Source: Candidatus Nomurabacteria bacterium (GTDB taxonomy: Bacteria; Patescibacteriota; Minisyncoccia; Phycocordibacterales; UBA9973). Taken from it: a stretch of 64,000 bases of DNA. A model generated the notes under the pieces. The model had not been told where the DNA came from, did no database searches, and saw only the letters and a list, made by a program, of their open reading frames with translations. The stretch's first letter is position 1; every line of letters begins with the position of its first letter. The position numbers were made by a program, and so were the translations under genes. Shown piece by piece: positions 1 to 64,000 of this stretch. Location of the stretch: contig CP064973.1 in NCBI GenBank assembly GCA_016699365.1, positions 237,684 through 301,683 on the forward strand. Direction: 5' to 3'.

Positions 1-2
1 AA

Positions 3-551
3 CTAAAATGGTTTGGGAGCCTACTAGCAGTACTATTTTTAGCATGGTTTATTAGTGGTGGCCCAGAGAGATACGATCTAGAAAATGACAAGCCGTTTAT
101 AAAACCACCTTCTCCACTCAACACAGGTGAAATATATGGACCAGAAAATACAGCTGTAAATCCAAATACTCCAGTTGGCTGGAAGTCTGTTTCAACAAAA
201 TACTTCTCTGTTGCACTGCCTACTGATTGGGCTTTCAATGAATCCGATTCTAGTGTATGGAATTCATACAGAGGCGAATTTACAAACGGCAGCTCAACAA
301 TCTTTTTTGAATACGGACCATATGCAACAATACCGGTTCCAACAACAGACGATCGTCACACATTTACATATGAAACAGTTGCTTCGTACTATGCGACAAT
401 GATAAAACCAACAGGCTTCATGGGAAATACGACTGGCATGTTCATAGACCGCGCCCCAGCACTAGAAAAATTCTCCATCTCGGGATACAACCTAAACCCT
501 AGTGCTCAAAACACAGCGTTTTCTATTTTTAGAACTTTAGAATTCTATTAG
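3..551 (+). CDS. 3' fragment of a hypothetical membrane-anchored/secreted protein (gene starts upstream of window)
   Basis: 183 consecutive sense codons open from position 3 to TAG at 549-551. Missing from the ORF track because there is no in-window Met start. The N-terminal part is hydrophobic (LKWFGSLLAVLFLAWFISGG). Confidence 0.45.
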   Translation, partial: LKWFGSLLAVLFLAWFISGGPERYDLENDKPFIKPPSPLNTGEIYGPENTAVNPNTPVGWKSVSTKYFSVALPTDWAFNESDSSVWNSYRGEFTNGSSTIFFEYGPYATIPVPTTDDRHTFTYETVASYYATMIKPTGFMGNTTGMFIDRAPALEKFSISGYNLNPSAQNTAFSIFRTLEFY

Positions 552-1018
552 ACTCCGAGTATTCTAAATAGTGCAATTCCAGCTGAAACAGAAACATTCA
601 GAGATTCCTTGTTACCCTGCATTGGGATTTCGGCTATGATATCTGAAATATCTAAAATATTTTTTGATATTCCGTCTGTTTCAGAACCCAATATGAAAAC
701 CACCTTTTCTTCGGGTGAAACTTTTTTATAATCAGTAGAATTTTCTGCGAGCTCAATCGCGATTATCTGATATCCATCTTTTTTAAGCTTTTCTACCTCA
801 ACCAGAGTCTCATTCGCATGTCTCCAAGATATTGTTTTCTCTGCACCGAGAGCAGATTTTGCTACTTTAGGATTTGGTCTTCCAAAGCGATCAATCGGAT
901 CTGGGGTTGTACCAGAAAGTATTATTTCCTCTATTCCTACTGCATCACATGTACGGAAAATCGCACCTACGTTTTCAGCACTGCGAATATTGTCTAGGAT
1001 TAGGATTTTATTTTTCAT
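548..1018 (-). CDS. SpoU/TrmH-family RNA 2'-O-methyltransferase
   Basis: 156 aa; SpoU-like motifs (ENVGAIFRTCDAVG...ILGSE..G...........IP.....SLNVSVSAGIALF). Confidence 0.75.
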   Translation of the reverse strand: MKNKILILDNIRSAENVGAIFRTCDAVGIEEIILSGTTPDPIDRFGRPNPKVAKSALGAEKTISWRHANETLVEVEKLKKDGYQIIAIELAENSTDYKKVSPEEKVVFILGSETDGISKNILDISDIIAEIPMQGNKESLNVSVSAGIALFRILGV

Positions 1019-1026
1019 AGATAGCT

Positions 1027-1494
1027 TTATTTTTTAAAATATTTATTAAAAACATTAATTAATATATTGTGTGCATAGTGTACAATCACCGCCATCCATA
1101 TAGTTCCTGTCCACAAGGTAATCATACAAGCTATTGGCCCAAAAATTATTCCAGTATATAAAACTTGATGAATAGTATCTTTTTTAGATTGCCACTTATG
1201 ATTTTTCAAATGCCATAGACCAAACAAAATGGAAGATATAAATACTGACCAAACTACTGGAAGTACGTACATCAATCCGAACAATACAATACCTCTAAAA
1301 ATTATTTCCTCGTAAGCACTAGAAAGGAAAGTAGAAATTCTCCATGGATATTTCTCCCAAGTAAAACCGGTTTCTTTATACTGTTTTCTCTGAATACTTA
1401 GTGTGAGTATGAACAAAAGACAAATAAGTGCTATTTGTATGGCTGGTGTAAAAGAGTCTATTTGTTTGAAACTCAATGATTCGAGAATGATCAT
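1027..1494 (-). CDS. CPBP/CAAX-family intramembrane metalloprotease
   Basis: Multi-TM protein with EEIIFRG, FGLWH and HYAHN motifs (EExxxR / FxxxH / HxxxN). The ORF extends to 1623 but the likely start is Met at 1494. Confidence 0.55.
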   Translation of the reverse strand: MIILESLSFKQIDSFTPAIQIALICLLFILTLSIQRKQYKETGFTWEKYPWRISTFLSSAYEEIIFRGIVLFGLMYVLPVVWSVFISSILFGLWHLKNHKWQSKKDTIHQVLYTGIIFGPIACMITLWTGTIWMAVIVHYAHNILINVFNKYFKK

Positions 1495-1644
1495 ATTTGT
1501 TTGAATTAGTGGGAATCTTTCCTTACAGGAACAGTGCACCTTTTCACTCCAATAAAATTGAAGCCTGAAAAGCTTTTCGATTCCTACACGCAAGCAAAGC
1601 AGTTTGCTTGCTCGGGAGGACAAAGCCTCGCTTCGCTCATTTTG

Positions 1645-1717
1645 TCCTCCCGGTAGGAATCGAACCTACGACCCTCTCCTTAAAAGGGAGCTGCTCTACC
1701 GACTGAGCTACGGGAGG
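1645..1717 (-). tRNA. tRNA-Lys (anticodon UUU)
   Basis: Hand-folded cloverleaf: acceptor CCTCCCG/CGGGAGG, D-arm GCTC..GAGC, anticodon loop CTTTTAA, T-arm GTAGG TTCGATT CCTAC. There is one G.A mismatch at the top of the anticodon stem. Confidence 0.7.
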
Positions 1718-1803
1718 ATTTAACTTATTGAAAATAACATATTTATAGCTTTTCGGCAAATATTTTTCTTTTTAAAACCAATCAAATATGTTACAAATAA
1801 TAC

Positions 1804-2196
1804 ATGAAACCAAAAACAAAAATAATCATCGCAGTGGTACTTGGTATTTTAATACTAGGATTTACAAGCTTTTTTATAAGATCAAAAGATTCTGTAAAAA
1901 TCCCTACTCCACAAGAGGCCTTGGCGCAATGCCTAAAAGACAATGGCGCAAAGTTTTACGGTACATTTTGGTGTCCTCATTGTCAAAAACAAAAACAAAT
2001 GTTTGGAAGATCTGCTTCAAAACTACTCCCTTATATTGAATGTTCTACTCCAGACGGTAAGGGTCAGCTCCAAATATGTACAGATAATCAAATAGAAGGA
2101 TACCCTACTTGGGAATTCTTGGATGGATCAAGACTTACTGGGGAAATACCTCTATCTACACTCGCAGATAAAACTGGTTGTGTAGCACCAAATTAA
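1804..2196 (+). CDS. thioredoxin-like / DsbA(BdbA)-like thiol-disulfide oxidoreductase, membrane-anchored
   Basis: N-terminal TM segment, WCPHCQ CxxC active site, thioredoxin-fold length. Confidence 0.6.
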   Translation: MKPKTKIIIAVVLGILILGFTSFFIRSKDSVKIPTPQEALAQCLKDNGAKFYGTFWCPHCQKQKQMFGRSASKLLPYIECSTPDGKGQLQICTDNQIEGYPTWEFLDGSRLTGEIPLSTLADKTGCVAPN

Positions 2197-2198
2197 AT

Positions 2199-2759
2199 AT
2201 GTCTATAGAAACATTCAACATAATAGCGACCATCGGGTCTATGCTTATAGGGATTTTTGGTATAACCGCTATTTTTCTATCTTTTTCAAACAAGAAAACA
2301 CAATTTAGTGCTTTTGTTTCAAAAAAAGCTTATTTAATTGGCTTTTTGATTACACTTGGTGCGGTTATTATGAGCCTAATATATTCTGATATATACAAAT
2401 ACCCTCCTTGTGTACTATGTTGGTACCAAAGGATATTTATATACCCTCAGGTTGTTTTATTCGGACTTGCTATGATAAAAAAGTATCCAAAGTTTTTAGT
2501 AGCTCAAATTAATTTGGCACTAACTACAATTGGAGGTGCATTTTCTCTATATCATGTGATTATTACATACACGAACTTCAATCCGATCCCTTGCCCTGCT
2601 GCTGTATCATGCACTCAAAGATTCGTATTTACATTTGGATTTTCAACTATTCCACTAATGGCAATGTTTCTATTTGTTGGTCTACTGGGTGTGTATTTTA
2701 TGCTTAAAAGACAGAGTGATTCTGACTTATCCACAGATACTAAACAAAAGACTTTTTAG
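2199..2759 (+). CDS. DsbB/BdbC-family disulfide bond formation protein
   Basis: Four TM segments with PCVLCWYQRI (the BdbC-type CxxCWYQR motif) and a second Cys pair. Co-oriented immediately downstream of the thioredoxin-like gene. Confidence 0.65.
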   Translation: MSIETFNIIATIGSMLIGIFGITAIFLSFSNKKTQFSAFVSKKAYLIGFLITLGAVIMSLIYSDIYKYPPCVLCWYQRIFIYPQVVLFGLAMIKKYPKFLVAQINLALTTIGGAFSLYHVIITYTNFNPIPCPAAVSCTQRFVFTFGFSTIPLMAMFLFVGLLGVYFMLKRQSDSDLSTDTKQKTF

Positions 2760-3106
2760 TTGTGTATAATATATAGGAAGCACATAAAAAATTGCACCCA
2801 AGATTTCCCATTTAGGGATAAATATTTAAGGGATAGCAAAAAAATATCGAAACAGTTCATTATGTACGGAAATTATTATTATCCGTACCGGTTCTCAGTT
2901 TTTCTGTTCTTTAGGATAGGAGAAAGGGTCTCATGCATGTTGCGTAAACTTTACGCGCCATACACGAGGCCCTTTTTTTATTGTCTTTTTTAAATACCTT
3001 TAAAATCCCCAAAGGGTATTTTAACTTTTTATAATATAAGCCAAGGCGAGGGCCCAAAGGATTTTGAGTTCTTAAATAGCCTTACGCAGGCGGGTAGCCG
3101 AGCAGA

Positions 3107-3240
3107 GCAAAAATCCAGCAGGATTTTATGCGTGCTTTTTAAAAGTGATGGATAAAATAAAAGTTTTCCAGAAACTAAAGTCTGTATAACCACATACATG
3201 ATATGGGTTACAAAAAAAACAAAAACCCTTGCGGGTTTTT
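3107..3240 (+). repeat. conserved intergenic RNA-like element, copy A (5' hairpin, core, A-rich tract, terminator hairpin)
   Basis: Colinear homology with copy D (50361-50490, minus), copy B (12776-12908) and copy C (54194-54300). Core is aaaagtgaTGGATAAAAtaaaagTTTTCCAGAAACtaaag. Ends in aaaaaccc-ttgc-gggttttt. Confidence 0.5.
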
Positions 3241-3964
3241 ATGCCAAAGCCTTTAATATAAATAGTTCCAAATCTTTATCTAAATCCCTATTCCCACTTC
3301 TAGCCTCGTGATATATATGATTGAGTGATTCTAGGAAATAAGATAGTTCTATGTCAGAAAATTTATTTGTCATAGAGAGCGCTTTTTTATGGACAAATGG
3401 TGATAATTTTGTACTTTCAGGACTTAGTTTGTTTTGTTGTTGTTTATAAACAATCAAAGCATTTTTAATGGCCCAAAAAAGAGCAGGTATTATCTCCTCT
3501 GCAGAAACATTGTCATCTCGCATTTTTCTAAATATAATCCAAGCATTTTTCTTATCTCTAGAACCAAAACTATCTGTAAAAGAAAATATAACTGGTTTTT
3601 CTGCGACTTTCTTTTCTGTTTTAAAAAATTCTATTTCTGCATTTGCATGCTCCAGGTCTTTTAAAACTGGTTTTTTTAAATCAGTTTCCACTATGATAAA
3701 CAAATTTTCTGAATCAGACATTTCAGAAATCTTTTCCAAAACAAAAACACTTTTTTCTTCATTGTCTATCGAGTGTTTTAAAACCAAGGCTGTTTTGCTG
3801 CCAAATAAGTTAGAGCAATAAATTATAGAAGATAGAGACTGTGGAGATATGTCACTATCTGAAAAGTACTCAATATCAAATTGATCTTTTTTCAACTTTT
3901 CTAAAAAACGCTCAAGTGCTTTTGTGCGTTTTTCTATATCATTACCATAAAAAACATGTAGCAT
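3239..3964 (-). CDS. holA: DNA polymerase III delta subunit (HolA)-like
   Basis: 241 aa; N-terminal FYGND resembles the HolA YGxD start. Weak similarity only. Confidence 0.4.
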   Translation of the reverse strand: MLHVFYGNDIEKRTKALERFLEKLKKDQFDIEYFSDSDISPQSLSSIIYCSNLFGSKTALVLKHSIDNEEKSVFVLEKISEMSDSENLFIIVETDLKKPVLKDLEHANAEIEFFKTEKKVAEKPVIFSFTDSFGSRDKKNAWIIFRKMRDDNVSAEEIIPALFWAIKNALIVYKQQQNKLSPESTKLSPFVHKKALSMTNKFSDIELSYFLESLNHIYHEARSGNRDLDKDLELFILKALA

Positions 3965-3965
3965 A

Positions 3966-4499
3966 CTAGAATTTCACTATTTTTTTATAATCTTCGTATG
4001 CCTTACCATACTTTTTTTCAAGAATTTTTTCTTCTTGAACTACGAATATATATCTTGTCACCAAGAAAGTTACCATTGCAGTACACACAATGATTACAGA
4101 ATTTGAAAGAAAACCAAAACCTAAAACAAGGAGCGCAAGCCCCATATGAGTAGGACTTCTGAGATACACATATGGCCCCTTGCGAAATTCTTTTGCGGTT
4201 AAGTTTTCTGGGTCGAGTCTGTGTTTTTTTGTTCTATCAGAAGTCTTTTGAGACCAGAATATTAGAACCGTAGCAAGTATTAATAGTAGAGGGCCTATAG
4301 AAACCAATGTAGAAGACATAACTCTAAGTGGGTATAAATAGTCCAAAAAAAGACCTAAAACCAACGCTGTAAAGTATGTTAGGTAGGAATGGGCTAATAT
4401 TTCATGAACTGTTTTTGGGACTATATTTTTATTCATAAAAAAAGTGTAGCACGGGTGGTAATTTTGTGAAGTCTTTTTGATTATTTCATCTCTCCCCAA
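3966..4499 (-). CDS. isoprenylcysteine carboxyl methyltransferase (ICMT/PEMT)-family membrane methyltransferase
   Basis: Multi-TM protein; C-terminal motif RYIFVVQEEKILEKKYGKAYEDYKK is typical of the ICMT family. Confidence 0.5.
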   Translation of the reverse strand: MGRDEIIKKTSQNYHPCYTFFMNKNIVPKTVHEILAHSYLTYFTALVLGLFLDYLYPLRVMSSTLVSIGPLLLILATVLIFWSQKTSDRTKKHRLDPENLTAKEFRKGPYVYLRSPTHMGLALLVLGFGFLSNSVIIVCTAMVTFLVTRYIFVVQEEKILEKKYGKAYEDYKKIVKF

Positions 4500-6871
4500 T
4501 TTTTTCCTACAGATATATGCACGTCCAATGGAACAGATTTTTTATCTTTCAGAAATTCATCAGGTATCACATTTTTCATAGCTTCTATAACTATTTTCTT
4601 AACTTCTTCTATTTTTTCTTTTTTTACTTCGTACATCAACTCGTCATGAACCTGAAGTATGAGTCGGGCTTCGTTTATAAGGCCATTTTTTTCGAGTGCA
4701 TCATGAGAATTCTTAATAGCAATTTTTATTATATCTGCAGCAGTCCCTTGAATAGGAGCATTTATAGCCATACGTTCTGCCATTGCTCTTATAAAAGGAA
4801 TCTTAGATTTCAAACCAGGAAAATATCTTCTGCGACCAAAAAGTGTTTCTGTATAACCTTTTTGCTTTGCTTCTAAAATAACAGAGTCTAGGTAGCCTTG
4901 TATACTAGGAAACTCTGCAAAATAATTGTCATAAAACTTTTGAGCTTCTGCTCTATCTGTTCCAAGATTTTCTTTCAAGGCAAGTACGCCCATGCCATAC
5001 AAAATACCGAAGTTTATTACCTTTGCTCGTCTGCGCATTTCTGATGTTACTTCTGATTCCTGAACTCCAAAGACTCTCATCGCAACAGCAGAATGTACAT
5101 CTCTATTTTCTACAAACACATTGCGCAAATACTCATCACCAGACATAAGTGCTGCTAGGCGTAGTTCTATTTGTGAGTAATCGAAAGAAACAAGTTCATA
5201 TCCATCTTTCGCAACAAAAGCGTTTCTTATATTTTTACCGAGCTCAGTTTTTGTTGGAATATTTTGTAAATTTGGATCCTGTGAAGAGAATCTTCCTGTG
5301 GTTGTACCTGCCTGTTTAAACTTTGCGTGCAGTCGTCCGTCCTCTGAAACAAGAGATGGAATCGTGTCTATGTACGTAGAAAGTAGTTTTTGTAACTCTC
5401 TATAAAAAAATATTTCATCTATTATCGGACTGACCCCGCGCAATTTTTCTAGTTCACTCTCGCGGGTAGACCGAGCACCACCTGCGGTTTTTTTCATCCT
5501 ACCTGTTTCCGGGATCAGCTTCATTTCATCAAAAAGTATTTCACCTAATTGTTTTGGAGAATTTATATTGAATTCCCTGCCTGCATATTCCCATATTTTC
5601 TTCTCATGTTTTTTCAATTCAGTATGGTATTTGTCTGAAAGATCTTTTAAATAAAGAGTGTTTACCATAACCCCTGTATCTTCCATTTCTTTTATTATAG
5701 GTACGATCGGCAATTCAATATTTTCATAAACATATGAAAGTCCTTCTTTTTCGATTCTGTCCAAAATATTTTTCTTGGCTTCTTGTAAATTTTTTGCTCC
5801 TCCAAATGACAGGATATCTTCTTTTGGTGCATCGGCAATTTCAGAATTCAACAACCAATACGCTATACGCAAATTTACTTCTTCGTTCGCGGGAATATCT
5901 TCTGAAAAAAGTGGTTCATTTTTAAAAGTAGCACTATCTGCATAACCAAGCACTGATCGAGCCCTGGTAGTTAAAGACTTAAATTCAAATTCGCGAAGTG
6001 TATTTTCAACTAAATCTACATCGATTGATTCAATAAATTTTTTCTCAGGCAATTCAAATTTAATCGGAGCATCTCTTCTTATTGTTGCAAGAGTTTTAGA
6101 AAAAATTGCTTCTTCTTCACCTTCTTTTATTAGATTAGAAATTCTATCCGAAAGACCTGCATTTTTTAATACATCTGAATCTTTTTTAAGGTCTTTGTAC
6201 ATTTTTTCAAGTGTTCCAAATTTCTGAATCAATATTTCAGCAGTTTTTTCACCTATGCCTTTTATTCCAATAATATTGTCCGATGGATCACCGCGCAGAC
6301 CTTTGTAATCAGGTAAAAATTCAGGACGAAAACCAAATCGCTCAAACACTTTTTCTTCATCGTATAGAATCGTATCGTTTATGCCTTTTTTCAAAGTGAA
6401 TACTTGCACGCGCTTGTCGTCCACAAGTTGCAGTGTATCCATATCTCCTGATGCGATCACGATGTCTATTTTTTTTTCTTTTTTAAGAGTCTCGGTTATT
6501 GTTCCAAGCATGTCGTCCGCTTCAAACCCAGGAGCATCGTACATAGGAATCGAAAGTGCTTCAAATATTTTTCTAGAACTTTTTAATTGCGCGACTAGAG
6601 CGTCGTCTGTTTTTGCGCGACCAGCCTTGTAATTGTCATATGCTTCGTGGCGGAAGGTCTTTTGTGGTAGGTCATAGCAAGCAACTATATAATCAGGCTT
6701 CAGATCAGTAATGATCTTGAAAAGCATAGTCAGGAGGCCGTATATAGCTCCTGTAGGCTCACCCTTGGACGAAGCGAAGTCTGGGAGGGCATGATAGGCA
6801 CGGTGAACAATCGCGTGTGTATCAAGCAAAATAAGCTTACTTCGAGTTGATTTATCAGTCTTTTTTGGCAT
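4481..6871 (-). CDS. polA: DNA polymerase I (5'-3' exonuclease plus polymerase domains)
   Basis: 796 aa; 5'-nuclease N-terminus. Pol A motifs DYSQIELR (A), RRRAKVINFGILYG (B) and QVHDEL (C). Its length suggests the 3'-5' proofreading domain is reduced. Confidence 0.9.
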   Translation of the reverse strand: MPKKTDKSTRSKLILLDTHAIVHRAYHALPDFASSKGEPTGAIYGLLTMLFKIITDLKPDYIVACYDLPQKTFRHEAYDNYKAGRAKTDDALVAQLKSSRKIFEALSIPMYDAPGFEADDMLGTITETLKKEKKIDIVIASGDMDTLQLVDDKRVQVFTLKKGINDTILYDEEKVFERFGFRPEFLPDYKGLRGDPSDNIIGIKGIGEKTAEILIQKFGTLEKMYKDLKKDSDVLKNAGLSDRISNLIKEGEEEAIFSKTLATIRRDAPIKFELPEKKFIESIDVDLVENTLREFEFKSLTTRARSVLGYADSATFKNEPLFSEDIPANEEVNLRIAYWLLNSEIADAPKEDILSFGGAKNLQEAKKNILDRIEKEGLSYVYENIELPIVPIIKEMEDTGVMVNTLYLKDLSDKYHTELKKHEKKIWEYAGREFNINSPKQLGEILFDEMKLIPETGRMKKTAGGARSTRESELEKLRGVSPIIDEIFFYRELQKLLSTYIDTIPSLVSEDGRLHAKFKQAGTTTGRFSSQDPNLQNIPTKTELGKNIRNAFVAKDGYELVSFDYSQIELRLAALMSGDEYLRNVFVENRDVHSAVAMRVFGVQESEVTSEMRRRAKVINFGILYGMGVLALKENLGTDRAEAQKFYDNYFAEFPSIQGYLDSVILEAKQKGYTETLFGRRRYFPGLKSKIPFIRAMAERMAINAPIQGTAADIIKIAIKNSHDALEKNGLINEARLILQVHDELMYEVKKEKIEEVKKIVIEAMKNVIPDEFLKDKKSVPLDVHISVGKNWGEMK

Positions 6872-6899
6872 TTGTAAGCCAATTATATCATTAAAATAC

Positions 6900-7385
6900 T
6901 TATTGTTTTGAGATTTCTATTTCTCTAATTCTTTCTCCTTTGTGTAAGATTTTTACATGAATAGCACTTTCGGGAATTATTCCACTTACCTTCTCTGGCC
7001 ACTCAATCAAAATTAAGTTTTTATCATTTTTTAATATTTCCTGCCAGCCAAGAGTTAACAGCTCTTTTTCATCTTCTATTCTATAGGCGTCAATGTGTAT
7101 CAAATGCTCAAAAATCTTACCGAGTTTTTTATCATCAATTTTGTATATTCGCATCAAAACAAATGTTGGCGATAGAACATCTTCTTTGATACCAATTCCG
7201 CGTGCAAATGCCTGTGTAAGTGTGGTCTTACCTGCACCAAGCTCTCCTGAAAGCGCTACAAGTGTCGCGGAATTATTTTTAGCGCTTTGTTTTACTATAT
7301 CTAAAAGCTCGTCAGCAACTTCTTTTATTTCATCAATCTCAAATACTCTTTTCATAAGACGGATTCTAGCATAAACAAAACCCAC
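6900..7385 (-). CDS. tsaE: tRNA threonylcarbamoyladenosine biosynthesis protein TsaE
   Basis: 161 aa; P-loop LSGELGAGKTT and the SPTFVLMRIY motif. Confidence 0.7.
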   Translation of the reverse strand: MGFVYARIRLMKRVFEIDEIKEVADELLDIVKQSAKNNSATLVALSGELGAGKTTLTQAFARGIGIKEDVLSPTFVLMRIYKIDDKKLGKIFEHLIHIDAYRIEDEKELLTLGWQEILKNDKNLILIEWPEKVSGIIPESAIHVKILHKGERIREIEISKQ

Positions 7386-7417
7386 TCTCTAGGAGTGGGT
7401 TTTGTTTATTTACTTCT

Positions 7418-9655
7418 TTAGTTGAAGTTTGGAGTTGGTCTACGTGTATATACTCTGCGTGCTAGATAAACTAGTGCAAATATAACAAGTATTAACAGCA
7501 ACCATCCAAGTAATGTATTCGGGAAGAATCCAAGACCTGAGAAGAATGCCAAACCTAGAAGCGGATTTCTACTTGTAGAAACACGATTCATCTCGTATGC
7601 AATAGCTTCTTGCTGAGCGCCTTTCGGGTCAGTATAAACTAGACTTGCAGTTGTAACGAGCAACTCACCTAGGCGCGCACTGTTTGCGACAACCCCTTGA
7701 ATGTAGAACGTACCGGTCTGATTTGGAATAAGTGTACCGAGTTGTATTGTTAGGGCGTGGTCAGCAAGTGAGTAATCACCTATTGAAGAATTTCTAAAGT
7801 TAATATTTTGTGGGAACAGAACACGAAGTGTTGCGTTTTGAAGTGTCTTTCCACTTATATTTTTGTAGATAAGTGTGTAGTCTACTATGTCTCCCATATA
7901 AACGTTTTCATATCGAGAGTCGATAGTAAGCATAATGTCTCCATTACCTGTACCTGTAGAGATAGTTGTACCTGTGTTGATAACAACTGGAACTACTGGA
8001 ACTGAGTATGAGAGTGTTCGGAATGTTAATACTTGTCCGTACTTCAATGTTCCATCATCTGCACGAACTACAGCTCTGTAATAATAAGTTGTATTAGCAA
8101 CTAAGCCTGTAGCAGTATTGAAGTATGAGAGTGTTGAATTAGTACCAAGTAATTGCTGTGATGAGTATAGACCCATGTAAGTTGTTGGTCCATATTCAAA
8201 CCATCCTGTAGGATTATCGTTTGATGTGTTGTAAACGAATCCAGAAAGTGTTGCAGATGTCTGTGTGATAGATGTAGCACTAACAGTAGAAACTGTTACG
8301 TTTGAATAATCAATATCTGGATTATCATTGTCGTCACTATCTGTAGTGAAACTCATGATAGATCCACAATCTTCTCCTAGATCACTTTCAGCACATGCGC
8401 GATAGTAATAGTCTTCATCTTCATCCAAACCAGTGATAGTCTCAGAAAATTCTTCTGTATCATCACTTGATATTGAACAAGATACATTTTCAGTTTCATC
8501 CAGGTCGTCGATTGCATCATTTGTACCCCATTCAAACCAACATGAATCAACTGAATCATCATTTGCATCTACTTCACCTCGAAGCGTTGCAGAGTCTTCA
8601 TCCACGTTGTCTTCTGAAAGAGTAGTAACACTTGGTTCTTGGTCAGATCCTGTGTCTTCTGTGCTTGTTTCAAAATGTAGAATAGATCCACAATCTGTAC
8701 CTTCAGCATTTTCAGCACACGCGCGGTAGTAATAATCTTCACCATCACTTAGACCTGTAAGATTTTCAGAAAATTCTTCTGTATCATCGTCGCCGATTGA
8801 ACATGATGCATCTTCTGTATTGTCTAGGTCGCCAACTGCATCATTTGTGCCCCATTCAAACCAACAGTTATCTATACTGTCTCCGTTTGCATCAGCCTCA
8901 CCACGCAATACTGCAGAATCTTCATCTACATCAACTGCTGATAGTGTAGTTGTATTTGGTGCACTTGCATCATCACCTCCATCATATGGAGATTCTGAAT
9001 CATCGTAGATACTGTCACAACTTGGATCATCCATGTCTGTATATCCATCTCCGTCGTTGTCTTCATTGTCATCACATTGTGCATCTCCGTCATCAGTGTT
9101 TCCACTAACTTTGAATTGAACACGTAGGTGACCTTGACTAGACCATCCTGGTGCAACTGAACCAATGTTTATTCCACTAGAAAATAGTGAGGAGTCACTG
9201 ATCGCAGAACCAGTAGTTGTTTGGTTTGGAAACCAAGTAGCAGAGTTGTCGATGTATGTTAGAGATTGTGAACTTGAAAGTGAAACACTAACAGAGTCTG
9301 AAAGACCTCCGTATCCATCGGCAGAGATACTACCAGTAAATGTATGTGAAGTACCTGTTCCAGTAGATTCTGGAGATACTTTCAATTTCACATTGTTTGC
9401 TGTTGTATTGCCAGTGTTGTGGTAATAAATATCAAAAGATATTGTCTCACCTGCATCTGCACTAACAGTAGTAGATATCCAATTCGTACCGTTTGGATAG
9501 TCTGAAACGTTCATGCCACGGAAAGTAGCATAGTCTTGTGGGTCATTGTTGAATGCCACAAAAGCAGCTGCCTCTGTAGGAAGTGCTGCAAATCCTAGAC
9601 CTAAAAAGGCTAGAAAAGAAAATGTGTATGCGATTTTTTTAATAAAGTTTTTCAT
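7418..9655 (-). CDS. large secreted surface protein with tandem FN3-like acidic repeats and C-terminal DUF11-like domain plus TM anchor
   Basis: Signal peptide. Repeat units of about 109 aa (DSA.LRGE.DAN.DS.D.CWFEWGTNDA...DYYYRACAE...DCGSI..F.T), two nearly identical and a degenerate third. Extremely Asp/Glu-rich. C-terminal hydrophobic anchor. Confidence 0.6.
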   Translation of the reverse strand: MKNFIKKIAYTFSFLAFLGLGFAALPTEAAAFVAFNNDPQDYATFRGMNVSDYPNGTNWISTTVSADAGETISFDIYYHNTGNTTANNVKLKVSPESTGTGTSHTFTGSISADGYGGLSDSVSVSLSSSQSLTYIDNSATWFPNQTTTGSAISDSSLFSSGINIGSVAPGWSSQGHLRVQFKVSGNTDDGDAQCDDNEDNDGDGYTDMDDPSCDSIYDDSESPYDGGDDASAPNTTTLSAVDVDEDSAVLRGEADANGDSIDNCWFEWGTNDAVGDLDNTEDASCSIGDDDTEEFSENLTGLSDGEDYYYRACAENAEGTDCGSILHFETSTEDTGSDQEPSVTTLSEDNVDEDSATLRGEVDANDDSVDSCWFEWGTNDAIDDLDETENVSCSISSDDTEEFSETITGLDEDEDYYYRACAESDLGEDCGSIMSFTTDSDDNDNPDIDYSNVTVSTVSATSITQTSATLSGFVYNTSNDNPTGWFEYGPTTYMGLYSSQQLLGTNSTLSYFNTATGLVANTTYYYRAVVRADDGTLKYGQVLTFRTLSYSVPVVPVVINTGTTISTGTGNGDIMLTIDSRYENVYMGDIVDYTLIYKNISGKTLQNATLRVLFPQNINFRNSSIGDYSLADHALTIQLGTLIPNQTGTFYIQGVVANSARLGELLVTTASLVYTDPKGAQQEAIAYEMNRVSTSRNPLLGLAFFSGLGFFPNTLLGWLLLILVIFALVYLARRVYTRRPTPNFN
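8296..8953 (-). repeat. tandem coding repeat (about 327 bp period, 2 near-identical units) inside the surface protein gene
   Basis: Protein residues about 235-343 and 344-453 are near-identical; the DNA is correspondingly duplicated. Confidence 0.6.
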
Positions 9656-9900
9656 AAATTTGTTTTTTAATCTCTTAATAATCTCTTAATACGACAACTA
9701 ATAATAGGTATTATATAACATTTTAGCTTAAAAGTCAATAAGATTCCCTTCCACCCATATTCGGGAGGATTTTTGATAGGAGATCTATATTAAACTGCTC
9801 AACTACATGTTTTAGGCCTCGATTCTAGCATAAACCAAAATCAAGAACTAAAAAAGTAGTACGACCTGACTGTCAGGTCGTACAAAAACATTACTGCAAA

Positions 9901-10875
9901 TTAATCAGGGAATCCACCACCTACATCAACCGGACCACCAGTAATATCTACAGGGCCACCTGGACCAATGGGGTTTCCACCATTGATATCAACCGGACCA
10001 CCAGTAGGACCACCGTAGTAAGTCCCACCAGATGAAGATCCGCCACCAATCCATTGATTGATAAGATAGCCTGCAGCAACACCAGCCCCTGCAGCCAAAA
10101 CATAGCCCCATGGAGATGCTTTTTTGCATTCCGGGCAATCATCGGTTTGGTGTGTAGGACCTGTGGTGTAAACCACTGGAGGTTGCTGATAAACAACCGG
10201 TGTAGGGGGTTCGTAGCGTGGTGCAGGAGGTTGATAAACAACCGGCGCAGGCGCTGAAGCGTCTACTGCATTGTCTGCAGCAGGTTGAACTGCTAAAGCA
10301 GTTGCATTACCACCATTACCATTACCATTGTTGTTTCCTGCAACAATATAGATGTTTATCGGCTGACCAGCGTTTGCTGTTACTGTTTCTTTTTTAACCA
10401 CACCTGTTGAAGGTTTATGGTTTAAGAATTCCTTTTCGGGCAAAAGGTTTTTACACCAATCACTCCAAAGTGGTTTTCCGTTAAAAGTCCCAGCTTTTTC
10501 GTCAGTATAATTTGCCCTGAAATCAGAATATTTCATACCACCACTCTCGGCATACGAAACCAATCTGCTTCCTTCACTAAACACAACTGGCTCAACTGAG
10601 CAAACACGCATTGCTGCGAACAGTTCAGCGTCTGTTGTAATAGGGTCAAATCCCCAAGCATAATACTCAATCGCCCAATTAAGGACTTTTTTGTATTCTG
10701 CTTTAATTGTTTCAACCGGAAGATTGAAAATCCCGTCAGGATCTCCTTTATCCAAAGCAGTAATAAACTGCTCGTTTGAAACCTTTCCACACATTTCGCT
10801 CTTCAGTACAGGTTGTCCTGCTGAGAGGATAAGTGTCATTTGCAATAAAACTAAAAATAACAATGTTTTTTTCAT
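9901..10875 (-). CDS. secreted protein with Pro/Gly-rich low-complexity C-terminal half and glycine-zipper TM segment
   Basis: Signal peptide MKKTLLFLVLLQMTLILSAG. CPECKK motif. PPxPVVYQ repeats. GGPxGGPVDI repeats at the C-terminus. Confidence 0.45.
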   Translation of the reverse strand: MKKTLLFLVLLQMTLILSAGQPVLKSEMCGKVSNEQFITALDKGDPDGIFNLPVETIKAEYKKVLNWAIEYYAWGFDPITTDAELFAAMRVCSVEPVVFSEGSRLVSYAESGGMKYSDFRANYTDEKAGTFNGKPLWSDWCKNLLPEKEFLNHKPSTGVVKKETVTANAGQPINIYIVAGNNNGNGNGGNATALAVQPAADNAVDASAPAPVVYQPPAPRYEPPTPVVYQQPPVVYTTGPTHQTDDCPECKKASPWGYVLAAGAGVAAGYLINQWIGGGSSSGGTYYGGPTGGPVDINGGNPIGPGGPVDITGGPVDVGGGFPD

Positions 10876-11064
10876 ATCTTTCGGATTTTAGCGTTTCAGA
10901 AATATTTTCTTCATCTTATCACATTTAAGGCAGATTGTCAATCCCACAACAGGACACTGCCGCCTTTTGGTCTGTTTAATAAAGAGCGGGTTTTAAGCTT
11001 TGTTTTTAGCCCAAAATCCCTTGTTTTTCTTCTTATTTGCCGATTTTGGTGTATTATTATTACA

Positions 11065-12762
11065 ATGATTCAATTTGATGAAGATAAGCAAAATAAACGA
11101 CTTGAAGACCTTAAATACCAAGAAGAGGAGGACTTGGTTCGTATTCTTTCTGCAGCTAAATACAATATTCCCTATATAGATCTATCTACAACAACTATTG
11201 AGAACGAGGCCCTTCGCATTGTTCCTGAAAAAACTGCTCGTGCAGTTGAAATTGCGCCATTCAAAGTGCTTGGAAAAAATCTACACATTGCGGTTAGATC
11301 CCCTGTTAGAGATGACTTATCTCAAGTTATTGAAGATATAAAAAGTCAAAATTATAATCCAATTTTATATATGGCTTCGCTTGCATCGTTAGAAAAAGCT
11401 TGGTCTAGATATGGAGAAATATCTTTTGCATCTGTGTCACGTACAGGTGGATTAGATATTTCAGCAGAAGCCCTGCTAGATATTGCAAATAAAGTTCACA
11501 ATATAGATGATGTTGCAAAAACAGTAGAAGATGCGTCGACTGACAACAAAACCCATAAACTATCTCACATGCTTGAGATAATACTTGGTGGGGCTATTGC
11601 TATAAAAGCATCTGATATACATATAGAGCCAGGAGAACAAAATGTCCAAGTTAGATTTAGGTTAGACGGTGTTTTGCAAAACATACTTACATTCCCCCAC
11701 GAAACATACAAGCTTGTAAATTCTCGTATAAAACTTATATCTGGACTGAAGCTCGTAATAAAAAGTGTTGCTCAAGACGGTCGCTTTAGTATATTCCAGT
11801 CTGATGGGACTGAGATATCAATGCGTGTTTCAATTATCCCTGGAGCATATGGTGAATCAATTGTAATGCGTATACTTGATCCAAAATCAATTCAAGTAAA
11901 ACTAGATGAGCTTGGAATTCCAAAAAAACTTCTATCTCTTATGGAAAATGAGATTGCAAAACCAAACGGACTCATACTTATCACTGGTCCAACTGGATCT
12001 GGTAAAACCACAACACTATATGCATTCCTGCGAAAAATATACTCTCCAGAAATAAAAGTTATTACAATCGAAGACCCTATAGAATATCACCTTGCTGGAA
12101 TTACTCAAACACAAGTTGAAAAAAATTATACATTTCTAGAAGGACTCCGTTCTGCACTTCGCCAAGACCCAGACGTAATAATGGTTGGAGAAATTCGTGA
12201 CTCTGAAACTGCAAAAATCGCAGTAGAATCAGCTCTAACCGGACACTTGGTTTTCTCTACACTACACACAAACAATGCAGGTGGTGTGATCCCTCGTCTT
12301 ATAGACCTAGAGGTAAACCCAAAAATTCTTGTGTCTGCACTGAGACTTTCTATTGCTCAGCGTCTTGTTAGAAAACTTTGCCAGAACTGTAAAGCAGAAG
12401 ATGTTCTATCTCCTGAAGACGAAGTTTTAATTAGAAAAATTCTCACTGGAATAAATACAGAAGGTAAAAAAGTAGAAGAATTTAGCATTGACCCAAACCA
12501 ACCACTGAAAATATGGAAAGCTGTTGGTTGCGACAAATGCAATAAAACTGGATACAAGGGGCGTATGGGAATATATGAAGCAATTCAGACTGATGAGTCT
12601 ATAGAGAAAATAATTCCTGAAAATCCGAGTGAGCGCGAAATAAAAAGAGTTGCTCATGCACAAGGAACACTCGACATGAAGGAGGATGGAATAATAAAAG
12701 TACTTACTGGTATTACAAGTTTATCTGAAGTGAAAAGTGTGGTGGAGTTGGATGAAGAATAA
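11065..12762 (+). CDS. pilB: type IV pilus assembly ATPase PilB / GspE family
   Basis: 565 aa; GspE N-terminal domain; Walker A GPTGSGKTT; Asp box; His box; C-terminal CxxC zinc motif (CQNCK...CDKC). Confidence 0.85.
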   Translation: MIQFDEDKQNKRLEDLKYQEEEDLVRILSAAKYNIPYIDLSTTTIENEALRIVPEKTARAVEIAPFKVLGKNLHIAVRSPVRDDLSQVIEDIKSQNYNPILYMASLASLEKAWSRYGEISFASVSRTGGLDISAEALLDIANKVHNIDDVAKTVEDASTDNKTHKLSHMLEIILGGAIAIKASDIHIEPGEQNVQVRFRLDGVLQNILTFPHETYKLVNSRIKLISGLKLVIKSVAQDGRFSIFQSDGTEISMRVSIIPGAYGESIVMRILDPKSIQVKLDELGIPKKLLSLMENEIAKPNGLILITGPTGSGKTTTLYAFLRKIYSPEIKVITIEDPIEYHLAGITQTQVEKNYTFLEGLRSALRQDPDVIMVGEIRDSETAKIAVESALTGHLVFSTLHTNNAGGVIPRLIDLEVNPKILVSALRLSIAQRLVRKLCQNCKAEDVLSPEDEVLIRKILTGINTEGKKVEEFSIDPNQPLKIWKAVGCDKCNKTGYKGRMGIYEAIQTDESIEKIIPENPSEREIKRVAHAQGTLDMKEDGIIKVLTGITSLSEVKSVVELDEE

Positions 12763-12775
12763 AATTTAATCTCAG

Positions 12776-12908
12776 AAAATCCCCAAAGGGGATTTTCTTT
12801 TTATTTTAATTATGGATAAAAAAGGGTTTTCCAGAAACCAAGCTCTGATTAACCGCAAACTGAATTGAAGTTATAAAAAGAAAAAACCCACTCTGTGGGT
12901 TTTTTCTA
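12776..12908 (+). repeat. conserved intergenic RNA-like element, copy B
   Basis: 5' hairpin aaaatccccaaaggggatttt. Core ttaTGGATAAAAaagggTTTTCCAGAAACcaagc. Terminator aaaaaacccactctgtgggtttttt. Confidence 0.5.
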
Positions 12909-13307
12909 AAAGTTTTTTAAAATAAAAAAAGAATACAAATCTCTAAACAATCCTTAAAAGGCTAGGCCTAGTAAGTAACATATTTTTGAAGGATGGCTCC
13001 AGTGGTCTATAAATAGTACCAGAACGTCCTACGCAAATACATATAGAAATTCATCTGATTGCTTAGAGATTTATATCCTCTTTAGTAATTGAACGCTTTA
13101 TAAGTATACGTATACTTATGCACTTGCCTAGACACAAAAAATATCGTCTTGTGGACATTGTGTGGACAACGGTGCAAAAATAAAAAGCCCTATATTTAAT
13201 CGGCTTTTATATGCTTCCTGCACGACCTAGATCGTTACAACTGAATACATCTTAGCATATTAGAATTTTTTTGTCAACTACCAGGCTTATAGGGTATACT
13301 TACAGGC

Positions 13308-14312
13308 ATGGAAGATAAAATCCAAAATACAGACACTAGGCTTGATCTAACACTGCGGCCCAGAAACTGGGAAGAGTACATAGGCCAAGAACAGATCAAA
13401 GAAAATTTGAGGATTTTACTTACAGCAGCAAAGGAAAGAAACCACCCAGCGGAGCATATATTGTTTTATGGGCCACCTGGACTTGGAAAAACAACACTTG
13501 CACATCTAATAGCAAAAGAAACTAATAGGCAAATAAAAATAACATCTGGCCCAGCCATAGAAAAGGTTGGTGATCTTGCTTCTATACTTACAAATCTTTC
13601 TCCTGGTGATATTTTATTTATCGACGAAATACATCGACTAAACAAAATGGTTGAGGAGGTTCTATACCCTGCTATGGAATCTGGGATACTAGATATCATA
13701 ATAGGTAAAGGTCCATCTGCTCGCACAATACAACTTGATCTGCCTGCATTTACACTTATCGCAGCAACAACTCGCATTGCATTACTATCTGCTCCACTTA
13801 GATCAAGATTCTCCGGAGGAACATTTAGATTGGAATTTTATAAAGAAGAAGAGATATCAAAGATAATATATAGATCTGCAAAAATACTTGGAGTAACACT
13901 AGACGATGAGGCTGTATCTGAAATTGCAAAAAGAAGTCGTTTTACACCTCGCACAGCAAACTATTTTCTAAAAAGAGTTAGAGATTACGGACAGGTCCAT
14001 AAAAAAGATTTGGACAAAAAAACTGTTTTTTTAGCACTTTCTCTACTTGGTATAGATGAACTTGGTTTATCAGAAGTAGATAGATCTGTACTCACTACTA
14101 TTATAGAAAAATTCGACGGGGGGCCGGTTGGTCTAAATACAATTGCAGCAGCAACAAGCGAAGAAGACGCAACCATAGAAGAGGTTGTAGAACCATATCT
14201 AATACAAAGAGGTTTACTTGATAGAACACCACGAGGAAGAGTTGCTACAAAAAAAGCATATGAACATTTGGGTTTTGAATATAAAGAAATAGATCAGGGT
14301 AAGTTGATATAA
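13308..14312 (+). CDS. ruvB: Holliday junction branch migration ATPase RuvB
   Basis: 334 aa; AAA+ Walker [10 protein letters not shown]; overall RuvB architecture. Confidence 0.9.
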
Positions 14313-14570
14313 AAAAATAGAGAGTTTCCCGTTTCCAGAAAACCCTCATTTTGTTCAAGTATGAAAAGAACAATTTTTTTCAAAAAAGAATTTATTCTTT
14401 TTTGAAATTATTTTAAATTTAAGAACTTTTTTATAAAAATCTTCAACCTCCACGCCTTCTTTAAGGGCGCTTCGGTTGAAGAATCCCCATGAAAACACAC
14501 CCTGTAATCTAACAGGATGTGTTCAAATTGTCAATTAGTAAATTTGGTATCAATAAATCATAATCTATAT

Positions 14571-15048
14571 ATGAGAATATTGGGAATAGATCCGGGTTTT
14601 GATCGATTAGGAATAGCTATAATAGATAAAAATGAAAAAGGAAAAGAATCCTTGGTGTATTCAGAGTGTTTTGAGACAAATAAAAAAGATTCTTTCTCGG
14701 AAAGACTTTTTTGATTGGAAAACAGGTCGCTTTTTTAAATATAAACCAGAATATTTAAGTATTGAAAAATTATATATGACAGTTAATCAAAAAACAGCCA
14801 TGAATGTAGCTGAGGCACGTGGCGTAGTCATATATGAATCACAAAAATCCAATATTCCCATATACGAATTTACTCCTATGGAAATAAAGATGGCGGTAAC
14901 AGGTTTCGGCAAGGCCACAAAAAACGATGTAGCAAAAATGGTCCCTAAATTAATAGTTTTAGAAAACAAGAAAATGAAAGATGATGAAATAGACGCTATT
15001 GCAATAGCCCTAACCCTGTCTGCAACAATTAGATATAGAAATATGTAA
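14571..15048 (+). pseudogene. ruvC: Holliday junction resolvase RuvC interrupted by frameshift(s) at T6 homopolymers
   Basis: The N-terminus MRILGIDPGFDRLGIAIID (RuvC signature) is in frame 0 and stops at 14712-14714. The C-terminal part (KYKPEYLSIEKLYM...EARGV...DAIAIALT) is in the +1 frame. T6 runs lie at 14707-14712 and 14731-14736. Confidence 0.6.
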
Positions 15049-15159
15049 GTTATCCACAAAATGAGTATTTTTTTCTTGCAAAGACAAATCGCATTTGATA
15101 AAAATACCTGAGGCACACAAGTGGTGTGATCTAATTTATAAATTTAAATTAATTGTACA

Positions 15160-15318
15160 TGTACGACGAAGAAAAAGACTTAAATGAAGAAGACCTTCTT
15201 GAGGTGTTAGGTGGAGATGATGTTCTAGATGACACAGAAGATCTTCTATCTATAGATGATGTTATTGCTACAGAAGACGGGGGAGATACTGAAGAGGAGG
15301 AAGACGAAGCATATTAAA
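15160..15318 (+). CDS. small (52 aa) extremely acidic hypothetical protein
   Basis: ATG-to-TAA ORF (MYDEEKDLNEEDLLEVLGGDD...EEEEDEAY) between ruvC and tyrS. Low complexity; speculative. Confidence 0.2.
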
Positions 15319-15345
15319 AAAATAAAAACCCACAAGCGTGGGTTT

Positions 15346-16554
15346 TTATTTTTTCTGGACAGTTATGTGAATAAATCTTTTTTTACCTATTTTTATAGCA
15401 CCATCACCCTCTACTAGTGTTTGAGGATCAATTATTTTTCTTTCTTCTGTGTTTACAAAAAATTTTATTGCACCCTCTTCAATAAGCCTTCTGAATTCTG
15501 ATTTTGAAGATACCATGCCGTTCTTGATCAAAATATCAACAAGAGGCATTTTTATTTTTACAGTGACTTTTTTTATATCTTCTGGTATTTCTCCTTTACT
15601 AAAAGTGTTTTCAAAACTACTTTCAGCTTTTTCTGCAGCTTTTTCTCCATGATAAAAACTTACTATTTCTCTTGCGAGTATTTTTTTATATATCATTGGG
15701 TTTGCTCCATCTGAAACAGCTTTTTTCATCTCCTCTATTTTATTCATTGGAACTCTTGTTACGAGTTCAAAATATTCAAATATTACAGAATCAACAATAG
15801 ACATTATTTTTCCGTACATTTCATTTGGGTCTTCTCCAATTGCAATAAAGTTTTGTAAACTTTTCCCCATTGGTCTTCCGTCACTTCCAACCAAGAGCTT
15901 CATTATTAAAGCAGATTGTGGTTTCATGGAAAAAGATTCCATAAGTCTTCTCCCTGCTAAAAGGTTGAAGGTTTGGTCTGTTGCTCCAATCTCTACATCG
16001 CACTTTATTGCGACAGAATCATATCCTTGCATAAGTGGGTATAAAAATTCATCTAAACCTATTGGTTTTCCAGAATTGTATCTAAGTAGAAAAGTTTCTC
16101 GGTCAAGCATCTGAGATACAGTAAATTGTTTTGTTAGATTTAAAACATCTTTAAAAGTAAGTTTTTTAAGCCAATCTGAGTTGTTTCTAATTTTTGAAGA
16201 TTCTTTTATGATTGTTTTATAAAACTGCTTCTCCCAACCTTTTTGATTTTTTTTTATTTGCTCTTCGGTTATGTCTGCTCTCATATCAACCTTATCAGAA
16301 TGATCTCCAACCAGCGTTGTAAAATCACCCACAATTAAAGTTACTTTATGTCCTAGTTCTTGAAAATCCCTAACTTTTCTATGTAAAACAGAGTGCCCCA
16401 AATGTAAAAATGCTCCAGTTACATCTGTACCGAGTTTTATATGCAGTTGTTTACCGCTCATTAATTTATTTTTTAGATCTTCTTTTGTAAAAACCTCATG
16501 AACTCCGCGGCTTAATATTTCATCTATTTTTACTTCATCTACTATAACTTTCAT
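15346..16554 (-). CDS. tyrS: tyrosyl-tRNA synthetase
   Basis: HIGH-type motif (LHLGH), KMSKS-like motif (KLLVGSDGRPMGKS), C-terminal S4-like domain. Confidence 0.85.
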   Translation of the reverse strand: MKVIVDEVKIDEILSRGVHEVFTKEDLKNKLMSGKQLHIKLGTDVTGAFLHLGHSVLHRKVRDFQELGHKVTLIVGDFTTLVGDHSDKVDMRADITEEQIKKNQKGWEKQFYKTIIKESSKIRNNSDWLKKLTFKDVLNLTKQFTVSQMLDRETFLLRYNSGKPIGLDEFLYPLMQGYDSVAIKCDVEIGATDQTFNLLAGRRLMESFSMKPQSALIMKLLVGSDGRPMGKSLQNFIAIGEDPNEMYGKIMSIVDSVIFEYFELVTRVPMNKIEEMKKAVSDGANPMIYKKILAREIVSFYHGEKAAEKAESSFENTFSKGEIPEDIKKVTVKIKMPLVDILIKNGMVSSKSEFRRLIEEGAIKFFVNTEERKIIDPQTLVEGDGAIKIGKKRFIHITVQKK

Positions 16555-16614
16555 AGAAACACTTTATCATATTTGGGTGTTTTTGTCTTTATGTATATAG
16601 ATATTGTGTTATGA

Positions 16615-19128
16615 TTGCTAAATATGAATAAACTCCATATAAATCATAAAAAAAGAAGTATTTTATTTATAACCGCGACATTTTTTGTGCTCTTTTGTTC
16701 TATTGGAGCGATTTGGCTTTCTAGTATAGAGTTACCAGACTTTAAGTCTTTTGAGGAGCGTAAAATTGCTCGATCTACAAAGATATATGACAGAACCGGT
16801 GAAATTCTATTATATGACGTACACCAAGACTTTAGACGAACTGTTATACCTTATGAACAGATGGGTGAGAATGTAAAAAACGCAACTATAGCAATAGAAG
16901 ACTCTTCTTTTTATGAACACAATGGAATTAGACCTACATCTATTATTAGAGCAGTTATTGCTAATATTTTTAGTGGAAATTTTTCACAAGGAGGTTCTAC
17001 TATAACCCAACAGGTAATAAAAAATACTTTACTTACAACAGAAAAGACAATAACTAGAAAATTCAAAGAATGGATTTTGGCTATAAAACTCGACGGGGTT
17101 ATGAGTAAAGATGAAATATTGGCTGTTTATCTAAATGATGCTCCTTATGGGGGAAGTATTTATGGAGTACAAGAAGCTTCAAAAACGTTTTTTAATAAAA
17201 ATCCTATAGATCTTACATTGGCAGAAGCTGCTTATTTGGCTGCAATACCAAAAGCACCTACTTATTATTCACCTTTTGGACAACATAGAGATAAATTAGA
17301 TGCTAGAAAAAATACTGTTCTTTCTAGAATGTTGGAAATAGGAATGATAGATGAGACTGCTTATCAAACAGCAAAAGAAGAAGTCGTTGAATTTAAAATA
17401 TCAGAAGGTAAGGGTATAAAAGCACCTCATTTTGTGTTTTTTATAAAAGAATATTTAGAAGAACAATATGGACAAGATATTGTAGAAAATGGAGGCTTAA
17501 AAGTTATTACTACACTAGATTATTCTCTACAAGAACAAGCCGAGGAGATTGTTAAGAGAAATGCTCTAAAAAATGAAATTGATTGGAATGCTAGTAATGC
17601 GAGTATGGTTGCAATAGATCCCAAAACAGGCCAAATACTGGTTATGGTTGGCTCAAGAGATTATTTTGATAAAGAAATAGATGGGAATTTTAATATAGCT
17701 ACAGCACAAAGACAGCCAGGGTCATCATTTAAACCTTTTGTGTATGCAACAGCATTAAAAGAGGGATATACAGCAAATACAGTTCTTTTTGATGTCCCAA
17801 CTGAATTCCAAGGTGGTTGTAATGCATACGGAGTTGCTTTATCTGGAAATAGTCAGTCAGATTGTTACAGCCCGGACAACTATGATGGTAAATATGTTGG
17901 GCCTATAAATCTTAGAAATTCACTTGGTCAATCAAGAAACGTTACCTCTGTTAAGCTTTTGTATTTAGCGGGCGTACAAGACTCTATAACAACAGCTAGA
18001 ACTATGGGTATAACAACACTCACAAATGCTAGTGTTTATGGCTTAACGCTCGTACTGGGAGGCGGAGAGGTTAGTTTACTTGATATGGTCTCAAGTTATG
18101 GAGTTTTTGCAAATGAAGGTATTAGAAACCCTTACAATGGAATATTGAAAATAGAAGATCATGATGGGCAGGTTTTAGAAGAATTCAAAGAAAACCCAAC
18201 AAGTGCGCTTGATAGTAATGTAGCACTTACTATTTCAGACATATTGGCAGATAATGTTGCAAGAACACCTCTTTTTGGCTCAAATTCATTTATGGTATTC
18301 CCTGGTTATGAAGTAGCAGCAAAAACAGGTACCACAAATAACAATAAAGACGCATGGTTAGTTGGATACACACCTTCTATAGTTGTTGGTGTATGGTCTG
18401 GAAACAACGACAACACTCCTATGAAAAAAGGATCTTCTATATCTGGTCCAATGTGGCATGAATTTATGAATATAGCTTTAAAAGCTATTCCTCAAGAAGA
18501 TTTTGAAAAACCTATAATCGAAAATGACCCTAGTGTATTGAAACCAATACTTAGAGGTGAGTGGATGGGTGGAGAAAGTTATACAATCGACACTATATCA
18601 GGTAAATTAGCTACAGAATTTACACCCCAAGAAACAAGAAAAGAACTTGTAGTTACAAATGTTCACGATATATTACACTGGGTAAATAAAACTAATCCTA
18701 GAGGACCTATACCAGAAAATCCTAGTGATGATTCACAATACATACGCTGGGAAACAACAGTGCAAGATTGGTGGATAAAAAACAAATATTTATATAACAG
18801 TGTTTCTATAGATGAAATACCTACAACCTATGACAATATACATACAGAAAAAAATATTCCTGAAGCATCTTTTATAAATCCTAAAAATGGTGTTCAATAT
18901 TCTCAAACACTACCTTTAAGTGTAGGTTTGGATTATAAAGGAAATTATTCTTTTCAGAAATTTGATATTTTTATAGATAATATATTTTTAGGATCTAGTA
19001 CTACAAAAGATTTTACATTTATACCTTCAGAAAATAATATCTCAAAAGGAAATCACAATTTAAGAGTAGTTGTTTATGATACTGTTTACAATAAACAAGA
19101 TTTATCTATTTCTTTAGATATAAATTAG
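16615..19128 (+). CDS. class A penicillin-binding protein (PBP1A; transglycosylase plus transpeptidase)
   Basis: N-terminal TM. GT51 motif IEDSSFYEHNGI. Transpeptidase SSFKP and KTGT motifs. Confidence 0.85.
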   Translation: MLNMNKLHINHKKRSILFITATFFVLFCSIGAIWLSSIELPDFKSFEERKIARSTKIYDRTGEILLYDVHQDFRRTVIPYEQMGENVKNATIAIEDSSFYEHNGIRPTSIIRAVIANIFSGNFSQGGSTITQQVIKNTLLTTEKTITRKFKEWILAIKLDGVMSKDEILAVYLNDAPYGGSIYGVQEASKTFFNKNPIDLTLAEAAYLAAIPKAPTYYSPFGQHRDKLDARKNTVLSRMLEIGMIDETAYQTAKEEVVEFKISEGKGIKAPHFVFFIKEYLEEQYGQDIVENGGLKVITTLDYSLQEQAEEIVKRNALKNEIDWNASNASMVAIDPKTGQILVMVGSRDYFDKEIDGNFNIATAQRQPGSSFKPFVYATALKEGYTANTVLFDVPTEFQGGCNAYGVALSGNSQSDCYSPDNYDGKYVGPINLRNSLGQSRNVTSVKLLYLAGVQDSITTARTMGITTLTNASVYGLTLVLGGGEVSLLDMVSSYGVFANEGIRNPYNGILKIEDHDGQVLEEFKENPTSALDSNVALTISDILADNVARTPLFGSNSFMVFPGYEVAAKTGTTNNNKDAWLVGYTPSIVVGVWSGNNDNTPMKKGSSISGPMWHEFMNIALKAIPQEDFEKPIIENDPSVLKPILRGEWMGGESYTIDTISGKLATEFTPQETRKELVVTNVHDILHWVNKTNPRGPIPENPSDDSQYIRWETTVQDWWIKNKYLYNSVSIDEIPTTYDNIHTEKNIPEASFINPKNGVQYSQTLPLSVGLDYKGNYSFQKFDIFIDNIFLGSSTTKDFTFIPSENNISKGNHNLRVVVYDTVYNKQDLSISLDIN

Positions 19129-19385
19129 TTTATATCTAAAACTTCAATTTTGTAATTCAAATCTTTAATATTAGATAGTATTTTATCTTTTTTTATTAAA
19201 ATTTCTTGTTTTCTAATAGGGTTTGTCTTAATAAATAAAATTTTGTTTTTTATACTTATTTTCTTTTCAGATATTTCAATACCTGTATTTTCTTTAATTA
19301 TATTAGATATGTTTAATAAAAAAGCATTGTGTGCTACAGCTGGTCCTAGTCTTTTTAATAAAAAATCTCCAATATTATTGAACAT
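19125..19385 (-). CDS. DUF721/DciA-like small protein downstream of dnaN
   Basis: 86 aa; the pattern ...ISIKNKILFIKTNPIRKQEILIKKDKILSNI resembles the DUF721 C-terminal region. Positioned immediately after dnaN. Confidence 0.4.
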   Translation of the reverse strand: MFNNIGDFLLKRLGPAVAHNAFLLNISNIIKENTGIEISEKKISIKNKILFIKTNPIRKQEILIKKDKILSNIKDLNYKIEVLDIN

Positions 19386-19386
19386 T

Positions 19387-20484
19387 TTATCTATTCATAG
19401 GCATAACTAAATATATAAATGTTTGATCACTACCACCTTTTATAATAAGAGGTTTATTGGTTCCATTGAATTTCAAAGTTATACTATCTTGGTTTATAGA
19501 TTGAAAACAATCAATAATATATCTGTAATTAAAACTCATAGAAATTGATTCACCTTCTATAGTCGCATCAATTTTAGTTTTATTTTCTCCTATATCATTA
19601 TTTCTAGCATTCAATTCACATATTTTATTTTTAGGATCTATATTGAAAGTTATTTGATTAAATTTATCAGAAAAAATATTTGATATTTTTAAAGCATTTA
19701 GGAAATCTTGTCTCAATAAAACAACTTCTGTTGTAAAGTTTTTTGGAATTATTTGTTTATAATCTGGGAAAACACCATCTATTATTCTTGAGGTTATATA
19801 AATACCATCAAAAATAAAAGATATTTGATTTTTACTAATAACACATTCTACATCCTCGTTTGTAGTCTCAAGTATTCGCACTATTTCATTTATATTCTTA
19901 AAAGGTATAAGAATTGGGGAAAAATCTGTACTATGTTTTGATTTTATCTTTTTTTCTGCAAGTCTGAATGAGTCTGTGGCAACAAAAACTAAATTTTCAT
20001 CCTCAGAATATATATAAACACTAGCCATTTCAGGTTTTATATCAGATGTTGAACAACTATAAACAACAGCTTTTATACCTTCAACTATTTTCTTTGAATT
20101 TAAAGTGTGTTTATCCCCAGAAACAACAGGTATTGTTGGAAAATCCTCATATGAGCTAGATTTAATCAATAATTGGTTATTTTTAGTTATTATTACCAAA
20201 TTATCATTTTCTTGTTTTAGTTCTATATCTTCATTGTCTGAAACTGTTGAGAAAATCTGCGATAAAACATCACCTCTTACAGCTACAACACCTTCTTTGT
20301 TAACCTTTACAGGAATATCAACCTCTATACCTAAACTTAGGTTTGTTGATCTAAACTTAAGTGTTTTACCAGAAGCAATTATAAGAATAGAACTTAAAAT
20401 AGGTAAAGTTAGATTTTTACCTGTAATTCTCTCTGTTAATTGGATTGCTTGTTTTATTCTTTTTGCACTAGTAGTTATATTCAT
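19387..20484 (-). CDS. dnaN: DNA polymerase III beta sliding clamp
   Basis: 365 aa; three-domain clamp length; adjacent to dnaA. Confidence 0.85.
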   Translation of the reverse strand: MNITTSAKRIKQAIQLTERITGKNLTLPILSSILIIASGKTLKFRSTNLSLGIEVDIPVKVNKEGVVAVRGDVLSQIFSTVSDNEDIELKQENDNLVIITKNNQLLIKSSSYEDFPTIPVVSGDKHTLNSKKIVEGIKAVVYSCSTSDIKPEMASVYIYSEDENLVFVATDSFRLAEKKIKSKHSTDFSPILIPFKNINEIVRILETTNEDVECVISKNQISFIFDGIYITSRIIDGVFPDYKQIIPKNFTTEVVLLRQDFLNALKISNIFSDKFNQITFNIDPKNKICELNARNNDIGENKTKIDATIEGESISMSFNYRYIIDCFQSINQDSITLKFNGTNKPLIIKGGSDQTFIYLVMPMNR

Positions 20485-20693
20485 AGTATTTTTTATTTAT
20501 TTAATTAAATACTTATATTAGTCCTGTGGATATGTGGATATCTATGTTTTATGTTGGTATATAAAGTAATTTTGAATTTATTTATTATATTTTTAAGTTA
20601 ATTTAAATTCATTTAATTTTATATCTAACAATAAACTAAACTTTATATATACTTATTAATTATTTATGTACACATTTCAGATAGTTATTAACA
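20485..20693. promoter_or_regulatory. candidate oriC: overlapping DnaA-box-like 9-mers plus AT-rich unwinding region between dnaA and dnaN
   Basis: TGTGGATATGTGGATAT at 20525-20541 (two 8/9 matches to TGTGGATAA), followed by a roughly 130 bp tract with almost no G/C (20560-20690). Confidence 0.5.
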
Positions 20694-22040
20694 TTATTTA
20701 AACATAACTCTTATCTGTTCTAATTCTTGTACAAGAGTTTGGTTTGTTTTTAAATCTTCTTTTATCTTCAAGAATGAATGTATAACTGTTGTATGATCCT
20801 TACCGCCCAATTTTTGACCTATTAGAGGATATGAAACATTAAAATCCTCACGAAGAAGATACATTATCATCTGTCTGGTTTTAACAATCTCTTTTCTGCG
20901 TGTTTTTTCATAAACTGTAGCTTCATCTATATTGTAAAATTGAGTAACAATCTTAACTACTTCATCTATAGAAACACTTTTCTTAGGTCTAATGTTGTTT
21001 TTTATTAGATTTTTAGCTTCTGTTAATGAAATCTCTTTATTTTTCAACCTAGTTTGACAAACAATAGCGTTCAAACTTCCTTCAAGTTCTCGAATAGATC
21101 CATTTATAGATGAAGCTATAAAATCTACAACATCGTCATTTATAGGAACACCCTGATCTCTTACCTTGGCTTTAAGTATAGCTAGTCTTGCTTCATATTC
21201 TGGCTCACCTATATCAATAATCATTCCAGCTTGGAATCTAGACTTCATACGATCTTCTAGACCAGGAATATAGTTTGGATGTTTATCTGAAGAAAATATT
21301 ATTTGTTTATTGTTCTCGTAGAAAGTGTTAAAAGTGTGGAAAAGCTCTTCTTGGGTCTTTTCCATCTTCCCTACAAACTGAATATCATCAATTATTAAAA
21401 CATCATACTTCCTATATTTCTCTTTGAAAGAGTTTGCTTTATTTGTTTGAAAAGAAGTTATTAAATCTGTGGCAAATTTTTCAAGGGTTATGTAATGTAC
21501 TCTTTTTTCAGGGTATTTTGTCTTTATTGTGTTCCCTATTGCTTGAATTAAGTGTGTTTTACCAAGCCCTGTTCCTCCATATACGAAAAATGGGTTATAA
21601 CTTGTTCCTGGTTTACTTACAATAGCTTGTGAAGCAGCAAAAGCTAATTCATTGAAACCTCCAACTATAAAACCATCGAATATATACCTAGGGTTTAAAT
21701 TATCCTCTTTGTTTATATAAAGATCTGCTAAAGGCAATTCTTTATTTAACATAGATTTTTGTTCAACCTCTTCTATTTTTTGTCTTATATCGTGTTTTAC
21801 TATTACAAATTCAACACCTCGAACATGTTCGGAGTGATTCATAAGAGTTTTTAATATCAATTTATGGTATTTATTGAAAAGCCAATCTTTAACAAATTCA
21901 TTAGGTACTCCAACATAAGCAGTTCCCGAATCTTGTTTAGTAATAGAAGTATTTTTAAACCAAGTGCTGAAATTAGCCCTAGAAACAGACTGTTCAATCT
22001 CAGATAGGCATGTTTCCCAAAGTTGTTTATTTTCTCCCAT
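20694..22040 (-). CDS. dnaA: chromosomal replication initiator DnaA
   Basis: 448 aa; AAA+ Walker A GGTGLGKTHL; C-terminal DNA-binding domain (helix-turn-helix with KTRRKEIV..RQ..MYL). Confidence 0.9.
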   Translation of the reverse strand: MGENKQLWETCLSEIEQSVSRANFSTWFKNTSITKQDSGTAYVGVPNEFVKDWLFNKYHKLILKTLMNHSEHVRGVEFVIVKHDIRQKIEEVEQKSMLNKELPLADLYINKEDNLNPRYIFDGFIVGGFNELAFAASQAIVSKPGTSYNPFFVYGGTGLGKTHLIQAIGNTIKTKYPEKRVHYITLEKFATDLITSFQTNKANSFKEKYRKYDVLIIDDIQFVGKMEKTQEELFHTFNTFYENNKQIIFSSDKHPNYIPGLEDRMKSRFQAGMIIDIGEPEYEARLAILKAKVRDQGVPINDDVVDFIASSINGSIRELEGSLNAIVCQTRLKNKEISLTEAKNLIKNNIRPKKSVSIDEVVKIVTQFYNIDEATVYEKTRRKEIVKTRQMIMYLLREDFNVSYPLIGQKLGGKDHTTVIHSFLKIKEDLKTNQTLVQELEQIRVMFK

Positions 22041-22186
22041 ATGTTTAGTTAGTCTATTATAGTCTACAGATACATAATAAAAAGCCCTTAAATAAAACTA
22101 GAATTGTGTATAAACTGTTAATAATATCTAATAAAAAATAAAACAGATTCTTGCCGAAAAAAGCCTTTTAATGTATGATGCAAGGC

Positions 22187-22321
22187 ATGTCACAAACATA
22201 CCAACCAAAGAAGAAAAAGAGAGCCAAAACTCACGGTTTTCGAAACAGAATAAAGTCAAAAAACGGTAAAAAAATACTTACCCGAAGACGTCAAAAAGGC
22301 AGAGCAAAGCTAACTGTATAG
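22187..22321 (+). CDS. rpmH: 50S ribosomal protein L34
   Basis: 44 aa [44 protein letters not shown]. Below the ORF-track length cutoff. Confidence 0.85.
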
Positions 22322-22326
22322 TAGTA

Positions 22327-22656
22327 ATGTTTCCTAAATCCCAAAAGATTTCAAAAAAATCCCCTATTTTCAAGGAAAAATCAGGTTTTTTTGGTCTTTA
22401 TAATAGAATTACTATCAAAAATAGCCTTAATTTAAAGGCCAAAATAGCTATTGTTGTATCTAAAAAGGTTTTAAATAAAGCTGTAGACAGAAATAGATTA
22501 AAAAGAATAATATATCACTATTTAAGGCCTAAAAATAAGGATATTTCTAATAAAGAGATCGTTATTTTCATAAAAGGCCCAATACCAGAAAAACCTAGTG
22601 TTTTACTAGAAGATATAGAAAAAACCCTTATAAATGCACTTAAAAAAGCAAAATAA
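22327..22656 (+). CDS. rnpA: RNase P protein component
   Basis: 109 aa basic protein; RNR motif region [17 protein letters not shown]; follows rpmH. Confidence 0.7.
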
Positions 22657-22894
22657 AGATAGAATTATCAATATAATTATTGATTTTTATCAAAAATATA
22701 TATCCCCCGACACTGGCTTACCTCATAAAATAGGCTTAATAAATAGACCTGTATGTGTTTTTAGCCCTACTTGCTCAGAATATACAAGAATAGCAATTAT
22801 TAAACATGGTCTGGTAAAAGGCTCTTTTCTAGGCCTAAAACGTATACTACGTTGTCATCCTTGGCAAAAAAAACACTTTGATCCAGTTCCATAA
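22634..22894 (+). CDS. yidD: membrane protein insertion efficiency factor YidD
   Basis: FYQKYISP...[10 protein letters not shown]...[10 protein letters not shown] matches the YidD signature. Confidence 0.7.
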
Positions 22895-22933
22895 ATAGAT
22901 TGCAATTTCAGTGTTTATATATACAATTGACTA

Positions 22934-23665
22934 ATGCTATCAAATATTTGGACAACTATATTTTACGAGCCGTTATATAACGCACTCGTATTTTTTACAG
23001 GCACTTTCGGAGGTATAGGACTTGCTGTTATAACTCTTACTCTAATAGTAAAGATTATAATGTTCCCTCTTACAAAAAAATCTATATTAAGCCAAGCAAA
23101 AATATATGCACTAAATGACGATATAGAAAAAATAAAGAAAGACTATCCAGATAAAACAGAACAGTCTAAAAAAACACTAGAATTATATAAAAAAAACAAT
23201 GTAAACCCATTTTCTAGTTGTTTGGTTATATTAATACAATTACCTATAATCATAGCTCTATACCAAGTATTTCTAAGAGGGATAGAATCTAGTACTGGGG
23301 TTCTATATTCTTTTGTTCATATACCAGAAAACCTATCAACTATGTTTTTAGGTATAAATCTAGAAGAAAAAAGTATTATATTTGCAGTTCTTGCTGGTAT
23401 TACACAATTTATACAAATGAAAATTAGCACATCTATGATAAAACCAGCGGATCCAAATGATGTTTCTTTTAAAGGTCAATTAGCAAAAAGTATGCAATTT
23501 CAAATGAAATACATATTACCATTCTTCATAACCTTTGTGGCCTACAGTGTTTCTGCTGCAATAGCTCTATATTGGGTTGCTAGTAATATTATTACAATAA
23601 TTCAAGAGCTTATAATTAGATCAAGGGCTGGTTTGATAAAAAAAGAAGATCTTTTGAAGATATAA
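22934..23665 (+). CDS. yidC: YidC/Oxa1-family membrane insertase (short form)
   Basis: 243 aa, 5 TM; conserved position after yidD. Confidence 0.8.
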   Translation: MLSNIWTTIFYEPLYNALVFFTGTFGGIGLAVITLTLIVKIIMFPLTKKSILSQAKIYALNDDIEKIKKDYPDKTEQSKKTLELYKKNNVNPFSSCLVILIQLPIIIALYQVFLRGIESSTGVLYSFVHIPENLSTMFLGINLEEKSIIFAVLAGITQFIQMKISTSMIKPADPNDVSFKGQLAKSMQFQMKYILPFFITFVAYSVSAAIALYWVASNIITIIQELIIRSRAGLIKKEDLLKI

Positions 23666-23667
23666 AA

Positions 23668-24138
23668 ATGAAACCGGATGATTTAAAAAAAATAATAGGA
23701 GAAATTATAGAATTAATAAACATCCCTTTTGATGAAGTAGATTTTTATTTAGATGAAGAATCTGGGGTTTATTGGTTTAAGATAAAAACCAAAGAATCTA
23801 AGCTTTTAATAGGTAAAGATGGTGAAACTCTAAAGGCTATAAACTATCTTTTCAGAAAGATTGTGGAATCTAAAAATCCAGAAAATATACAGTTTTTAAA
23901 TGTTCTAATAGATGTCAATGATTATCAAAAGAACAGAATAGAAAACATAAAAACAATAGCTCATATGATGGCAGAAAGGGCAAGATATTTTAAATCAAGC
24001 GTAGAAATAGACCCAATGAGCTCTTTTGACAGAAGAATAATACATACATTTTTAGAAAATAAATCAGATATAAAAACAGAATCTACTGGAACCGGACTGA
24101 ATAGAAGAGTTGTAATAAAATACGTAGGAAATATATAA
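23668..24138 (+). CDS. jag: Jag/KhpB-like RNA-binding protein (KH plus R3H)
   Basis: 156 aa; C-terminal R3H-like motif RRIIHTFLEN; conserved position after yidC. Confidence 0.7.
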   Translation: MKPDDLKKIIGEIIELINIPFDEVDFYLDEESGVYWFKIKTKESKLLIGKDGETLKAINYLFRKIVESKNPENIQFLNVLIDVNDYQKNRIENIKTIAHMMAERARYFKSSVEIDPMSSFDRRIIHTFLENKSDIKTESTGTGLNRRVVIKYVGNI

Positions 24139-24163
24139 CATAAAACACCGATCTGTCGGTGTT

Positions 24164-25693
24164 TTATGTTATTCTTGGGCGATATTGTATCGCTTCTAAT
24201 ATATGTTTACTATCAATTTTTTCACTATCATCTAAATCTGCAATAGTACGAGCAAGTTTTAAAACCCTGTGATACGCGCGGGCGGATAAATTTAATTTAC
24301 TTGCCGCTTGATTTAAAATACCCTCAACATCTTTTTCTAAAGAAATATATTTTGATATATCCTTAGCTCCCATGTCAGAATTTCTGTTTATCTTTTCATT
24401 CTCCCCACTAAACCTAACAAACTGCTTTTTATAAGCTTTTTCTACCCTATTACGAACAGATTCTGTATTTTCGGATAAATCATTTTTACTATTTAATTTA
24501 TCGTATTCAATACTTCCAACTTCAACCCAAATATCAATACGATCCATTATTGGTCCAGATAATTTTCTTTGATACCTGGCTATATCCCCCGCCGTGCAAA
24601 CACACTCTTTATTTTTTGATCCTCTGAAACCACAAGGGCAAGGATTCATTGCTGCAATAAGTATAAAATTTGAAGGGAAAATAGCGGTTCCTTTTGCTCT
24701 AGATATTGAAACAAAATTATCTTCAAGTGGCTGTCTCAATGATTCTATGACTCTTTTATCAAACTCTGGAAATTCATCCAAAAAAAGAACCCCTCTGTGT
24801 GACAGTGTTACTTCGCCTGGTTTAGGTGTAGCTCCCCCACCAATAACTGAAACATAAGAAGATGTGTGGTGAGGTGATCTAAAAGGGGCTTTTGTTATAA
24901 CAGGTGTTTTTAGATTTCCTGCAATTGAATATATGCTAGTTATTTCTAGTGCTTCGTTTTTTGAAAGACTCGGTAATAATGATCTAAAAGCTCTGGCAAG
25001 CATTGTTTTTCCGGTTCCTGGTGGTCCATACATAGCTATATTGTGCCCTCCACTAGCTGCAATCTCCAGTCCTCTTTTCGCACTTTCTTGACCTTTTATA
25101 TCTGCAAGATCAACAGAAGATTCATCATTTATATCCTCTATCGGAGTAATAGGTTCTTTTATTATGGATACGTTTTTATCTGTAAGGTGTGTAATCAGTT
25201 CTTTCAATGTAGAAACCCCATAAATATCAATACCTTCTATTAGAGCTGCTTCTTTTGCATTTTCTTTTGGAACATAAAGCTCTTCAAAACCTTCAGATTT
25301 GGCCAACATAACCAAAGGTAAAACACCTCTAATAGGTAAAACATCCCCATTTAAAGATAATTCTCCTAGAAATATTTTTTTATCAACATTAAATGATATA
25401 TCCTCACTCGCCAAAAGATATCCAAGAGATATAGCAACATCAAAAAAAGAGCCCTCTTTCTTTGTATCTGCAGGAGAAAGAGAAACGACAATTTTTTGAT
25501 TTTTGCTTTTAGGAGATGTAAAACCAGAGTTTTTTATAGCAGAACTTACTCTGTCTCTAGCTTCTTCGACTGCCTTGTCAGGTAGTCCTACAATTGAAAA
25601 AGCATGTAAGCCACTTGAAATATCAACTTCTACATTTACAAGCTGACCTTTTAGTAGATTTATTTGTGCTGTATATACACGCGCAAAGGACAT
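24164..25693 (-). CDS. comM: YifB/ComM-family Mg-chelatase-like AAA+ ATPase
   Basis: 509 aa; Lon-like N-domain; Walker A GPPGTGKTM; C4 zinc motif CPCG...C.C. Confidence 0.85.
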   Translation of the reverse strand: MSFARVYTAQINLLKGQLVNVEVDISSGLHAFSIVGLPDKAVEEARDRVSSAIKNSGFTSPKSKNQKIVVSLSPADTKKEGSFFDVAISLGYLLASEDISFNVDKKIFLGELSLNGDVLPIRGVLPLVMLAKSEGFEELYVPKENAKEAALIEGIDIYGVSTLKELITHLTDKNVSIIKEPITPIEDINDESSVDLADIKGQESAKRGLEIAASGGHNIAMYGPPGTGKTMLARAFRSLLPSLSKNEALEITSIYSIAGNLKTPVITKAPFRSPHHTSSYVSVIGGGATPKPGEVTLSHRGVLFLDEFPEFDKRVIESLRQPLEDNFVSISRAKGTAIFPSNFILIAAMNPCPCGFRGSKNKECVCTAGDIARYQRKLSGPIMDRIDIWVEVGSIEYDKLNSKNDLSENTESVRNRVEKAYKKQFVRFSGENEKINRNSDMGAKDISKYISLEKDVEGILNQAASKLNLSARAYHRVLKLARTIADLDDSEKIDSKHILEAIQYRPRIT

Positions 25694-25758
25694 TTATTAA
25701 TTTTAAAATCATTTTTTAAAAAAGTAAACAAAAAAACGCGATATATCGCGTTTTTTTG

Positions 25759-26118
25759 TTAGTTATTTATGTGTTTTATACAAGTTGGAGCAGCTGCGTT
25801 TGCTTCTAATCTTTCTTTTTCTATATCTTCTCCACAAACTTCACATTTACCAAAACTACTTTTCCCGATTTTACCCAATGCATCCTCAACATCATGTAGG
25901 CGATTTTTCAACGTATTCACCAAAGCTGTTTTTTCTTCATAATCCTCAGTCCTGTCAGCTCTGTCGTTTTCATCTGCTTCAGGTACTGATTCTTCTGGAA
26001 TCGCGTCCCAGTCATTTGTTTCAGGGTTTCTAATAGCACCTAGTCCCTTTAATTCGCCCAATAAATTTGCTTGTTCGCCCTCTAGTTTTTCTTTAAAATA
26101 TTTCATATCTATTTTCAT
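25759..26118 (-). CDS. DksA/TraR-family C4 zinc-finger protein
   Basis: 119 aa; C-terminal CEVCGEDI...CIKH four-Cys finger; acidic coiled-coil N-terminus. Confidence 0.6.
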   Translation of the reverse strand: MKIDMKYFKEKLEGEQANLLGELKGLGAIRNPETNDWDAIPEESVPEADENDRADRTEDYEEKTALVNTLKNRLHDVEDALGKIGKSSFGKCEVCGEDIEKERLEANAAAPTCIKHINN

Positions 26119-26161
26119 TGTGAACGTATAATAACATGCTTAAATTTAATAGTAAATCAAC

Positions 26162-27073
26162 CTATTTTCCAAATCCAGCATCCAGTCTATTTATAATCTC
26201 CGTTACTGTTTCTACAGATTCTGTTATAAGAATTGAATCGGTGTTTATAAATACATACATAAGCACAGGTTTTCTATCTTTATCATACAAAACCCTGGCA
26301 TCTCTATTTTCGATTACAATGTCATTAAACTTTTCAGAAAAAAGATAATTATTTTCTCCGCTTGGTGTTATGCCAAGTATTCCATAAAAATTATCAAACA
26401 TTTTATTCTCCCACTCAAGCATTCCTGCCAGCGCAGTTTCTCTAGATGTTGTTTTTAATATCAAGAAGAACTCACTTTCTGTTTCTCGGGTATGTATCCC
26501 AAACATATAACTGTTTGTTAGTGCTCTAATAAAATACCCTTCCACATCTCCTTCCATTTTTTTTATTAACTCTTCTATTGTTATAAGTCTGCTCCCAGTA
26601 TCTGTAGGATTTGTGAATATTATATTAACAATACCATTCACCCTGTCGCGCTCTTTTAGAACAGATATAGAATCAGAAAATTGTTTTGAAGTTAAAACAT
26701 CTTCCACCCTCACTTCTTCTGTTGATTCAGAAACTATTATAGATTGAATAACTGGTTTTTTGTCTACAACAACAACCTCGTTCTTTTTACTTAAAAATGC
26801 ATAAAATACAATACCTACTCCAAGAAGTATCATTAGCACACTTCCTATTATTAAACCTCGGTTTTTTTTAGACACTGGAGAAATATTTTCAAAATCAGAT
26901 TCTTTCTTTTTATGTTCAGCCATGGCTATCTTTATTACCGAACCCTGTTGGTCGTTTAAAGCTTTTGCCATATCGCTCGCATATGTCCTTATTGTTTTTA
27001 GGTCAGAATAAGAACCTGTTTGTGCAGGGTCTTTACTCAACTCCTTTTTTATTTCGAGTGGATTTATTTCCAT
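26162..27073 (-). CDS. hypothetical single-pass membrane protein
   Basis: 303 aa; one TM segment (residues about 75-98); no recognised motifs. Confidence 0.4.
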   Translation of the reverse strand: MEINPLEIKKELSKDPAQTGSYSDLKTIRTYASDMAKALNDQQGSVIKIAMAEHKKKESDFENISPVSKKNRGLIIGSVLMILLGVGIVFYAFLSKKNEVVVVDKKPVIQSIIVSESTEEVRVEDVLTSKQFSDSISVLKERDRVNGIVNIIFTNPTDTGSRLITIEELIKKMEGDVEGYFIRALTNSYMFGIHTRETESEFFLILKTTSRETALAGMLEWENKMFDNFYGILGITPSGENNYLFSEKFNDIVIENRDARVLYDKDRKPVLMYVFINTDSILITESVETVTEIINRLDAGFGK

Positions 27074-27142
27074 TTACCTAATAGTATCTTATTTTATTCA
27101 ATTTAAAAACCAGATAATTTATCTGGTTTTTAAATTGATTAG

Positions 27143-29302
27143 TTATTCTTTTTTAGGTTCAACAGGAGGATATGGGTTTTTTATAAAATTTCTATCAGCT
27201 TCTTTTATAGATAAGCTTATTCTTCCTCTTTCCTTATCCACTCCCACAACCTTAACTGGAACCTCCATATCTTCTTTCAAAACATCAGTTACCCTGCTTA
27301 CTCTAAATGGGGCTATTTCTGATATGTGTACCAATCCTTCACCTCCGCCATTATTGAATGAAACTATTGCACCTACTTCTATTATTTTTATTACCTTAGC
27401 TGTGAATGCTTCTCCGACCACATATTCGTGCGTCATCGCTTCTACTATATCTCTCGCTTTTTCTGCGGCACCATTTTTTCCTGTTAAGAAAACTGTTCCG
27501 TCGTCTTCAATGGTTATTTCAGCTCCAGTATCTTCGCGGATCTTATTAACTGTTTTACCACCTCCTCCAATAACCATACCTATTTGATCTGGCTTTATTT
27601 TTGTTACGAGAATCTTTGGGGCATTTGGTGAAATATCAGATCTAGGTTTTTCAATTGTTCTGTTTATTTCTTCAAGTATTGTTTTGTGAGCAGCCCTTGA
27701 TTGAGTTAGAGATTCCTTCAATATTTTTACTGGAACTCCATCCAATTTTATATCAAGCTGTATTGCTGTTATTCCATTTTTTGTACCAGCAACCTTGAAA
27801 TCCATGTCTCCATAATGATCCTCGGGTCCTTGAATATCAGTAAGTATTTTGTACTTAGTGCTGTCTTCTGCAGATAGCATCAATCCCATTGCTATACCAG
27901 CAACAGGAGAAGATATCGGAACACCTCCATCCATCAGCGCTATCGAAGATGCACAAATTGAGGCCTGTGATGTTGATCCATTTGACGCCATAGATTCAGA
28001 AACAACACGTATTGTATATGGAAAGTCTATTTTATTTGGAATAACAGGAGTGAGTGCTTTTTCTGCTAAAAAACCATGACCCATTTCACGACGATTGATT
28101 CCACCCAATCTACCTGTTTCACCGGCTGAATATGGAGGAAAATTGTAATGATGCATGAAACGTTTTTCACCTTTTACTTCCATTCCATCTTGAACGAAAG
28201 CATCGTCTGGTCCCCCCAGTGTTAACACTGAAAGTACATGAGTTTCTCCTCTGTAAAATATTCCTGTTCCGTGTAACACACTTGATACACCTCCTGCTTC
28301 ACAGAATAGGGGTCTAACTTCATCCATACCTCTTCCATCAGCGCGTTTATTTTTGTTGATTGCACCATCATGCAACTCCTGGTCTACTTTGTCAGAAAAA
28401 TAGTCTTTTGCTATTGATACAACATCCTTATTTTCATCAGCGCTTCCGTATTTTTCATCGAGTATTTTTATCCAAGTGTCTTCAAGTTCGTGAATTGTCC
28501 TTTTGCTATCTTTGTTGAACAAGCTTGCCTCCATCTTGTCTTCTATTTGGTTGTGAAACATATCTACTATTTCTTGTGGAACAACTGGTTCAGAAAAAAA
28601 CTTCTTCTCTTTGCCGATCTCAGAAACAATTTTTTTCTGGAAAGATTCAATTTCTGTTATATGCTTCATTGCTAAATCAAGTGCATTCCCAAGCTCTGTT
28701 TCACTAACCTCACTTGCCATTGCCTCAATCATTGTTACATGAGCATCTCTACCACATACAGTTAGATCAAGATCATATTTATTGTCTCCATCTGGTGCGA
28801 TATATAGATCAACCCCCACATCCTCTGTTCCTTTTGGTTTTCCAATGTGCACACATCCCACAGGTCCACGCCATGGTATATCAGAAGTGGCTATTGCTAG
28901 TGAGGCCGCATTTACTCCAAGTATTGTTGGGTCTGATTTTCCAACCGCAATAACTGTTACGATTACTTGAACTGCATTTTTAATATGATGAGAAAAAAGC
29001 GGTCTAATAGTTCTATCTATAACACGTGACGCAAGTATCGCCTTATCTGAAGGTTTGCCTTCGCGACGAGTAAATTGGCTTCCAAGAATTTGCCCAGACG
29101 CATAGAACTTCTCTAGGTACTCAACTGTGAGATTGAAGAATCCTGGATTATTTTTGCCATCTTTACCCATGACTGCTGTAGCAAGCACGACCGTGTCTTC
29201 GCATTTGAGCATGACTGAACCATGTGCTTGGTCAGCCAAATCGGAGAATATTGCTACGATTTCCCTGCCTGCAATATTCAATTTGTATTCCTTTTTGTGC
29301 AT
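27143..29302 (-). CDS. pnp: polyribonucleotide nucleotidyltransferase (PNPase)
   Basis: 719 aa; two RNase PH-like domains; KH (IGKGGKTVN-like VIGGGGKTVNKI); C-terminal S1 domain. Confidence 0.9.
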   Translation of the reverse strand: MHKKEYKLNIAGREIVAIFSDLADQAHGSVMLKCEDTVVLATAVMGKDGKNNPGFFNLTVEYLEKFYASGQILGSQFTRREGKPSDKAILASRVIDRTIRPLFSHHIKNAVQVIVTVIAVGKSDPTILGVNAASLAIATSDIPWRGPVGCVHIGKPKGTEDVGVDLYIAPDGDNKYDLDLTVCGRDAHVTMIEAMASEVSETELGNALDLAMKHITEIESFQKKIVSEIGKEKKFFSEPVVPQEIVDMFHNQIEDKMEASLFNKDSKRTIHELEDTWIKILDEKYGSADENKDVVSIAKDYFSDKVDQELHDGAINKNKRADGRGMDEVRPLFCEAGGVSSVLHGTGIFYRGETHVLSVLTLGGPDDAFVQDGMEVKGEKRFMHHYNFPPYSAGETGRLGGINRREMGHGFLAEKALTPVIPNKIDFPYTIRVVSESMASNGSTSQASICASSIALMDGGVPISSPVAGIAMGLMLSAEDSTKYKILTDIQGPEDHYGDMDFKVAGTKNGITAIQLDIKLDGVPVKILKESLTQSRAAHKTILEEINRTIEKPRSDISPNAPKILVTKIKPDQIGMVIGGGGKTVNKIREDTGAEITIEDDGTVFLTGKNGAAEKARDIVEAMTHEYVVGEAFTAKVIKIIEVGAIVSFNNGGGEGLVHISEIAPFRVSRVTDVLKEDMEVPVKVVGVDKERGRISLSIKEADRNFIKNPYPPVEPKKE

Positions 29303-29451
29303 ATATTTTTTATGAACACCTCCAAACTTTAGTATGGAAGCAGGCGCGCTTTCATTACTACATGTCTGAAGATATTCTGTTATTTTCTAATATATTTAGA
29401 CTAACAAAACTTTGATAAAAAACAAAAGCCCTTTCTGAGGGCTTTTGTTTT

Positions 29452-29979
29452 TTATCTTCTCTGTCTTCCTAGACTTCCGATAAGATATTTTCTTGGGTTT
29501 TCTGATAGATCCATAAAGTCGTCTACTGCTTCCTTTAGTTTCATTGAAGATGATTTACCAAATGATACAACTTCTACCTGTACACCAGAGTGTATCTGTA
29601 GATATTCTACAAGTGGTACATAGTCTCCATCACCAGATACGATTATCACTGCATCAAGTTTTGTAGCCATAGTGATTGCATCTACTGCAAGGCCCACGTC
29701 CCAGTCGCCCTTTTTAGCACCATCAACGAATATCTGGAGATCTTTGGTTTTTGTCTCAATGCCCATTTTAGTAAGTGCGTCAAAGAAATTTTTCTCGTCC
29801 CCTGCTTCTGTGTTAATTACATATGCAATTGCGCGCACAAGCTTGCGACCTCCTACTGCGTCTTTTAATATTGCACCGAAGTTTACACGTGCTTTGTATA
29901 AATTTTTTGCACTATGATATAAATTTTGCGTATCAATAAATACTGCTACGCGCTGTTCTAAGTGTTTAATAACTGCCAT
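29452..29979 (-). CDS. NYN/LabA-like (PIN-fold) predicted ribonuclease domain protein
   Basis: 175 aa; VAVFIDTQNL...VIIVSGDGDY motifs typical of NYN/LabA (COG1432-like). Confidence 0.65.
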   Translation of the reverse strand: MAVIKHLEQRVAVFIDTQNLYHSAKNLYKARVNFGAILKDAVGGRKLVRAIAYVINTEAGDEKNFFDALTKMGIETKTKDLQIFVDGAKKGDWDVGLAVDAITMATKLDAVIIVSGDGDYVPLVEYLQIHSGVQVEVVSFGKSSSMKLKEAVDDFMDLSENPRKYLIGSLGRQRR

Positions 29980-30102
29980 AAAATGTTTTTTCTAATTGTA
30001 ATAAAATATTCAATGCTCAAAGTTTGCTACATATAGTGTAGCAGAATGTATATAAATAAGGAGTGTATAAAAAATATCACTCGATTTCTCGAGTGATATT
30101 TT

Positions 30103-30363
30103 TTATTCTTTTATCTTTTTAACAGCTGCAGCGTGGCGTGTCTTATCTTTCTTCTCGAGGTATTTAAGATGTGATCTGCGGTCTCCAACCATTTTGATGA
30201 GTCCTCGTCTTGAGTGGTCATCTTTCTTGTGTTTTTTAAGATGAGTTGTAAGTTCGTCAATAGAAGCCGATAGGATAGCTATCTGCACTTCTGGTGAACC
30301 AGTGTCCTTTTCATGAACCTGGCTCTTTTTTATAACTGTTTGTTTTTTCTTTACTGTAAGCAT
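30103..30363 (-). CDS. rpsO: 30S ribosomal protein S15
   Basis: 86 aa; motif DTGSPEVQIA...RRGLIKMVGDRRSHLKYL. Confidence 0.85.
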   Translation of the reverse strand: MLTVKKKQTVIKKSQVHEKDTGSPEVQIAILSASIDELTTHLKKHKKDDHSRRGLIKMVGDRRSHLKYLEKKDKTRHAAAVKKIKE

Positions 30364-30433
30364 TGTGGCTATATAGTAGCATATTTATCTATAAATTGCA
30401 AGCCCCCGAGGATATCGGGGGCTTTTGGCCATT

Positions 30434-30736
30434 TTAGGCTGGTTCTTTGTCCTCATACACACTGGAATCCATAAAGATCATTTGTCCTATGAACAACAGG
30501 GCAAGTCCAATATCTCTCCATGAGTTATTCCTACGAATCATTATTAGCGCAGAAACTAAAACCGTAAAAAGAGACAAGCTTATACCGGAAATCCATCCAA
30601 AATAATTTAGCAGGAGGTATATAGGATAAAAAAACAAGGACAATATGAGTATTCCTTTCAAAGCACGTATGGTGAATTGAATAATTATAAATAACCAGTC
30701 CAAAATAAAAACAAATATTTTTTTCATAACAAACAA
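30434..30736 (-). CDS. small hypothetical membrane protein
   Basis: 100 aa, 3 predicted TM segments. The overlapping ORF 30531-30773 in another frame is judged spurious. Confidence 0.3.
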   Translation of the reverse strand: MFVMKKIFVFILDWLFIIIQFTIRALKGILILSLFFYPIYLLLNYFGWISGISLSLFTVLVSALIMIRRNNSWRDIGLALLFIGQMIFMDSSVYEDKEPA

Positions 30737-30785
30737 TTTTCTCTATTAAATACGAAAAGTCTCTAAAAGTCAAAAATGCTATAAT

Positions 30786-31706
30786 TTGAACATGTCTGAA
30801 GTCGAAAATCTAAAACGTCAATTTTTGGAATATATGGAAATTGAACGTGGAGCAAGTCTTAATACTGTTTCAAATTACGATAGATACTTGTCTCGGTTTT
30901 TTGAGTTTATAAAATCTGACAATATAAAAAACATCACAGATGATTCAATTCGTGAATACAGACTATATCTAAATAGGCAGCCAGGTATGCATGTTCGTGG
31001 GCAGTCTAGCTCTACAATGAAGAAAAACACTCAAAACTATTACTTAATAGCGCTTCGAAGATTTCTAAAATACCTGATGAAGCGCGGAATTAGTGCAATA
31101 TCCCCCGATGCAATAGAGCTCGCAAAGATCAAGGAAAGACATCTAGATCTTATAAGTGTAGATGAGCTAAACAGACTCTTGAAAGCTCCAGACACAGAAG
31201 AAATCGGTTCTCTTAGAGATCGTGCGATATTGGAACTTTTTTTCTCGACAGGTCTTCGCTTGTCAGAGTTATGTTCTTTGAATCGAGATTTAGATTTATC
31301 TAAAGATGAATTTTCAATTCGAGGTAAAGGTGAAAAGGTTCGTGTGGTTTTTCTGTCCGATACTGCAAAATCTGCAATACGTGCTTATTTAAAAAAGCGC
31401 GTTGATACAGATGAGCCAATGTTCGTTCAGCACGCTCGCAATAAAGGTCAGGGTGGTGGACGTTTAACACAAAGGTCAATTGAAAGAATTGTAAAACACT
31501 ATGCAATAAAGGCCGGTATTTCCAAGAAAGTTACTCCGCACGTAATACGTCACTCTTTTGCAACAGACCTACTCTCAAACGGCGCTGATATTCGCTCTGT
31601 GCAGATGATGCTTGGGCATGCAAATATTGCTACAACTCAAATATATACACACGTAACAGACAAACAACTTCGAGATGTACACAAAAAGTTTCATTCAAAG
31701 AAATAA
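30786..31706 (+). CDS. xerC: tyrosine site-specific recombinase XerC/XerD family
   Basis: 306 aa; C-terminal catalytic motifs RHSFATDLLSNGADIRSVQMMLGHANIATTQIYTHV with R..HxxR..Y. Confidence 0.8.
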   Translation: MNMSEVENLKRQFLEYMEIERGASLNTVSNYDRYLSRFFEFIKSDNIKNITDDSIREYRLYLNRQPGMHVRGQSSSTMKKNTQNYYLIALRRFLKYLMKRGISAISPDAIELAKIKERHLDLISVDELNRLLKAPDTEEIGSLRDRAILELFFSTGLRLSELCSLNRDLDLSKDEFSIRGKGEKVRVVFLSDTAKSAIRAYLKKRVDTDEPMFVQHARNKGQGGGRLTQRSIERIVKHYAIKAGISKKVTPHVIRHSFATDLLSNGADIRSVQMMLGHANIATTQIYTHVTDKQLRDVHKKFHSKK

Positions 31707-31731
31707 GTTGGATGTTGTATGATATAAGATA

Positions 31732-32379
31732 ATGGACTATAAAACACAAAAAGAATATTTCGAGCGTGCGTATCGAACTGGTAGCGATATCTGGACTCAC
31801 ACCCCATATGATTTAAAAGGTAAGGATCTAACACCCTACTTACCACCAAATGCGATGATTCTTGATTTAGGAAGCGGTCGCGGGAGATTCCCTTTTGAAT
31901 TAGTAAATCTAGGATTTAGGGTTATTGGTCTTGAATATGTAAAAGAAATAGTTGATAAAAATAACGAAGAAATAAAAATAAATAAAATATCTGACAAAAT
32001 CAGATTTATAGAAGGAGATGTTTTAGATGTACCTTTTGCAGACAATAGTTTTGATGGTGTTGTAGATTTTGGATTACTTCAGCATTTGGATAGAAGTGAC
32101 TGGCTAACCTATATGCAAGAATCTTTAAGAGTTTTAAAAAGTGGAGGTTATTTTTTACTAGTTTTATTATCAAAAGAAACAGAGCAGTATTTAACATGGA
32201 ATCCTAAAAAAGATTTAAATGGAGACTTTGAAAACGAAGGTGTTTTATATCATTTTTTTACACTAGACGAATTGATAAAATTATTTGGCGACAATGCTAC
32301 TCTAGAGCATCAGAAAATTGATTATATAAAAGACAAAGAAAATCTTGCGTATATAGTCACCTTGTTTCGTAAAAAATAA
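31732..32379 (+). CDS. class I SAM-dependent methyltransferase
   Basis: 215 aa; motif I ILDLGSGRGRF; motif II/III region. Confidence 0.6.
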   Translation: MDYKTQKEYFERAYRTGSDIWTHTPYDLKGKDLTPYLPPNAMILDLGSGRGRFPFELVNLGFRVIGLEYVKEIVDKNNEEIKINKISDKIRFIEGDVLDVPFADNSFDGVVDFGLLQHLDRSDWLTYMQESLRVLKSGGYFLLVLLSKETEQYLTWNPKKDLNGDFENEGVLYHFFTLDELIKLFGDNATLEHQKIDYIKDKENLAYIVTLFRKK

Positions 32380-32407
32380 AACCCAAGAACAAAGTTCTTG
32401 GGTTTCG

Positions 32408-32480
32408 CGCGAAAGGTGGGACTCGAACCCACGACCCTCGGTTTTGGAGACCGCCACTCTACCAACTGAGCTACTATCGC
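32408..32480 (-). tRNA. tRNA-Trp (anticodon CCA)
   Basis: Hand-folded cloverleaf: anticodon arm CGGT-CTCCAAA-ACCG, identical to the canonical tRNA-Trp anticodon arm; T-arm GTGGG TTCGAGT CCCAC. Confidence 0.75.
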
Positions 32481-32785
32481 TTATGTTTATTTTTTACATT
32501 TTTGAATAAAAAAGGGCCGGATTCCGAAGATTCCGACCCATATTGTTGTGGCATATAGATCTTTCGATTTATATGTTGCAAGGTCATCTTGACCAGCACG
32601 TTTGCTTCGGGAGCGAACGAAACTAGCTACTCAGCTTATAAGGCAGCGAAACCCATATCAAGCTGATACCTTGCGCACAACAATTTAGTTTACAGAACAG
32701 GCTAAGAGCTATATTATTCCTGAGTTACTTTTTTGTCAATATATACCAAAAACGTGAGTTTTGTTTTTCCTGATATAATCATTTT

Positions 32786-33583
32786 ATGAAAATTATAAGT
32801 TGGAATGTAAATGGTATCAGAGCAGTTCACAAAAAAGGATTGTTTGTTCCGTTTATAGAAAAATACAAGCCAGATATTATCTGCCTACAAGAAACAAAAG
32901 CACAAGAGCACCAATCAGAAGTTGATCTGCCAGAATATGAAGAGTATTGGAATTCAGCCGAACGTCCAGGTTATAGTGGTACAGCAATTTTCACAAAGAT
33001 AAAACCAATAAAAATAATTAATGGTATTCCAGATAAAATAGCAAAAAAGTTTGGGTTAAAAGATGATTTATACGGAGATCCAAATTCTGAAGGTCGTGTA
33101 ATTGCTGCTGAATTTAAAAAGTTTTTTGTAGTTACTGTGTATACACCAAATTCAAAAGATGACCTATCGCGTATTCCTCTCCGATACAAAAAATGGGATC
33201 CGGCATTTCTAGCTTTCATAAAAGAACTAGAGAAAAATAAGCCTGTTATATTTTGCGGGGATTTAAATGTTGCTCACACTCCCCTCGACCTTGCTCGACC
33301 GAAAGAGAATGTTGGTAAAAAAGGTTTTACATCAGAAGAGAGAGAAGGAATAGATAAAATAATCAAAGCGGATTTCATAGATACTTTTCGTATTTTTAAA
33401 AAAGATTCTGGTCATTACACATGGTGGAGTCACTTTGCGGCTGCTCGAGCTAGAAATATTGGTTGGCGCATAGATTATTTCTTTGCTTCTAAAAAACTTG
33501 TTTCAAAAATAATTTCAGCAAAAATATTAGACGAACAAATAGGTTCTGATCACTGCCCTATTTTACTCGAAGTAAAAGACTAG
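32786..33583 (+). CDS. xth: exodeoxyribonuclease III (AP endonuclease)
   Basis: 265 aa; N-terminal MKIISWNVNGIRA; catalytic D/N/H motifs of the EEP family. Confidence 0.85.
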   Translation: MKIISWNVNGIRAVHKKGLFVPFIEKYKPDIICLQETKAQEHQSEVDLPEYEEYWNSAERPGYSGTAIFTKIKPIKIINGIPDKIAKKFGLKDDLYGDPNSEGRVIAAEFKKFFVVTVYTPNSKDDLSRIPLRYKKWDPAFLAFIKELEKNKPVIFCGDLNVAHTPLDLARPKENVGKKGFTSEEREGIDKIIKADFIDTFRIFKKDSGHYTWWSHFAAARARNIGWRIDYFFASKKLVSKIISAKILDEQIGSDHCPILLEVKD

Positions 33584-33608
33584 TTTTATTTGACATTTAG
33601 CTTAAAAT

Positions 33609-34211
33609 GTGATATTGTATATATTCACAAGTTCATTTCACAAAAAAATTATACATATGCATTCATGGGACAAAAATGTTTTGTTTGATTGGGACTGGTT
33701 AATGTATGGTGCTTCTGGTAAAGAAGTGTACCGCACGCTAACCGATTTTTTTGAACAGCAGCAGAAGCGAGCCGAGAATCGCAATGGTTCTGTTCCAGCA
33801 CCAAAAAGTGATGGGCGAGATAAGTTCAAAAACACCCTCGGGAAACACGTTTATCACCCAAGGGTGATGAACAAGCTTTCATACCTAGAACAAGATGAGA
33901 TCGACGATCTCTACCTGGAATATGCAGGTACTGCAATGACCGAACATATTAAACAAGTCAGAAAAGAATGGCTTAAAATGTCCGAGCAAATGCAAGACAT
34001 CGCTCTCGCTGAGCAGATTGAAGCTCTGTATGAATACCCCACAAAGGTTTCAGACAAAGCGGAATATCTACGAATGCAATTTTATGCATTCCCGCTCGCC
34101 GGACTTTTTGGTCATACAAAAGAGGTTGTAAAAAACTTGATCGAAAAAGATGTTTCCTGGTTAGAGCCTCTTGAGGTTGTGATTCAGGAAAGATCTCGAG
34201 CCACAGTGTGA
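33609..34211 (+). CDS. hypothetical protein
   Basis: 200 aa ORF (alternative start Met at 33657); no recognised motif; locally higher GC. Confidence 0.35.
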   Translation: MILYIFTSSFHKKIIHMHSWDKNVLFDWDWLMYGASGKEVYRTLTDFFEQQQKRAENRNGSVPAPKSDGRDKFKNTLGKHVYHPRVMNKLSYLEQDEIDDLYLEYAGTAMTEHIKQVRKEWLKMSEQMQDIALAEQIEALYEYPTKVSDKAEYLRMQFYAFPLAGLFGHTKEVVKNLIEKDVSWLEPLEVVIQERSRATV

Positions 34212-34294
34212 AATAAAAACCCCTGACTAGTTCAGGGGTTTAAATTTTGCAATATTGTAAATACCATGTTAATTTCAAGAAAGAATTGTAAAAT

Positions 34295-35074
34295 ATGCAG
34301 ACAAAAGAACCAAAGTATTTTCGTATTCGCGCAAACGAAGAGAAAATCAAATTCATTATTGAAAAAACAGATATCTCAGCTGAGATTATTCTAAAGGCTC
34401 AGAAAGTTGCCGTGCAAAACCCATATCATGGATTTGGTCATGAGCTCGGTGTGACTGAGAGTGGGATTATGATCGCAGAAGCATGTGGTTGCAATAGATA
34501 TGACATAAATACTATTGCCTTAGCTCTACTCTTTCATGACGCTGATCATAGAGGGATTCACAATCCAGAAGATGAAGAACGTGCTGCTATTGCAATGATG
34601 TCTTCTCTATCAAAAAAGGATTTGAAGATTTGTGGAGTATCACCTATTCTTGCTCAACAAAGGATTCGTGACTTTATACTCTCTACCAGATTCTCTGTTC
34701 ATGGGAAATCTGGAGACTTGGGTGTGTGTATTGTTCAAGACGCAGACATTGCTTCTATTGGAAGAGGTCCGGAGTATTGGCTCTGGGCAACTATGGGGTT
34801 GGTCGATGAATTCAACAATCAACATGAAAAACCCATAACACCTTTTAATTTTATTCACACAGAGCAGGTTAAGTTCCTTGAGGTTTTAGAAAGTTCTTCT
34901 ATCAATGGAGAAATATTTCTCACAAGTGGAGCTAGAAAAATATTCTACGATCCATACGAATCCCTTGAGATCATGCTCTCTTGGCCAGAGGAAGCTATAG
35001 ATTGGGCATATTCTGTTCGCTTTGAAGATCTGACCTTCGAAGAATTCCAAGAAGGATTAAATAAAATAATATAA
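34295..35074 (+). CDS. HD-superfamily metal-dependent phosphohydrolase
   Basis: 259 aa; H...GH (YHGFGHELGV) and LLFHDADHRG give a His/HD motif arrangement. Confidence 0.5.
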   Translation: MQTKEPKYFRIRANEEKIKFIIEKTDISAEIILKAQKVAVQNPYHGFGHELGVTESGIMIAEACGCNRYDINTIALALLFHDADHRGIHNPEDEERAAIAMMSSLSKKDLKICGVSPILAQQRIRDFILSTRFSVHGKSGDLGVCIVQDADIASIGRGPEYWLWATMGLVDEFNNQHEKPITPFNFIHTEQVKFLEVLESSSINGEIFLTSGARKIFYDPYESLEIMLSWPEEAIDWAYSVRFEDLTFEEFQEGLNKII

Positions 35075-35107
35075 AAATAAACCCGCAAATATTTGCGGGT
35101 TTTACTA

Positions 35108-35872
35108 TTACCAATCACACAATTCTCCAATTTCTTTCCACTTCTGGTCATCCTCTTGTTGTAATCTTTTTTCTGAATCTCCTACTGTTTCAATTTCTAG
35201 ACGCTTACATTCAGTAGTAATTTTATGTAAAAGTTTTTCCTTAACACCATCTACTCCATTAATTTTTCTGAAAAGTGGTAAATATACTTCTTTTGTTTCT
35301 TCCAAAGTTCTCTTACTTTTTTTGATAACCGCTAAAGTATCTGATCCGCTTGTCCTAAGGTTATGAAGTCTATCTATGGCTTTACAACGAAGCACTTTTT
35401 CTTCTTTCATAATATTCGACAGATAGTACTCCCCTGTTTCTTTTTTAACGAAAAATCTAATACCATCAACTTCCGGTTTTGTAAGTGCGATCACTATTTC
35501 TGCGACATTTTCGTTAAACATTCTACTGATACGATATGTTGCAGTGCTTACAAAACTATCCCAACCTGCGGTTCTGTTGCCAAATATTGGAGAATCTTCT
35601 CCTGCGTCGTGCAAGAACAATGCGCATATTACATCTCTGTCATACCAACCAAGTTCATCAAGAGCGATAATCACCAGGGCTCTAGGGTGCTCAAAATATC
35701 TTTCACCGCTATCACGAGTATGAGTTCTGTGAGCTTCTTTGGATACATCATATGCAAGCATAATCATGTCGACATCGAAGCTACTCGCACTATGTCTTTT
35801 CAATCTTTCAATAAATGTTTGTCTGTTTTCTATCATAATCTGTTTTTTAATAGTTGAATGCTCTAAATTCAT
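35108..35872 (-). CDS. RelA/SpoT-type HD hydrolase (small alarmone hydrolase-like) with C-terminal extension
   Basis: GERYFEHPRAL...ALFLHDAGED and KAIDRLHNLRT match the SpoT HD signatures (GEPYI.HP / LHD..ED / KLADRLHNMRT). Confidence 0.65.
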   Translation of the reverse strand: MNLEHSTIKKQIMIENRQTFIERLKRHSASSFDVDMIMLAYDVSKEAHRTHTRDSGERYFEHPRALVIIALDELGWYDRDVICALFLHDAGEDSPIFGNRTAGWDSFVSTATYRISRMFNENVAEIVIALTKPEVDGIRFFVKKETGEYYLSNIMKEEKVLRCKAIDRLHNLRTSGSDTLAVIKKSKRTLEETKEVYLPLFRKINGVDGVKEKLLHKITTECKRLEIETVGDSEKRLQQEDDQKWKEIGELCDW

Positions 35873-36095
35873 TTAATTGACTTTCCATATCCTTGGACAG
35901 GTTGTAGACTTCCATGACTTTTTGCATGTTTTTGCCATTGTATTCACTTTCCACTTCCTTAACATTTTCGTTACTTTCTACAAATACAGGATAGTCATCA
36001 TGGTCAAATGTGTCACAAACAACCACGAGGTGAGTTGCTCCTTGTTCGATTCCTCTTAAGAACCATTCTCTGATTTCGTTTTTTGTAGTCGCCAT
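35847..36095 (-). CDS. small hypothetical protein (82 aa) overlapping the SAH start
   Basis: ORF overlaps the start of the downstream SpoT-like gene by 26 nt on the same strand, consistent with a co-transcribed pair. Confidence 0.3.
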   Translation of the reverse strand: MATTKNEIREWFLRGIEQGATHLVVVCDTFDHDDYPVFVESNENVKEVESEYNGKNMQKVMEVYNLSKDMESQLNEFRAFNY

Positions 36096-36259
36096 AATTA
36101 TTTAGTTTTAAATGAAATGAATCTACCTTGACTATACAGACTCGAAATAAAAAATGTAATAGATTTTTTACTATTTTTGCTCACTAGTATATAGCCCTTT
36201 ACTTATTGACAAAATACACGTATTTTAATAGGATTAAATTGTAAATAGAATTTTACAAT

Positions 36260-37024
36260 ATGAACTATACAAATGAACTAATTCGCATAGGACTCACCCG
36301 AGAGCAGGCTCTCATATATGAAGTACTACTCGCTTCTCCTCTTTTACCTGTACGCAATATTTCTAAAAATGCTGGTGTGGGCCGCGAGCTTACTTACTAT
36401 GTACTAGATCAACTCACTATTCTCGGCTTGTGTGAAAAAGTGGAACATGTCGGCAAGGTAGCACTATGGCGCGCAAAGCATCCAGAGAGTATCAAAAAAG
36501 TTGCCGAAGAAAAGAAACTTCTCGCAGATGAAGCAAGCTTAGCTTACGGAAAAGTCATCGAGCACCTTGTAAGTGACTTCAATACCCTTCACTCTCGTCC
36601 GCATGTAAAATTCTTTGAAGGTTTCGATGGACTCAACGAAACATATGCTGATATTTTAAAAAATGCAAAAGAAGTTTTTGTATTCCGCTCCCTATATGAT
36701 CATGAGAACTCTGAACTTCGCGCGCTCGTAAGCGAGCAACTAAAAAAGCAGTCCAAGGCTGGGATTCGTTCGTATGTGCTCACTCCAAAACTAGAGCATA
36801 TGTCTAATGTTGTATATTCGCATGATTTAGAGCGCAACATAACTCGCAAAATTATTCCAAAAGATAAGTTTGTTTTACCGGCATATATCTTGATCTACAA
36901 AGGTAAGGTTAGTATCACTTCTGTTAAAAACAAAGACTCGATGGTTACAACACTTATTGAAAACTCAGATATTGCAGATACATTTCTGACACTATTCCAA
37001 TTTATGTGGGATTCCATTGAATAG
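36260..37024 (+). CDS. TrmB-family transcriptional regulator
   Basis: 254 aa; N-terminal winged HTH of TrmB type (LTREQALIYEVLL...ISKNAGVGRELTYYVLDQL); paralogous architecture to the 46166-46939 gene. Confidence 0.5.
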   Translation: MNYTNELIRIGLTREQALIYEVLLASPLLPVRNISKNAGVGRELTYYVLDQLTILGLCEKVEHVGKVALWRAKHPESIKKVAEEKKLLADEASLAYGKVIEHLVSDFNTLHSRPHVKFFEGFDGLNETYADILKNAKEVFVFRSLYDHENSELRALVSEQLKKQSKAGIRSYVLTPKLEHMSNVVYSHDLERNITRKIIPKDKFVLPAYILIYKGKVSITSVKNKDSMVTTLIENSDIADTFLTLFQFMWDSIE

Positions 37025-37093
37025 CTTGACATTTTTATATATTTATATTATAAAAAACAAGTAAATAAATAAGTTCATCAAAACAAAATAGAT

Positions 37094-37546
37094 ATGAGAA
37101 GAAATTTTTTCATTTTCACACTGCCTTTGTGGCAGACAGCTATTTGCTTAATATTTGTAGCTTTATTTTTTTCACCCATAGAATCAATGCCGATTTTACT
37201 CATATCTTCGGTACTGTGTTCTGTATGGTTTATACACACAAAGCTTTCTCTCTATAAAAAAGAAACAGAGGCGAAGTCTGTGTCGACTAAAAATGACTAC
37301 AAAAGGTTGGCTTTTTTGACAACAAGCTCGTTTTTTCTTTGGCTTGTTGTATTAAACTCTGTGGGTTTTTTGGTTAACAAAATCAATCCGCAGGCACAAA
37401 ACATTACTCTATTCGCAGAAGATGCAAATATGAGTTTGGTTTTGTCGTTCCTGATATTCCCGCTTATTTTTATAAGTACATCTATGATGCTAGTTTATTT
37501 ACATTTAAAAAAACCAGCACAAAAGTTGGAAACAATAAAATCTTGA
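37094..37546 (+). CDS. hypothetical membrane protein
   Basis: 150 aa, 4 predicted TM segments. Confidence 0.35.
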   Translation: MRRNFFIFTLPLWQTAICLIFVALFFSPIESMPILLISSVLCSVWFIHTKLSLYKKETEAKSVSTKNDYKRLAFLTTSSFFLWLVVLNSVGFLVNKINPQAQNITLFAEDANMSLVLSFLIFPLIFISTSMMLVYLHLKKPAQKLETIKS

Positions 37547-37624
37547 ACAAAGACCCGATAACGGGTCTTTTCTTTTTATAAAATTAGTTGATACACTACA
37601 GTTAGAACTTTTAAAACTACATAT

Positions 37625-38524
37625 ATGAAAAAAATTATTTTTTGTGTAATGTGTGTAGTTTTATTACTACCACTTTATGCGCAAGACTTTGTAATTCACG
37701 ATGAACTTAGTCGTTTCAACAAAGATGCCGTTCCTCGTGAAAAAACTATTGGAATCATAAATCATGACACCCAAGGAGATTGGCCCGGAACAAGAACTTG
37801 GGTTCAATGTCCAAACTATGGCCCACCGCTTACAAATTACTTAATCAACCGTGCGGGTAGGATTGAGTTGATATGTGATGATTGGCGAGAAGCTGATCAT
37901 GCAGGAGATTCTTATTATGCGGGTGATACTGGTGTATCCAGATTTTTTATAGGAATTGAATATGTTGGTTTCTACAATCTAGAACTTACTCCCATCCAAG
38001 CTGCTGCAGGTAAATGGCTCAACGATTCCCTTAAAAGAAAGTATCCAGATATTATTGATGAGCGTATACTCCCACATACTTTTGTAGCCTGTTGGTATCC
38101 AAATGACCCAAAGAATCCTCATCCTGGATTTTATACTCGAGGCAGAAAAAGTGACGGGATTCGTTTCGTGGAGCCCTATTGGATGGACAAACTTGGCCTC
38201 AAAGCAAAACCACTTTATGATATTGACCAGGTTATGAGTGATAGTGTATATGCAAGCGATGCATTTAATAGGAAATGCTACGGTAGGACATTTTCTAAGT
38301 CAGATCTACTTGCAATACGTAAGTCATTAATTCCAGATAGAGACACTGCTTTGGCTCTTGCTTCTATTGAAGTACTTCCAATTGAATGCATACCAGTAAA
38401 TGAGTATTTAGGATATATTGTTTTACCAAATAATATCAAAAGTATTTATTACGAACATCAATTCCTTTATCCATCTGGAGATGCGGTCTTGTCTAGAAAT
38501 AAATTTTTTAAAAAAAGATCTTAA
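37625..38524 (+). CDS. secreted N-acetylmuramoyl-L-alanine amidase (Amidase_2/PGRP-like)
   Basis: Signal peptide ending LYAQ; IGIINHDTQG...NYLINRAGRIEL...HAG...IGIEYVG resembles amidase_2 zinc-site motifs. Confidence 0.45.
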   Translation: MKKIIFCVMCVVLLLPLYAQDFVIHDELSRFNKDAVPREKTIGIINHDTQGDWPGTRTWVQCPNYGPPLTNYLINRAGRIELICDDWREADHAGDSYYAGDTGVSRFFIGIEYVGFYNLELTPIQAAAGKWLNDSLKRKYPDIIDERILPHTFVACWYPNDPKNPHPGFYTRGRKSDGIRFVEPYWMDKLGLKAKPLYDIDQVMSDSVYASDAFNRKCYGRTFSKSDLLAIRKSLIPDRDTALALASIEVLPIECIPVNEYLGYIVLPNNIKSIYYEHQFLYPSGDAVLSRNKFFKKRS

Positions 38525-38689
38525 CCCGACTCATATGAGTCGGGTTTCCTTTATTTTACAGGCTTTTTAAGACTTTTGTCACAAAATAACACTTGATTCG
38601 TCATATATGCCAGATGGGTTACGAATATATGCTTTACCTATCTCACCAAAATTAAATCTTTTTTCTAACTTTAAACCAAAATTAAATTA

Positions 38690-38853
38690 TGAAAATTATT
38701 GCAGCACTTAGCATTGCAGTATCTGGATTCGTTATTGCAGCAAAAACAGGAGAATACCTTTTTGCAGTAGGGTCTATATTGGTAGTACTTGTTCTCGGCT
38801 TCCATGAAGCTTGGGAAAAAACTTCACCAAAGAGCGACAATAAATACGCTTAA
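38690..38853 (+). CDS. small (54 aa) hypothetical membrane protein
   Basis: ATG-to-TAA ORF (MKIIAALSIAVSGFVIAAKTGEYLFAVGSILVVLVLGF...). Below the ORF-track cutoff. Confidence 0.25.
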
Positions 38854-38935
38854 ATCTACAAACCTCGATCATATGGTCGAGGTTTTTCTTTGATAGATTT
38901 TATTTTGTGAGATAATTTTAAAAAAGCTATTTGAA

Positions 38936-40186
38936 ATGAAAAAAATACTTATATTTTTATTTTTTATATTTCCTAAATTTATTTTTGCACAGAACTTTGT
39001 TCCTGTATGGGAAGACACCTATCTTCCAGATCAGGAAGCTGGTTGTTATGTTTCATCTTTGGATTTACAAAATGAAACGATTTTTATCGGACGGTACTGT
39101 GGGGCAGAAGACGAGATTGTTTTTGGAGATATTTCCTCAGAAGAGTGGATGGAATGTGATATTCCCGACTCCCTCGGAGAGATTTCTTCTGGTGGTGTAA
39201 TAGAGGGTGTGTTCTACGTTTATACAGAATCAAACTGGATACTGTCAGTAGATCAGTTGTGTGAAACGGAGGTGGTCGCCAAGAGTGATGGCTGGGCCAA
39301 AATATTTTCCGAGGACGACACCCTTTATGTCTTCGGCTCTAGTGTCTATATAGACGATACCTTGTCCCCTCCTTTTGTTCACTCTTTTGTTCCTGCGACG
39401 AACACTTGGGAGTCATTCCCAAATCCAGAATCTGAATCTGTGATCGGTCTGACAATTTTTCAAAACAAAATGTTTTGCGTTGGACTAGATGATGGGATTC
39501 AAAAGATTTTCCAACTAGACGATTCTCTTTGGAATGTCGTTTATGTTTTTCCAGAAGATGAGCATTTCGTTTCTTGGGAACCTGTCGAAGATAGGATTTA
39601 TGTTTCCTCGACTAACTTCGCTCCCCCACTTGAGTACGGAATATTTTCTGAATTCAAGGACGGAGATATGGACTCGTTGTTTTCAAGTGATGGAAATATT
39701 CTCGACATTTCTGCGAGCGACTGCTTTGTAACTGTTGTTGGTAATTTTACAAATTTTGGAAATTGCGATGCAGAGAACCTGGCGATGTTTGATCGATCTA
39801 CAAAAGAGATTGTTCAGACTGACCGCGGACTTGATGGAAATGGATATGCCGTAGTTGAAAGCGACGAACTATTTTATGCAGGCGGTGCGTTCACCTATGG
39901 AGCAGATATTTATTCACCCGGAATAATATCTCTTCCCTCTTGTTATGAAGTTGGTATCGAAGATATTTCAGAAAACGAGATAAAGATTTTTCCAAACCCA
40001 GCAACAGATTTCCTTTCAATAGAAAACGGTGTTGGAAAAGTTGTTAGAGTATTTTCTTTATCAGAGGAAATATATTTGATGGCAAATGAAATTGAAAATA
40101 GAAAAGTTTTCGATGTTGTGAATCTTTCATCCGGAACTTACTATGTTTTGATTGAAGGAAAAGTTTTTTCTTTTATAAAAATATAA
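38936..40186 (+). CDS. secreted protein with T9SS-type (Por) C-terminal sorting domain
   Basis: Signal peptide ...FIFAQ. C-terminal roughly 75 aa IKIFPNPATDFLSIENG...LSSGTYYVLIEGKVFSFIKI matches the Por_Secre_tail pattern (PNPa.d.l.i ... GvY.v). Confidence 0.55.
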   Translation: MKKILIFLFFIFPKFIFAQNFVPVWEDTYLPDQEAGCYVSSLDLQNETIFIGRYCGAEDEIVFGDISSEEWMECDIPDSLGEISSGGVIEGVFYVYTESNWILSVDQLCETEVVAKSDGWAKIFSEDDTLYVFGSSVYIDDTLSPPFVHSFVPATNTWESFPNPESESVIGLTIFQNKMFCVGLDDGIQKIFQLDDSLWNVVYVFPEDEHFVSWEPVEDRIYVSSTNFAPPLEYGIFSEFKDGDMDSLFSSDGNILDISASDCFVTVVGNFTNFGNCDAENLAMFDRSTKEIVQTDRGLDGNGYAVVESDELFYAGGAFTYGADIYSPGIISLPSCYEVGIEDISENEIKIFPNPATDFLSIENGVGKVVRVFSLSEEIYLMANEIENRKVFDVVNLSSGTYYVLIEGKVFSFIKI

Positions 40187-40202
40187 AAGTTCTACCCACT
40201 CA

Positions 40203-40229
40203 AAAGCGCCCCACCGGAGCGCTTTTTTT
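40203..40229 (+). terminator. intrinsic terminator hairpin (aagcgc-cccaccgga-gcgctt + T-run), shared by convergent genes
   Basis: Inverted repeat followed by TTTTTTT; overlaps the cca stop. Confidence 0.5.
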
Positions 40230-41712
40230 ACTTTTTTACATTATGTTTTTTGTGTATTTCCCCAAGCTCCTTTTCTTCTGCCTCATCTTTTGTTTGTTTT
40301 GCTTTCTCTCCGAGTTTTTTCAATTCTTCATCTGACAACTCGTTTAGCTCCCCTACTCTCTTGTCCAAGTATTCACGTGTATTTTTTTCTGGTTCATCGA
40401 GCACTTCTTCGAGAAGTGAATTTAGAATCCAACCCATGCGAGGTCCTGCTTTTACACCAAGTTCTTTCATTAGAATATTTCCATCCACTACAAGTTGCGA
40501 TACAGATATCGGATCACGAAGTACTTGCTCGATCATCGCATGATATTTACGCAATCGATAAGGAGCCTCAACTTTTGCCATACCAACACGATCGCACTCG
40601 CGCACATTCATAAGAGTCCAGATATTTTCTACACCTACATTGCGCACAACTCTTCGTACAGCAGAAAGTGTAATCTGTTCTGTGTCAGAGAAGAACATGT
40701 GATATCGCACAAGACTCGTTACAAGCTCGATTGTATCTTTCGGAAACCTCATCCGCTCCATTATCACGCGTGCCATACGAGCACCGACGACTTCGTGTCC
40801 ATAGAAGGTATAAGCTTTCTTGATCCCCTTTCTTCGAGTCTTTGGCTTTCCGATATCGTGAAAGAGCGCAGAGAGTCTGATCTCAAGTGGCCATCCTTTG
40901 TCAGCTGAATGCTGGAGAGCCTGTAGTAAGTGTTCGTATACGTCGAACTTGTGTGCACCTCCTTGCTCACAACCAATCCCCTGTTCAATTTCTGGAATTA
41001 TATATTTGAGCATGCCAGTTTTTTGAAGCATTGCTATTCCAACAATTGGTTCTGGTGACATGATTATTTTTATAAATTCATCACGGGTTCTTTCTGCAGA
41101 TATTTCTGAAATACTTTGGGCAGTTTCAACAATGGCTTGTAACGTATCGCTTTCGATCGCAAATCCAAGTTCACAAGAAAAACGAATTGCTCTAATCATG
41201 CGTAGAGCGTCCTCAGAGAACCTGTCTGAAGAATTACCAACGGTGCGTATAGTTTTGACCTTTATGTCCTTTATACCCTCAAAAAGGTCAATTAATTGGC
41301 TTTTAGATGGGTTGTAGGCCAGTGCGTTGACCGTGAAATCCCTTCTGGATAGGTCGTCGTTTATATTTTTGCTAAAGGACACAGTATCTGGATGTCTTTT
41401 GTCTGAATACTTACCTTCAGTGCGGTATGGTGTTATTTCAATTTGCTTAAGTGTCTTATCTTCTGTATTTTCTAGAATAATCGCAACAGTACCGAAATTA
41501 TTTTCGTATACAGTTTTTTCATATAAAGGAATTATTTCTTCGGGTACTGCATTTGTGGTTATGTCCCAATCTTTTGGTTTACGATTTAACAATAGATCAC
41601 GTACACACCCACCAACAAGAAAAGCCTCAAAACCTGCTTTTTCTAAGGTATTCATTACTTCCAAAATTTCGCTTGGAATACTTTCATTTTTTATTGTCTT
41701 TTCAGGGCTCAT
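40228..41712 (-). CDS. cca: CCA-adding tRNA nucleotidyltransferase with C-terminal HD domain
   Basis: 494 aa; GGCVRDLLL and RRDFTVNAL PolB-type NT motifs; HD motif ALFHDIGK. Confidence 0.8.
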   Translation of the reverse strand: MSPEKTIKNESIPSEILEVMNTLEKAGFEAFLVGGCVRDLLLNRKPKDWDITTNAVPEEIIPLYEKTVYENNFGTVAIILENTEDKTLKQIEITPYRTEGKYSDKRHPDTVSFSKNINDDLSRRDFTVNALAYNPSKSQLIDLFEGIKDIKVKTIRTVGNSSDRFSEDALRMIRAIRFSCELGFAIESDTLQAIVETAQSISEISAERTRDEFIKIIMSPEPIVGIAMLQKTGMLKYIIPEIEQGIGCEQGGAHKFDVYEHLLQALQHSADKGWPLEIRLSALFHDIGKPKTRRKGIKKAYTFYGHEVVGARMARVIMERMRFPKDTIELVTSLVRYHMFFSDTEQITLSAVRRVVRNVGVENIWTLMNVRECDRVGMAKVEAPYRLRKYHAMIEQVLRDPISVSQLVVDGNILMKELGVKAGPRMGWILNSLLEEVLDEPEKNTREYLDKRVGELNELSDEELKKLGEKAKQTKDEAEEKELGEIHKKHNVKK

Positions 41713-41761
41713 TTGAGCTTTTTAGTTAGTAAACATAAGTTTATTAACCTATTGTATTTTG

Positions 41762-41832
41762 TGCGGGATAGGAGAATCGAACTCCTGTCTCATCCTTGGC
41801 AAGGACGTGTTCTACCACTAAACCAATCCCGC
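41762..41832 (-). tRNA. tRNA-Gly (anticodon GCC)
   Basis: Hand-folded: acceptor GCGGGAT/ATCCCGC; anticodon arm CGTCC-TTGCCAA-GGATG; T-arm AGGAG TTCGATT CTCCT. Confidence 0.75.
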
Positions 41833-41913
41833 AGCGGTTATTGATATAAAAGAGATTATAACAGCAAAAGCTTATTTTGCAATTTGTTATATAAAGCTTA
41901 TACTGACCTTACT

Positions 41914-41985
41914 GCACCCATAGTGAAATGGATATCATACCGGTCTTCGGAACCGTTGTTGGGGGTTCGAATCCCTCTGGGTGCA
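41914..41985 (+). tRNA. tRNA-Arg (anticodon UCG)
   Basis: Hand-folded: acceptor GCACCCA/TGGGTGC; D-arm GTGA..TCAT (with G.U); anticodon loop CTTCGGA; T-arm GGGGG TTCGAAT CCCTC. One C.T mismatch in the anticodon stem. Confidence 0.55.
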
Positions 41986-42187
41986 CATGCGAGGAGGACT
42001 ATTGTCCGACGATTCATGTACAAGGCGCAGAGATACTTCAAGTAGCAACTTGAAGTATCGAGCCAGGGGCGCGAAATTTTCTGCGCGACGGCGAAGAAAA
42101 TATTTGTGACCACTAATGACCAAATAGAAACCAATGTCCTTTACACCCTGTCTTTTACACACAAAAAACCCTTATTTTTCAACAAAA

Positions 42188-42196
42188 TGTGGATAA
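42188..42196 (+). promoter_or_regulatory. perfect DnaA-box 9-mer TGTGGATAA
   Basis: Exact match to the reverse complement of the consensus TTATCCACA, about 130 bp upstream of the iteron-like array. Confidence 0.35.
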
Positions 42197-42321
42197 GTGT
42201 GTGTACATAGTTCATAAAGGACAGGTTGTTGGTATAAAGGAAATGGGCGTATATCGCTATTTTAGCTTAATTTATAAGGGTTTTTATCTAGATTGACTGC
42301 AATAATGCTTTTTTGTGTCTT

Positions 42322-42606
42322 ATAAACAGCCTATATGTTTCACGTGAAACATATAGGCTGTTTATATATTAAATTAACCTTTTTTGTTACACATGAAACA
42401 AGAAATATCATCCTTTTGTATGTAAGCACACCAATTTGTGTTTTATTTTTCCAATTGCACATAATTTGGTTTCATGTGTAACAACGAAATTTATAAATAG
42501 CTAATCTTGTTTTTGTTTCATGTGCAACGTTTATATGTAGGTGTATTTACATACTTTTGTTTTTATAATCTCTGTGTAACAATAAAAATACTGTTACACA
42601 TGAAAC
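42322..42606. promoter_or_regulatory. iteron-like array: 5 copies of a 14-bp semi-palindromic motif GTT(T/A)CAC(G/A)TG(A/T)AAC, including a perfect 44-bp palindrome
   Basis: Copies at 42336-42352 (the centre of palindrome 42322-42365 ataaacagcctatatgtttcacgtgaaacatataggctgtttat), 42386-42400, 42468-42483 (reverse), 42515-42528 (reverse) and 42591-42606, the last abutting the yraN ATG. Confidence 0.45.
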
Positions 42607-42981
42607 ATGCCTAAAGTATTTACTTCAAAATCTCAAAAGAAAGGTGAATTGGGAGAGGATTTGGCCTGTAGGTTTCTCATGAAACATGGTTATTATATTG
42701 TGGAGCGTAATTACACACGAAGACTTGGTGAAATAGACATAATAGCCGAAAAATACGGCGTGATTCACTTTATAGAGGTTAAATCAGTCTCTTTTTATGC
42801 AACCATTAGGCCTGAAGAAAATATGCATCCAATGAAATTAAAGAAAATATATAGGACAATAGAGGTTTATATCCAAGAGAGGGGTATAAAGGACAAAGAC
42901 TGGCAACTCGATCTAGTGTGTGTCCTTTTGGATGAAGTGGGGAAGAGGGCTAAATTTAGAGTTATTGAAAATATTGTTTAA
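42607..42981 (+). CDS. yraN: YraN-family (UPF0102) predicted endonuclease
   Basis: 124 aa; KGELGEDLACRFLMKHGYYIVERNYTRRLGEIDIIAEK...IHFIEVKS matches the YraN signature. Confidence 0.7.
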   Translation: MPKVFTSKSQKKGELGEDLACRFLMKHGYYIVERNYTRRLGEIDIIAEKYGVIHFIEVKSVSFYATIRPEENMHPMKLKKIYRTIEVYIQERGIKDKDWQLDLVCVLLDEVGKRAKFRVIENIV

Positions 42982-43110
42982 TTTAAAAATAGAAAATTAT
43001 TTTTATAAAACTCCACGCAATTTAAGTGTTGTCAAAAAAAATAAAAGGTGTAATATTTACTTTGTTCTTTAAACCAATTTAATAACACACAAAAAAACAG
43101 CGATCTGATT

Positions 43111-43518
43111 ATGAGTAAAACCTCAGCCCACTTCTTGGAAATGGAAAAATTTCTAAGATCGAAAATCATCCAAATGAAAAAAATGGGTGATGAACAAAAA
43201 GACAAAGAATTCAAGGCCCTAGCTATGGGAATTGAAGAAGCTGTTGAAGGTCCAAATATGCGGAACTTCAGTCACAGCTTTCATTTCTCAAAAGCGGTAA
43301 ATGCGGTAATCCATCGCAAGGATTTGAATCCACTTTCTCTCGAAGCGACTAAAATTCGTACCGAGGTAAACCTAAAATACAAGCCCGATAGCCTTTCTCC
43401 TACAGAGAAAATTGCGATTGAACTTGTATTGGCTCTGTTAACTTTTTACATACTCGGTAAATACACTGAGTGGGTTGAAAGATTGTTTGAGCGTGCGAAT
43501 GAAGAGGCATTTGCCTAA
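43111..43518 (+). CDS. hypothetical protein
   Basis: 135 aa ORF with an upstream TTGTCA-17-TAATAT promoter-like element. Confidence 0.35.
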   Translation: MSKTSAHFLEMEKFLRSKIIQMKKMGDEQKDKEFKALAMGIEEAVEGPNMRNFSHSFHFSKAVNAVIHRKDLNPLSLEATKIRTEVNLKYKPDSLSPTEKIAIELVLALLTFYILGKYTEWVERLFERANEEAFA

Positions 43519-43637
43519 AATTTTAAACCCTGGGTTACCGGGGTTTTATTTTTGCAAAAAAATGATTTTGGTGTTAATATCGCATAGTATTTAAGTGCTG
43601 TAGAAAAGCGGGCTTGTCCGCTACAGCTTTAACAGAA

Positions 43638-43708
43638 GCGGGATTAGTTAAATGGTATAACTTCAGTTTTCCAAACTGAAATCAAGGGTTCGATTCCCTT
43701 ATCCCGCA
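43638..43708 (+). tRNA. tRNA-Gly (anticodon UCC)
   Basis: Hand-folded: acceptor GCGGGAT/ATCCCGC; D-arm GTTA..TAAC; anticodon arm TCAGT-TTTCCAA-ACTGA; T-arm AAGGG TTCGATT CCCTT. Confidence 0.8.
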
Positions 43709-43763
43709 CATAAAACACACGGCTCGGACGCGAAAGCGTTCGGGTCTTTGTGTTTTACTGCGG

Positions 43764-43881
43764 TAAGGGAATCGAAAGACGGAGACGGTATACAAGACGA
43801 GCGAAGCGAGTGCTTGTCGCCGAGTCGGGGTCGCAGAATTTTTTGTAATAAAATATCTGTGACCGATTCCCTTATCCAATA
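43764..43881 (+). repeat. tRNA-Gly(UCC) 3'-end-derived repeats: inverted copy (43766-43777) and exact 14-nt direct copy CGATTCCCTTATCC (43868-43881)
   Basis: The 14-mer is identical to 43691-43704 of the tRNA. The inverted copy gtaagggaatcg can pair with it. Between them lie GC-rich hairpins (for example acgcgaaagcgt). Confidence 0.5.
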
Positions 43882-43938
43882 CAAACAAACTTGAAAATTA
43901 AGGATATCTCGGCTATACTGAGCGCTCAGGCAAAACAT

Positions 43939-44009
43939 CGGGGTGTAGTATATCGGTAGTATACTTGTTTTGGGAACAAGAGGGCCGGGTTCGATTCCCG
44001 GCACCCCGA
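43939..44009 (+). tRNA. tRNA-Pro (anticodon UGG)
   Basis: Hand-folded: acceptor CGGGGTG/CACCCCG; anticodon arm CTTGT-TTTGGGA-ACAAG; T-arm CCGGG TTCGATT CCCGG. Confidence 0.8.
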
Positions 44010-44101
44010 CAAAGAATAAAAACGGCGTAATGCCGTTTTTATTCTTTGTTATCAAACAAATAGACTGTAACAGAATAATTATTTAGGTATATAATCTAGA
44101 T

Positions 44102-44386
44102 ATGGAAAATATGAATCCACCAGAGGGTGAAAAAGGGAGAGAAAGATTTGTTATTGGTAGTATTAGAAAGTCTCCAATAGAAGAACAAAATAAAATACTC
44201 GATGATATAAAAAAAAGAATCGAGAAAAGCAAAGAAGATAAAACAAAGAAAAAAGAAGGAGGACAAAATGATCCAGAAGGCTCACCAGATGAAGATGAAC
44301 AAAAAATTATTCCCGGAGAACAAAACAAAGAGCCATATTCAAATCCACCAGATAATCCAAATGAAAAAATAGAAAAAGAACCTTAA
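44102..44386 (+). CDS. small acidic/lysine-rich low-complexity protein
   Basis: 94 aa; shares its first codons and the 9 nt upstream (TCTAGATATGGAAAATAT) with the ORF at 45496. Confidence 0.3.
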   Translation: MENMNPPEGEKGRERFVIGSIRKSPIEEQNKILDDIKKRIEKSKEDKTKKKEGGQNDPEGSPDEDEQKIIPGEQNKEPYSNPPDNPNEKIEKEP

Positions 44387-44453
44387 GAAGGTTCTTTTTC
44401 TATTGCTTGCAATTTACTTTAGATAAGAGTAAAAATAACCAAACACTTGTTCA

Positions 44454-45440
44454 ATGAGAGTTAAAAATTTTTGGGATTATAAATCTTATTTTTCTAGCTT
44501 ACTTTTTTGGAGTACGGTGCGCCGCAATATTTATAGAATATTGTGGCGTGTAATCTTATTTTTCATCCTGTCTTTTTTTGGAGCTTGGATACTAGTTGCC
44601 TTGTATGGTTTTTTATTTGAAAGAGGGGAGTACGATCTTTCCGTTGAAACATTTAGTCTACTTTCTCCAGATGCATCAAATTATACAAGTGGGGACCCTG
44701 AGACAGACATGATTGTAAACTATTATGCAGGTAAACAAGATATAAGCAGAGAGTGGAAGATCATGCAATTCTATCAAGACACTTTATTTAGACTTGAATT
44801 GTCTATCTACGGAACAGGAAAGGTAAGAGATAGTATCAAAAATGTAATAAAAAAAATCGAGTCTATGTCGTACGAGGAATTTGATATTGATTTGATAAAG
44901 AGAGGTATTGATATAGAAGAAAGATTTCATTTTGCGCCTGATAGCCTAAACAGTACGGCAACATATCAAACAATATGGAAAATATATTTATCGCTTGGTG
45001 CGCCCAAGTTAAAATATTGTCCGAACTCGAAGTCTTTTCCAATGCAGTACGCAGATGCTTTCTATGACCCAATAAATAATAGAATATTTTTGTCCAAACT
45101 CTTAGAAAGGAATGGAGATTCTTTGAAGGTCAATAGATATTATTGCTATACGTGGAACCCTGACCTTTTCTTGGAGGAGCTTGGGCACGCAAAGCAGTTC
45201 AAAGACAAGCCTGCGAGCTCACTGTCAAAATACTTATCTGGAATGGCAAACTCTAGGTTTGTATCTTTCTGGTCTTTTGTTTCTTTTGAGAAAAACAAAG
45301 ATTGGAGCAGTGCATATAGTTTGGAATATATCAGAAGAGGTTCATTTGAACGAGAAGCTCATTTGGAATTGGGAGGGTTGTATAAACAGATGTTTTATTC
45401 TGTTGTATTTTCTACTCCATATGAAGATATTTTTTATTAG
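44454..45440 (+). CDS. hypothetical membrane-anchored protein
   Basis: 328 aa; N-terminal TM segment; no recognised motif. Confidence 0.4.
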   Translation: MRVKNFWDYKSYFSSLLFWSTVRRNIYRILWRVILFFILSFFGAWILVALYGFLFERGEYDLSVETFSLLSPDASNYTSGDPETDMIVNYYAGKQDISREWKIMQFYQDTLFRLELSIYGTGKVRDSIKNVIKKIESMSYEEFDIDLIKRGIDIEERFHFAPDSLNSTATYQTIWKIYLSLGAPKLKYCPNSKSFPMQYADAFYDPINNRIFLSKLLERNGDSLKVNRYYCYTWNPDLFLEELGHAKQFKDKPASSLSKYLSGMANSRFVSFWSFVSFEKNKDWSSAYSLEYIRRGSFEREAHLELGGLYKQMFYSVVFSTPYEDIFY

Positions 45441-45495
45441 AAAAATCCACCAATTTATTGGTGGATTTTATTTTTGTTTGGAGTATAGTCTAGAT

Positions 45496-45654
45496 ATGGA
45501 AAATATTTTAAATACTGAAAGTCAAAGTTCTCACGAAAGCTCTATTCCAAATACTGCTCCTGACACTAGTGGGCAAAGATATGATGGGGGAGAGCGCGAA
45601 AGTCATCGCGACCATACTCCGTCGAGTGCACCAAGTACTCCAGAACAAAAATAA
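45496..45654 (+). CDS. small (52 aa) Ser/Pro/acidic protein, paralogous start to 44102 gene
   Basis: MENILNTESQSSHESS...; identical 18-nt start region to the 44102 gene. Sits in frame inside the longer ORF 45181-45654, which overlaps the upstream gene. Confidence 0.25.
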   Translation: MENILNTESQSSHESSIPNTAPDTSGQRYDGGERESHRDHTPSSAPSTPEQK

Positions 45655-45666
45655 ATACAAAAGAAA

Positions 45667-45746
45667 AAACCCGGGGATAGGACCGGGTTTTTTCTTATAT
45701 ATACATATACATTTAAATTTTCTAGACCTGCCTGCGCAGGCAGGGA
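45667..45746. terminator. back-to-back terminators: aaaaaacccgg..ccgggtttttt hairpin plus 18-bp GC palindrome cctgcctgcgcaggcagg
   Basis: Inverted repeats with flanking T/A runs, between convergent genes (45496 + and hup -). Confidence 0.5.
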
Positions 45747-45753
45747 AAATCTA

Positions 45754-46026
45754 TTATTTAACTGCGTCCTTGAACGCTTTTGCTGCACGAAACTTTGGAA
45801 CTTTTGTAGCAGCAACTTTTACTTGCTCACCTGTCTTTGGGTTGCGAGCCATACGAGCTGCACGATCTTTTACAGAAAAGATTCCTAGACCTGCGATTGA
45901 AACTTCACCTCCTTTTTTCAAAGTACCGATGATTGCGTCAATCAATCCGTCTACGATTTCTTCAGCCTGCACTTTTGTGCCGCCAACTTTTCCATGAACC
46001 CATTCAACCAATGCTTGTTTATTCAT
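45754..46026 (-). CDS. hup: HU-family DNA-binding protein
   Basis: 90 aa; GLGIFSVKDRAARMARNPKTGEQVKVAATKVPKFRAAKAFKDAV is the HU arm signature. Confidence 0.85.
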   Translation of the reverse strand: MNKQALVEWVHGKVGGTKVQAEEIVDGLIDAIIGTLKKGGEVSIAGLGIFSVKDRAARMARNPKTGEQVKVAATKVPKFRAAKAFKDAVK

Positions 46027-46165
46027 ATATAGTTTTAGTGGTAACTAAGTGGTAATAAACGACCCGCCTCAAGATCCCCGCCATGAGGGAATCATTATGC
46101 GCTTGTAAATAGTATAGCTCCCACTCAAATTTACGCAAGCAGGTAAAGGGATTTTGGGGTTTTAG

Positions 46166-46939
46166 CTACTTTGCCTGCTCCCAAGCAATTTTATACAAAG
46201 ATTTTAGAAGCGAAGCTATCTTACTGTTTTTGATAGTTATTGAATGCAGTCCACTATCCCAAACAGTAAAACAAGCAGTATCTCCAAATATAGATGCTTG
46301 AACTTCTGGGTTATATATTTCCCTTGGAAGAGAGCGAACTTCTCGTCCTTTGCCGATTGCGTCCAATTTTTCACTGTCTGTCATAGGAGAATCTGGCATC
46401 AAAATCATGGATTTTATACCTTTTTTCATACGTAATTTACGGTAATCAGCCAATCTGTCACGAGCAACAGTAAATTTCTCCGGATCTCCACCTAGTCGTA
46501 ACACTTCGCTATGTTTTCCTTCTAGAGAAGAATAAAAAGTTTTCACAAATCCGTCTTCTCCATGAAGTTCTTCGACCACTATAGGTTCTTCGCCTTTTTC
46601 TGTAGCAAAAATAGCATTTAGTTCTGGAAGTGTTTGTTCTAAGATACTTTTTCTTTCATTTAGAATATTTTGATCAAACTCAACAAGAGATCTAATCCTT
46701 TCTGGGGTGTCTATATAAAAAAGTCTTCGTTTGCCTTGCTTGTGCACTAAGACAACTCCACGTTCAATAAGTTCTTCGGTTGCTAGGTGGACACTTGAAC
46801 GAGGAAGACCGACTGATTTTGCGAGATCTTGAATAGACAGAAGTCCTGCACCAAGTAAGCTAGAGAACACTTCAACTTGTGTCCTGTCTAAACCCGCTTT
46901 ACGAAGAGAAGATTTAAATTCTTGAGATAATTGTTTCAT
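46166..46939 (-). CDS. TrmB-family transcriptional regulator
   Basis: 257 aa; N-terminal wHTH (LDRTQVEVFSSLLGAG..SIQDLAKSVGLPRSSVHLATEELIERG). Confidence 0.5.
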   Translation of the reverse strand: MKQLSQEFKSSLRKAGLDRTQVEVFSSLLGAGLLSIQDLAKSVGLPRSSVHLATEELIERGVVLVHKQGKRRLFYIDTPERIRSLVEFDQNILNERKSILEQTLPELNAIFATEKGEEPIVVEELHGEDGFVKTFYSSLEGKHSEVLRLGGDPEKFTVARDRLADYRKLRMKKGIKSMILMPDSPMTDSEKLDAIGKGREVRSLPREIYNPEVQASIFGDTACFTVWDSGLHSITIKNSKIASLLKSLYKIAWEQAK

Positions 46940-47029
46940 AAAATGACAGAAATCTTTGACAAAATATTATTAAATCCAACAAAACCCATTATATACTTGA
47001 TTTTACTGGAATACAAGTAGTATAAATCA

Positions 47030-47772
47030 TTGACATTTAACTTCAGTCGTGTTACACTATCTCCAGATAAGTTCGATGAAGAAATCCAATCGAGGTGAGA
47101 TTACCGGAAGTTGCGTGGTTGCCATTTCTGGTAACCTCCCTTCGATTAGGGAAAAGATTCACGTTGAATAGATTGCTCATTATCTAAAAGGCGCACCAGG
47201 CGGATCTGGTGGAACCACAAAAATGAGTAGGGCGAGTCTTCACAGATTTTCCTAGAGTCTACAAAAAACACTTCCGAGGTTCGTTGTCGAACAAAGAATG
47301 TTTTAAATCGGGTCCCGTGTATGGATTCTAGCCACACAGCTGTGTAGGAGTGATCGATGGCCTTAAAAAGCTGGAGATTGCGTACGGAATTCATACCTTG
47401 GTGTAGCTCTAAAGTTTTCGGAAAAGGGATTGCCAATGTGTCCGTGGCACCCTTTTCTCGAAGATAGATTAAGTTGATCTTTTTCAAAGCAAAAATATGG
47501 GTGACCTTACCCAACCTGTCAGAGACAGGCAAAGGCTATGCATCTTCACAATAAAGCTGGATTGATTCTGGCCTGAATCAATCACAACTTTAGCGTATCC
47601 AAGTTTTTCGGCAGCGGTACTCGTTTGCAGCTTGACTGCAAACGAGGATTCCCTCAAAAACTAAAGTGGAGGCTCGCAATCTCTACAGGAAAAACTTACA
47701 GTACCGGCGGGTACTGCAAAGTAATGAAGAATGGACGATCGCAATTGTCGGTCGTCCTTTTTATCCAGACTA
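47030..47772 (+). ncRNA. candidate large (about 700 nt) structured non-coding RNA with sigma70-like promoter and intrinsic terminator; class unknown
   Basis: TTGACA (47030-35), 17 nt spacer, TACACT (47053-58). No credible plus-strand ORF. GC visibly higher than the neighbours. Several perfect hairpins, for example ctcgtttgcag/ctgcaaacgag (11 bp), gattgattc/gaatcaatc (9 bp) and gtacc-ggcg-ggtac. The terminator is ggacga..tcgtcc + TTTTTAT at 47733-47762. Confidence 0.3.
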
Positions 47773-47831
47773 CAATTTCGATTGCGGTTTGGTAGAAAGT
47801 AAAAAGTTCTTTTCACTTACAAAATAAATAA

Positions 47832-48230
47832 ATGAAATCCACAAAGAGTTACGTAAAAGAATTGGAAGATTTACTTGGACCAGTCGATGAAAAAATAACA
47901 AAGGAGGTAAATGACCACTTTGAAAAAATAGAACAACAATATAAATGGATGGAAGAAAATAATATTCCACAAGATTTGAGGAAGTATTATTTTGATCTTG
48001 AAGTTTTGAAGACACATGACTACAAGCCTGTAGCTGTAACTACAATGATGTGCGAAAACACTTTTGTTTTTGAAACAGAAGATGAAGCAATTAGAGCATT
48101 TGAACAATTTGAGAAACATCCAAGCGGTGAATATATATCAGGTTGGTGGTACAGCAGAGAATCTTTTGATAGCTCAATCAAAGAGTATGCAAAAGAGGTT
48201 GGCTATGATCCGAAAGTTATCTGGTTCTAA
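47832..48230 (+). CDS. hypothetical protein
   Basis: 132 aa ORF; acidic; no recognised motif. Confidence 0.35.
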   Translation: MKSTKSYVKELEDLLGPVDEKITKEVNDHFEKIEQQYKWMEENNIPQDLRKYYFDLEVLKTHDYKPVAVTTMMCENTFVFETEDEAIRAFEQFEKHPSGEYISGWWYSRESFDSSIKEYAKEVGYDPKVIWF

Positions 48231-48252
48231 ATCTAAAAAATTAAAAAAACTT

Positions 48253-48414
48253 ATGGAAAACACATTGGACAAAATTGACCTTCAAAAAGAGGCTGACAAA
48301 TTACTTTTGAAAAACGGTTTTCAAACAACCGGCGATAAAAAAAAGAGGATTTGCAAAGCACAAAGATTTTTTGAGAAACGTATTTTGATAACACCAATGG
48401 GGCATAAGAGATAA
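48253..48414 (+). CDS. small (53 aa) basic hypothetical protein
   Basis: Internal Met start (MENTLDKIDLQ...) of ORF 48064-48414, chosen to avoid overlap with the upstream gene. Speculative. Confidence 0.2.
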   Translation: MENTLDKIDLQKEADKLLLKNGFQTTGDKKKRICKAQRFFEKRILITPMGHKR

Positions 48415-48649
48415 GTTGTACATGTCGGACGGGTAACCTGTATAACCCATCACCGTTCCACGAAGGGTATGGGGGCCGACATCCTGGGAAATGAGAAGTG
48501 GTCAAATGAACCGCTTCTCATCTTTATCAGACTCATGAGTTTGTTTCGTGGGTCTGTAGAGATATTGAAGTATAAACAGAGAGCATTGCGTAGGCACTGC
48601 AGTGCTCCGTGTTTGTTCTTTAAATAGTTTCACGAGTAAAAATCTATAT

Positions 48650-48889
48650 ATGGATATTCAGAAGTTAAACTCAGCTATCGGTAAAAAAGTATTTGTCGTA
48701 TCGCTCCGTATGAGAGTAATGCGAGTGAGTGATTATGGAAAACTCGAAATGGTAAATGAACCAAACAATATTATTTTGGCTAAAATGCCGTTTGGAGACA
48801 GCATAATCCCATTTGATGAAATCTTAAAGGTCTATGATGATCAAGGTTATGTTGTTTACGACAATGAGCCTTCTAAAAAGAAGAAATAA
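48650..48889 (+). CDS. small hypothetical protein
   Basis: 79 aa from MDIQKLNSAIGKKVFVV... Preceded by the AGTTTCACGAGTAAAA motif that is shared with the next gene. Confidence 0.3.
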   Translation: MDIQKLNSAIGKKVFVVSLRMRVMRVSDYGKLEMVNEPNNIILAKMPFGDSIIPFDEILKVYDDQGYVVYDNEPSKKKK

Positions 48890-48991
48890 CCTGATACGAA
48901 GATATATTCCATACGTTTAGTCAGTTTCACAAGTAAAACGAAAAAAGACAAAAGAAACGTTACACAAAACTAAACTAAAAAACGTAAACGT

Positions 48992-49324
48992 ATGGAAAGA
49001 GAAACTTTTACCGTAACCCTTTGGTTCAAGGAAACAAAGGACGGGAAACGGGAGCGACCTGTTTCACTTACTTATCATCTCGACGGCTTCTATAGCAAGA
49101 AGCAAACCAATCTACTCTATAAAATATATTCTGATGTTTATGGTCAGATAAGTATGAGTGGGTATGGATGGCTCGATGAAGCGGTAGTGTGTATATGGAT
49201 TCTCCCTAAACAACCTTTTCTCCCTTCTACATTGCGCTACTGTGAAACAGTGAAGGCTTGGCTCGATTTTATTGAGTTTCAAGTTTCTGTAACAGTCAGC
49301 ATATTGTATGAGAAGGAAAGTTAA
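48992..49324 (+). CDS. small hypothetical protein
   Basis: 110 aa; upstream motif AGTTTCACAAGTAAAA (48911-48926). Confidence 0.3.
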   Translation: MERETFTVTLWFKETKDGKRERPVSLTYHLDGFYSKKQTNLLYKIYSDVYGQISMSGYGWLDEAVVCIWILPKQPFLPSTLRYCETVKAWLDFIEFQVSVTVSILYEKES

Positions 49325-49380
49325 TTCAAAGAAGGGAGCAATCCCTTCTTTTTTCATTTAATTTTTTAAAACAAAAAATT

Positions 49381-49542
49381 ATGAGCAAGAACAAGAAAAA
49401 TATTCGTATTGTAATCAAGAAAGATTTAGCAAAAGACAATCGTGAGATGTCCAGAAATGTATTTGCTAATGTAAATGTAAAAGAGAAGTCATTCAAGGAT
49501 AAGTCCAAATATACAAGAAAGGTAAAACATAAAGACACTTGA
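49381..49542 (+). CDS. small (53 aa) highly basic protein
   Basis: MSKNKKNIRIVIKKDLAKDNREMSRNVFANVNVKEKSFKDKSKYTRKVKHKDT. Its stop codon lies inside the -35 box of the downstream promoter. Confidence 0.25.
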   Translation: MSKNKKNIRIVIKKDLAKDNREMSRNVFANVNVKEKSFKDKSKYTRKVKHKDT

Positions 49543-49810
49543 CAAACACTAGCTACAATGTTATACTACTCCTAGCTCAATAAAAGAGCTTATATTGATC
49601 CGGCAGCCGTGTTGGCGTCCGCTAGCTTTCGCAAGAAAGCCCGTGGACTAGAACAACCGGCATAATTAGGTCAGGGCGATAATGATGAGAACGAATTCTT
49701 GATTCTAAACCATGTGGGGTTTGGAAAAGATATGAAGGGAAGCCCTAAAACAAATTGCGATGTGCCATGGCCTATCGCGCCCCCGAACTTTTTAAGTTTG
49801 GGGGTTTTTT
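49539..49810 (+). ncRNA. candidate sRNA/leader (about 240 nt) with consensus sigma70 promoter and intrinsic terminator; class unknown
   Basis: TTGACA (49539-44), 17 nt spacer, TATACT (49562-67). GNRA hairpin GCTTTC-GCAA-GAAAGC. Long-range pairing GGGCGATA/TATCGCGCCC. Terminator cccccgaactt..aagtttggggg + T7 at 49779-49810. Longest internal ORF is 28 aa. Confidence 0.35.
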
Positions 49811-49828
49811 TATGTTAAAATTCATAAT

Positions 49829-49986
49829 ATGACAAATCCAAAATACACACCCGAGGAATACAAAGAAATAGTCGAGAAGATAAAAAATGGTACTGCAACA
49901 GAGTCCGAGATAAAAGATATCGAGGAACTTGTTCGCAACGCAACAATCGAGATTAATAATATTTTAGAGGAAGACAAGAATTAATT
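49829..49986 (+). CDS. small (52 aa) acidic hypothetical protein
   Basis: ATG-to-TAA ORF MTNPKYTPEEYKEIVEKIKNG... immediately after the terminator. Speculative. Confidence 0.2.
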
Positions 49987-49987
49987 T

Positions 49988-50362
49988 ATGGACAAAGAAC
50001 CAACACAAAATACAATAGAGAATACAGAATCAGTGGATATGGAACAGTTTGGTGAGAATATAAAAAATGCATCTCCAAGTACTCTTCTAAAAATAAAAGA
50101 GGTTATGAAACGCCCTGAAACATGGACTGGTATAGCGACCATGGTAATGGGAAGCATCGTAGGAGTACAGGTATTTGAACATAGTGAGGTGGTAAAAGAA
50201 AACTGGGATGATCTAGGGAAAAGCGCAGAAAGTTTTCGAGGCGTTTTAAATGCTTATAAGGTTTTTGCTTCTGGTGTGTTCACAATGGGAGTCCTAGTAA
50301 CAATGCTTGGGATAAGTAAAGGTGGTGATATTGCAAAACAAAAAGCTAATTTAGAACAATAA
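49988..50362 (+). CDS. hypothetical protein with two hydrophobic segments
   Basis: 124 aa ORF. Confidence 0.35.
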   Translation: MDKEPTQNTIENTESVDMEQFGENIKNASPSTLLKIKEVMKRPETWTGIATMVMGSIVGVQVFEHSEVVKENWDDLGKSAESFRGVLNAYKVFASGVFTMGVLVTMLGISKGGDIAKQKANLEQ

Positions 50363-50490
50363 AACCCGCAAGGGTTTTTGTTTTTTATAACCTATACCAC
50401 GCACTCGGTAATCTAGAGTTTATTTACCGGAAAATTTTTCTCTTATCCACCACTTTTAAAAAGCACACATAAAATCCTGCTGGATTTTTG
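50361..50490 (-). repeat. conserved intergenic RNA-like element, copy D (minus strand)
   Basis: Its reverse complement aligns base-for-base with copy A across roughly 130 nt, including the 5' hairpin aaaatccagcaggatttt and the terminator aaaaaccc-ttgc-gggtttt. Confidence 0.5.
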
Positions 50491-50813
50491 CTCAACTCGC
50501 GCCGGCCGCGCTCCGTCAGGCTTTTTAGAAAGTGTGGATTTATTTATATAGGAATTCAGAATCCTTGAGCCCAGGCTTTGCCCTTCAATTCCACGAGTAT
50601 ACGAACAAACGAGGACGAACGTTCCGTAAGGAAAAAGTATTCTGTTTGAGACAGCAGGCGAGTTAATACTTTTAGTGAGTCCGAGTTTTGTGAGTATTCG
50701 TGGGATTGAATGCAAAGAGGTTTTTGTGTTACTTTTTTGAAAAATTAACGATTAAAAAACAAAGAAAAATTCCGCAAAGCGGAATTTTTCTTTTGTTCAG
50801 TCTGATTTCAAAC

Positions 50814-52340
50814 CTATCTCGCGTATTCGATAACTCTCGTTTCTCGAATCAAAGTCACCTTAATCTCACCTGGATATTTCAATTCAGATTCAATTTTCTT
50901 TGCGATATCACGAGCCATCTCCTTTGCTTCTACATCGCCAACTTTTTCTGGAGTTACGAATAGTCTGATTTCACGTCCAGCCTGCAATGCGTATGATTTC
51001 TCTACACCATCGAAGTTGTTTACAAGTGCTTCAAGTTCTGCAAGACGACGAAGGTAGTTTTCGACACTGTCGCGTCTAGCACCAGGACGTCCTCCAGATA
51101 TATAGTCAGCTGTTTGTACTATCACAGCTTCAATAGTTTCGTGAGGTACATCATCATGGTGAGATTTCATCGCTGTAATTACGCGTGGGTCAGCGCCAAA
51201 TTTTTGAAGTATTCGAATACCAATGTCTATGTGTGTACCTTGCACCTCATGATCAAGTGCTTTACCTATATCGTGAACAAGTGCACCTGCTTTTGCTATT
51301 TGTACATCAGCCCCAAGTTCCTCGGCAATCATACCTGCGATATGGGTCATCTCGATAGAGTGTTGGAGTACGTTTTGTCCATAACTTGTACGGAAATATA
51401 GACGTCCGATTATAGCTACTATACGAGGGTCGAAGTTGAATATTCCACATTCGTAAACTGCTTGCTCACCCTTTTCTTTGATAATTTTATTTATATCTTC
51501 TTTTGCTTTGTCTACCATCTCTTCGATCTTTGCTGGCTGGATACGTCCATCAAGAATCAGGTTTTCAAGTGCAAGGCGTGCTATCTGTCTACGTACTGGA
51601 TCAAAGCTAGATATAACAATAGTTCCAGGTGTGTCGTCTACGATTAGCTCCACTCCTGCAGCGCGTTCAAACGCTCTGATGTTGCGCCCTTCTTTTCCTA
51701 TAATTTTTCCTTTGATTTCGTCGTTTGGAATAGTTACGTTTGTTGCCATAAGCTCGGCTGCAGTCGAAGACGCAAGACGTTGGATAGATGTAGACAATAT
51801 ATCTTTGGCTCTAGAGTCTAACTTTTCTTGACCAGATTGTTCTAATTTTTGCATACGAACAAGAAGGTCTTCTTCGTAATCTTTCTCTATAGTGCTCATA
51901 AGCTCAACCTTAGCATCCTCTCGAGTTAGTTTTGACACACGTTCTAGTTCTTTGTGTTTTTCTTCTTCTAGTTCAACTGTCTTTTCTTTTATTTTTTTTA
52001 TCTCTTCAACTTTTAGTTTTATATTTTCAACCTCTCTATCTATTTCAGTTTGGCGTGCATCTAGAAGCTCCTCTTTTTTGATTAGTCTTTTTTCGGTTTC
52101 TTTGAATTCTATTTCACGATTTTTCTCTTCTTTTTTAAGTTCTTCGTCACGCTCCTCGGCCTTTTTCTTGGCTTCGTCTGTTATTCTCTGTGCTTCCTCT
52201 TTTGCAGAGATCAGGATCTTTTTGATCTCAAGCTCCATTGAGCCCTTTTGTCCAAGGGCTATGATTAGTCGGAGATAATATCCGACGGCAACTCCCACGA
52301 CTAGAGCTAGTCCTAGGAATGCTAATAAATGTAAATTCAT
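50814..52340 (-). CDS. rny: ribonuclease Y
   Basis: 508 aa; N-terminal TM; coiled-coil; KH domain; HD domain (HSIEMTHIAGMIA...VHDIGK). Confidence 0.85.
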   Translation of the reverse strand: MNLHLLAFLGLALVVGVAVGYYLRLIIALGQKGSMELEIKKILISAKEEAQRITDEAKKKAEERDEELKKEEKNREIEFKETEKRLIKKEELLDARQTEIDREVENIKLKVEEIKKIKEKTVELEEEKHKELERVSKLTREDAKVELMSTIEKDYEEDLLVRMQKLEQSGQEKLDSRAKDILSTSIQRLASSTAAELMATNVTIPNDEIKGKIIGKEGRNIRAFERAAGVELIVDDTPGTIVISSFDPVRRQIARLALENLILDGRIQPAKIEEMVDKAKEDINKIIKEKGEQAVYECGIFNFDPRIVAIIGRLYFRTSYGQNVLQHSIEMTHIAGMIAEELGADVQIAKAGALVHDIGKALDHEVQGTHIDIGIRILQKFGADPRVITAMKSHHDDVPHETIEAVIVQTADYISGGRPGARRDSVENYLRRLAELEALVNNFDGVEKSYALQAGREIRLFVTPEKVGDVEAKEMARDIAKKIESELKYPGEIKVTLIRETRVIEYAR

Positions 52341-52611
52341 GTAATCGTTGTCTACTTACGAGGGTATTTCGCTTTTTGAGTGATTTTTATTTGAATTTGA
52401 GTATTTTTTGGGTTCATTTTGTTTCGTTTCAGAGATTTTCCTTCAAAAAAGCGTTTAAAATCTAGTAAGTAAAAGTAATTGTTTATAAGTTCGATGCTTT
52501 TATATTAGCACACCTTTTTTGTTGTGTCATTGAATCTATTGACATGAAGACGAAATAGTTATTTTTATATACCAATACAAAACCCCTCGCAGTTGCGAGG
52601 GGTTTTGTATT

Positions 52612-53196
52612 TTATGCTTTTGCTTTTGTTATTACTTCATCTATAAGTCCGTATTTCTTGGCCTCATCAGAGGTCATAAAGTAATCTCGGTCTGCATCGG
52701 CTTCAACTTTAGCAAGTTTCTGACCAGTATGCTTTGACAGAAGTTCGTTCAACATTTTCTTCATACGTAATAGTTCACGAGTTCGGATCTCAACATCACT
52801 TGCTTGACCCTCAGCTCCACCGAGCACTTGGTGAATCATCATGCGAGAGTTTGGTAGAGCAAAGCGCTTGCCTTTTGCGCCACCTGCAAGCAAGACTGCC
52901 CCCATAGATGCCGCCATACCGACACATATAGTAGTAACATCAGGCTTTATGAACTGCATTGTGTCGTATATTGCCATACCTGCTGTAACAGAACCTCCTG
53001 GGGAGTTGATGTATAGCTGAATATCTTTCTTTGGATCTTCGTGTGCAAGGAAAATAAGCTGAGCAATAACAAGGTTTGCAGTATAGTCGTTCACCTCGTC
53101 GTTTAGGAATATAATACGCTCTTTTAAAAGACGAGAATATATGTCATATGCTCGTTCGCCAAATTGGGATTTTTCTAAGACTGTTGGGATTAACAT
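52612..53196 (-). CDS. clpP: ATP-dependent Clp protease proteolytic subunit
   Basis: 194 aa; catalytic Ser region GMAASMGA and His region MIHQ. Confidence 0.9.
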
Positions 53197-53373
53197 ATTG
53201 AGTAGGTGTCAGGTTATAGGTATTAGGAAATAGTAATAAATACACTGAAATTCCTATAAGACAAGGTCATTATAGCAGAAAACAGGGGTGTTCGGGAGGG
53301 CTTGACAAATGGGGTGTATGTGTGCTATACTACATGAGTAAAAGTTCTTAAACTAAACTAAAAAACCAAAGAT

Positions 53374-54060
53374 ATGAAGATAGCAATTATCACTTTTTCT
53401 TTCATTTTTTCAATTTTCTTTTTAACTTCTTGCGGCTATGATGGTCAAAAGACTAGAGCGGCCGATATGCAAAACCAGCCAGCAGGTGCTGATGCGGACA
53501 ATGCTACATTTTCGGGAACCGCTAATGGTATAGCATTCGATGAGATGACTTTACCGTTCGTTTTGTGTGGAGGTTCTGAAACCAGTTATGCCCGTATGGC
53601 TGACAAACATGAAGCAACGAAGTATAACAACTTTGTAGACGCTTATGGTAGTCAGGTTTGGGTAAAGGTGCGAATCATCCATCCGATTTGGTGGAATGGT
53701 CGCGAGATTCGGTTTGAGATCGTTGACTACGGCCTTACAAAAAAAACCGAATCGGCCTGTGATTGCCAGGAAAAGGAAGAGGTAACTCCTCCTACTCCTC
53801 CGGTGATTAAAGAACCAACTCCGGTAAAAGAAAAACCGGCAGTAGTAAAAGAAGAGCCCACACCTGTGGTTAAAGAAATCAAAAAGGAGATTGCGGCCAA
53901 AGATCTCCAGCCTTGTTTTAAGGCTAAAGATTACGAAGTGATCACGATTATCAAAGAGAGAGGGAAAGTGGTTTCAGAAACCACAACTAATCTCGGAGAT
54001 GTTGTGGATGCTGGTGGTCCATCTTTACCAGACAATGAGGTGGACGCCGGTGAAAATTAA
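53374..54060 (+). CDS. lipoprotein with Pro/Lys/Glu-rich repeats
   Basis: Signal peptide with lipobox FLTSC; PTPPVIKEPTPVKEKPAVVKEEPTPVV repeats. Confidence 0.45.
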   Translation: MKIAIITFSFIFSIFFLTSCGYDGQKTRAADMQNQPAGADADNATFSGTANGIAFDEMTLPFVLCGGSETSYARMADKHEATKYNNFVDAYGSQVWVKVRIIHPIWWNGREIRFEIVDYGLTKKTESACDCQEKEEVTPPTPPVIKEPTPVKEKPAVVKEEPTPVVKEIKKEIAAKDLQPCFKAKDYEVITIIKERGKVVSETTTNLGDVVDAGGPSLPDNEVDAGEN

Positions 54061-54193
54061 TTTGGTTAGAGCTTTTTGCCAGCTCGGCCCGCGAATTTAT
54101 TTCGCGGGTTTTTTTATTGTCCACAACTTCTTTAATGTATTTGATAACTCAGAGTTTTGTTTCTAGAAAAATATTTTTCATCCTCACCCTTTA

Positions 54194-54300
54194 AAAGTAG
54201 TGGATAAAAGAAAGGTTTTCCAGAAACCAAACTTTACACAACCACGAACGTGATACAGGTTTTGTATAAAAGAAAAAATCCCCGGAGGGGGATTTTTTCT
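54194..54300 (+). repeat. conserved intergenic RNA-like element, copy C
   Basis: Core agtaGTGGATAAAAgaaagGTTTTCCAGAAACCaaac; terminator aaaaaatccccggagggggatttttt. Confidence 0.5.
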
Positions 54301-54312
54301 TTCGGATGGATT

Positions 54313-55377
54313 TTACTTCTGATTCTCAAAAAACACAAATACCTTTTCATTTCTAAGCACGTTGTCTACATACAATTCTGCTTGAAGTGGATCTGCGTCC
54401 GGGTAGTTCTCAAGAAGCTTTTTCATTTCTCTCTCCAGTTCTTCTTTATCAGCTTTTATGTTTTCAAGTTTTGCGATTTCACTTATTGATAGTTCTAGTA
54501 TTGCTCTGCGTTCTGCATCTTTTCTCCATTCGTTCAACAAATCTTCGCGAGTCTTTTTTACATGAGCTAGATAGTCGTCTATTTTTAGACCCATGTTTGC
54601 TATGTCTATCTCCATGCGAGACATCATTTTTCGAAGTTCGGCTTGTATAAATACTTCAGGAACATCAATCTTTGCTTCGTCTATTATTCTCTCCATAACA
54701 GCAATGCGTTTTTTCTCATGAGCTTTGTTTGCTTTTTCAAGAGCCATATTCTCTTCGATTTTTGTGCGCAATTCTGCGACTGTTTTGAAATCTCCAAGTG
54801 AGGCAGCAAATTCATCATTTAGTTCTGGAAGATTTTTTTCATCGTTTAGCTCTTCGTGATTGTGGTCATGGTTTTCTTCTTCGCCCTCCTTCATATTTTC
54901 ATGAAGTGCTTGATGAGCTTTCATTTTTCTGAGCTCTAGTATTGCGTTGTCTACCTCCTCTCCTGTTACGTCTACACTCTCGCTTTTTGACATCTCTTCT
55001 TTCGCAATTTTTTTATAGTCCGGGAGTGCTATTTCCGGCAGAACTGCAGTTTTAATTTTGAATTCTAGGGCGTTGCCACGAGCAAGCTTTGTGATTATTA
55101 CCTCAGGGCGTCCGATTGCATCTATTTTGTTTTCTTCCAATATTTTTGGATACTCATCGCCAATAGCGCGTTCTGCCATTTCTTCTAGGATTGTCATATC
55201 AGAGATTTCTTTTCGGAAAGTTGCTTCCGGAACCTTGCCTTTTCGGAATCCTGGCATTTCAAAATCTTTTAACATTTCGTCCACAATGCCTTTTTCGTAA
55301 CCTAACAACTTCTCTTCTGGAATTGTACCTTCTATTTCAACTTGGCTTTTTTCTAGCTTTGTAACTTTTATACTCAT
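54313..55377 (-). CDS. tig: trigger factor (short form)
   Basis: 354 aa; N-terminal ribosome-binding signature PGFRKGKVP; located upstream of clpP as in the canonical tig-clpP arrangement. Confidence 0.75.
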   Translation of the reverse strand: MSIKVTKLEKSQVEIEGTIPEEKLLGYEKGIVDEMLKDFEMPGFRKGKVPEATFRKEISDMTILEEMAERAIGDEYPKILEENKIDAIGRPEVIITKLARGNALEFKIKTAVLPEIALPDYKKIAKEEMSKSESVDVTGEEVDNAILELRKMKAHQALHENMKEGEEENHDHNHEELNDEKNLPELNDEFAASLGDFKTVAELRTKIEENMALEKANKAHEKKRIAVMERIIDEAKIDVPEVFIQAELRKMMSRMEIDIANMGLKIDDYLAHVKKTREDLLNEWRKDAERRAILELSISEIAKLENIKADKEELEREMKKLLENYPDADPLQAELYVDNVLRNEKVFVFFENQK

Positions 55378-55392
55378 ATTTTTATTTTTTAA

Positions 55393-55977
55393 TTAGTCTA
55401 ATTTTGGTGCGTAATCTTTTTCGTATCTATCTTGGCATTCTTTGATTATTTTTATTGCTTCATCTTTATCGAAGAATCCGAGGGGTTTGCATGTACCAGG
55501 CTTTTTTAGATGTTTATAGAATTCAAAATAATGCTCAACTTCCTTTTGCCAGTGTTCTCCAAGATCAGTATAAGACTTTATATGATCCATTCTTTTGTCG
55601 TCGGCAATTACTGTTATTATCTTGTCATCGCGTTCTCCTCCGTCTTCGAATTTCATTACTCCAATTACGCGTAACTCCGCTAGTGTTCCAGGTACAAGTG
55701 GTTCTGTAACATTTGCGATTACAAAATCGAGCAAGTCGTTGTCCTGATCCCATGTCTTAGGGATTAGTCCATAAGCTACTGGATATGCGAGTGATGAATA
55801 ACCAACTCTATCGAGCTTCAATTGTCCGCTCTCAGTTATGAATTCATATTTGTTTATTGAATTTGCATTTATTTCTACAAGTCCATTTACAATACCTTTT
55901 CCTTCATCAGCAAACGAAGGAATAGTGTGCTGTAAATTATACATAAACTTTGATGGTGGTAGGTTTATATTTGCCAT
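55393..55977 (-). CDS. ppa: inorganic pyrophosphatase (family I)
   Basis: 194 aa; DQDNDLLDFVI...VIGVMKFEDGGERDDKII matches the PPase active-site Asp cluster. Confidence 0.85.
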   Translation of the reverse strand: MANINLPPSKFMYNLQHTIPSFADEGKGIVNGLVEINANSINKYEFITESGQLKLDRVGYSSLAYPVAYGLIPKTWDQDNDLLDFVIANVTEPLVPGTLAELRVIGVMKFEDGGERDDKIITVIADDKRMDHIKSYTDLGEHWQKEVEHYFEFYKHLKKPGTCKPLGFFDKDEAIKIIKECQDRYEKDYAPKLD

Positions 55978-56002
55978 AGATTTATTTAGTTAAAATTTTA
56001 AT

Positions 56003-57238
56003 TTAAGCTAACTCTTCTTTTTCTTGTGTGTCTTCGGAAACTGCAACCTCAGGAGTTTCTTTTGCTCCTAGATCTGTTAGAGATATGTATCCTTCATCGG
56101 TTTCGTCTTCTGAACTTCCTATAGTTTCACCTTTTACACCTTTTATATCAATTTTCCATCCAGTAAGTTTTGCTGCAAGACGAACATTTTGTCCACCCTT
56201 ACCAATTGCAAGAGAAAGTTGATCATCGGCTACTTCTACAAGAGCCTTGTGTTCGTCTTCGTTTATTTCAATATCTAGAACTTTTGCAGGTGATAGTGAG
56301 TTTGATACAAGAGTATTTGCATCTTTTGACCAAGGTATAATATCGATTTTCTCACCATTTAGTTCATTCATGACAGTTGTTACACGAACACCGCGTTGTC
56401 CAACACATGAGCCAACTGGATCTACGTGGTCATCATTTGAAAATACTGCGATTTTTGAACGACTTCCTGCTTCACGAGCTATAGATTTTATTTCTACTAT
56501 TCCGTTTGCTATTTCTGGAGCTTCTAGTTCAAATAGTTTTGACAAGAATTTTGGATGAGTGCGTGAAAGTTTTAGAGAAATTCCACGAGGAGATTCTTCT
56601 ACCATATATAGATATGCTCTGATGCGCTCATTGCGACGATATTGCTCACCAGGAATTTGTTCTTCAAAAGGGAGTATTCCAGTTGCACGGTTGAAATCCA
56701 CATATACGATTCCACGTTCTATCTTTTGAACGATTCCAGAAACGATATCGCCTTCTTTTGTGCCGTATTCATCCATGATTGAACTTCTTTCAGCTTCGCG
56801 AATACGTTGTATGATAACTTGTTTTGCAGTTTGAGCTGCGATACGTCCGAAATCATCTTTTGTTTCTAGAGGGAATATTATTTCTTCGTCGAGCTCTATG
56901 CCTTTCTTTATTTTTTGGGCATCTTCTAGGAAGATGTGGTGTTCTTCGTTATATCGAACTCTCTCATCTCCTTCTTCTATAACTTCCTCTTCTTCTGGAG
57001 TTTCTTCAGGTACGATACGGACAGTTGTTTCATCAACAACTTTTTTTACTTGGAAAAATTGAGTAGTTCCATCTTCTAAATCAAACTTTGAACGAATAAT
57101 TTGCCCACGCTTTCCGTATTCTTTCTTGTAAGCAGCAGCGAGAGCTTGTTCTATAGCTTCGATTATTTTTTCTTTTGGGATTTTGCGCTCTTCTTCTAAT
57201 TGTTCAAGAGCTGAACGTAATACTTTTAGATCTAACAT
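56003..57238 (-). CDS. nusA: transcription termination/antitermination factor NusA
   Basis: 411 aa; N-terminal domain, S1, and two KH domains (GxxG motifs LAIGKGGQNVRLAAKLTGW). Confidence 0.85.
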   Translation of the reverse strand: MLDLKVLRSALEQLEEERKIPKEKIIEAIEQALAAAYKKEYGKRGQIIRSKFDLEDGTTQFFQVKKVVDETTVRIVPEETPEEEEVIEEGDERVRYNEEHHIFLEDAQKIKKGIELDEEIIFPLETKDDFGRIAAQTAKQVIIQRIREAERSSIMDEYGTKEGDIVSGIVQKIERGIVYVDFNRATGILPFEEQIPGEQYRRNERIRAYLYMVEESPRGISLKLSRTHPKFLSKLFELEAPEIANGIVEIKSIAREAGSRSKIAVFSNDDHVDPVGSCVGQRGVRVTTVMNELNGEKIDIIPWSKDANTLVSNSLSPAKVLDIEINEDEHKALVEVADDQLSLAIGKGGQNVRLAAKLTGWKIDIKGVKGETIGSSEDETDEGYISLTDLGAKETPEVAVSEDTQEKEELA

Positions 57239-57353
57239 ATATTTTATTGTTATTTATCTATCTCTTGTGAGATAAAATTTTATTAAAAAAAGTCCGCTGA
57301 CAGCGAACTTAATATCCAAATATTACCATAAAGCTCCGAATTGCGCAAATAGC

Positions 57354-57767
57354 CTATTCGTCATCTTTTTTAAATATTTTGAGTACATCTTTTGCAACTT
57401 CGTACATATCTTCGTACTTTGTGTCATCGAGTACAACTCCTATTACATCATCAGCTTTTTCTTTTGCATCCTCTTTTTGTTCTTCGGTCAGAAGAGGCTT
57501 GTCTTCTTCAAAAGAAGGGAATATTCCAGGCTGTTCTGTTTCAGTCTGCACTGTATCTGTTTCAGGTGTTGTTTGAGCCATACCTTTTGAAGATAGTGTC
57601 ATAAAAACAATCGCCGGTATTATAACTTTGAGTGAATTTGCTAAGTTTGGAGGAAGGTCGCTAATACGATCTTTTATATTATGAATTCGTCTAAGTAAAG
57701 CCAAGCCCTCTTCTTTGGGGTTTAGTTTTTCTATCTTATTTAAATTTATTTGTGGTCCTTTTTCCAT
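57354..57767 (-). CDS. hypothetical membrane-anchored acidic protein
   Basis: 137 aa; one TM segment. Confidence 0.35.
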   Translation of the reverse strand: MEKGPQINLNKIEKLNPKEEGLALLRRIHNIKDRISDLPPNLANSLKVIIPAIVFMTLSSKGMAQTTPETDTVQTETEQPGIFPSFEEDKPLLTEEQKEDAKEKADDVIGVVLDDTKYEDMYEVAKDVLKIFKKDDE

Positions 57768-57962
57768 ATATATTAAGATGCAAACACAACTTCTGCGTCA
57801 GCTATAATACGCTCACTTTCGCGAATAAAACGCGCGTATTCTTCGTCGGTTGTTTCTCCGAATATTATTTTTCTAGCTAGTTGTTCCAGTTCTTCGATAG
57901 ACATATATATAGTATACACAGTGTTTTATTCAAAGCAAAACCCCCTATAAAAGGGGGTTGTT

Positions 57963-59288
57963 TTAAAATTTAACGAATCTTCCTTGGAAATGTTCAGATT
58001 TAACTGAATAAATTCCAGCAGGCAGATTTTCAATATTGATTATTATCTTTGAGTCGTTGACTAACTTGTTGTTAAAACTAACCAGTTGTCCATATGAGTT
58101 AAAAATGCTCACTTCATCAAATATATTTTCAATATTATCAATCTCTATAGTTACGATGTCCTTTGCTGGGTTAGGATAGATGTTTATGTTTTTTTCAATC
58201 TCAAATATTGAGATATTTGTAGTGTCTTCAGTAGTGTCTACTGGAGTTTCTACTTTATAAACAAACATCCAAGATCCAATAGCCGCATATAAGTCATCTC
58301 CTATAAAACCAATATCTTTACCTGCGCCAGTTCCGGCTATGCTTGTTCCGTCTACTGATTTCCATTCCAAAGTATTTGGATCGTAGGTTACGATAGGGTT
58401 TACTTCTACTCCGTTTACTTCATCTAAGTCTCCGTAAAAATAAACTAGACCATCATGGGATTTTATTCCCACAGGCTCTCCATTCATATTGCCTATGACG
58501 TTGAATACTACACCATCGGTTGATTCATAGAACTCTTTGTCTCCTCCGTCAAAATTCCAGAGGGCAATATATAGCTTATCTTCGGATCTCGCAATTGCGT
58601 ATACTATGAAATTAGTCGGTAAATTTGTGCTTTCGGCACTCTCGCAGCCGCAAGATTCATCCCATATAAAGAGATTTTTGTAATCTTGCGGTAATGAAAA
58701 ATATCCTATGTAATATTTACCTGCAAAATAAACCATGTCAGTAGGTGTTCCGTTTACTGAGAAACCCGGTAATGGTGATACGTTTTCACCATCGTACACA
58801 AATGCACCAGGATAAGGGCTTGTGAAATCACCTAAAACTACTAGATTTCCATCGCTTAGTGTATCTAATACTGTTACACCACCGTCGATATTTATCCCAG
58901 AACTTTCCCAAGGGTCATTTATGTTATCTTTTTTTGCGAGTTTCCACATCGGATCATCCGATACTCCACCTGCATAACTAATTCCATGAGAAACAGCGAA
59001 GTCTTTTATACCTCCGCTCTCATCTTCAGGGAATCCACTTTGAGGATTAATGAATTCATCGTTTTCCATTATTGCAAATTTTGCAAAAGGGAAACCAGCG
59101 CTTTCATTGAACGATCCTCCAATCATTATTTGTCCAGTAGATTCATTGGTCTCGATTACGTTTATGTAACCGGGAACATAATCAATCGGAGACAATGATT
59201 GAGCATTCGCAGTCAATAAACTGCTTAAAAATAAGGCTAAGATGTATAAATTCTTCATCTTTTTAGATATTTTTTTATTAAAAAACAA
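57963..59288 (-). CDS. secreted protein with T9SS-type (Por) C-terminal sorting domain
   Basis: Signal peptide ...LLTANAQ; C-terminal NINIYPNPAKDIVTIEIDN...LPAGIYSVKSE...FVKF matches the Por_Secre_tail pattern. Confidence 0.5.
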   Translation of the reverse strand: MFFNKKISKKMKNLYILALFLSSLLTANAQSLSPIDYVPGYINVIETNESTGQIMIGGSFNESAGFPFAKFAIMENDEFINPQSGFPEDESGGIKDFAVSHGISYAGGVSDDPMWKLAKKDNINDPWESSGINIDGGVTVLDTLSDGNLVVLGDFTSPYPGAFVYDGENVSPLPGFSVNGTPTDMVYFAGKYYIGYFSLPQDYKNLFIWDESCGCESAESTNLPTNFIVYAIARSEDKLYIALWNFDGGDKEFYESTDGVVFNVIGNMNGEPVGIKSHDGLVYFYGDLDEVNGVEVNPIVTYDPNTLEWKSVDGTSIAGTGAGKDIGFIGDDLYAAIGSWMFVYKVETPVDTTEDTTNISIFEIEKNINIYPNPAKDIVTIEIDNIENIFDEVSIFNSYGQLVSFNNKLVNDSKIIINIENLPAGIYSVKSEHFQGRFVKF

Positions 59289-59377
59289 TTATATAACACA
59301 TTAGAGCAGAGATTATGTCAAATGTCCAGATAGTTATCCACATCGTAAACCTTTTTAAAATAAGCTCAAAATGTTGA

Positions 59378-59710
59378 TTGTGGTATTATTATTTACATAA
59401 TATGGATATTGAATCTACAATAAACCACCCTGTTTTAAGCCACAACAGAAACAAGCACATACTATATATATTACTTTCTGTAATTGTATTTTTATCTGTT
59501 ATATATGTGGTTATGATAAAGCAGGATAGGATAGAGCCTTATTCTATAGATGCAAGATATATAGAGCTATCAAGATTGAAGAATACAGGTGATCCAATTT
59601 CAACTATTGAAGAGAGATATGAAGCGATATCAAAATCAGAAGAAAGTGGAACAGTCCAAATATCCACATTTGAAAAATTAAAAGCTATGGAAGCTTTGAA
59701 TCAAAAATAA
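59378..59710 (+). CDS. small hypothetical membrane protein
   Basis: 110 aa ORF with one TM; an alternative start Met lies about 30 nt in. Confidence 0.3.
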   Translation: MWYYYLHNMDIESTINHPVLSHNRNKHILYILLSVIVFLSVIYVVMIKQDRIEPYSIDARYIELSRLKNTGDPISTIEERYEAISKSEESGTVQISTFEKLKAMEALNQK

Positions 59711-59713
59711 AAT

Positions 59714-61552
59714 ATGTTCAAAAAAGCAAAAAAACAAATCGCTTTAATTTTTACTCTAACCTTAATCGTTGTTTGTATTGGGAGTGTGACTAAGCCATAC
59801 GAAGCTAGTGCTGGTGCAGGGCAAAATGTTTCTGGTTGGGCATGGGGAGAAGGTTTTGTTGACTGGTCAATATACGCAGGAGACCCAGATGAAGGAGGAG
59901 CAGGAGAGGATATTGGCTTAAAAGAAAATGTATATCTAAGAAATCTTACAAATATTTTTATAAAACAAGTTGTAGCTTTTTACGATAATGTTCCTGGTGT
60001 AGATGATGGAGATGACAAGGCTGGTGGTATGGGATGGCTGTCTTTTAACTGTAGTACTGCTCCATATGGTTGTGCTGTTGATTATGGTGTGAATATAGAT
60101 ATGACGACTGGTCTAATGACTGGCAATGCTTGGAGTGAAAACTACGGTTGGGTTAAATTTGATGCAGGTTGTCCAGCAGGTACAACAGGAGATTGTAGTG
60201 CAAAATTAAATCTAGCTACAAATGAATTAGTTGGTTTTGCAAAAGTTTTATCAGGAGATGATGTTGCAACTGATGGATTTGATGGATGGATTAGTTTGAA
60301 TGATTCAAATGATCACAATTTTATTACAACTGGTGTAAACCCTTCACCGTTTGCTTATGGAGTTTCTTTTACACCAGGAACAGGTGTGTTGAGTGGGTAT
60401 GCTTGGGGATCGGCTGTAACTGGTTGGGTTCAGTTTACAGACGTTCATGTGAATGCAGTTGTTGATACTGGTAGTTTGAAATTTGTACCAACTACAACTA
60501 TCCCTGTTTCAATAACTGGTCTTCCGAATACAATTACTGTTCCGGCAGGGCCTATAGTTTTAAACTGGAATTCTCCTGATGGAACTGTGTACAACAATTG
60601 TATTCCTACATCTACACCAGCAAATCCTGCATGGAATAGTACAATCATAAATGCTACAGCTTCAAACTTACCACCTATGGCTCCAGCATTTGAATACAAA
60701 GAAGGCATATCTCTTGTTGCAGCCACTGGTGCAAATATTTTTTCAATACAATGTTTCCCTGCAGGAGGAGGAGCTCCAACAAGTGCTACTGCGATTGTAA
60801 ATGTTGATGAGGACATGTTACCACCTCTAGATCTATATATAGCTGGAACTACAAATACTATTGGATCTGTGTTTAGTCCTTATGAAGTAGATCTTTCTTG
60901 GAAATCAGATAGTCCAAACTTTAACCCACTTATATCTTGCACTGGATCACAAACAGACGCGACTGGGGTTGTGATTGCTAGTTGGGATGCAGATGCTGAA
61001 GCTGTGCCTGTAGTTGCTGGTGCTTATTACACCGAATATGGAATGAATGTTCCAAATGATCCAACTTATTTCAAAATAACTTGTACTGCCACAAACGGAA
61101 CGCTAGTAAGTTCTAATCTAGTGATTGTTAATAGAACAGAAGTAGGAGATCCGTCAGTTACTTTTACTGGAAGTTGTACTGAATCTGTGACCGGCCTTGA
61201 TCCATATGTAAGCTGGAGTTCATCTGATTCAGTCTCTTGTGACGCTTTGTCTGGAGAAAATTTTGATACTGATGGAGATACTTCAGGATATGATTCTGTT
61301 GCAACTCTAGATCCATCCACATCTCCTTATGAATATGAAATAGAATGTGAAAATGATACAGGTTCTGATACAGAGATTGCTAATGTATGGTACTTGCCTC
61401 TAGGAGAAACCTGTACACCTACCGGATGCGATCCAGAACTAGACCCTACTTGTACTCCATGTGACCCAGCAGTAGACCCATGGTGCACAGCCGGATCGGG
61501 AGGAGTAAGGCCAGTGTTCAATGAGCAGAGACAAGAAGATATCAATCCATAA
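59714..61552 (+). CDS. large secreted protein with five Trp-rich G(W/Y)AWG...GW(I/V)xF repeats and a Cys-rich C-terminus
   Basis: Signal peptide. Repeats GWAWGEGFVDWS, GGMGWLSFNC, NYGWVKFDAG, DGWISLND, GYAWGSAVTGWVQFTD. C-terminal CTPTGCDPELDPTCTPCDPAVDPWC. Confidence 0.5.
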   Translation: MFKKAKKQIALIFTLTLIVVCIGSVTKPYEASAGAGQNVSGWAWGEGFVDWSIYAGDPDEGGAGEDIGLKENVYLRNLTNIFIKQVVAFYDNVPGVDDGDDKAGGMGWLSFNCSTAPYGCAVDYGVNIDMTTGLMTGNAWSENYGWVKFDAGCPAGTTGDCSAKLNLATNELVGFAKVLSGDDVATDGFDGWISLNDSNDHNFITTGVNPSPFAYGVSFTPGTGVLSGYAWGSAVTGWVQFTDVHVNAVVDTGSLKFVPTTTIPVSITGLPNTITVPAGPIVLNWNSPDGTVYNNCIPTSTPANPAWNSTIINATASNLPPMAPAFEYKEGISLVAATGANIFSIQCFPAGGGAPTSATAIVNVDEDMLPPLDLYIAGTTNTIGSVFSPYEVDLSWKSDSPNFNPLISCTGSQTDATGVVIASWDADAEAVPVVAGAYYTEYGMNVPNDPTYFKITCTATNGTLVSSNLVIVNRTEVGDPSVTFTGSCTESVTGLDPYVSWSSSDSVSCDALSGENFDTDGDTSGYDSVATLDPSTSPYEYEIECENDTGSDTEIANVWYLPLGETCTPTGCDPELDPTCTPCDPAVDPWCTAGSGGVRPVFNEQRQEDINP

Positions 61553-61615
61553 GAAATGTATTGTGATATGATATTAGATATAAAAAACTTTTATTATTAG
61601 TAGATTTAAATAAAT

Positions 61616-63013
61616 ATGAAAGAGAATTCTATAAAAAAAATAATAAGTACCTCAAAAATAATCCTATTAGGATTGTTTGTGGCAGTAGGTATGAACTACG
61701 CATTTGCTTTCGTTGGGCCTACAGCAACTGCTCCTGGTAGTAACATCGCTGCTCCAGTAAATGTTAGTACATATGATCAAGTTAAAGATGGCGGCTTGGC
61801 AGTAAATGCTTTTGTTGGTGGTGGAGACGGGTCAGAGAGTTCATTTTGGGGAGATTTAACAATAGGAGGAGTTCCAGGTGGAATCGTAGGACCTAAAGAT
61901 TTATTTGTATATGGTGATATTGGGTTGGATAAATTCAGACAACTATACGAAGACAATCTTTTGAATATTTCGTATCCTGCTCCTGTTTGTACTGACACAG
62001 CTGGAAATATAGTTTTTTGTGCAGAAGCGGGAAGTGATTTCATTTTCTTGGCTGATGGATCAACAAATACATATTACCCAAATGATCTATATCCTGGAGT
62101 TACTGGTGTAACACTGTCTTGGAGTTCAAGTAGTTCTACTTGTACTGCTAGTGGCGTTCCTTTAGTGTGGAGTGGTGAGAAATCTGGTTCAGGTGTTCAA
62201 ATAGTTAATTTTGCTACAAATGGTTTAAAGGTATTAAATCTAGAATGTGGGGGTGTGACTAGAAGTGTTTCAGTAAATGTTTCTGGTCCAGCAAGTGAGC
62301 ATGGTACAAAAGTATTTACTTCAAATGGAACACTGTATGGCAATGAGATTCCTTATGGAGTTCCTGTAATGATAGAAGTTTGGGGTGGAGGTGGAGGCGG
62401 AGCTTTCACAGGAAATGGTGATGAAGTTGGAGGTGGAGGCGGAGCTGGAGGAAGCTACACAATGGCTATAATACCTTCAAATAACACAGCAAACGAATAC
62501 GCAGTTACAATTGGAAATGGAGGATTGGGAGGTAAAACAGTTGTGGGCACAACAACTTATGATGGTGCTCCTGGAGGACAAAGTAGTGTTATCGGTGGTG
62601 GTGTAACAATAAAAGCTGCAGGAGGATACGGAGCGGAAAATGGATTGCATAGTAGTGCGTATCTAACAAACGCAGCAAGAGGAGTAAATTCAATATCTGG
62701 AACAGTAAATGGTAAAACAGTCTCAGGTTTCTCAATCTTGGGTGGTCAATCAGAACAATCTGAAGAATATGCTTGCATAAAGACAACTGGCGCAGATTTT
62801 GAGAAACAAGGTTTTGGTGGAAGAGGTGGTGATTCTCCACGAGGTGGTGCAGGAGGATTGCCAAAGATATTAGGAGCTTCTGCTAAGTCTGGTGATGTTC
62901 CTGGTGGAGGCGGAGGTGGAGGTACTTATGACCGAAGTCCTGATTGTGATGGAGGAGGATCTCCTTCTGCTGGTGCAGATGGTGCAAAAGGAATGGTTGT
63001 AGTAACTTGGTAA
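61616..63013 (+). CDS. secreted/anchored glycine-rich protein
   Basis: N-terminal hydrophobic segment; the C-terminal half is dominated by GGGGG runs (VWGGGGGGAFTGNGDEVGGGGGAGG...GGGGGGGTYD). Confidence 0.5.
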   Translation: MKENSIKKIISTSKIILLGLFVAVGMNYAFAFVGPTATAPGSNIAAPVNVSTYDQVKDGGLAVNAFVGGGDGSESSFWGDLTIGGVPGGIVGPKDLFVYGDIGLDKFRQLYEDNLLNISYPAPVCTDTAGNIVFCAEAGSDFIFLADGSTNTYYPNDLYPGVTGVTLSWSSSSSTCTASGVPLVWSGEKSGSGVQIVNFATNGLKVLNLECGGVTRSVSVNVSGPASEHGTKVFTSNGTLYGNEIPYGVPVMIEVWGGGGGGAFTGNGDEVGGGGGAGGSYTMAIIPSNNTANEYAVTIGNGGLGGKTVVGTTTYDGAPGGQSSVIGGGVTIKAAGGYGAENGLHSSAYLTNAARGVNSISGTVNGKTVSGFSILGGQSEQSEEYACIKTTGADFEKQGFGGRGGDSPRGGAGGLPKILGASAKSGDVPGGGGGGGTYDRSPDCDGGGSPSAGADGAKGMVVVTW

Positions 63014-63094
63014 AAAATGAAAATAAAAAATCCCGCAGTCGCGGGATTTTTTTGTATAAGAATACAAATTATTTTGTTATAATAAAAACAATAA

Positions 63095-64000
63095 ATGCAA
63101 ATCAAAGAAGATCAATTAAAAAAGTTTATTATCGAGAGTGGTCTTGTTGCAAAGGCTGATATTGCTCTTGCTGATAAAACTGCAAAAGAAAAAGATCAAT
63201 CGATTGGCGATGTTCTGGTTTCTTTTGGAAAAATAACTGACATTGATTTAAAACGTATGCAAGCGTATGTGCTTGGGATACCTTTTATATCACTTGCAAC
63301 AGAAAAAATTGATTTTGAAACTCTATCTTTGATTCCTGAAACTATTGCTCGTAAACACAACATAATTGCTTATAAAAAAAGACCTCGTGAGCTTGAGGTG
63401 GCGATGCTTGATATAGATGATCTTCCAGTTATAGATTTTATAAAGAAAAAGGTTGAGCTTAAGATATCTCCTAGACTTACTGATTCTGATTCAATCAAGC
63501 ACGCACTATCTCAATACAAAAAAAGTTTAAAGGCAGATTTCGACGACATAATAAAAAAAGAATCCTCATCTCTTAAGACTATCTCAGAAGATGGAGGAGA
63601 AGGTGCTTTGTCCGAAAAAGAACTAAAAGAGATGGCAGAAGACTTGCCTGTGGTAAAAATTGTAGACACTCTTATATCTCATGCAATATTGCAAAATACA
63701 TCTGATATTCATATTGAACCAGAAGAGGAACAGCTCTTAGTTCGTTATAGAATAGACGGCATACTTCGTGATGCTATGGTCTTGCCGCGTGATGCATCAG
63801 CGGGCATAACTGCACGTATAAAAGTTTTAGCTAATTTAAAACTCGATGAGAAGAGGCTTCCTCAAGACGGTAGATTTAAAATAACAACAGAATCCGGAGA
63901 CCGAGTATCTTTTCGTGTATCTACACTACCAACATACTATGGCGAGAAGACTGTTATCCGTATTTTGAAGGAGAATTCAAAAGGCTATACCCTAGAAGGT
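63095..64000 (+). CDS. pilB: type IV pilus assembly ATPase PilB/GspE family (5' part; continues beyond window)
   Basis: GspE N-terminal domain (MQIKEDQLKKFIIESGLVAKADIALA...) followed by the start of the ATPase domain (DIHIEPEEEQLLVRYRIDGIL...QDGRF). Second PilB paralog in the window. Confidence 0.8.
   Translation, partial: MQIKEDQLKKFIIESGLVAKADIALADKTAKEKDQSIGDVLVSFGKITDIDLKRMQAYVLGIPFISLATEKIDFETLSLIPETIARKHNIIAYKKRPRELEVAMLDIDDLPVIDFIKKKVELKISPRLTDSDSIKHALSQYKKSLKADFDDIIKKESSSLKTISEDGGEGALSEKELKEMAEDLPVVKIVDTLISHAILQNTSDIHIEPEEEQLLVRYRIDGILRDAMVLPRDASAGITARIKVLANLKLDEKRLPQDGRFKITTESGDRVSFRVSTLPTYYGEKTVIRILKENSKGYTLEG

What the first reader, a model, noticed from the sequence alone, without database searches (positions are those of the whole stretch)
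57963..64000. Surface-structure gene cluster: T9SS-CTD protein, Trp-repeat giant protein, glycine-rich giant protein and a second PilB ATPase
Four consecutive genes encode a secreted protein with a Por-type C-terminal sorting domain (minus strand), a 612-aa secreted protein with five G(W/Y)AWG...GWxxF repeats and a Cys-rich tail, a 465-aa protein whose C-terminal half is poly-Gly-rich, and then a PilB/GspE ATPase that runs off the window. None of the two big proteins has a canonical type IV prepilin signal (G|FTLIE). They may be pilus-associated adhesins or tip proteins, or components of an uncharacterised appendage. A first PilB (11065) also sits next to large secreted repeat proteins (7418-10875), so the theme recurs.
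Basis: partly seen in the sequence, partly recalled or inferred. Interest (0 to 1): 0.55.

Follow-up and report, generated by a model that had tools for sequence, protein, structure and literature searches.

The report
Pilus-linked surface adhesin gene module
In a tiny symbiotic bacterium of the Patescibacteria group, three genes for a small membrane protein, a tryptophan-repeat surface protein and a protein tipped with a phage-tail-fibre-like domain sit directly in front of an ordinary type IV pilus operon; this arrangement recurs across the group and is a good candidate for how these cells recognise and grip their hosts.

Summary
The ORFs are real and mostly as described, with corrections. 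There are five genes before pilB, not four. The Trp protein has four repeats, not five. Neither protein is "giant".

The organism is a Patescibacterium (Paceibacterota). In five collinear relatives the truncated pilB continues into pilC and three pilin-like genes, then housekeeping genes. So this is a normal type IV pilus (T4P) operon, not an unknown appendage.

The upstream genes form a separate transcription unit. A terminator hairpin ends it, and that hairpin is conserved in position in the relatives. The unit encodes:
- a bitopic membrane protein with three short repeats;
- a Sec-exported Trp-repeat protein (4 repeats, Ig-like domains, a conserved C-terminal P-x-F-x-E motif), whose family has about 9,800 cluster representatives but no Pfam, NCBIfam or PDB match;
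- a Sec-exported protein with a conserved mature N-terminus and a Gly_rich_2 head that matches solved phage tail-fibre tips.

In 75 species-level loci, pilB lies downstream on the same strand in 21, upstream in 3, and never on the opposite strand.

My best reading is a Patescibacteria-specific surface adhesin module that works together with T4P in host attachment. Physical attachment to the pilus is unproven. The Por-type domain is real but has no plausible T9SS here.

The parts
57963..59288 (-). Secreted protein (441 aa ORF; probable start ATG 59258) with a probable beta-propeller-like N-terminal part and a Por_Secre_tail (T9SS type A) C-terminal domain at nt 57987-58181. It is divergently transcribed from the module.
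   Evidence: PF18962 scores 52.1 bits and TIGR04183 34.3 bits. Rax2 and DUF5122 propeller hits are weak. It keeps this position in L001-L005, including L002, where the adjacent NusA block is inverted. dN/dS 0.10.
59378..59710 (+). Small bitopic membrane protein (probable start 59402, about 102 aa). It has a short cytoplasmic N-terminus, one TM helix and three repeats of [ST]xEE[KR]xx[IL]LxxL. It is the first gene of the module and its stop lies 3 nt before the next start.
   Evidence: No Pfam or NCBIfam family. The alignment of 21 upstream ORFs from distant loci shows the TM helix and the three repeats. An HMM finds 42 ORFs, 25 of them directly upstream of a Trp-repeat gene with gaps of -3 to 22 nt. 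dN/dS 0.17.
59714..61552 (+). Trp-repeat surface protein, 612 aa. Features: signal peptide (residues 1-33, EASA|G); four-repeat Trp domain nt 59819-60448 with a lineage-specific insertion at nt 59855-60022; three to four Ig-like beta-sandwich domains nt 60476-61396; Cys-rich linker nt 61406-61489; C-terminal motif RPVFNEQ nt 61508-61528.
   Evidence: Invariant G/W columns in 35 sequences. AF2 pLDDT is 80-90 in the repeat and Ig regions. Foldseek returns only tandem Ig hits. No Pfam, NCBIfam or PDB-sequence match. Family size is 9,775 representatives. The C-terminal motif is seen in most of 80 family ORFs.
61616..63013 (+). Fibre-like protein, 465 aa. Features: signal peptide (AFA|F); conserved mature N-terminal module nt 61700-61840 (FVGPTATAPGSN..APVN...Q.K.GGL); an Ig-like middle part; a C-terminal Gly_rich_2 domain nt 62345-63010 of the phage tail-fibre-tip type.
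   Evidence: PF21722 scores 41 bits. Profile hits to Pam3 tail fibre 7ypx/7yfw (E 2e-5) and Bxb1 gp33 9d93. Foldseek hits to the same chains, then ALK glycine-rich domain. phrog_863, tail category, E 1e-10. The N-terminal module HMM finds 77 ORFs in 52 sources: 51 of the 84 loci plus the window.
63025..63052 (.). Symmetric A-tract/GC-stem/T-tract hairpin (intrinsic terminator type) that ends the three-gene unit.
   Evidence: 12-pair stem; folds at -20 kcal/mol within the spacer. A hairpin at the same position, with different stem sequences, is present in L005, L001, L002 and L003.
63075..63083 (+). Extended -10-like element TGTTATAAT, 11 nt before the pilB start. It is a promoter candidate by consensus only.
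   Evidence: Sequence. Identical in L005; similar GCTATAAT, GCTATACT and GGTATACT in L003, L002 and L001. Its function is inferred, not shown.
63095..64000 (+). N-terminal 302 residues of a PilB-type T4P assembly ATPase (MshEN domain plus the start of T2SSE), cut by the window end.
   Evidence: It is 96% identical to the first 302 residues of the 585-aa PilB of L005, which is followed by PilC, a 598-aa pilin-like protein, a 219-aa prepilin and a 489-aa PilX/GspK-like protein.

Best explanation
The region holds two adjacent units in a Patescibacterium (Paceibacterota).

Unit 1 (59378-63013, ended by a terminator) is a three-gene cell-surface module specific to Patescibacteria. It encodes:
- a small bitopic membrane protein;
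- a Sec-exported stalk protein, made of an N-terminal four-repeat Trp domain, Ig-like spacers and a conserved C-terminal P-x-[FYW]-x-E peptide;
- a Sec-exported fibre protein whose conserved mature N-terminus (W/F-x-G-P-T..PP..N..AP.N...Q.K.GGL) carries an exchangeable head. Here the head is a Gly_rich_2 domain of the kind that forms phage tail-fibre tips.

Unit 2 (from 63095) is an ordinary T4P operon: pilB, pilC, and three pilin-like genes that lie beyond the window.

Proposed mechanism:
- The three products are exported by Sec and cleaved by signal peptidase I.
- They assemble on the cell envelope. The small membrane protein acts as tether, the Trp protein as stalk, and the conserved termini as docking elements.
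- The tail-fibre-like head binds a receptor on the host cell surface.
- The module is deployed together with T4P, which supply reach and retraction during episymbiotic attachment.

Shown: gene content, family membership, domain homologies, conserved gene order, separate transcription signals, and purifying selection.

Inferred: export and cleavage, the tether/stalk/head assembly, receptor binding, and cooperation with pili.
For: - Taxonomy and collinearity: homologues and 80 loci are almost all Patescibacteria. L005 is collinear with the window at about 79% nucleotide identity.
- The T4P operon continues in relatives.
- Small-gene family: its members sit directly upstream of the Trp gene in 25 loci.
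- Fibre-gene position: an N-terminal-module gene starts less than 400 nt downstream of the Trp gene, on the same strand, in 22 of 63 loci.
- pilB position: downstream on the same strand in 21 of 75 loci, upstream in 3, opposite strand in 0. Within 3 kb it is 13/58 downstream against 0/55 upstream (Fisher p = 1.2e-4).
- Fusions link the parts. P0017 joins the Trp domain to the start of a Gly_rich_2 domain (hhalign probability 96%, E 3.6e-9). P0026 and P0030 join a GspH-like prepilin N-terminus to the Trp domain.
- Heads are phage receptor-binding-type domains.
- A terminator hairpin is conserved in position in 5 genomes.
- dN/dS is 0.09-0.18.
- Precedent: in Saccharibacteria TM7x, PilX2, encoded in a T4P locus and without a PilD-type signal peptide, is needed for host binding (PMC11623550).
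Against: - No experiment or expression data support this.
- Only 35 of 80 loci show any T4P-type gene within the fetched flanks. Some members have none within 10 kb (for example L085), so the link to pili is preferential, not obligate.
- The loci are one per species but are not phylogenetically independent, so the p-values are optimistic.
- The fold of the Trp-repeat domain could not be matched to anything, so no ligand can be named.
- The AF2 model of the fibre protein is poor (mean pLDDT 48).
- The tether/stalk/head assembly is pure inference; no complex prediction could be run.
- Signal-peptide cleavage was judged by eye from A-x-A sites, not by a predictor.
Confidence: 0.5

Rival explanations
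1. The Trp-repeat and fibre proteins are non-pilin components of the pilus itself, analogous to PilY1. They would be exported by Sec, captured by the minor-pilin priming complex encoded just downstream (the 600-aa pilin-like protein, the 200-aa prepilin and the 490-aa PilX/GspK-like protein), and displayed at the pilus tip as the adhesin.
For: - Their position directly upstream of pilB-pilC-minor pilins is conserved.
- The downstream pilin-like set looks like a priming or tip set: GspJ/I/H-like N-termini, and one member lacks Glu5.
- Rare proteins carry the Trp domain on a prepilin N-terminus.
- TM7x PilX2 is a precedent.
Against: - Only 3 of 174 family members have a prepilin motif.
- The module has its own terminator and a dedicated small membrane protein.
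- In 3 loci with PilB the Trp gene lies more than 6 kb away. Many loci show no T4P gene in the fetched flanks.
- No PilY1-type propeller domain was detected.
Confidence: 0.22
2. The three genes encode general envelope proteins with no functional tie to pili. For example, the Trp repeats could anchor the protein non-covalently to the cell wall or S-layer, as other aromatic-rich repeats do. Adjacency to pilB would then be inherited gene order in small, compact genomes.
For: - More than half of the family loci show no T4P gene nearby.
- The module is a separate transcription unit.
- Aromatic beta-hairpin repeats resemble wall-binding repeats, but this rests on my own knowledge and was not tested successfully.
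Against: - Strong strand and side asymmetry of pilB relative to the Trp gene, across many orders of Patescibacteria.
- Pilin fusions exist.
- No hit to CW_binding or other wall-binding Pfam families at E <= 0.1.
Confidence: 0.15
3. The pilB-pilC-pilin-like set acts as a secretion piston of the T2SS or T4bP type, and the Trp and fibre proteins are its Sec-exported cargo, pushed through the wall or S-layer like TcpF or CofJ.
For: - The cargo-like genes carry Sec signals and are encoded next to the machine.
- The pilin-like genes have pseudopilin-type N-termini and no obvious small major pilin lies in the cluster.
Against: - Patescibacteria have no outer membrane to cross (established knowledge).
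- The module often occurs without the machine nearby.
- PilB scores best with the T4aP PilB model.
Confidence: 0.06
4. The fibre gene and its neighbours are remnants of a prophage tail module.
For: The Gly_rich_2 head matches phage tail fibres and tail-category PHROGs.
Against: - No other phage genes lie next to the cluster; the window's only integrase-family gene is about 26 kb away (30786-31706). Flanks are NusA, pyrophosphatase, trigger factor, T4P genes, TIM and PGK.
- The arrangement is conserved in position across species and under purifying selection.
- GC content is like the surroundings.
Confidence: 0.02

Closest known systems
PilY1 with the minor-pilin priming complex (Pseudomonas aeruginosa, Myxococcus xanthus T4aP)
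   Same: It is a large non-pilin protein with a Sec-type signal, encoded beside minor pilins and the pilus machinery, and it acts as an adhesin.
   Different: There is no PilY1/PilC beta-propeller domain (no Pfam hit). The genes lie upstream of pilB in their own transcription unit, with a dedicated small membrane protein. Association with the pilus is not shown.
PilX2 of the Saccharibacteria TM7x T4P-2 system (PMC11623550)
   Same: It is from the same superphylum, is encoded in a T4P locus, lacks a PilD-type signal peptide, and is a host-binding adhesin.
   Different: PilX2 carries an RCC1-type propeller and is described as a pilin-like protein. The proteins here have a Trp-repeat domain or a Gly_rich_2 head. 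Homology between them was not tested.
Phage tail-fibre tip domains: cyanophage Pam3 fibre (7YPX/7YFW), mycobacteriophage Bxb1 gp33 'tail wing brush' (9D93), and more distantly the ALK glycine-rich domain
   Same: The C-terminal Gly_rich_2 domain of the 465-aa protein matches them by sequence profile (E 2e-5 to 3e-4) and by fold (E 1e-5 to 4e-4).
   Different: This is a cellular protein with a signal peptide and a Patescibacteria-specific N-terminal module, in a chromosomal, non-phage context.
T9SS type A C-terminal-domain cargo proteins of Bacteroidota
   Same: The 441-aa protein, and a paralogue at 38936-40186, score above the curated cut-offs for Por_Secre_tail.
   Different: The host is a Patescibacterium. 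T9SS is described as limited to Bacteroidetes (PMC11611037 abstract), and this group has no outer membrane. The domain therefore probably serves another role, for example as a terminal beta-sandwich.
Aromatic beta-hairpin wall-binding repeats (choline-binding/CW_binding_1, GW modules, WxL)
   Same: They are short repeats with conserved Gly-Trp and aromatic residues in secreted surface proteins. This resemblance is from memory only.
   Different: No Pfam hit at E <= 0.1 and no PDB-sequence hit at E <= 10. Membership is not supported.

Membership tests
Type IV pilus (T4aP-like) assembly operon | PilB/GspE-type hexameric assembly ATPase with an N-terminal MshEN-type domain | tested here: met
   In the window fragment, T2SSE has E 7.6e-31 and MshEN E 8.4e-15, and the best NCBIfam model is TIGR02538. 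The full-length orthologue in L005 scores 521 bits on TIGR02538, which is below the equivalog cut-off of 675, and 414 bits on T2SSE.
Type IV pilus (T4aP-like) assembly operon | PilC/GspF platform protein next to the ATPase | tested here: met
   It is not in the window, which ends inside pilB. It is present directly after pilB in the collinear relatives L001, L002, L003 and L005: T2SSF E 4.7e-55, GspF/PilC NCBIfam E 6e-91.
Type IV pilus (T4aP-like) assembly operon | Proteins with a prepilin-type N-terminal cleavage/methylation motif | tested here: met
   In relatives there is a 198-219-aa protein with KGFTLIE (TIGR02532 scores 27.5 against a cut-off of 16.3). There is also a roughly 600-aa protein with GM(S/T)LIETLV, and a roughly 490-aa protein with KGFILLNT that lacks Glu5. 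No ORF in the window itself has the motif.
Type IV pilus (T4aP-like) assembly operon | Prepilin peptidase, PilM/N/O alignment proteins, retraction ATPase | tested here: inconclusive
   None lie in the cluster of the relatives. None were found among the window ORFs scanned with Pfam. The rest of the genome is not available.
Type IV pilin (for the 612-aa and 465-aa proteins) | Class III signal peptide: short basic leader, G|F/M, Glu5, then a hydrophobic helix retained in the mature protein | tested here: not met
   Both have Sec-type signals with A-x-A sites (EASA|G and AFA|F) and no [GAS][FM]T[LI][IV]E motif. Only 3 of 174 Trp-family members have a prepilin motif.
T9SS type A cargo | C-terminal Por_Secre_tail domain above the curated cut-off | tested here: met
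   PF18962 scores 52.1 against 27, and TIGR04183 scores 34.3 against 23.
T9SS type A cargo | Host encodes the T9SS translocon (SprA, PorV, PorU, GldKLMN) and has an outer membrane | not testable with these tools
   Only 64 kb is available, and no such gene is among the ORFs scanned. The taxonomy (Patescibacteria) and the literature statement that T9SS is limited to Bacteroidetes argue against it.
Pfam PF21722 Gly_rich_2 | Score at or above the gathering threshold over the full domain | tested here: met
   41 bits against 24.3, covering residues 244-465 and profile positions 9-225 of 226. Matches to solved phage fibres support it.
PilY1 / Neisseria PilC adhesins | C-terminal PilY1-type beta-propeller domain | tested here: not met
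   No Pfam or NCBIfam hit of that kind in either large protein. The Foldseek hits of the 612-aa model are tandem Ig-like chains.
Choline-binding / cell-wall-binding repeats | Match to CW_binding-type repeat profiles | tested here: not met
   No Pfam family at E <= 0.1 for the 612-aa protein. The domain profile A4 finds no PDB sequence at E <= 10.
Prophage tail module | Neighbouring phage structural or integration genes | tested here: not met
   The flanks in the window and in five relatives are housekeeping and T4P genes.

The most novel reading that the evidence does not exclude
The small membrane protein, the Trp-repeat protein and the proteins sharing the W-x-G-P-T N-terminal module build a previously undescribed Sec-dependent surface fibre of Patescibacteria. 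The tether sits in the membrane. The stalk is assembled through its conserved N-terminal Trp domain and its C-terminal P-x-F-x-E peptide, possibly by head-to-tail or strand-insertion docking. Interchangeable phage-tail-fibre-like heads, often encoded as tandem paralogues, set host specificity. The structure would be a host-recognition organelle that works with pilus retraction, and the heads would be the long-sought host-range determinants of these episymbionts.
Probability: 0.2. Interest if true: 0.8.

Novelty: new variant of a known kind. Interest (0 to 1): 0.6.

Why it matters
Patescibacteria make up a large share of bacterial diversity and live attached to other microbes. How they recognise hosts is largely unknown, beyond a role for type IV pili in a few cultivated Saccharibacteria.

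This work defines a three-gene module with the following properties:
- Its largest family has roughly 10,000 cluster representatives at 50% identity.
- I found no curated family, no solved structure and no paper for its defining domains.
- It is preferentially placed directly upstream of pilus assembly genes.
- It carries heads homologous to phage receptor-binding domains.

If the reading is right, the module gives concrete, testable candidates for host-range determinants, and sequence markers for predicting host specificity from metagenomes. It also shows a Por-type 'T9SS' domain used outside any T9SS context.

Tried and rejected
- **Exact-sequence look-up.** The 465-aa protein is not on record, so the window's own contig could not be extended. 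Relatives were used instead.
- **Profile searches against PDB sequences.** The trimmed Trp domain (A4) and the fibre N-terminal module (A5) each gave 0 hits at E <= 10.
- **AF2 model of the 465-aa protein.** It is poor (mean pLDDT 48). Its Foldseek hits are trusted only because the independent sequence-profile search found the same chains.
- **'Gly' phmmer hits in other loci.** I first read these as Gly-rich homologues. Pfam showed they are not Gly_rich_2. They share only the N-terminal module, which redefined the family.
- **Pilin fusion as a general architecture.** Rejected: 3 of 174.
- **Prophage origin.** Rejected on context.
- **Second PilB as a recurrence of the theme.** Rejected.
- **Literature searches.** Searches for the motif strings, PF21722, T9SS in Patescibacteria, and tail-fibre-like adhesins in this group found nothing relevant apart from the TM7x pilus paper.

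Full report
**What is in the sequence.**
Between 57963 and 64000 there are five complete ORFs and one truncated ORF.

- 57963-59288(-), 441 aa, ends in a Por_Secre_tail domain. PF18962 scores 52.1 bits against a cut-off of 27, and TIGR04183 scores 34.3 against 23.
- 59378-59710(+), about 102 aa from the likely ATG at 59402, is a small one-helix membrane protein.
- 59714-61552(+), 612 aa, starts 3 nt after the small gene's stop.
- 61616-63013(+), 465 aa, follows. Its C-terminal half is 28% Gly and matches PF21722 Gly_rich_2 (41 bits against 24.3).
- A symmetric GC hairpin flanked by A and T runs lies at 63025-63052.
- A PilB-type ATPase begins at ATG 63095 and runs off the window. It has T2SSE and MshEN domains, and its best NCBIfam model is TIGR02538.

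No ORF of 70 aa or more anywhere in the window has a prepilin motif. The 612-aa and 465-aa proteins instead have ordinary signal peptides with A-x-A sites (EASA|G and AFA|F), read directly from the sequence.

**Organism, and what lies beyond the window.**
Homologues of both large proteins come from Patescibacteria/Paceibacterota.

Five contigs keep the same gene order (L001-L005). L005 (Ca. Paceibacterota, DALYDX010000005.1) is collinear with window 54271-64000 at about 79% nucleotide identity. Its PilB is 96% identical to the 302 residues seen here.

In all contigs that are long enough, the order after pilB is as follows:
- pilC;
- a roughly 600-aa protein with a GM(S/T)LIETLV prepilin-like N-terminus and CarboxypepD_reg domains;
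- a roughly 200-aa protein with a canonical KGFTLIE prepilin signal (TIGR02532 scores 27.5 against 16.3);
- a roughly 490-aa protein starting KGFILLNT, without Glu5, as in GspK/PilX-type proteins;
- the housekeeping genes tpiA and pgk.

The ATPase therefore belongs to an ordinary T4P-type operon. dN/dS between the window and L005 is 0.10, 0.17, 0.09, 0.18 and 0.04 for the five genes, so none is decaying.

**The Trp-repeat protein.**
An alignment with 34 homologues shows a conserved domain of about 140-200 residues directly after the signal peptide. Its G and W columns are invariant, while the C-terminal parts vary (Ig-like, PKD, FN3).

The domain consensus is four hairpin-type repeats of the form G-[WYF]-A-W-[SG]-x(3-7)-G-W-[IV]-x-F. 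Repeats 2 and 4 are clearly duplicates. In the window they read YGVNIDMTTGLMTGNAWSENYGWVKFD and YGVSFTPGTGVLSGYAWGSAVTGWVQFT.

In the window lineage, repeat 1 is interrupted by a 56-residue insertion (residues 48-103) of low model confidence.

The AF2 model (mean pLDDT 70.8) is confident for residues 104-245 and for three to four beta-sandwich domains between 255 and 561. The Cys-rich linker and the tail are disordered.

Fold searches return only tandem Ig-like chains. A profile of the trimmed domain finds no PDB sequence at E <= 10. Pfam and NCBIfam have no model for it.

The family is large. A profile search of 1.84 billion representatives gives 9,775 proteins at E <= 1e-3 and 3,829 at E <= 1e-30. 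Most are 400-450 aa.

Most members end in a short motif, P-x-[FYW]-x-E-[IVF], or the longer LPxPxW[KRQ]E[IVT]xP(F), with no membrane helix after it. The window protein has RPVFNEQ near its end.

**The Gly-rich protein.**
Its C-terminal domain matches solved phage proteins both by sequence profile and by fold.
- By sequence profile: Pam3 tail fibre 7ypx/7yfw (E 2e-5) and Bxb1 gp33 'tail wing brush' 9d93 (E 3e-4).
- By fold: 9d93 and 7ypx (E 1e-5 to 4e-4), followed by the ALK glycine-rich domain.
- It also hits tail-category PHROGs (phrog_863, E 1e-10).

The AF2 model is poor overall (pLDDT 48). I rely on the agreement of the two independent searches rather than on the model.

Related proteins in other loci turned out not to share this head (no Pfam hit). 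They share the first roughly 45 residues of the mature protein instead, with consensus A|W-T-G-P-T-A-x-P-P-x-G-N-x-x-A-P-[IV]-N-V-x(4)-Q-x-K-x-G-G-L.

An HMM of this module finds 77 ORFs in 52 sources, namely 51 of the 84 loci plus the window. They are often tandem paralogues with different C-terminal parts, and several of those also match phage tail or baseplate PHROGs. The module has no PDB relative by sequence.

**The small protein.**
The ORFs directly upstream of Trp genes in distant loci align well. Each has a short N-terminus, one TM helix and three repeats of [ST]xEE[KR]xx[IL]LxxL. An HMM finds 42 such ORFs. Twenty-five of them lie directly upstream of a Trp gene, with gaps of -3 to 22 nt.

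**Linkage to pili.**
A scan of one genome per species found at least 493 confirmed Trp-domain stretches. The best 80 loci were analysed.

| Measure | Result |
|---|---|
| Loci with a PilB-type ATPase in the fetched flanks | 25 of 80 |
| Loci with PilC | 24 of 80 |
| Loci with any T4P-type gene | 35 of 80 |
| PilB downstream of the Trp gene, same strand | 21 of 75 |
| PilB upstream of the Trp gene (each more than 6 kb away, with pilC and pilins between) | 3 of 75 |
| PilB on the opposite strand | 0 of 75 |
| PilB within 3 kb downstream | 13 of 58 |
| PilB within 3 kb upstream | 0 of 55 |

The 3-kb comparison gives Fisher p = 1.2e-4, which is optimistic because the loci are related.

The recurrent order is small gene, Trp gene, zero to three N-module genes, then pilB, pilC and the pilin genes. 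The C-terminal motif subtype tracks context:
- Short type (42 members, including the window protein): small gene upstream in 19, N-module gene downstream in 20.
- Long type (14 members): neither neighbour in any member.

Fusions tie the parts together. P0017 joins a Trp domain to the start of a Gly_rich_2 domain (hhalign 96%, E 3.6e-9). P0026 and P0030 carry the Trp domain on GspH-like prepilin N-termini. Such pilin fusions are rare, at 3 of 174.

**Transcription units.**
The hairpin after the fibre gene is present at the same place in L005, L001, L002 and L003, with different stem sequences. It is followed by a -10-like element before pilB. The three-gene module is therefore most likely transcribed separately from pilB. 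This rests on sequence signals only.

**The Por-type protein.**
The domain assignment is sound, and a distant paralogue lies at 38936-40186 (27.9 bits; 24% identity over 212 residues). T9SS is described as limited to Bacteroidetes (PMC11611037 abstract), and Patescibacteria lack an outer membrane (established knowledge), so a T9SS sorting role is unlikely.

The gene stays next to the module in all five relatives, including L002, where the neighbouring NusA block is inverted. It is absent from the other 79 loci. I treat it as a lineage-specific neighbour.

**The first PilB.**
The ATPase at 11065 has no PilC or pilin partner. Its neighbours are unrelated surface proteins on the other strand, followed by ruvB, ruvC, tyrS and a PBP. 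The 'recurring theme' is not supported.

**Interpretation.**
- Best supported (about 0.5): a Sec-dependent surface module made of a tether, a stalk and an exchangeable tail-fibre-like head. It is preferentially encoded directly upstream of T4P genes and used together with them for host attachment.
- Main rival (about 0.2): the proteins are carried by the pilus itself, like PilY1. A precedent is TM7x PilX2, a host-binding protein encoded in a T4P locus without a PilD-type signal (PMC11623550).
- Less likely: an unrelated envelope function, a cargo role, or a prophage remnant.

**Novelty.**
The pilus operon is ordinary. The three upstream families match no model in the curated libraries searched (Pfam, NCBIfam), their defining domains match no solved structure, and I found no paper on them, apart from the known Gly_rich_2 head. 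I rate this as a new variant of a known kind, namely adhesin sets linked to type IV pili.

**Limits.**
- No expression or localisation data are available.
- No complex prediction could be run.
- The Trp-domain fold is unassigned.
- Only 64 kb of this genome is visible.

Noticed in passing
window 38936-40186 (+): This is a second protein with a Por_Secre_tail domain (416 aa, PF18962 27.9 bits against a cut-off of 27). It is 24% identical over 212 residues to the 57963-59288 protein. The 'T9SS' domain is therefore a recurrent C-terminal module in this Patescibacterium, which is not expected to have a T9SS.
   Followed up: partly
Trp-repeat family, e.g. window 61508-61528; L043, L065, L078 C-termini: The family shows a conserved C-terminal peptide in two forms: ..P-x-[FYW]-x-E-x-COOH and ..LPxPxW[KRQ]E[IVT]xP(F)-COOH. 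Most members have no membrane helix after it. A few instead continue into a hydrophobic tail (L054, L084). The two forms go with different gene neighbourhoods. It may be a docking or sorting signal.
   Followed up: partly
L031 1399-9923; L017 11262-13810; L013 11015-13255: These are tandem arrays of up to eight paralogues. All share the W-T-G-P-T N-terminal module but carry different C-terminal heads. The pattern resembles host-range cassettes.
   Followed up: partly
window 59855-60022: A 56-residue acidic insertion of low model confidence sits inside repeat 1 of the Trp domain. It is present in the window, P0001 and P0003, and absent in P0002, P0004 and P0005.
   Followed up: no
window 11065-12762 (+) with 7418-9655 (-) and 9901-10875 (-): This is an orphan PilB/GspE-type ATPase with no PilC or pilins nearby. 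Its divergent neighbours are a 745-aa surface protein (FN3-like repeats, DUF11, C-terminal membrane anchor) and a 324-aa Pro/Gly-rich membrane protein.
   Followed up: partly
window 19387-23665: dnaN, dnaA and yidC lie here, in a stretch of very low GC (0.28 at 18-24 kb). This is probably the chromosomal origin region, about 35 kb from the cluster.
   Followed up: no
window 57354-57767 (-): A 137-aa ORF with one hydrophobic segment lies between nusA and the Por-tail gene. It is conserved in L001 and L003 but missing in L002, where the NusA block is inverted.
   Followed up: no
L033 (CAYYGX010000004.1) and L067 (JAQUOC010000094.1): These contigs carry the Patescibacteria-type Trp-domain match but are labelled Gammaproteobacteria and Dehalococcoidales MAGs. 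This is probably binning contamination.
   Followed up: no
window 30786-31706 (+): A tyrosine recombinase (Phage_integrase family with a SAM-like N-domain), probably XerC/D-type. No phage genes were seen next to it.
   Followed up: no
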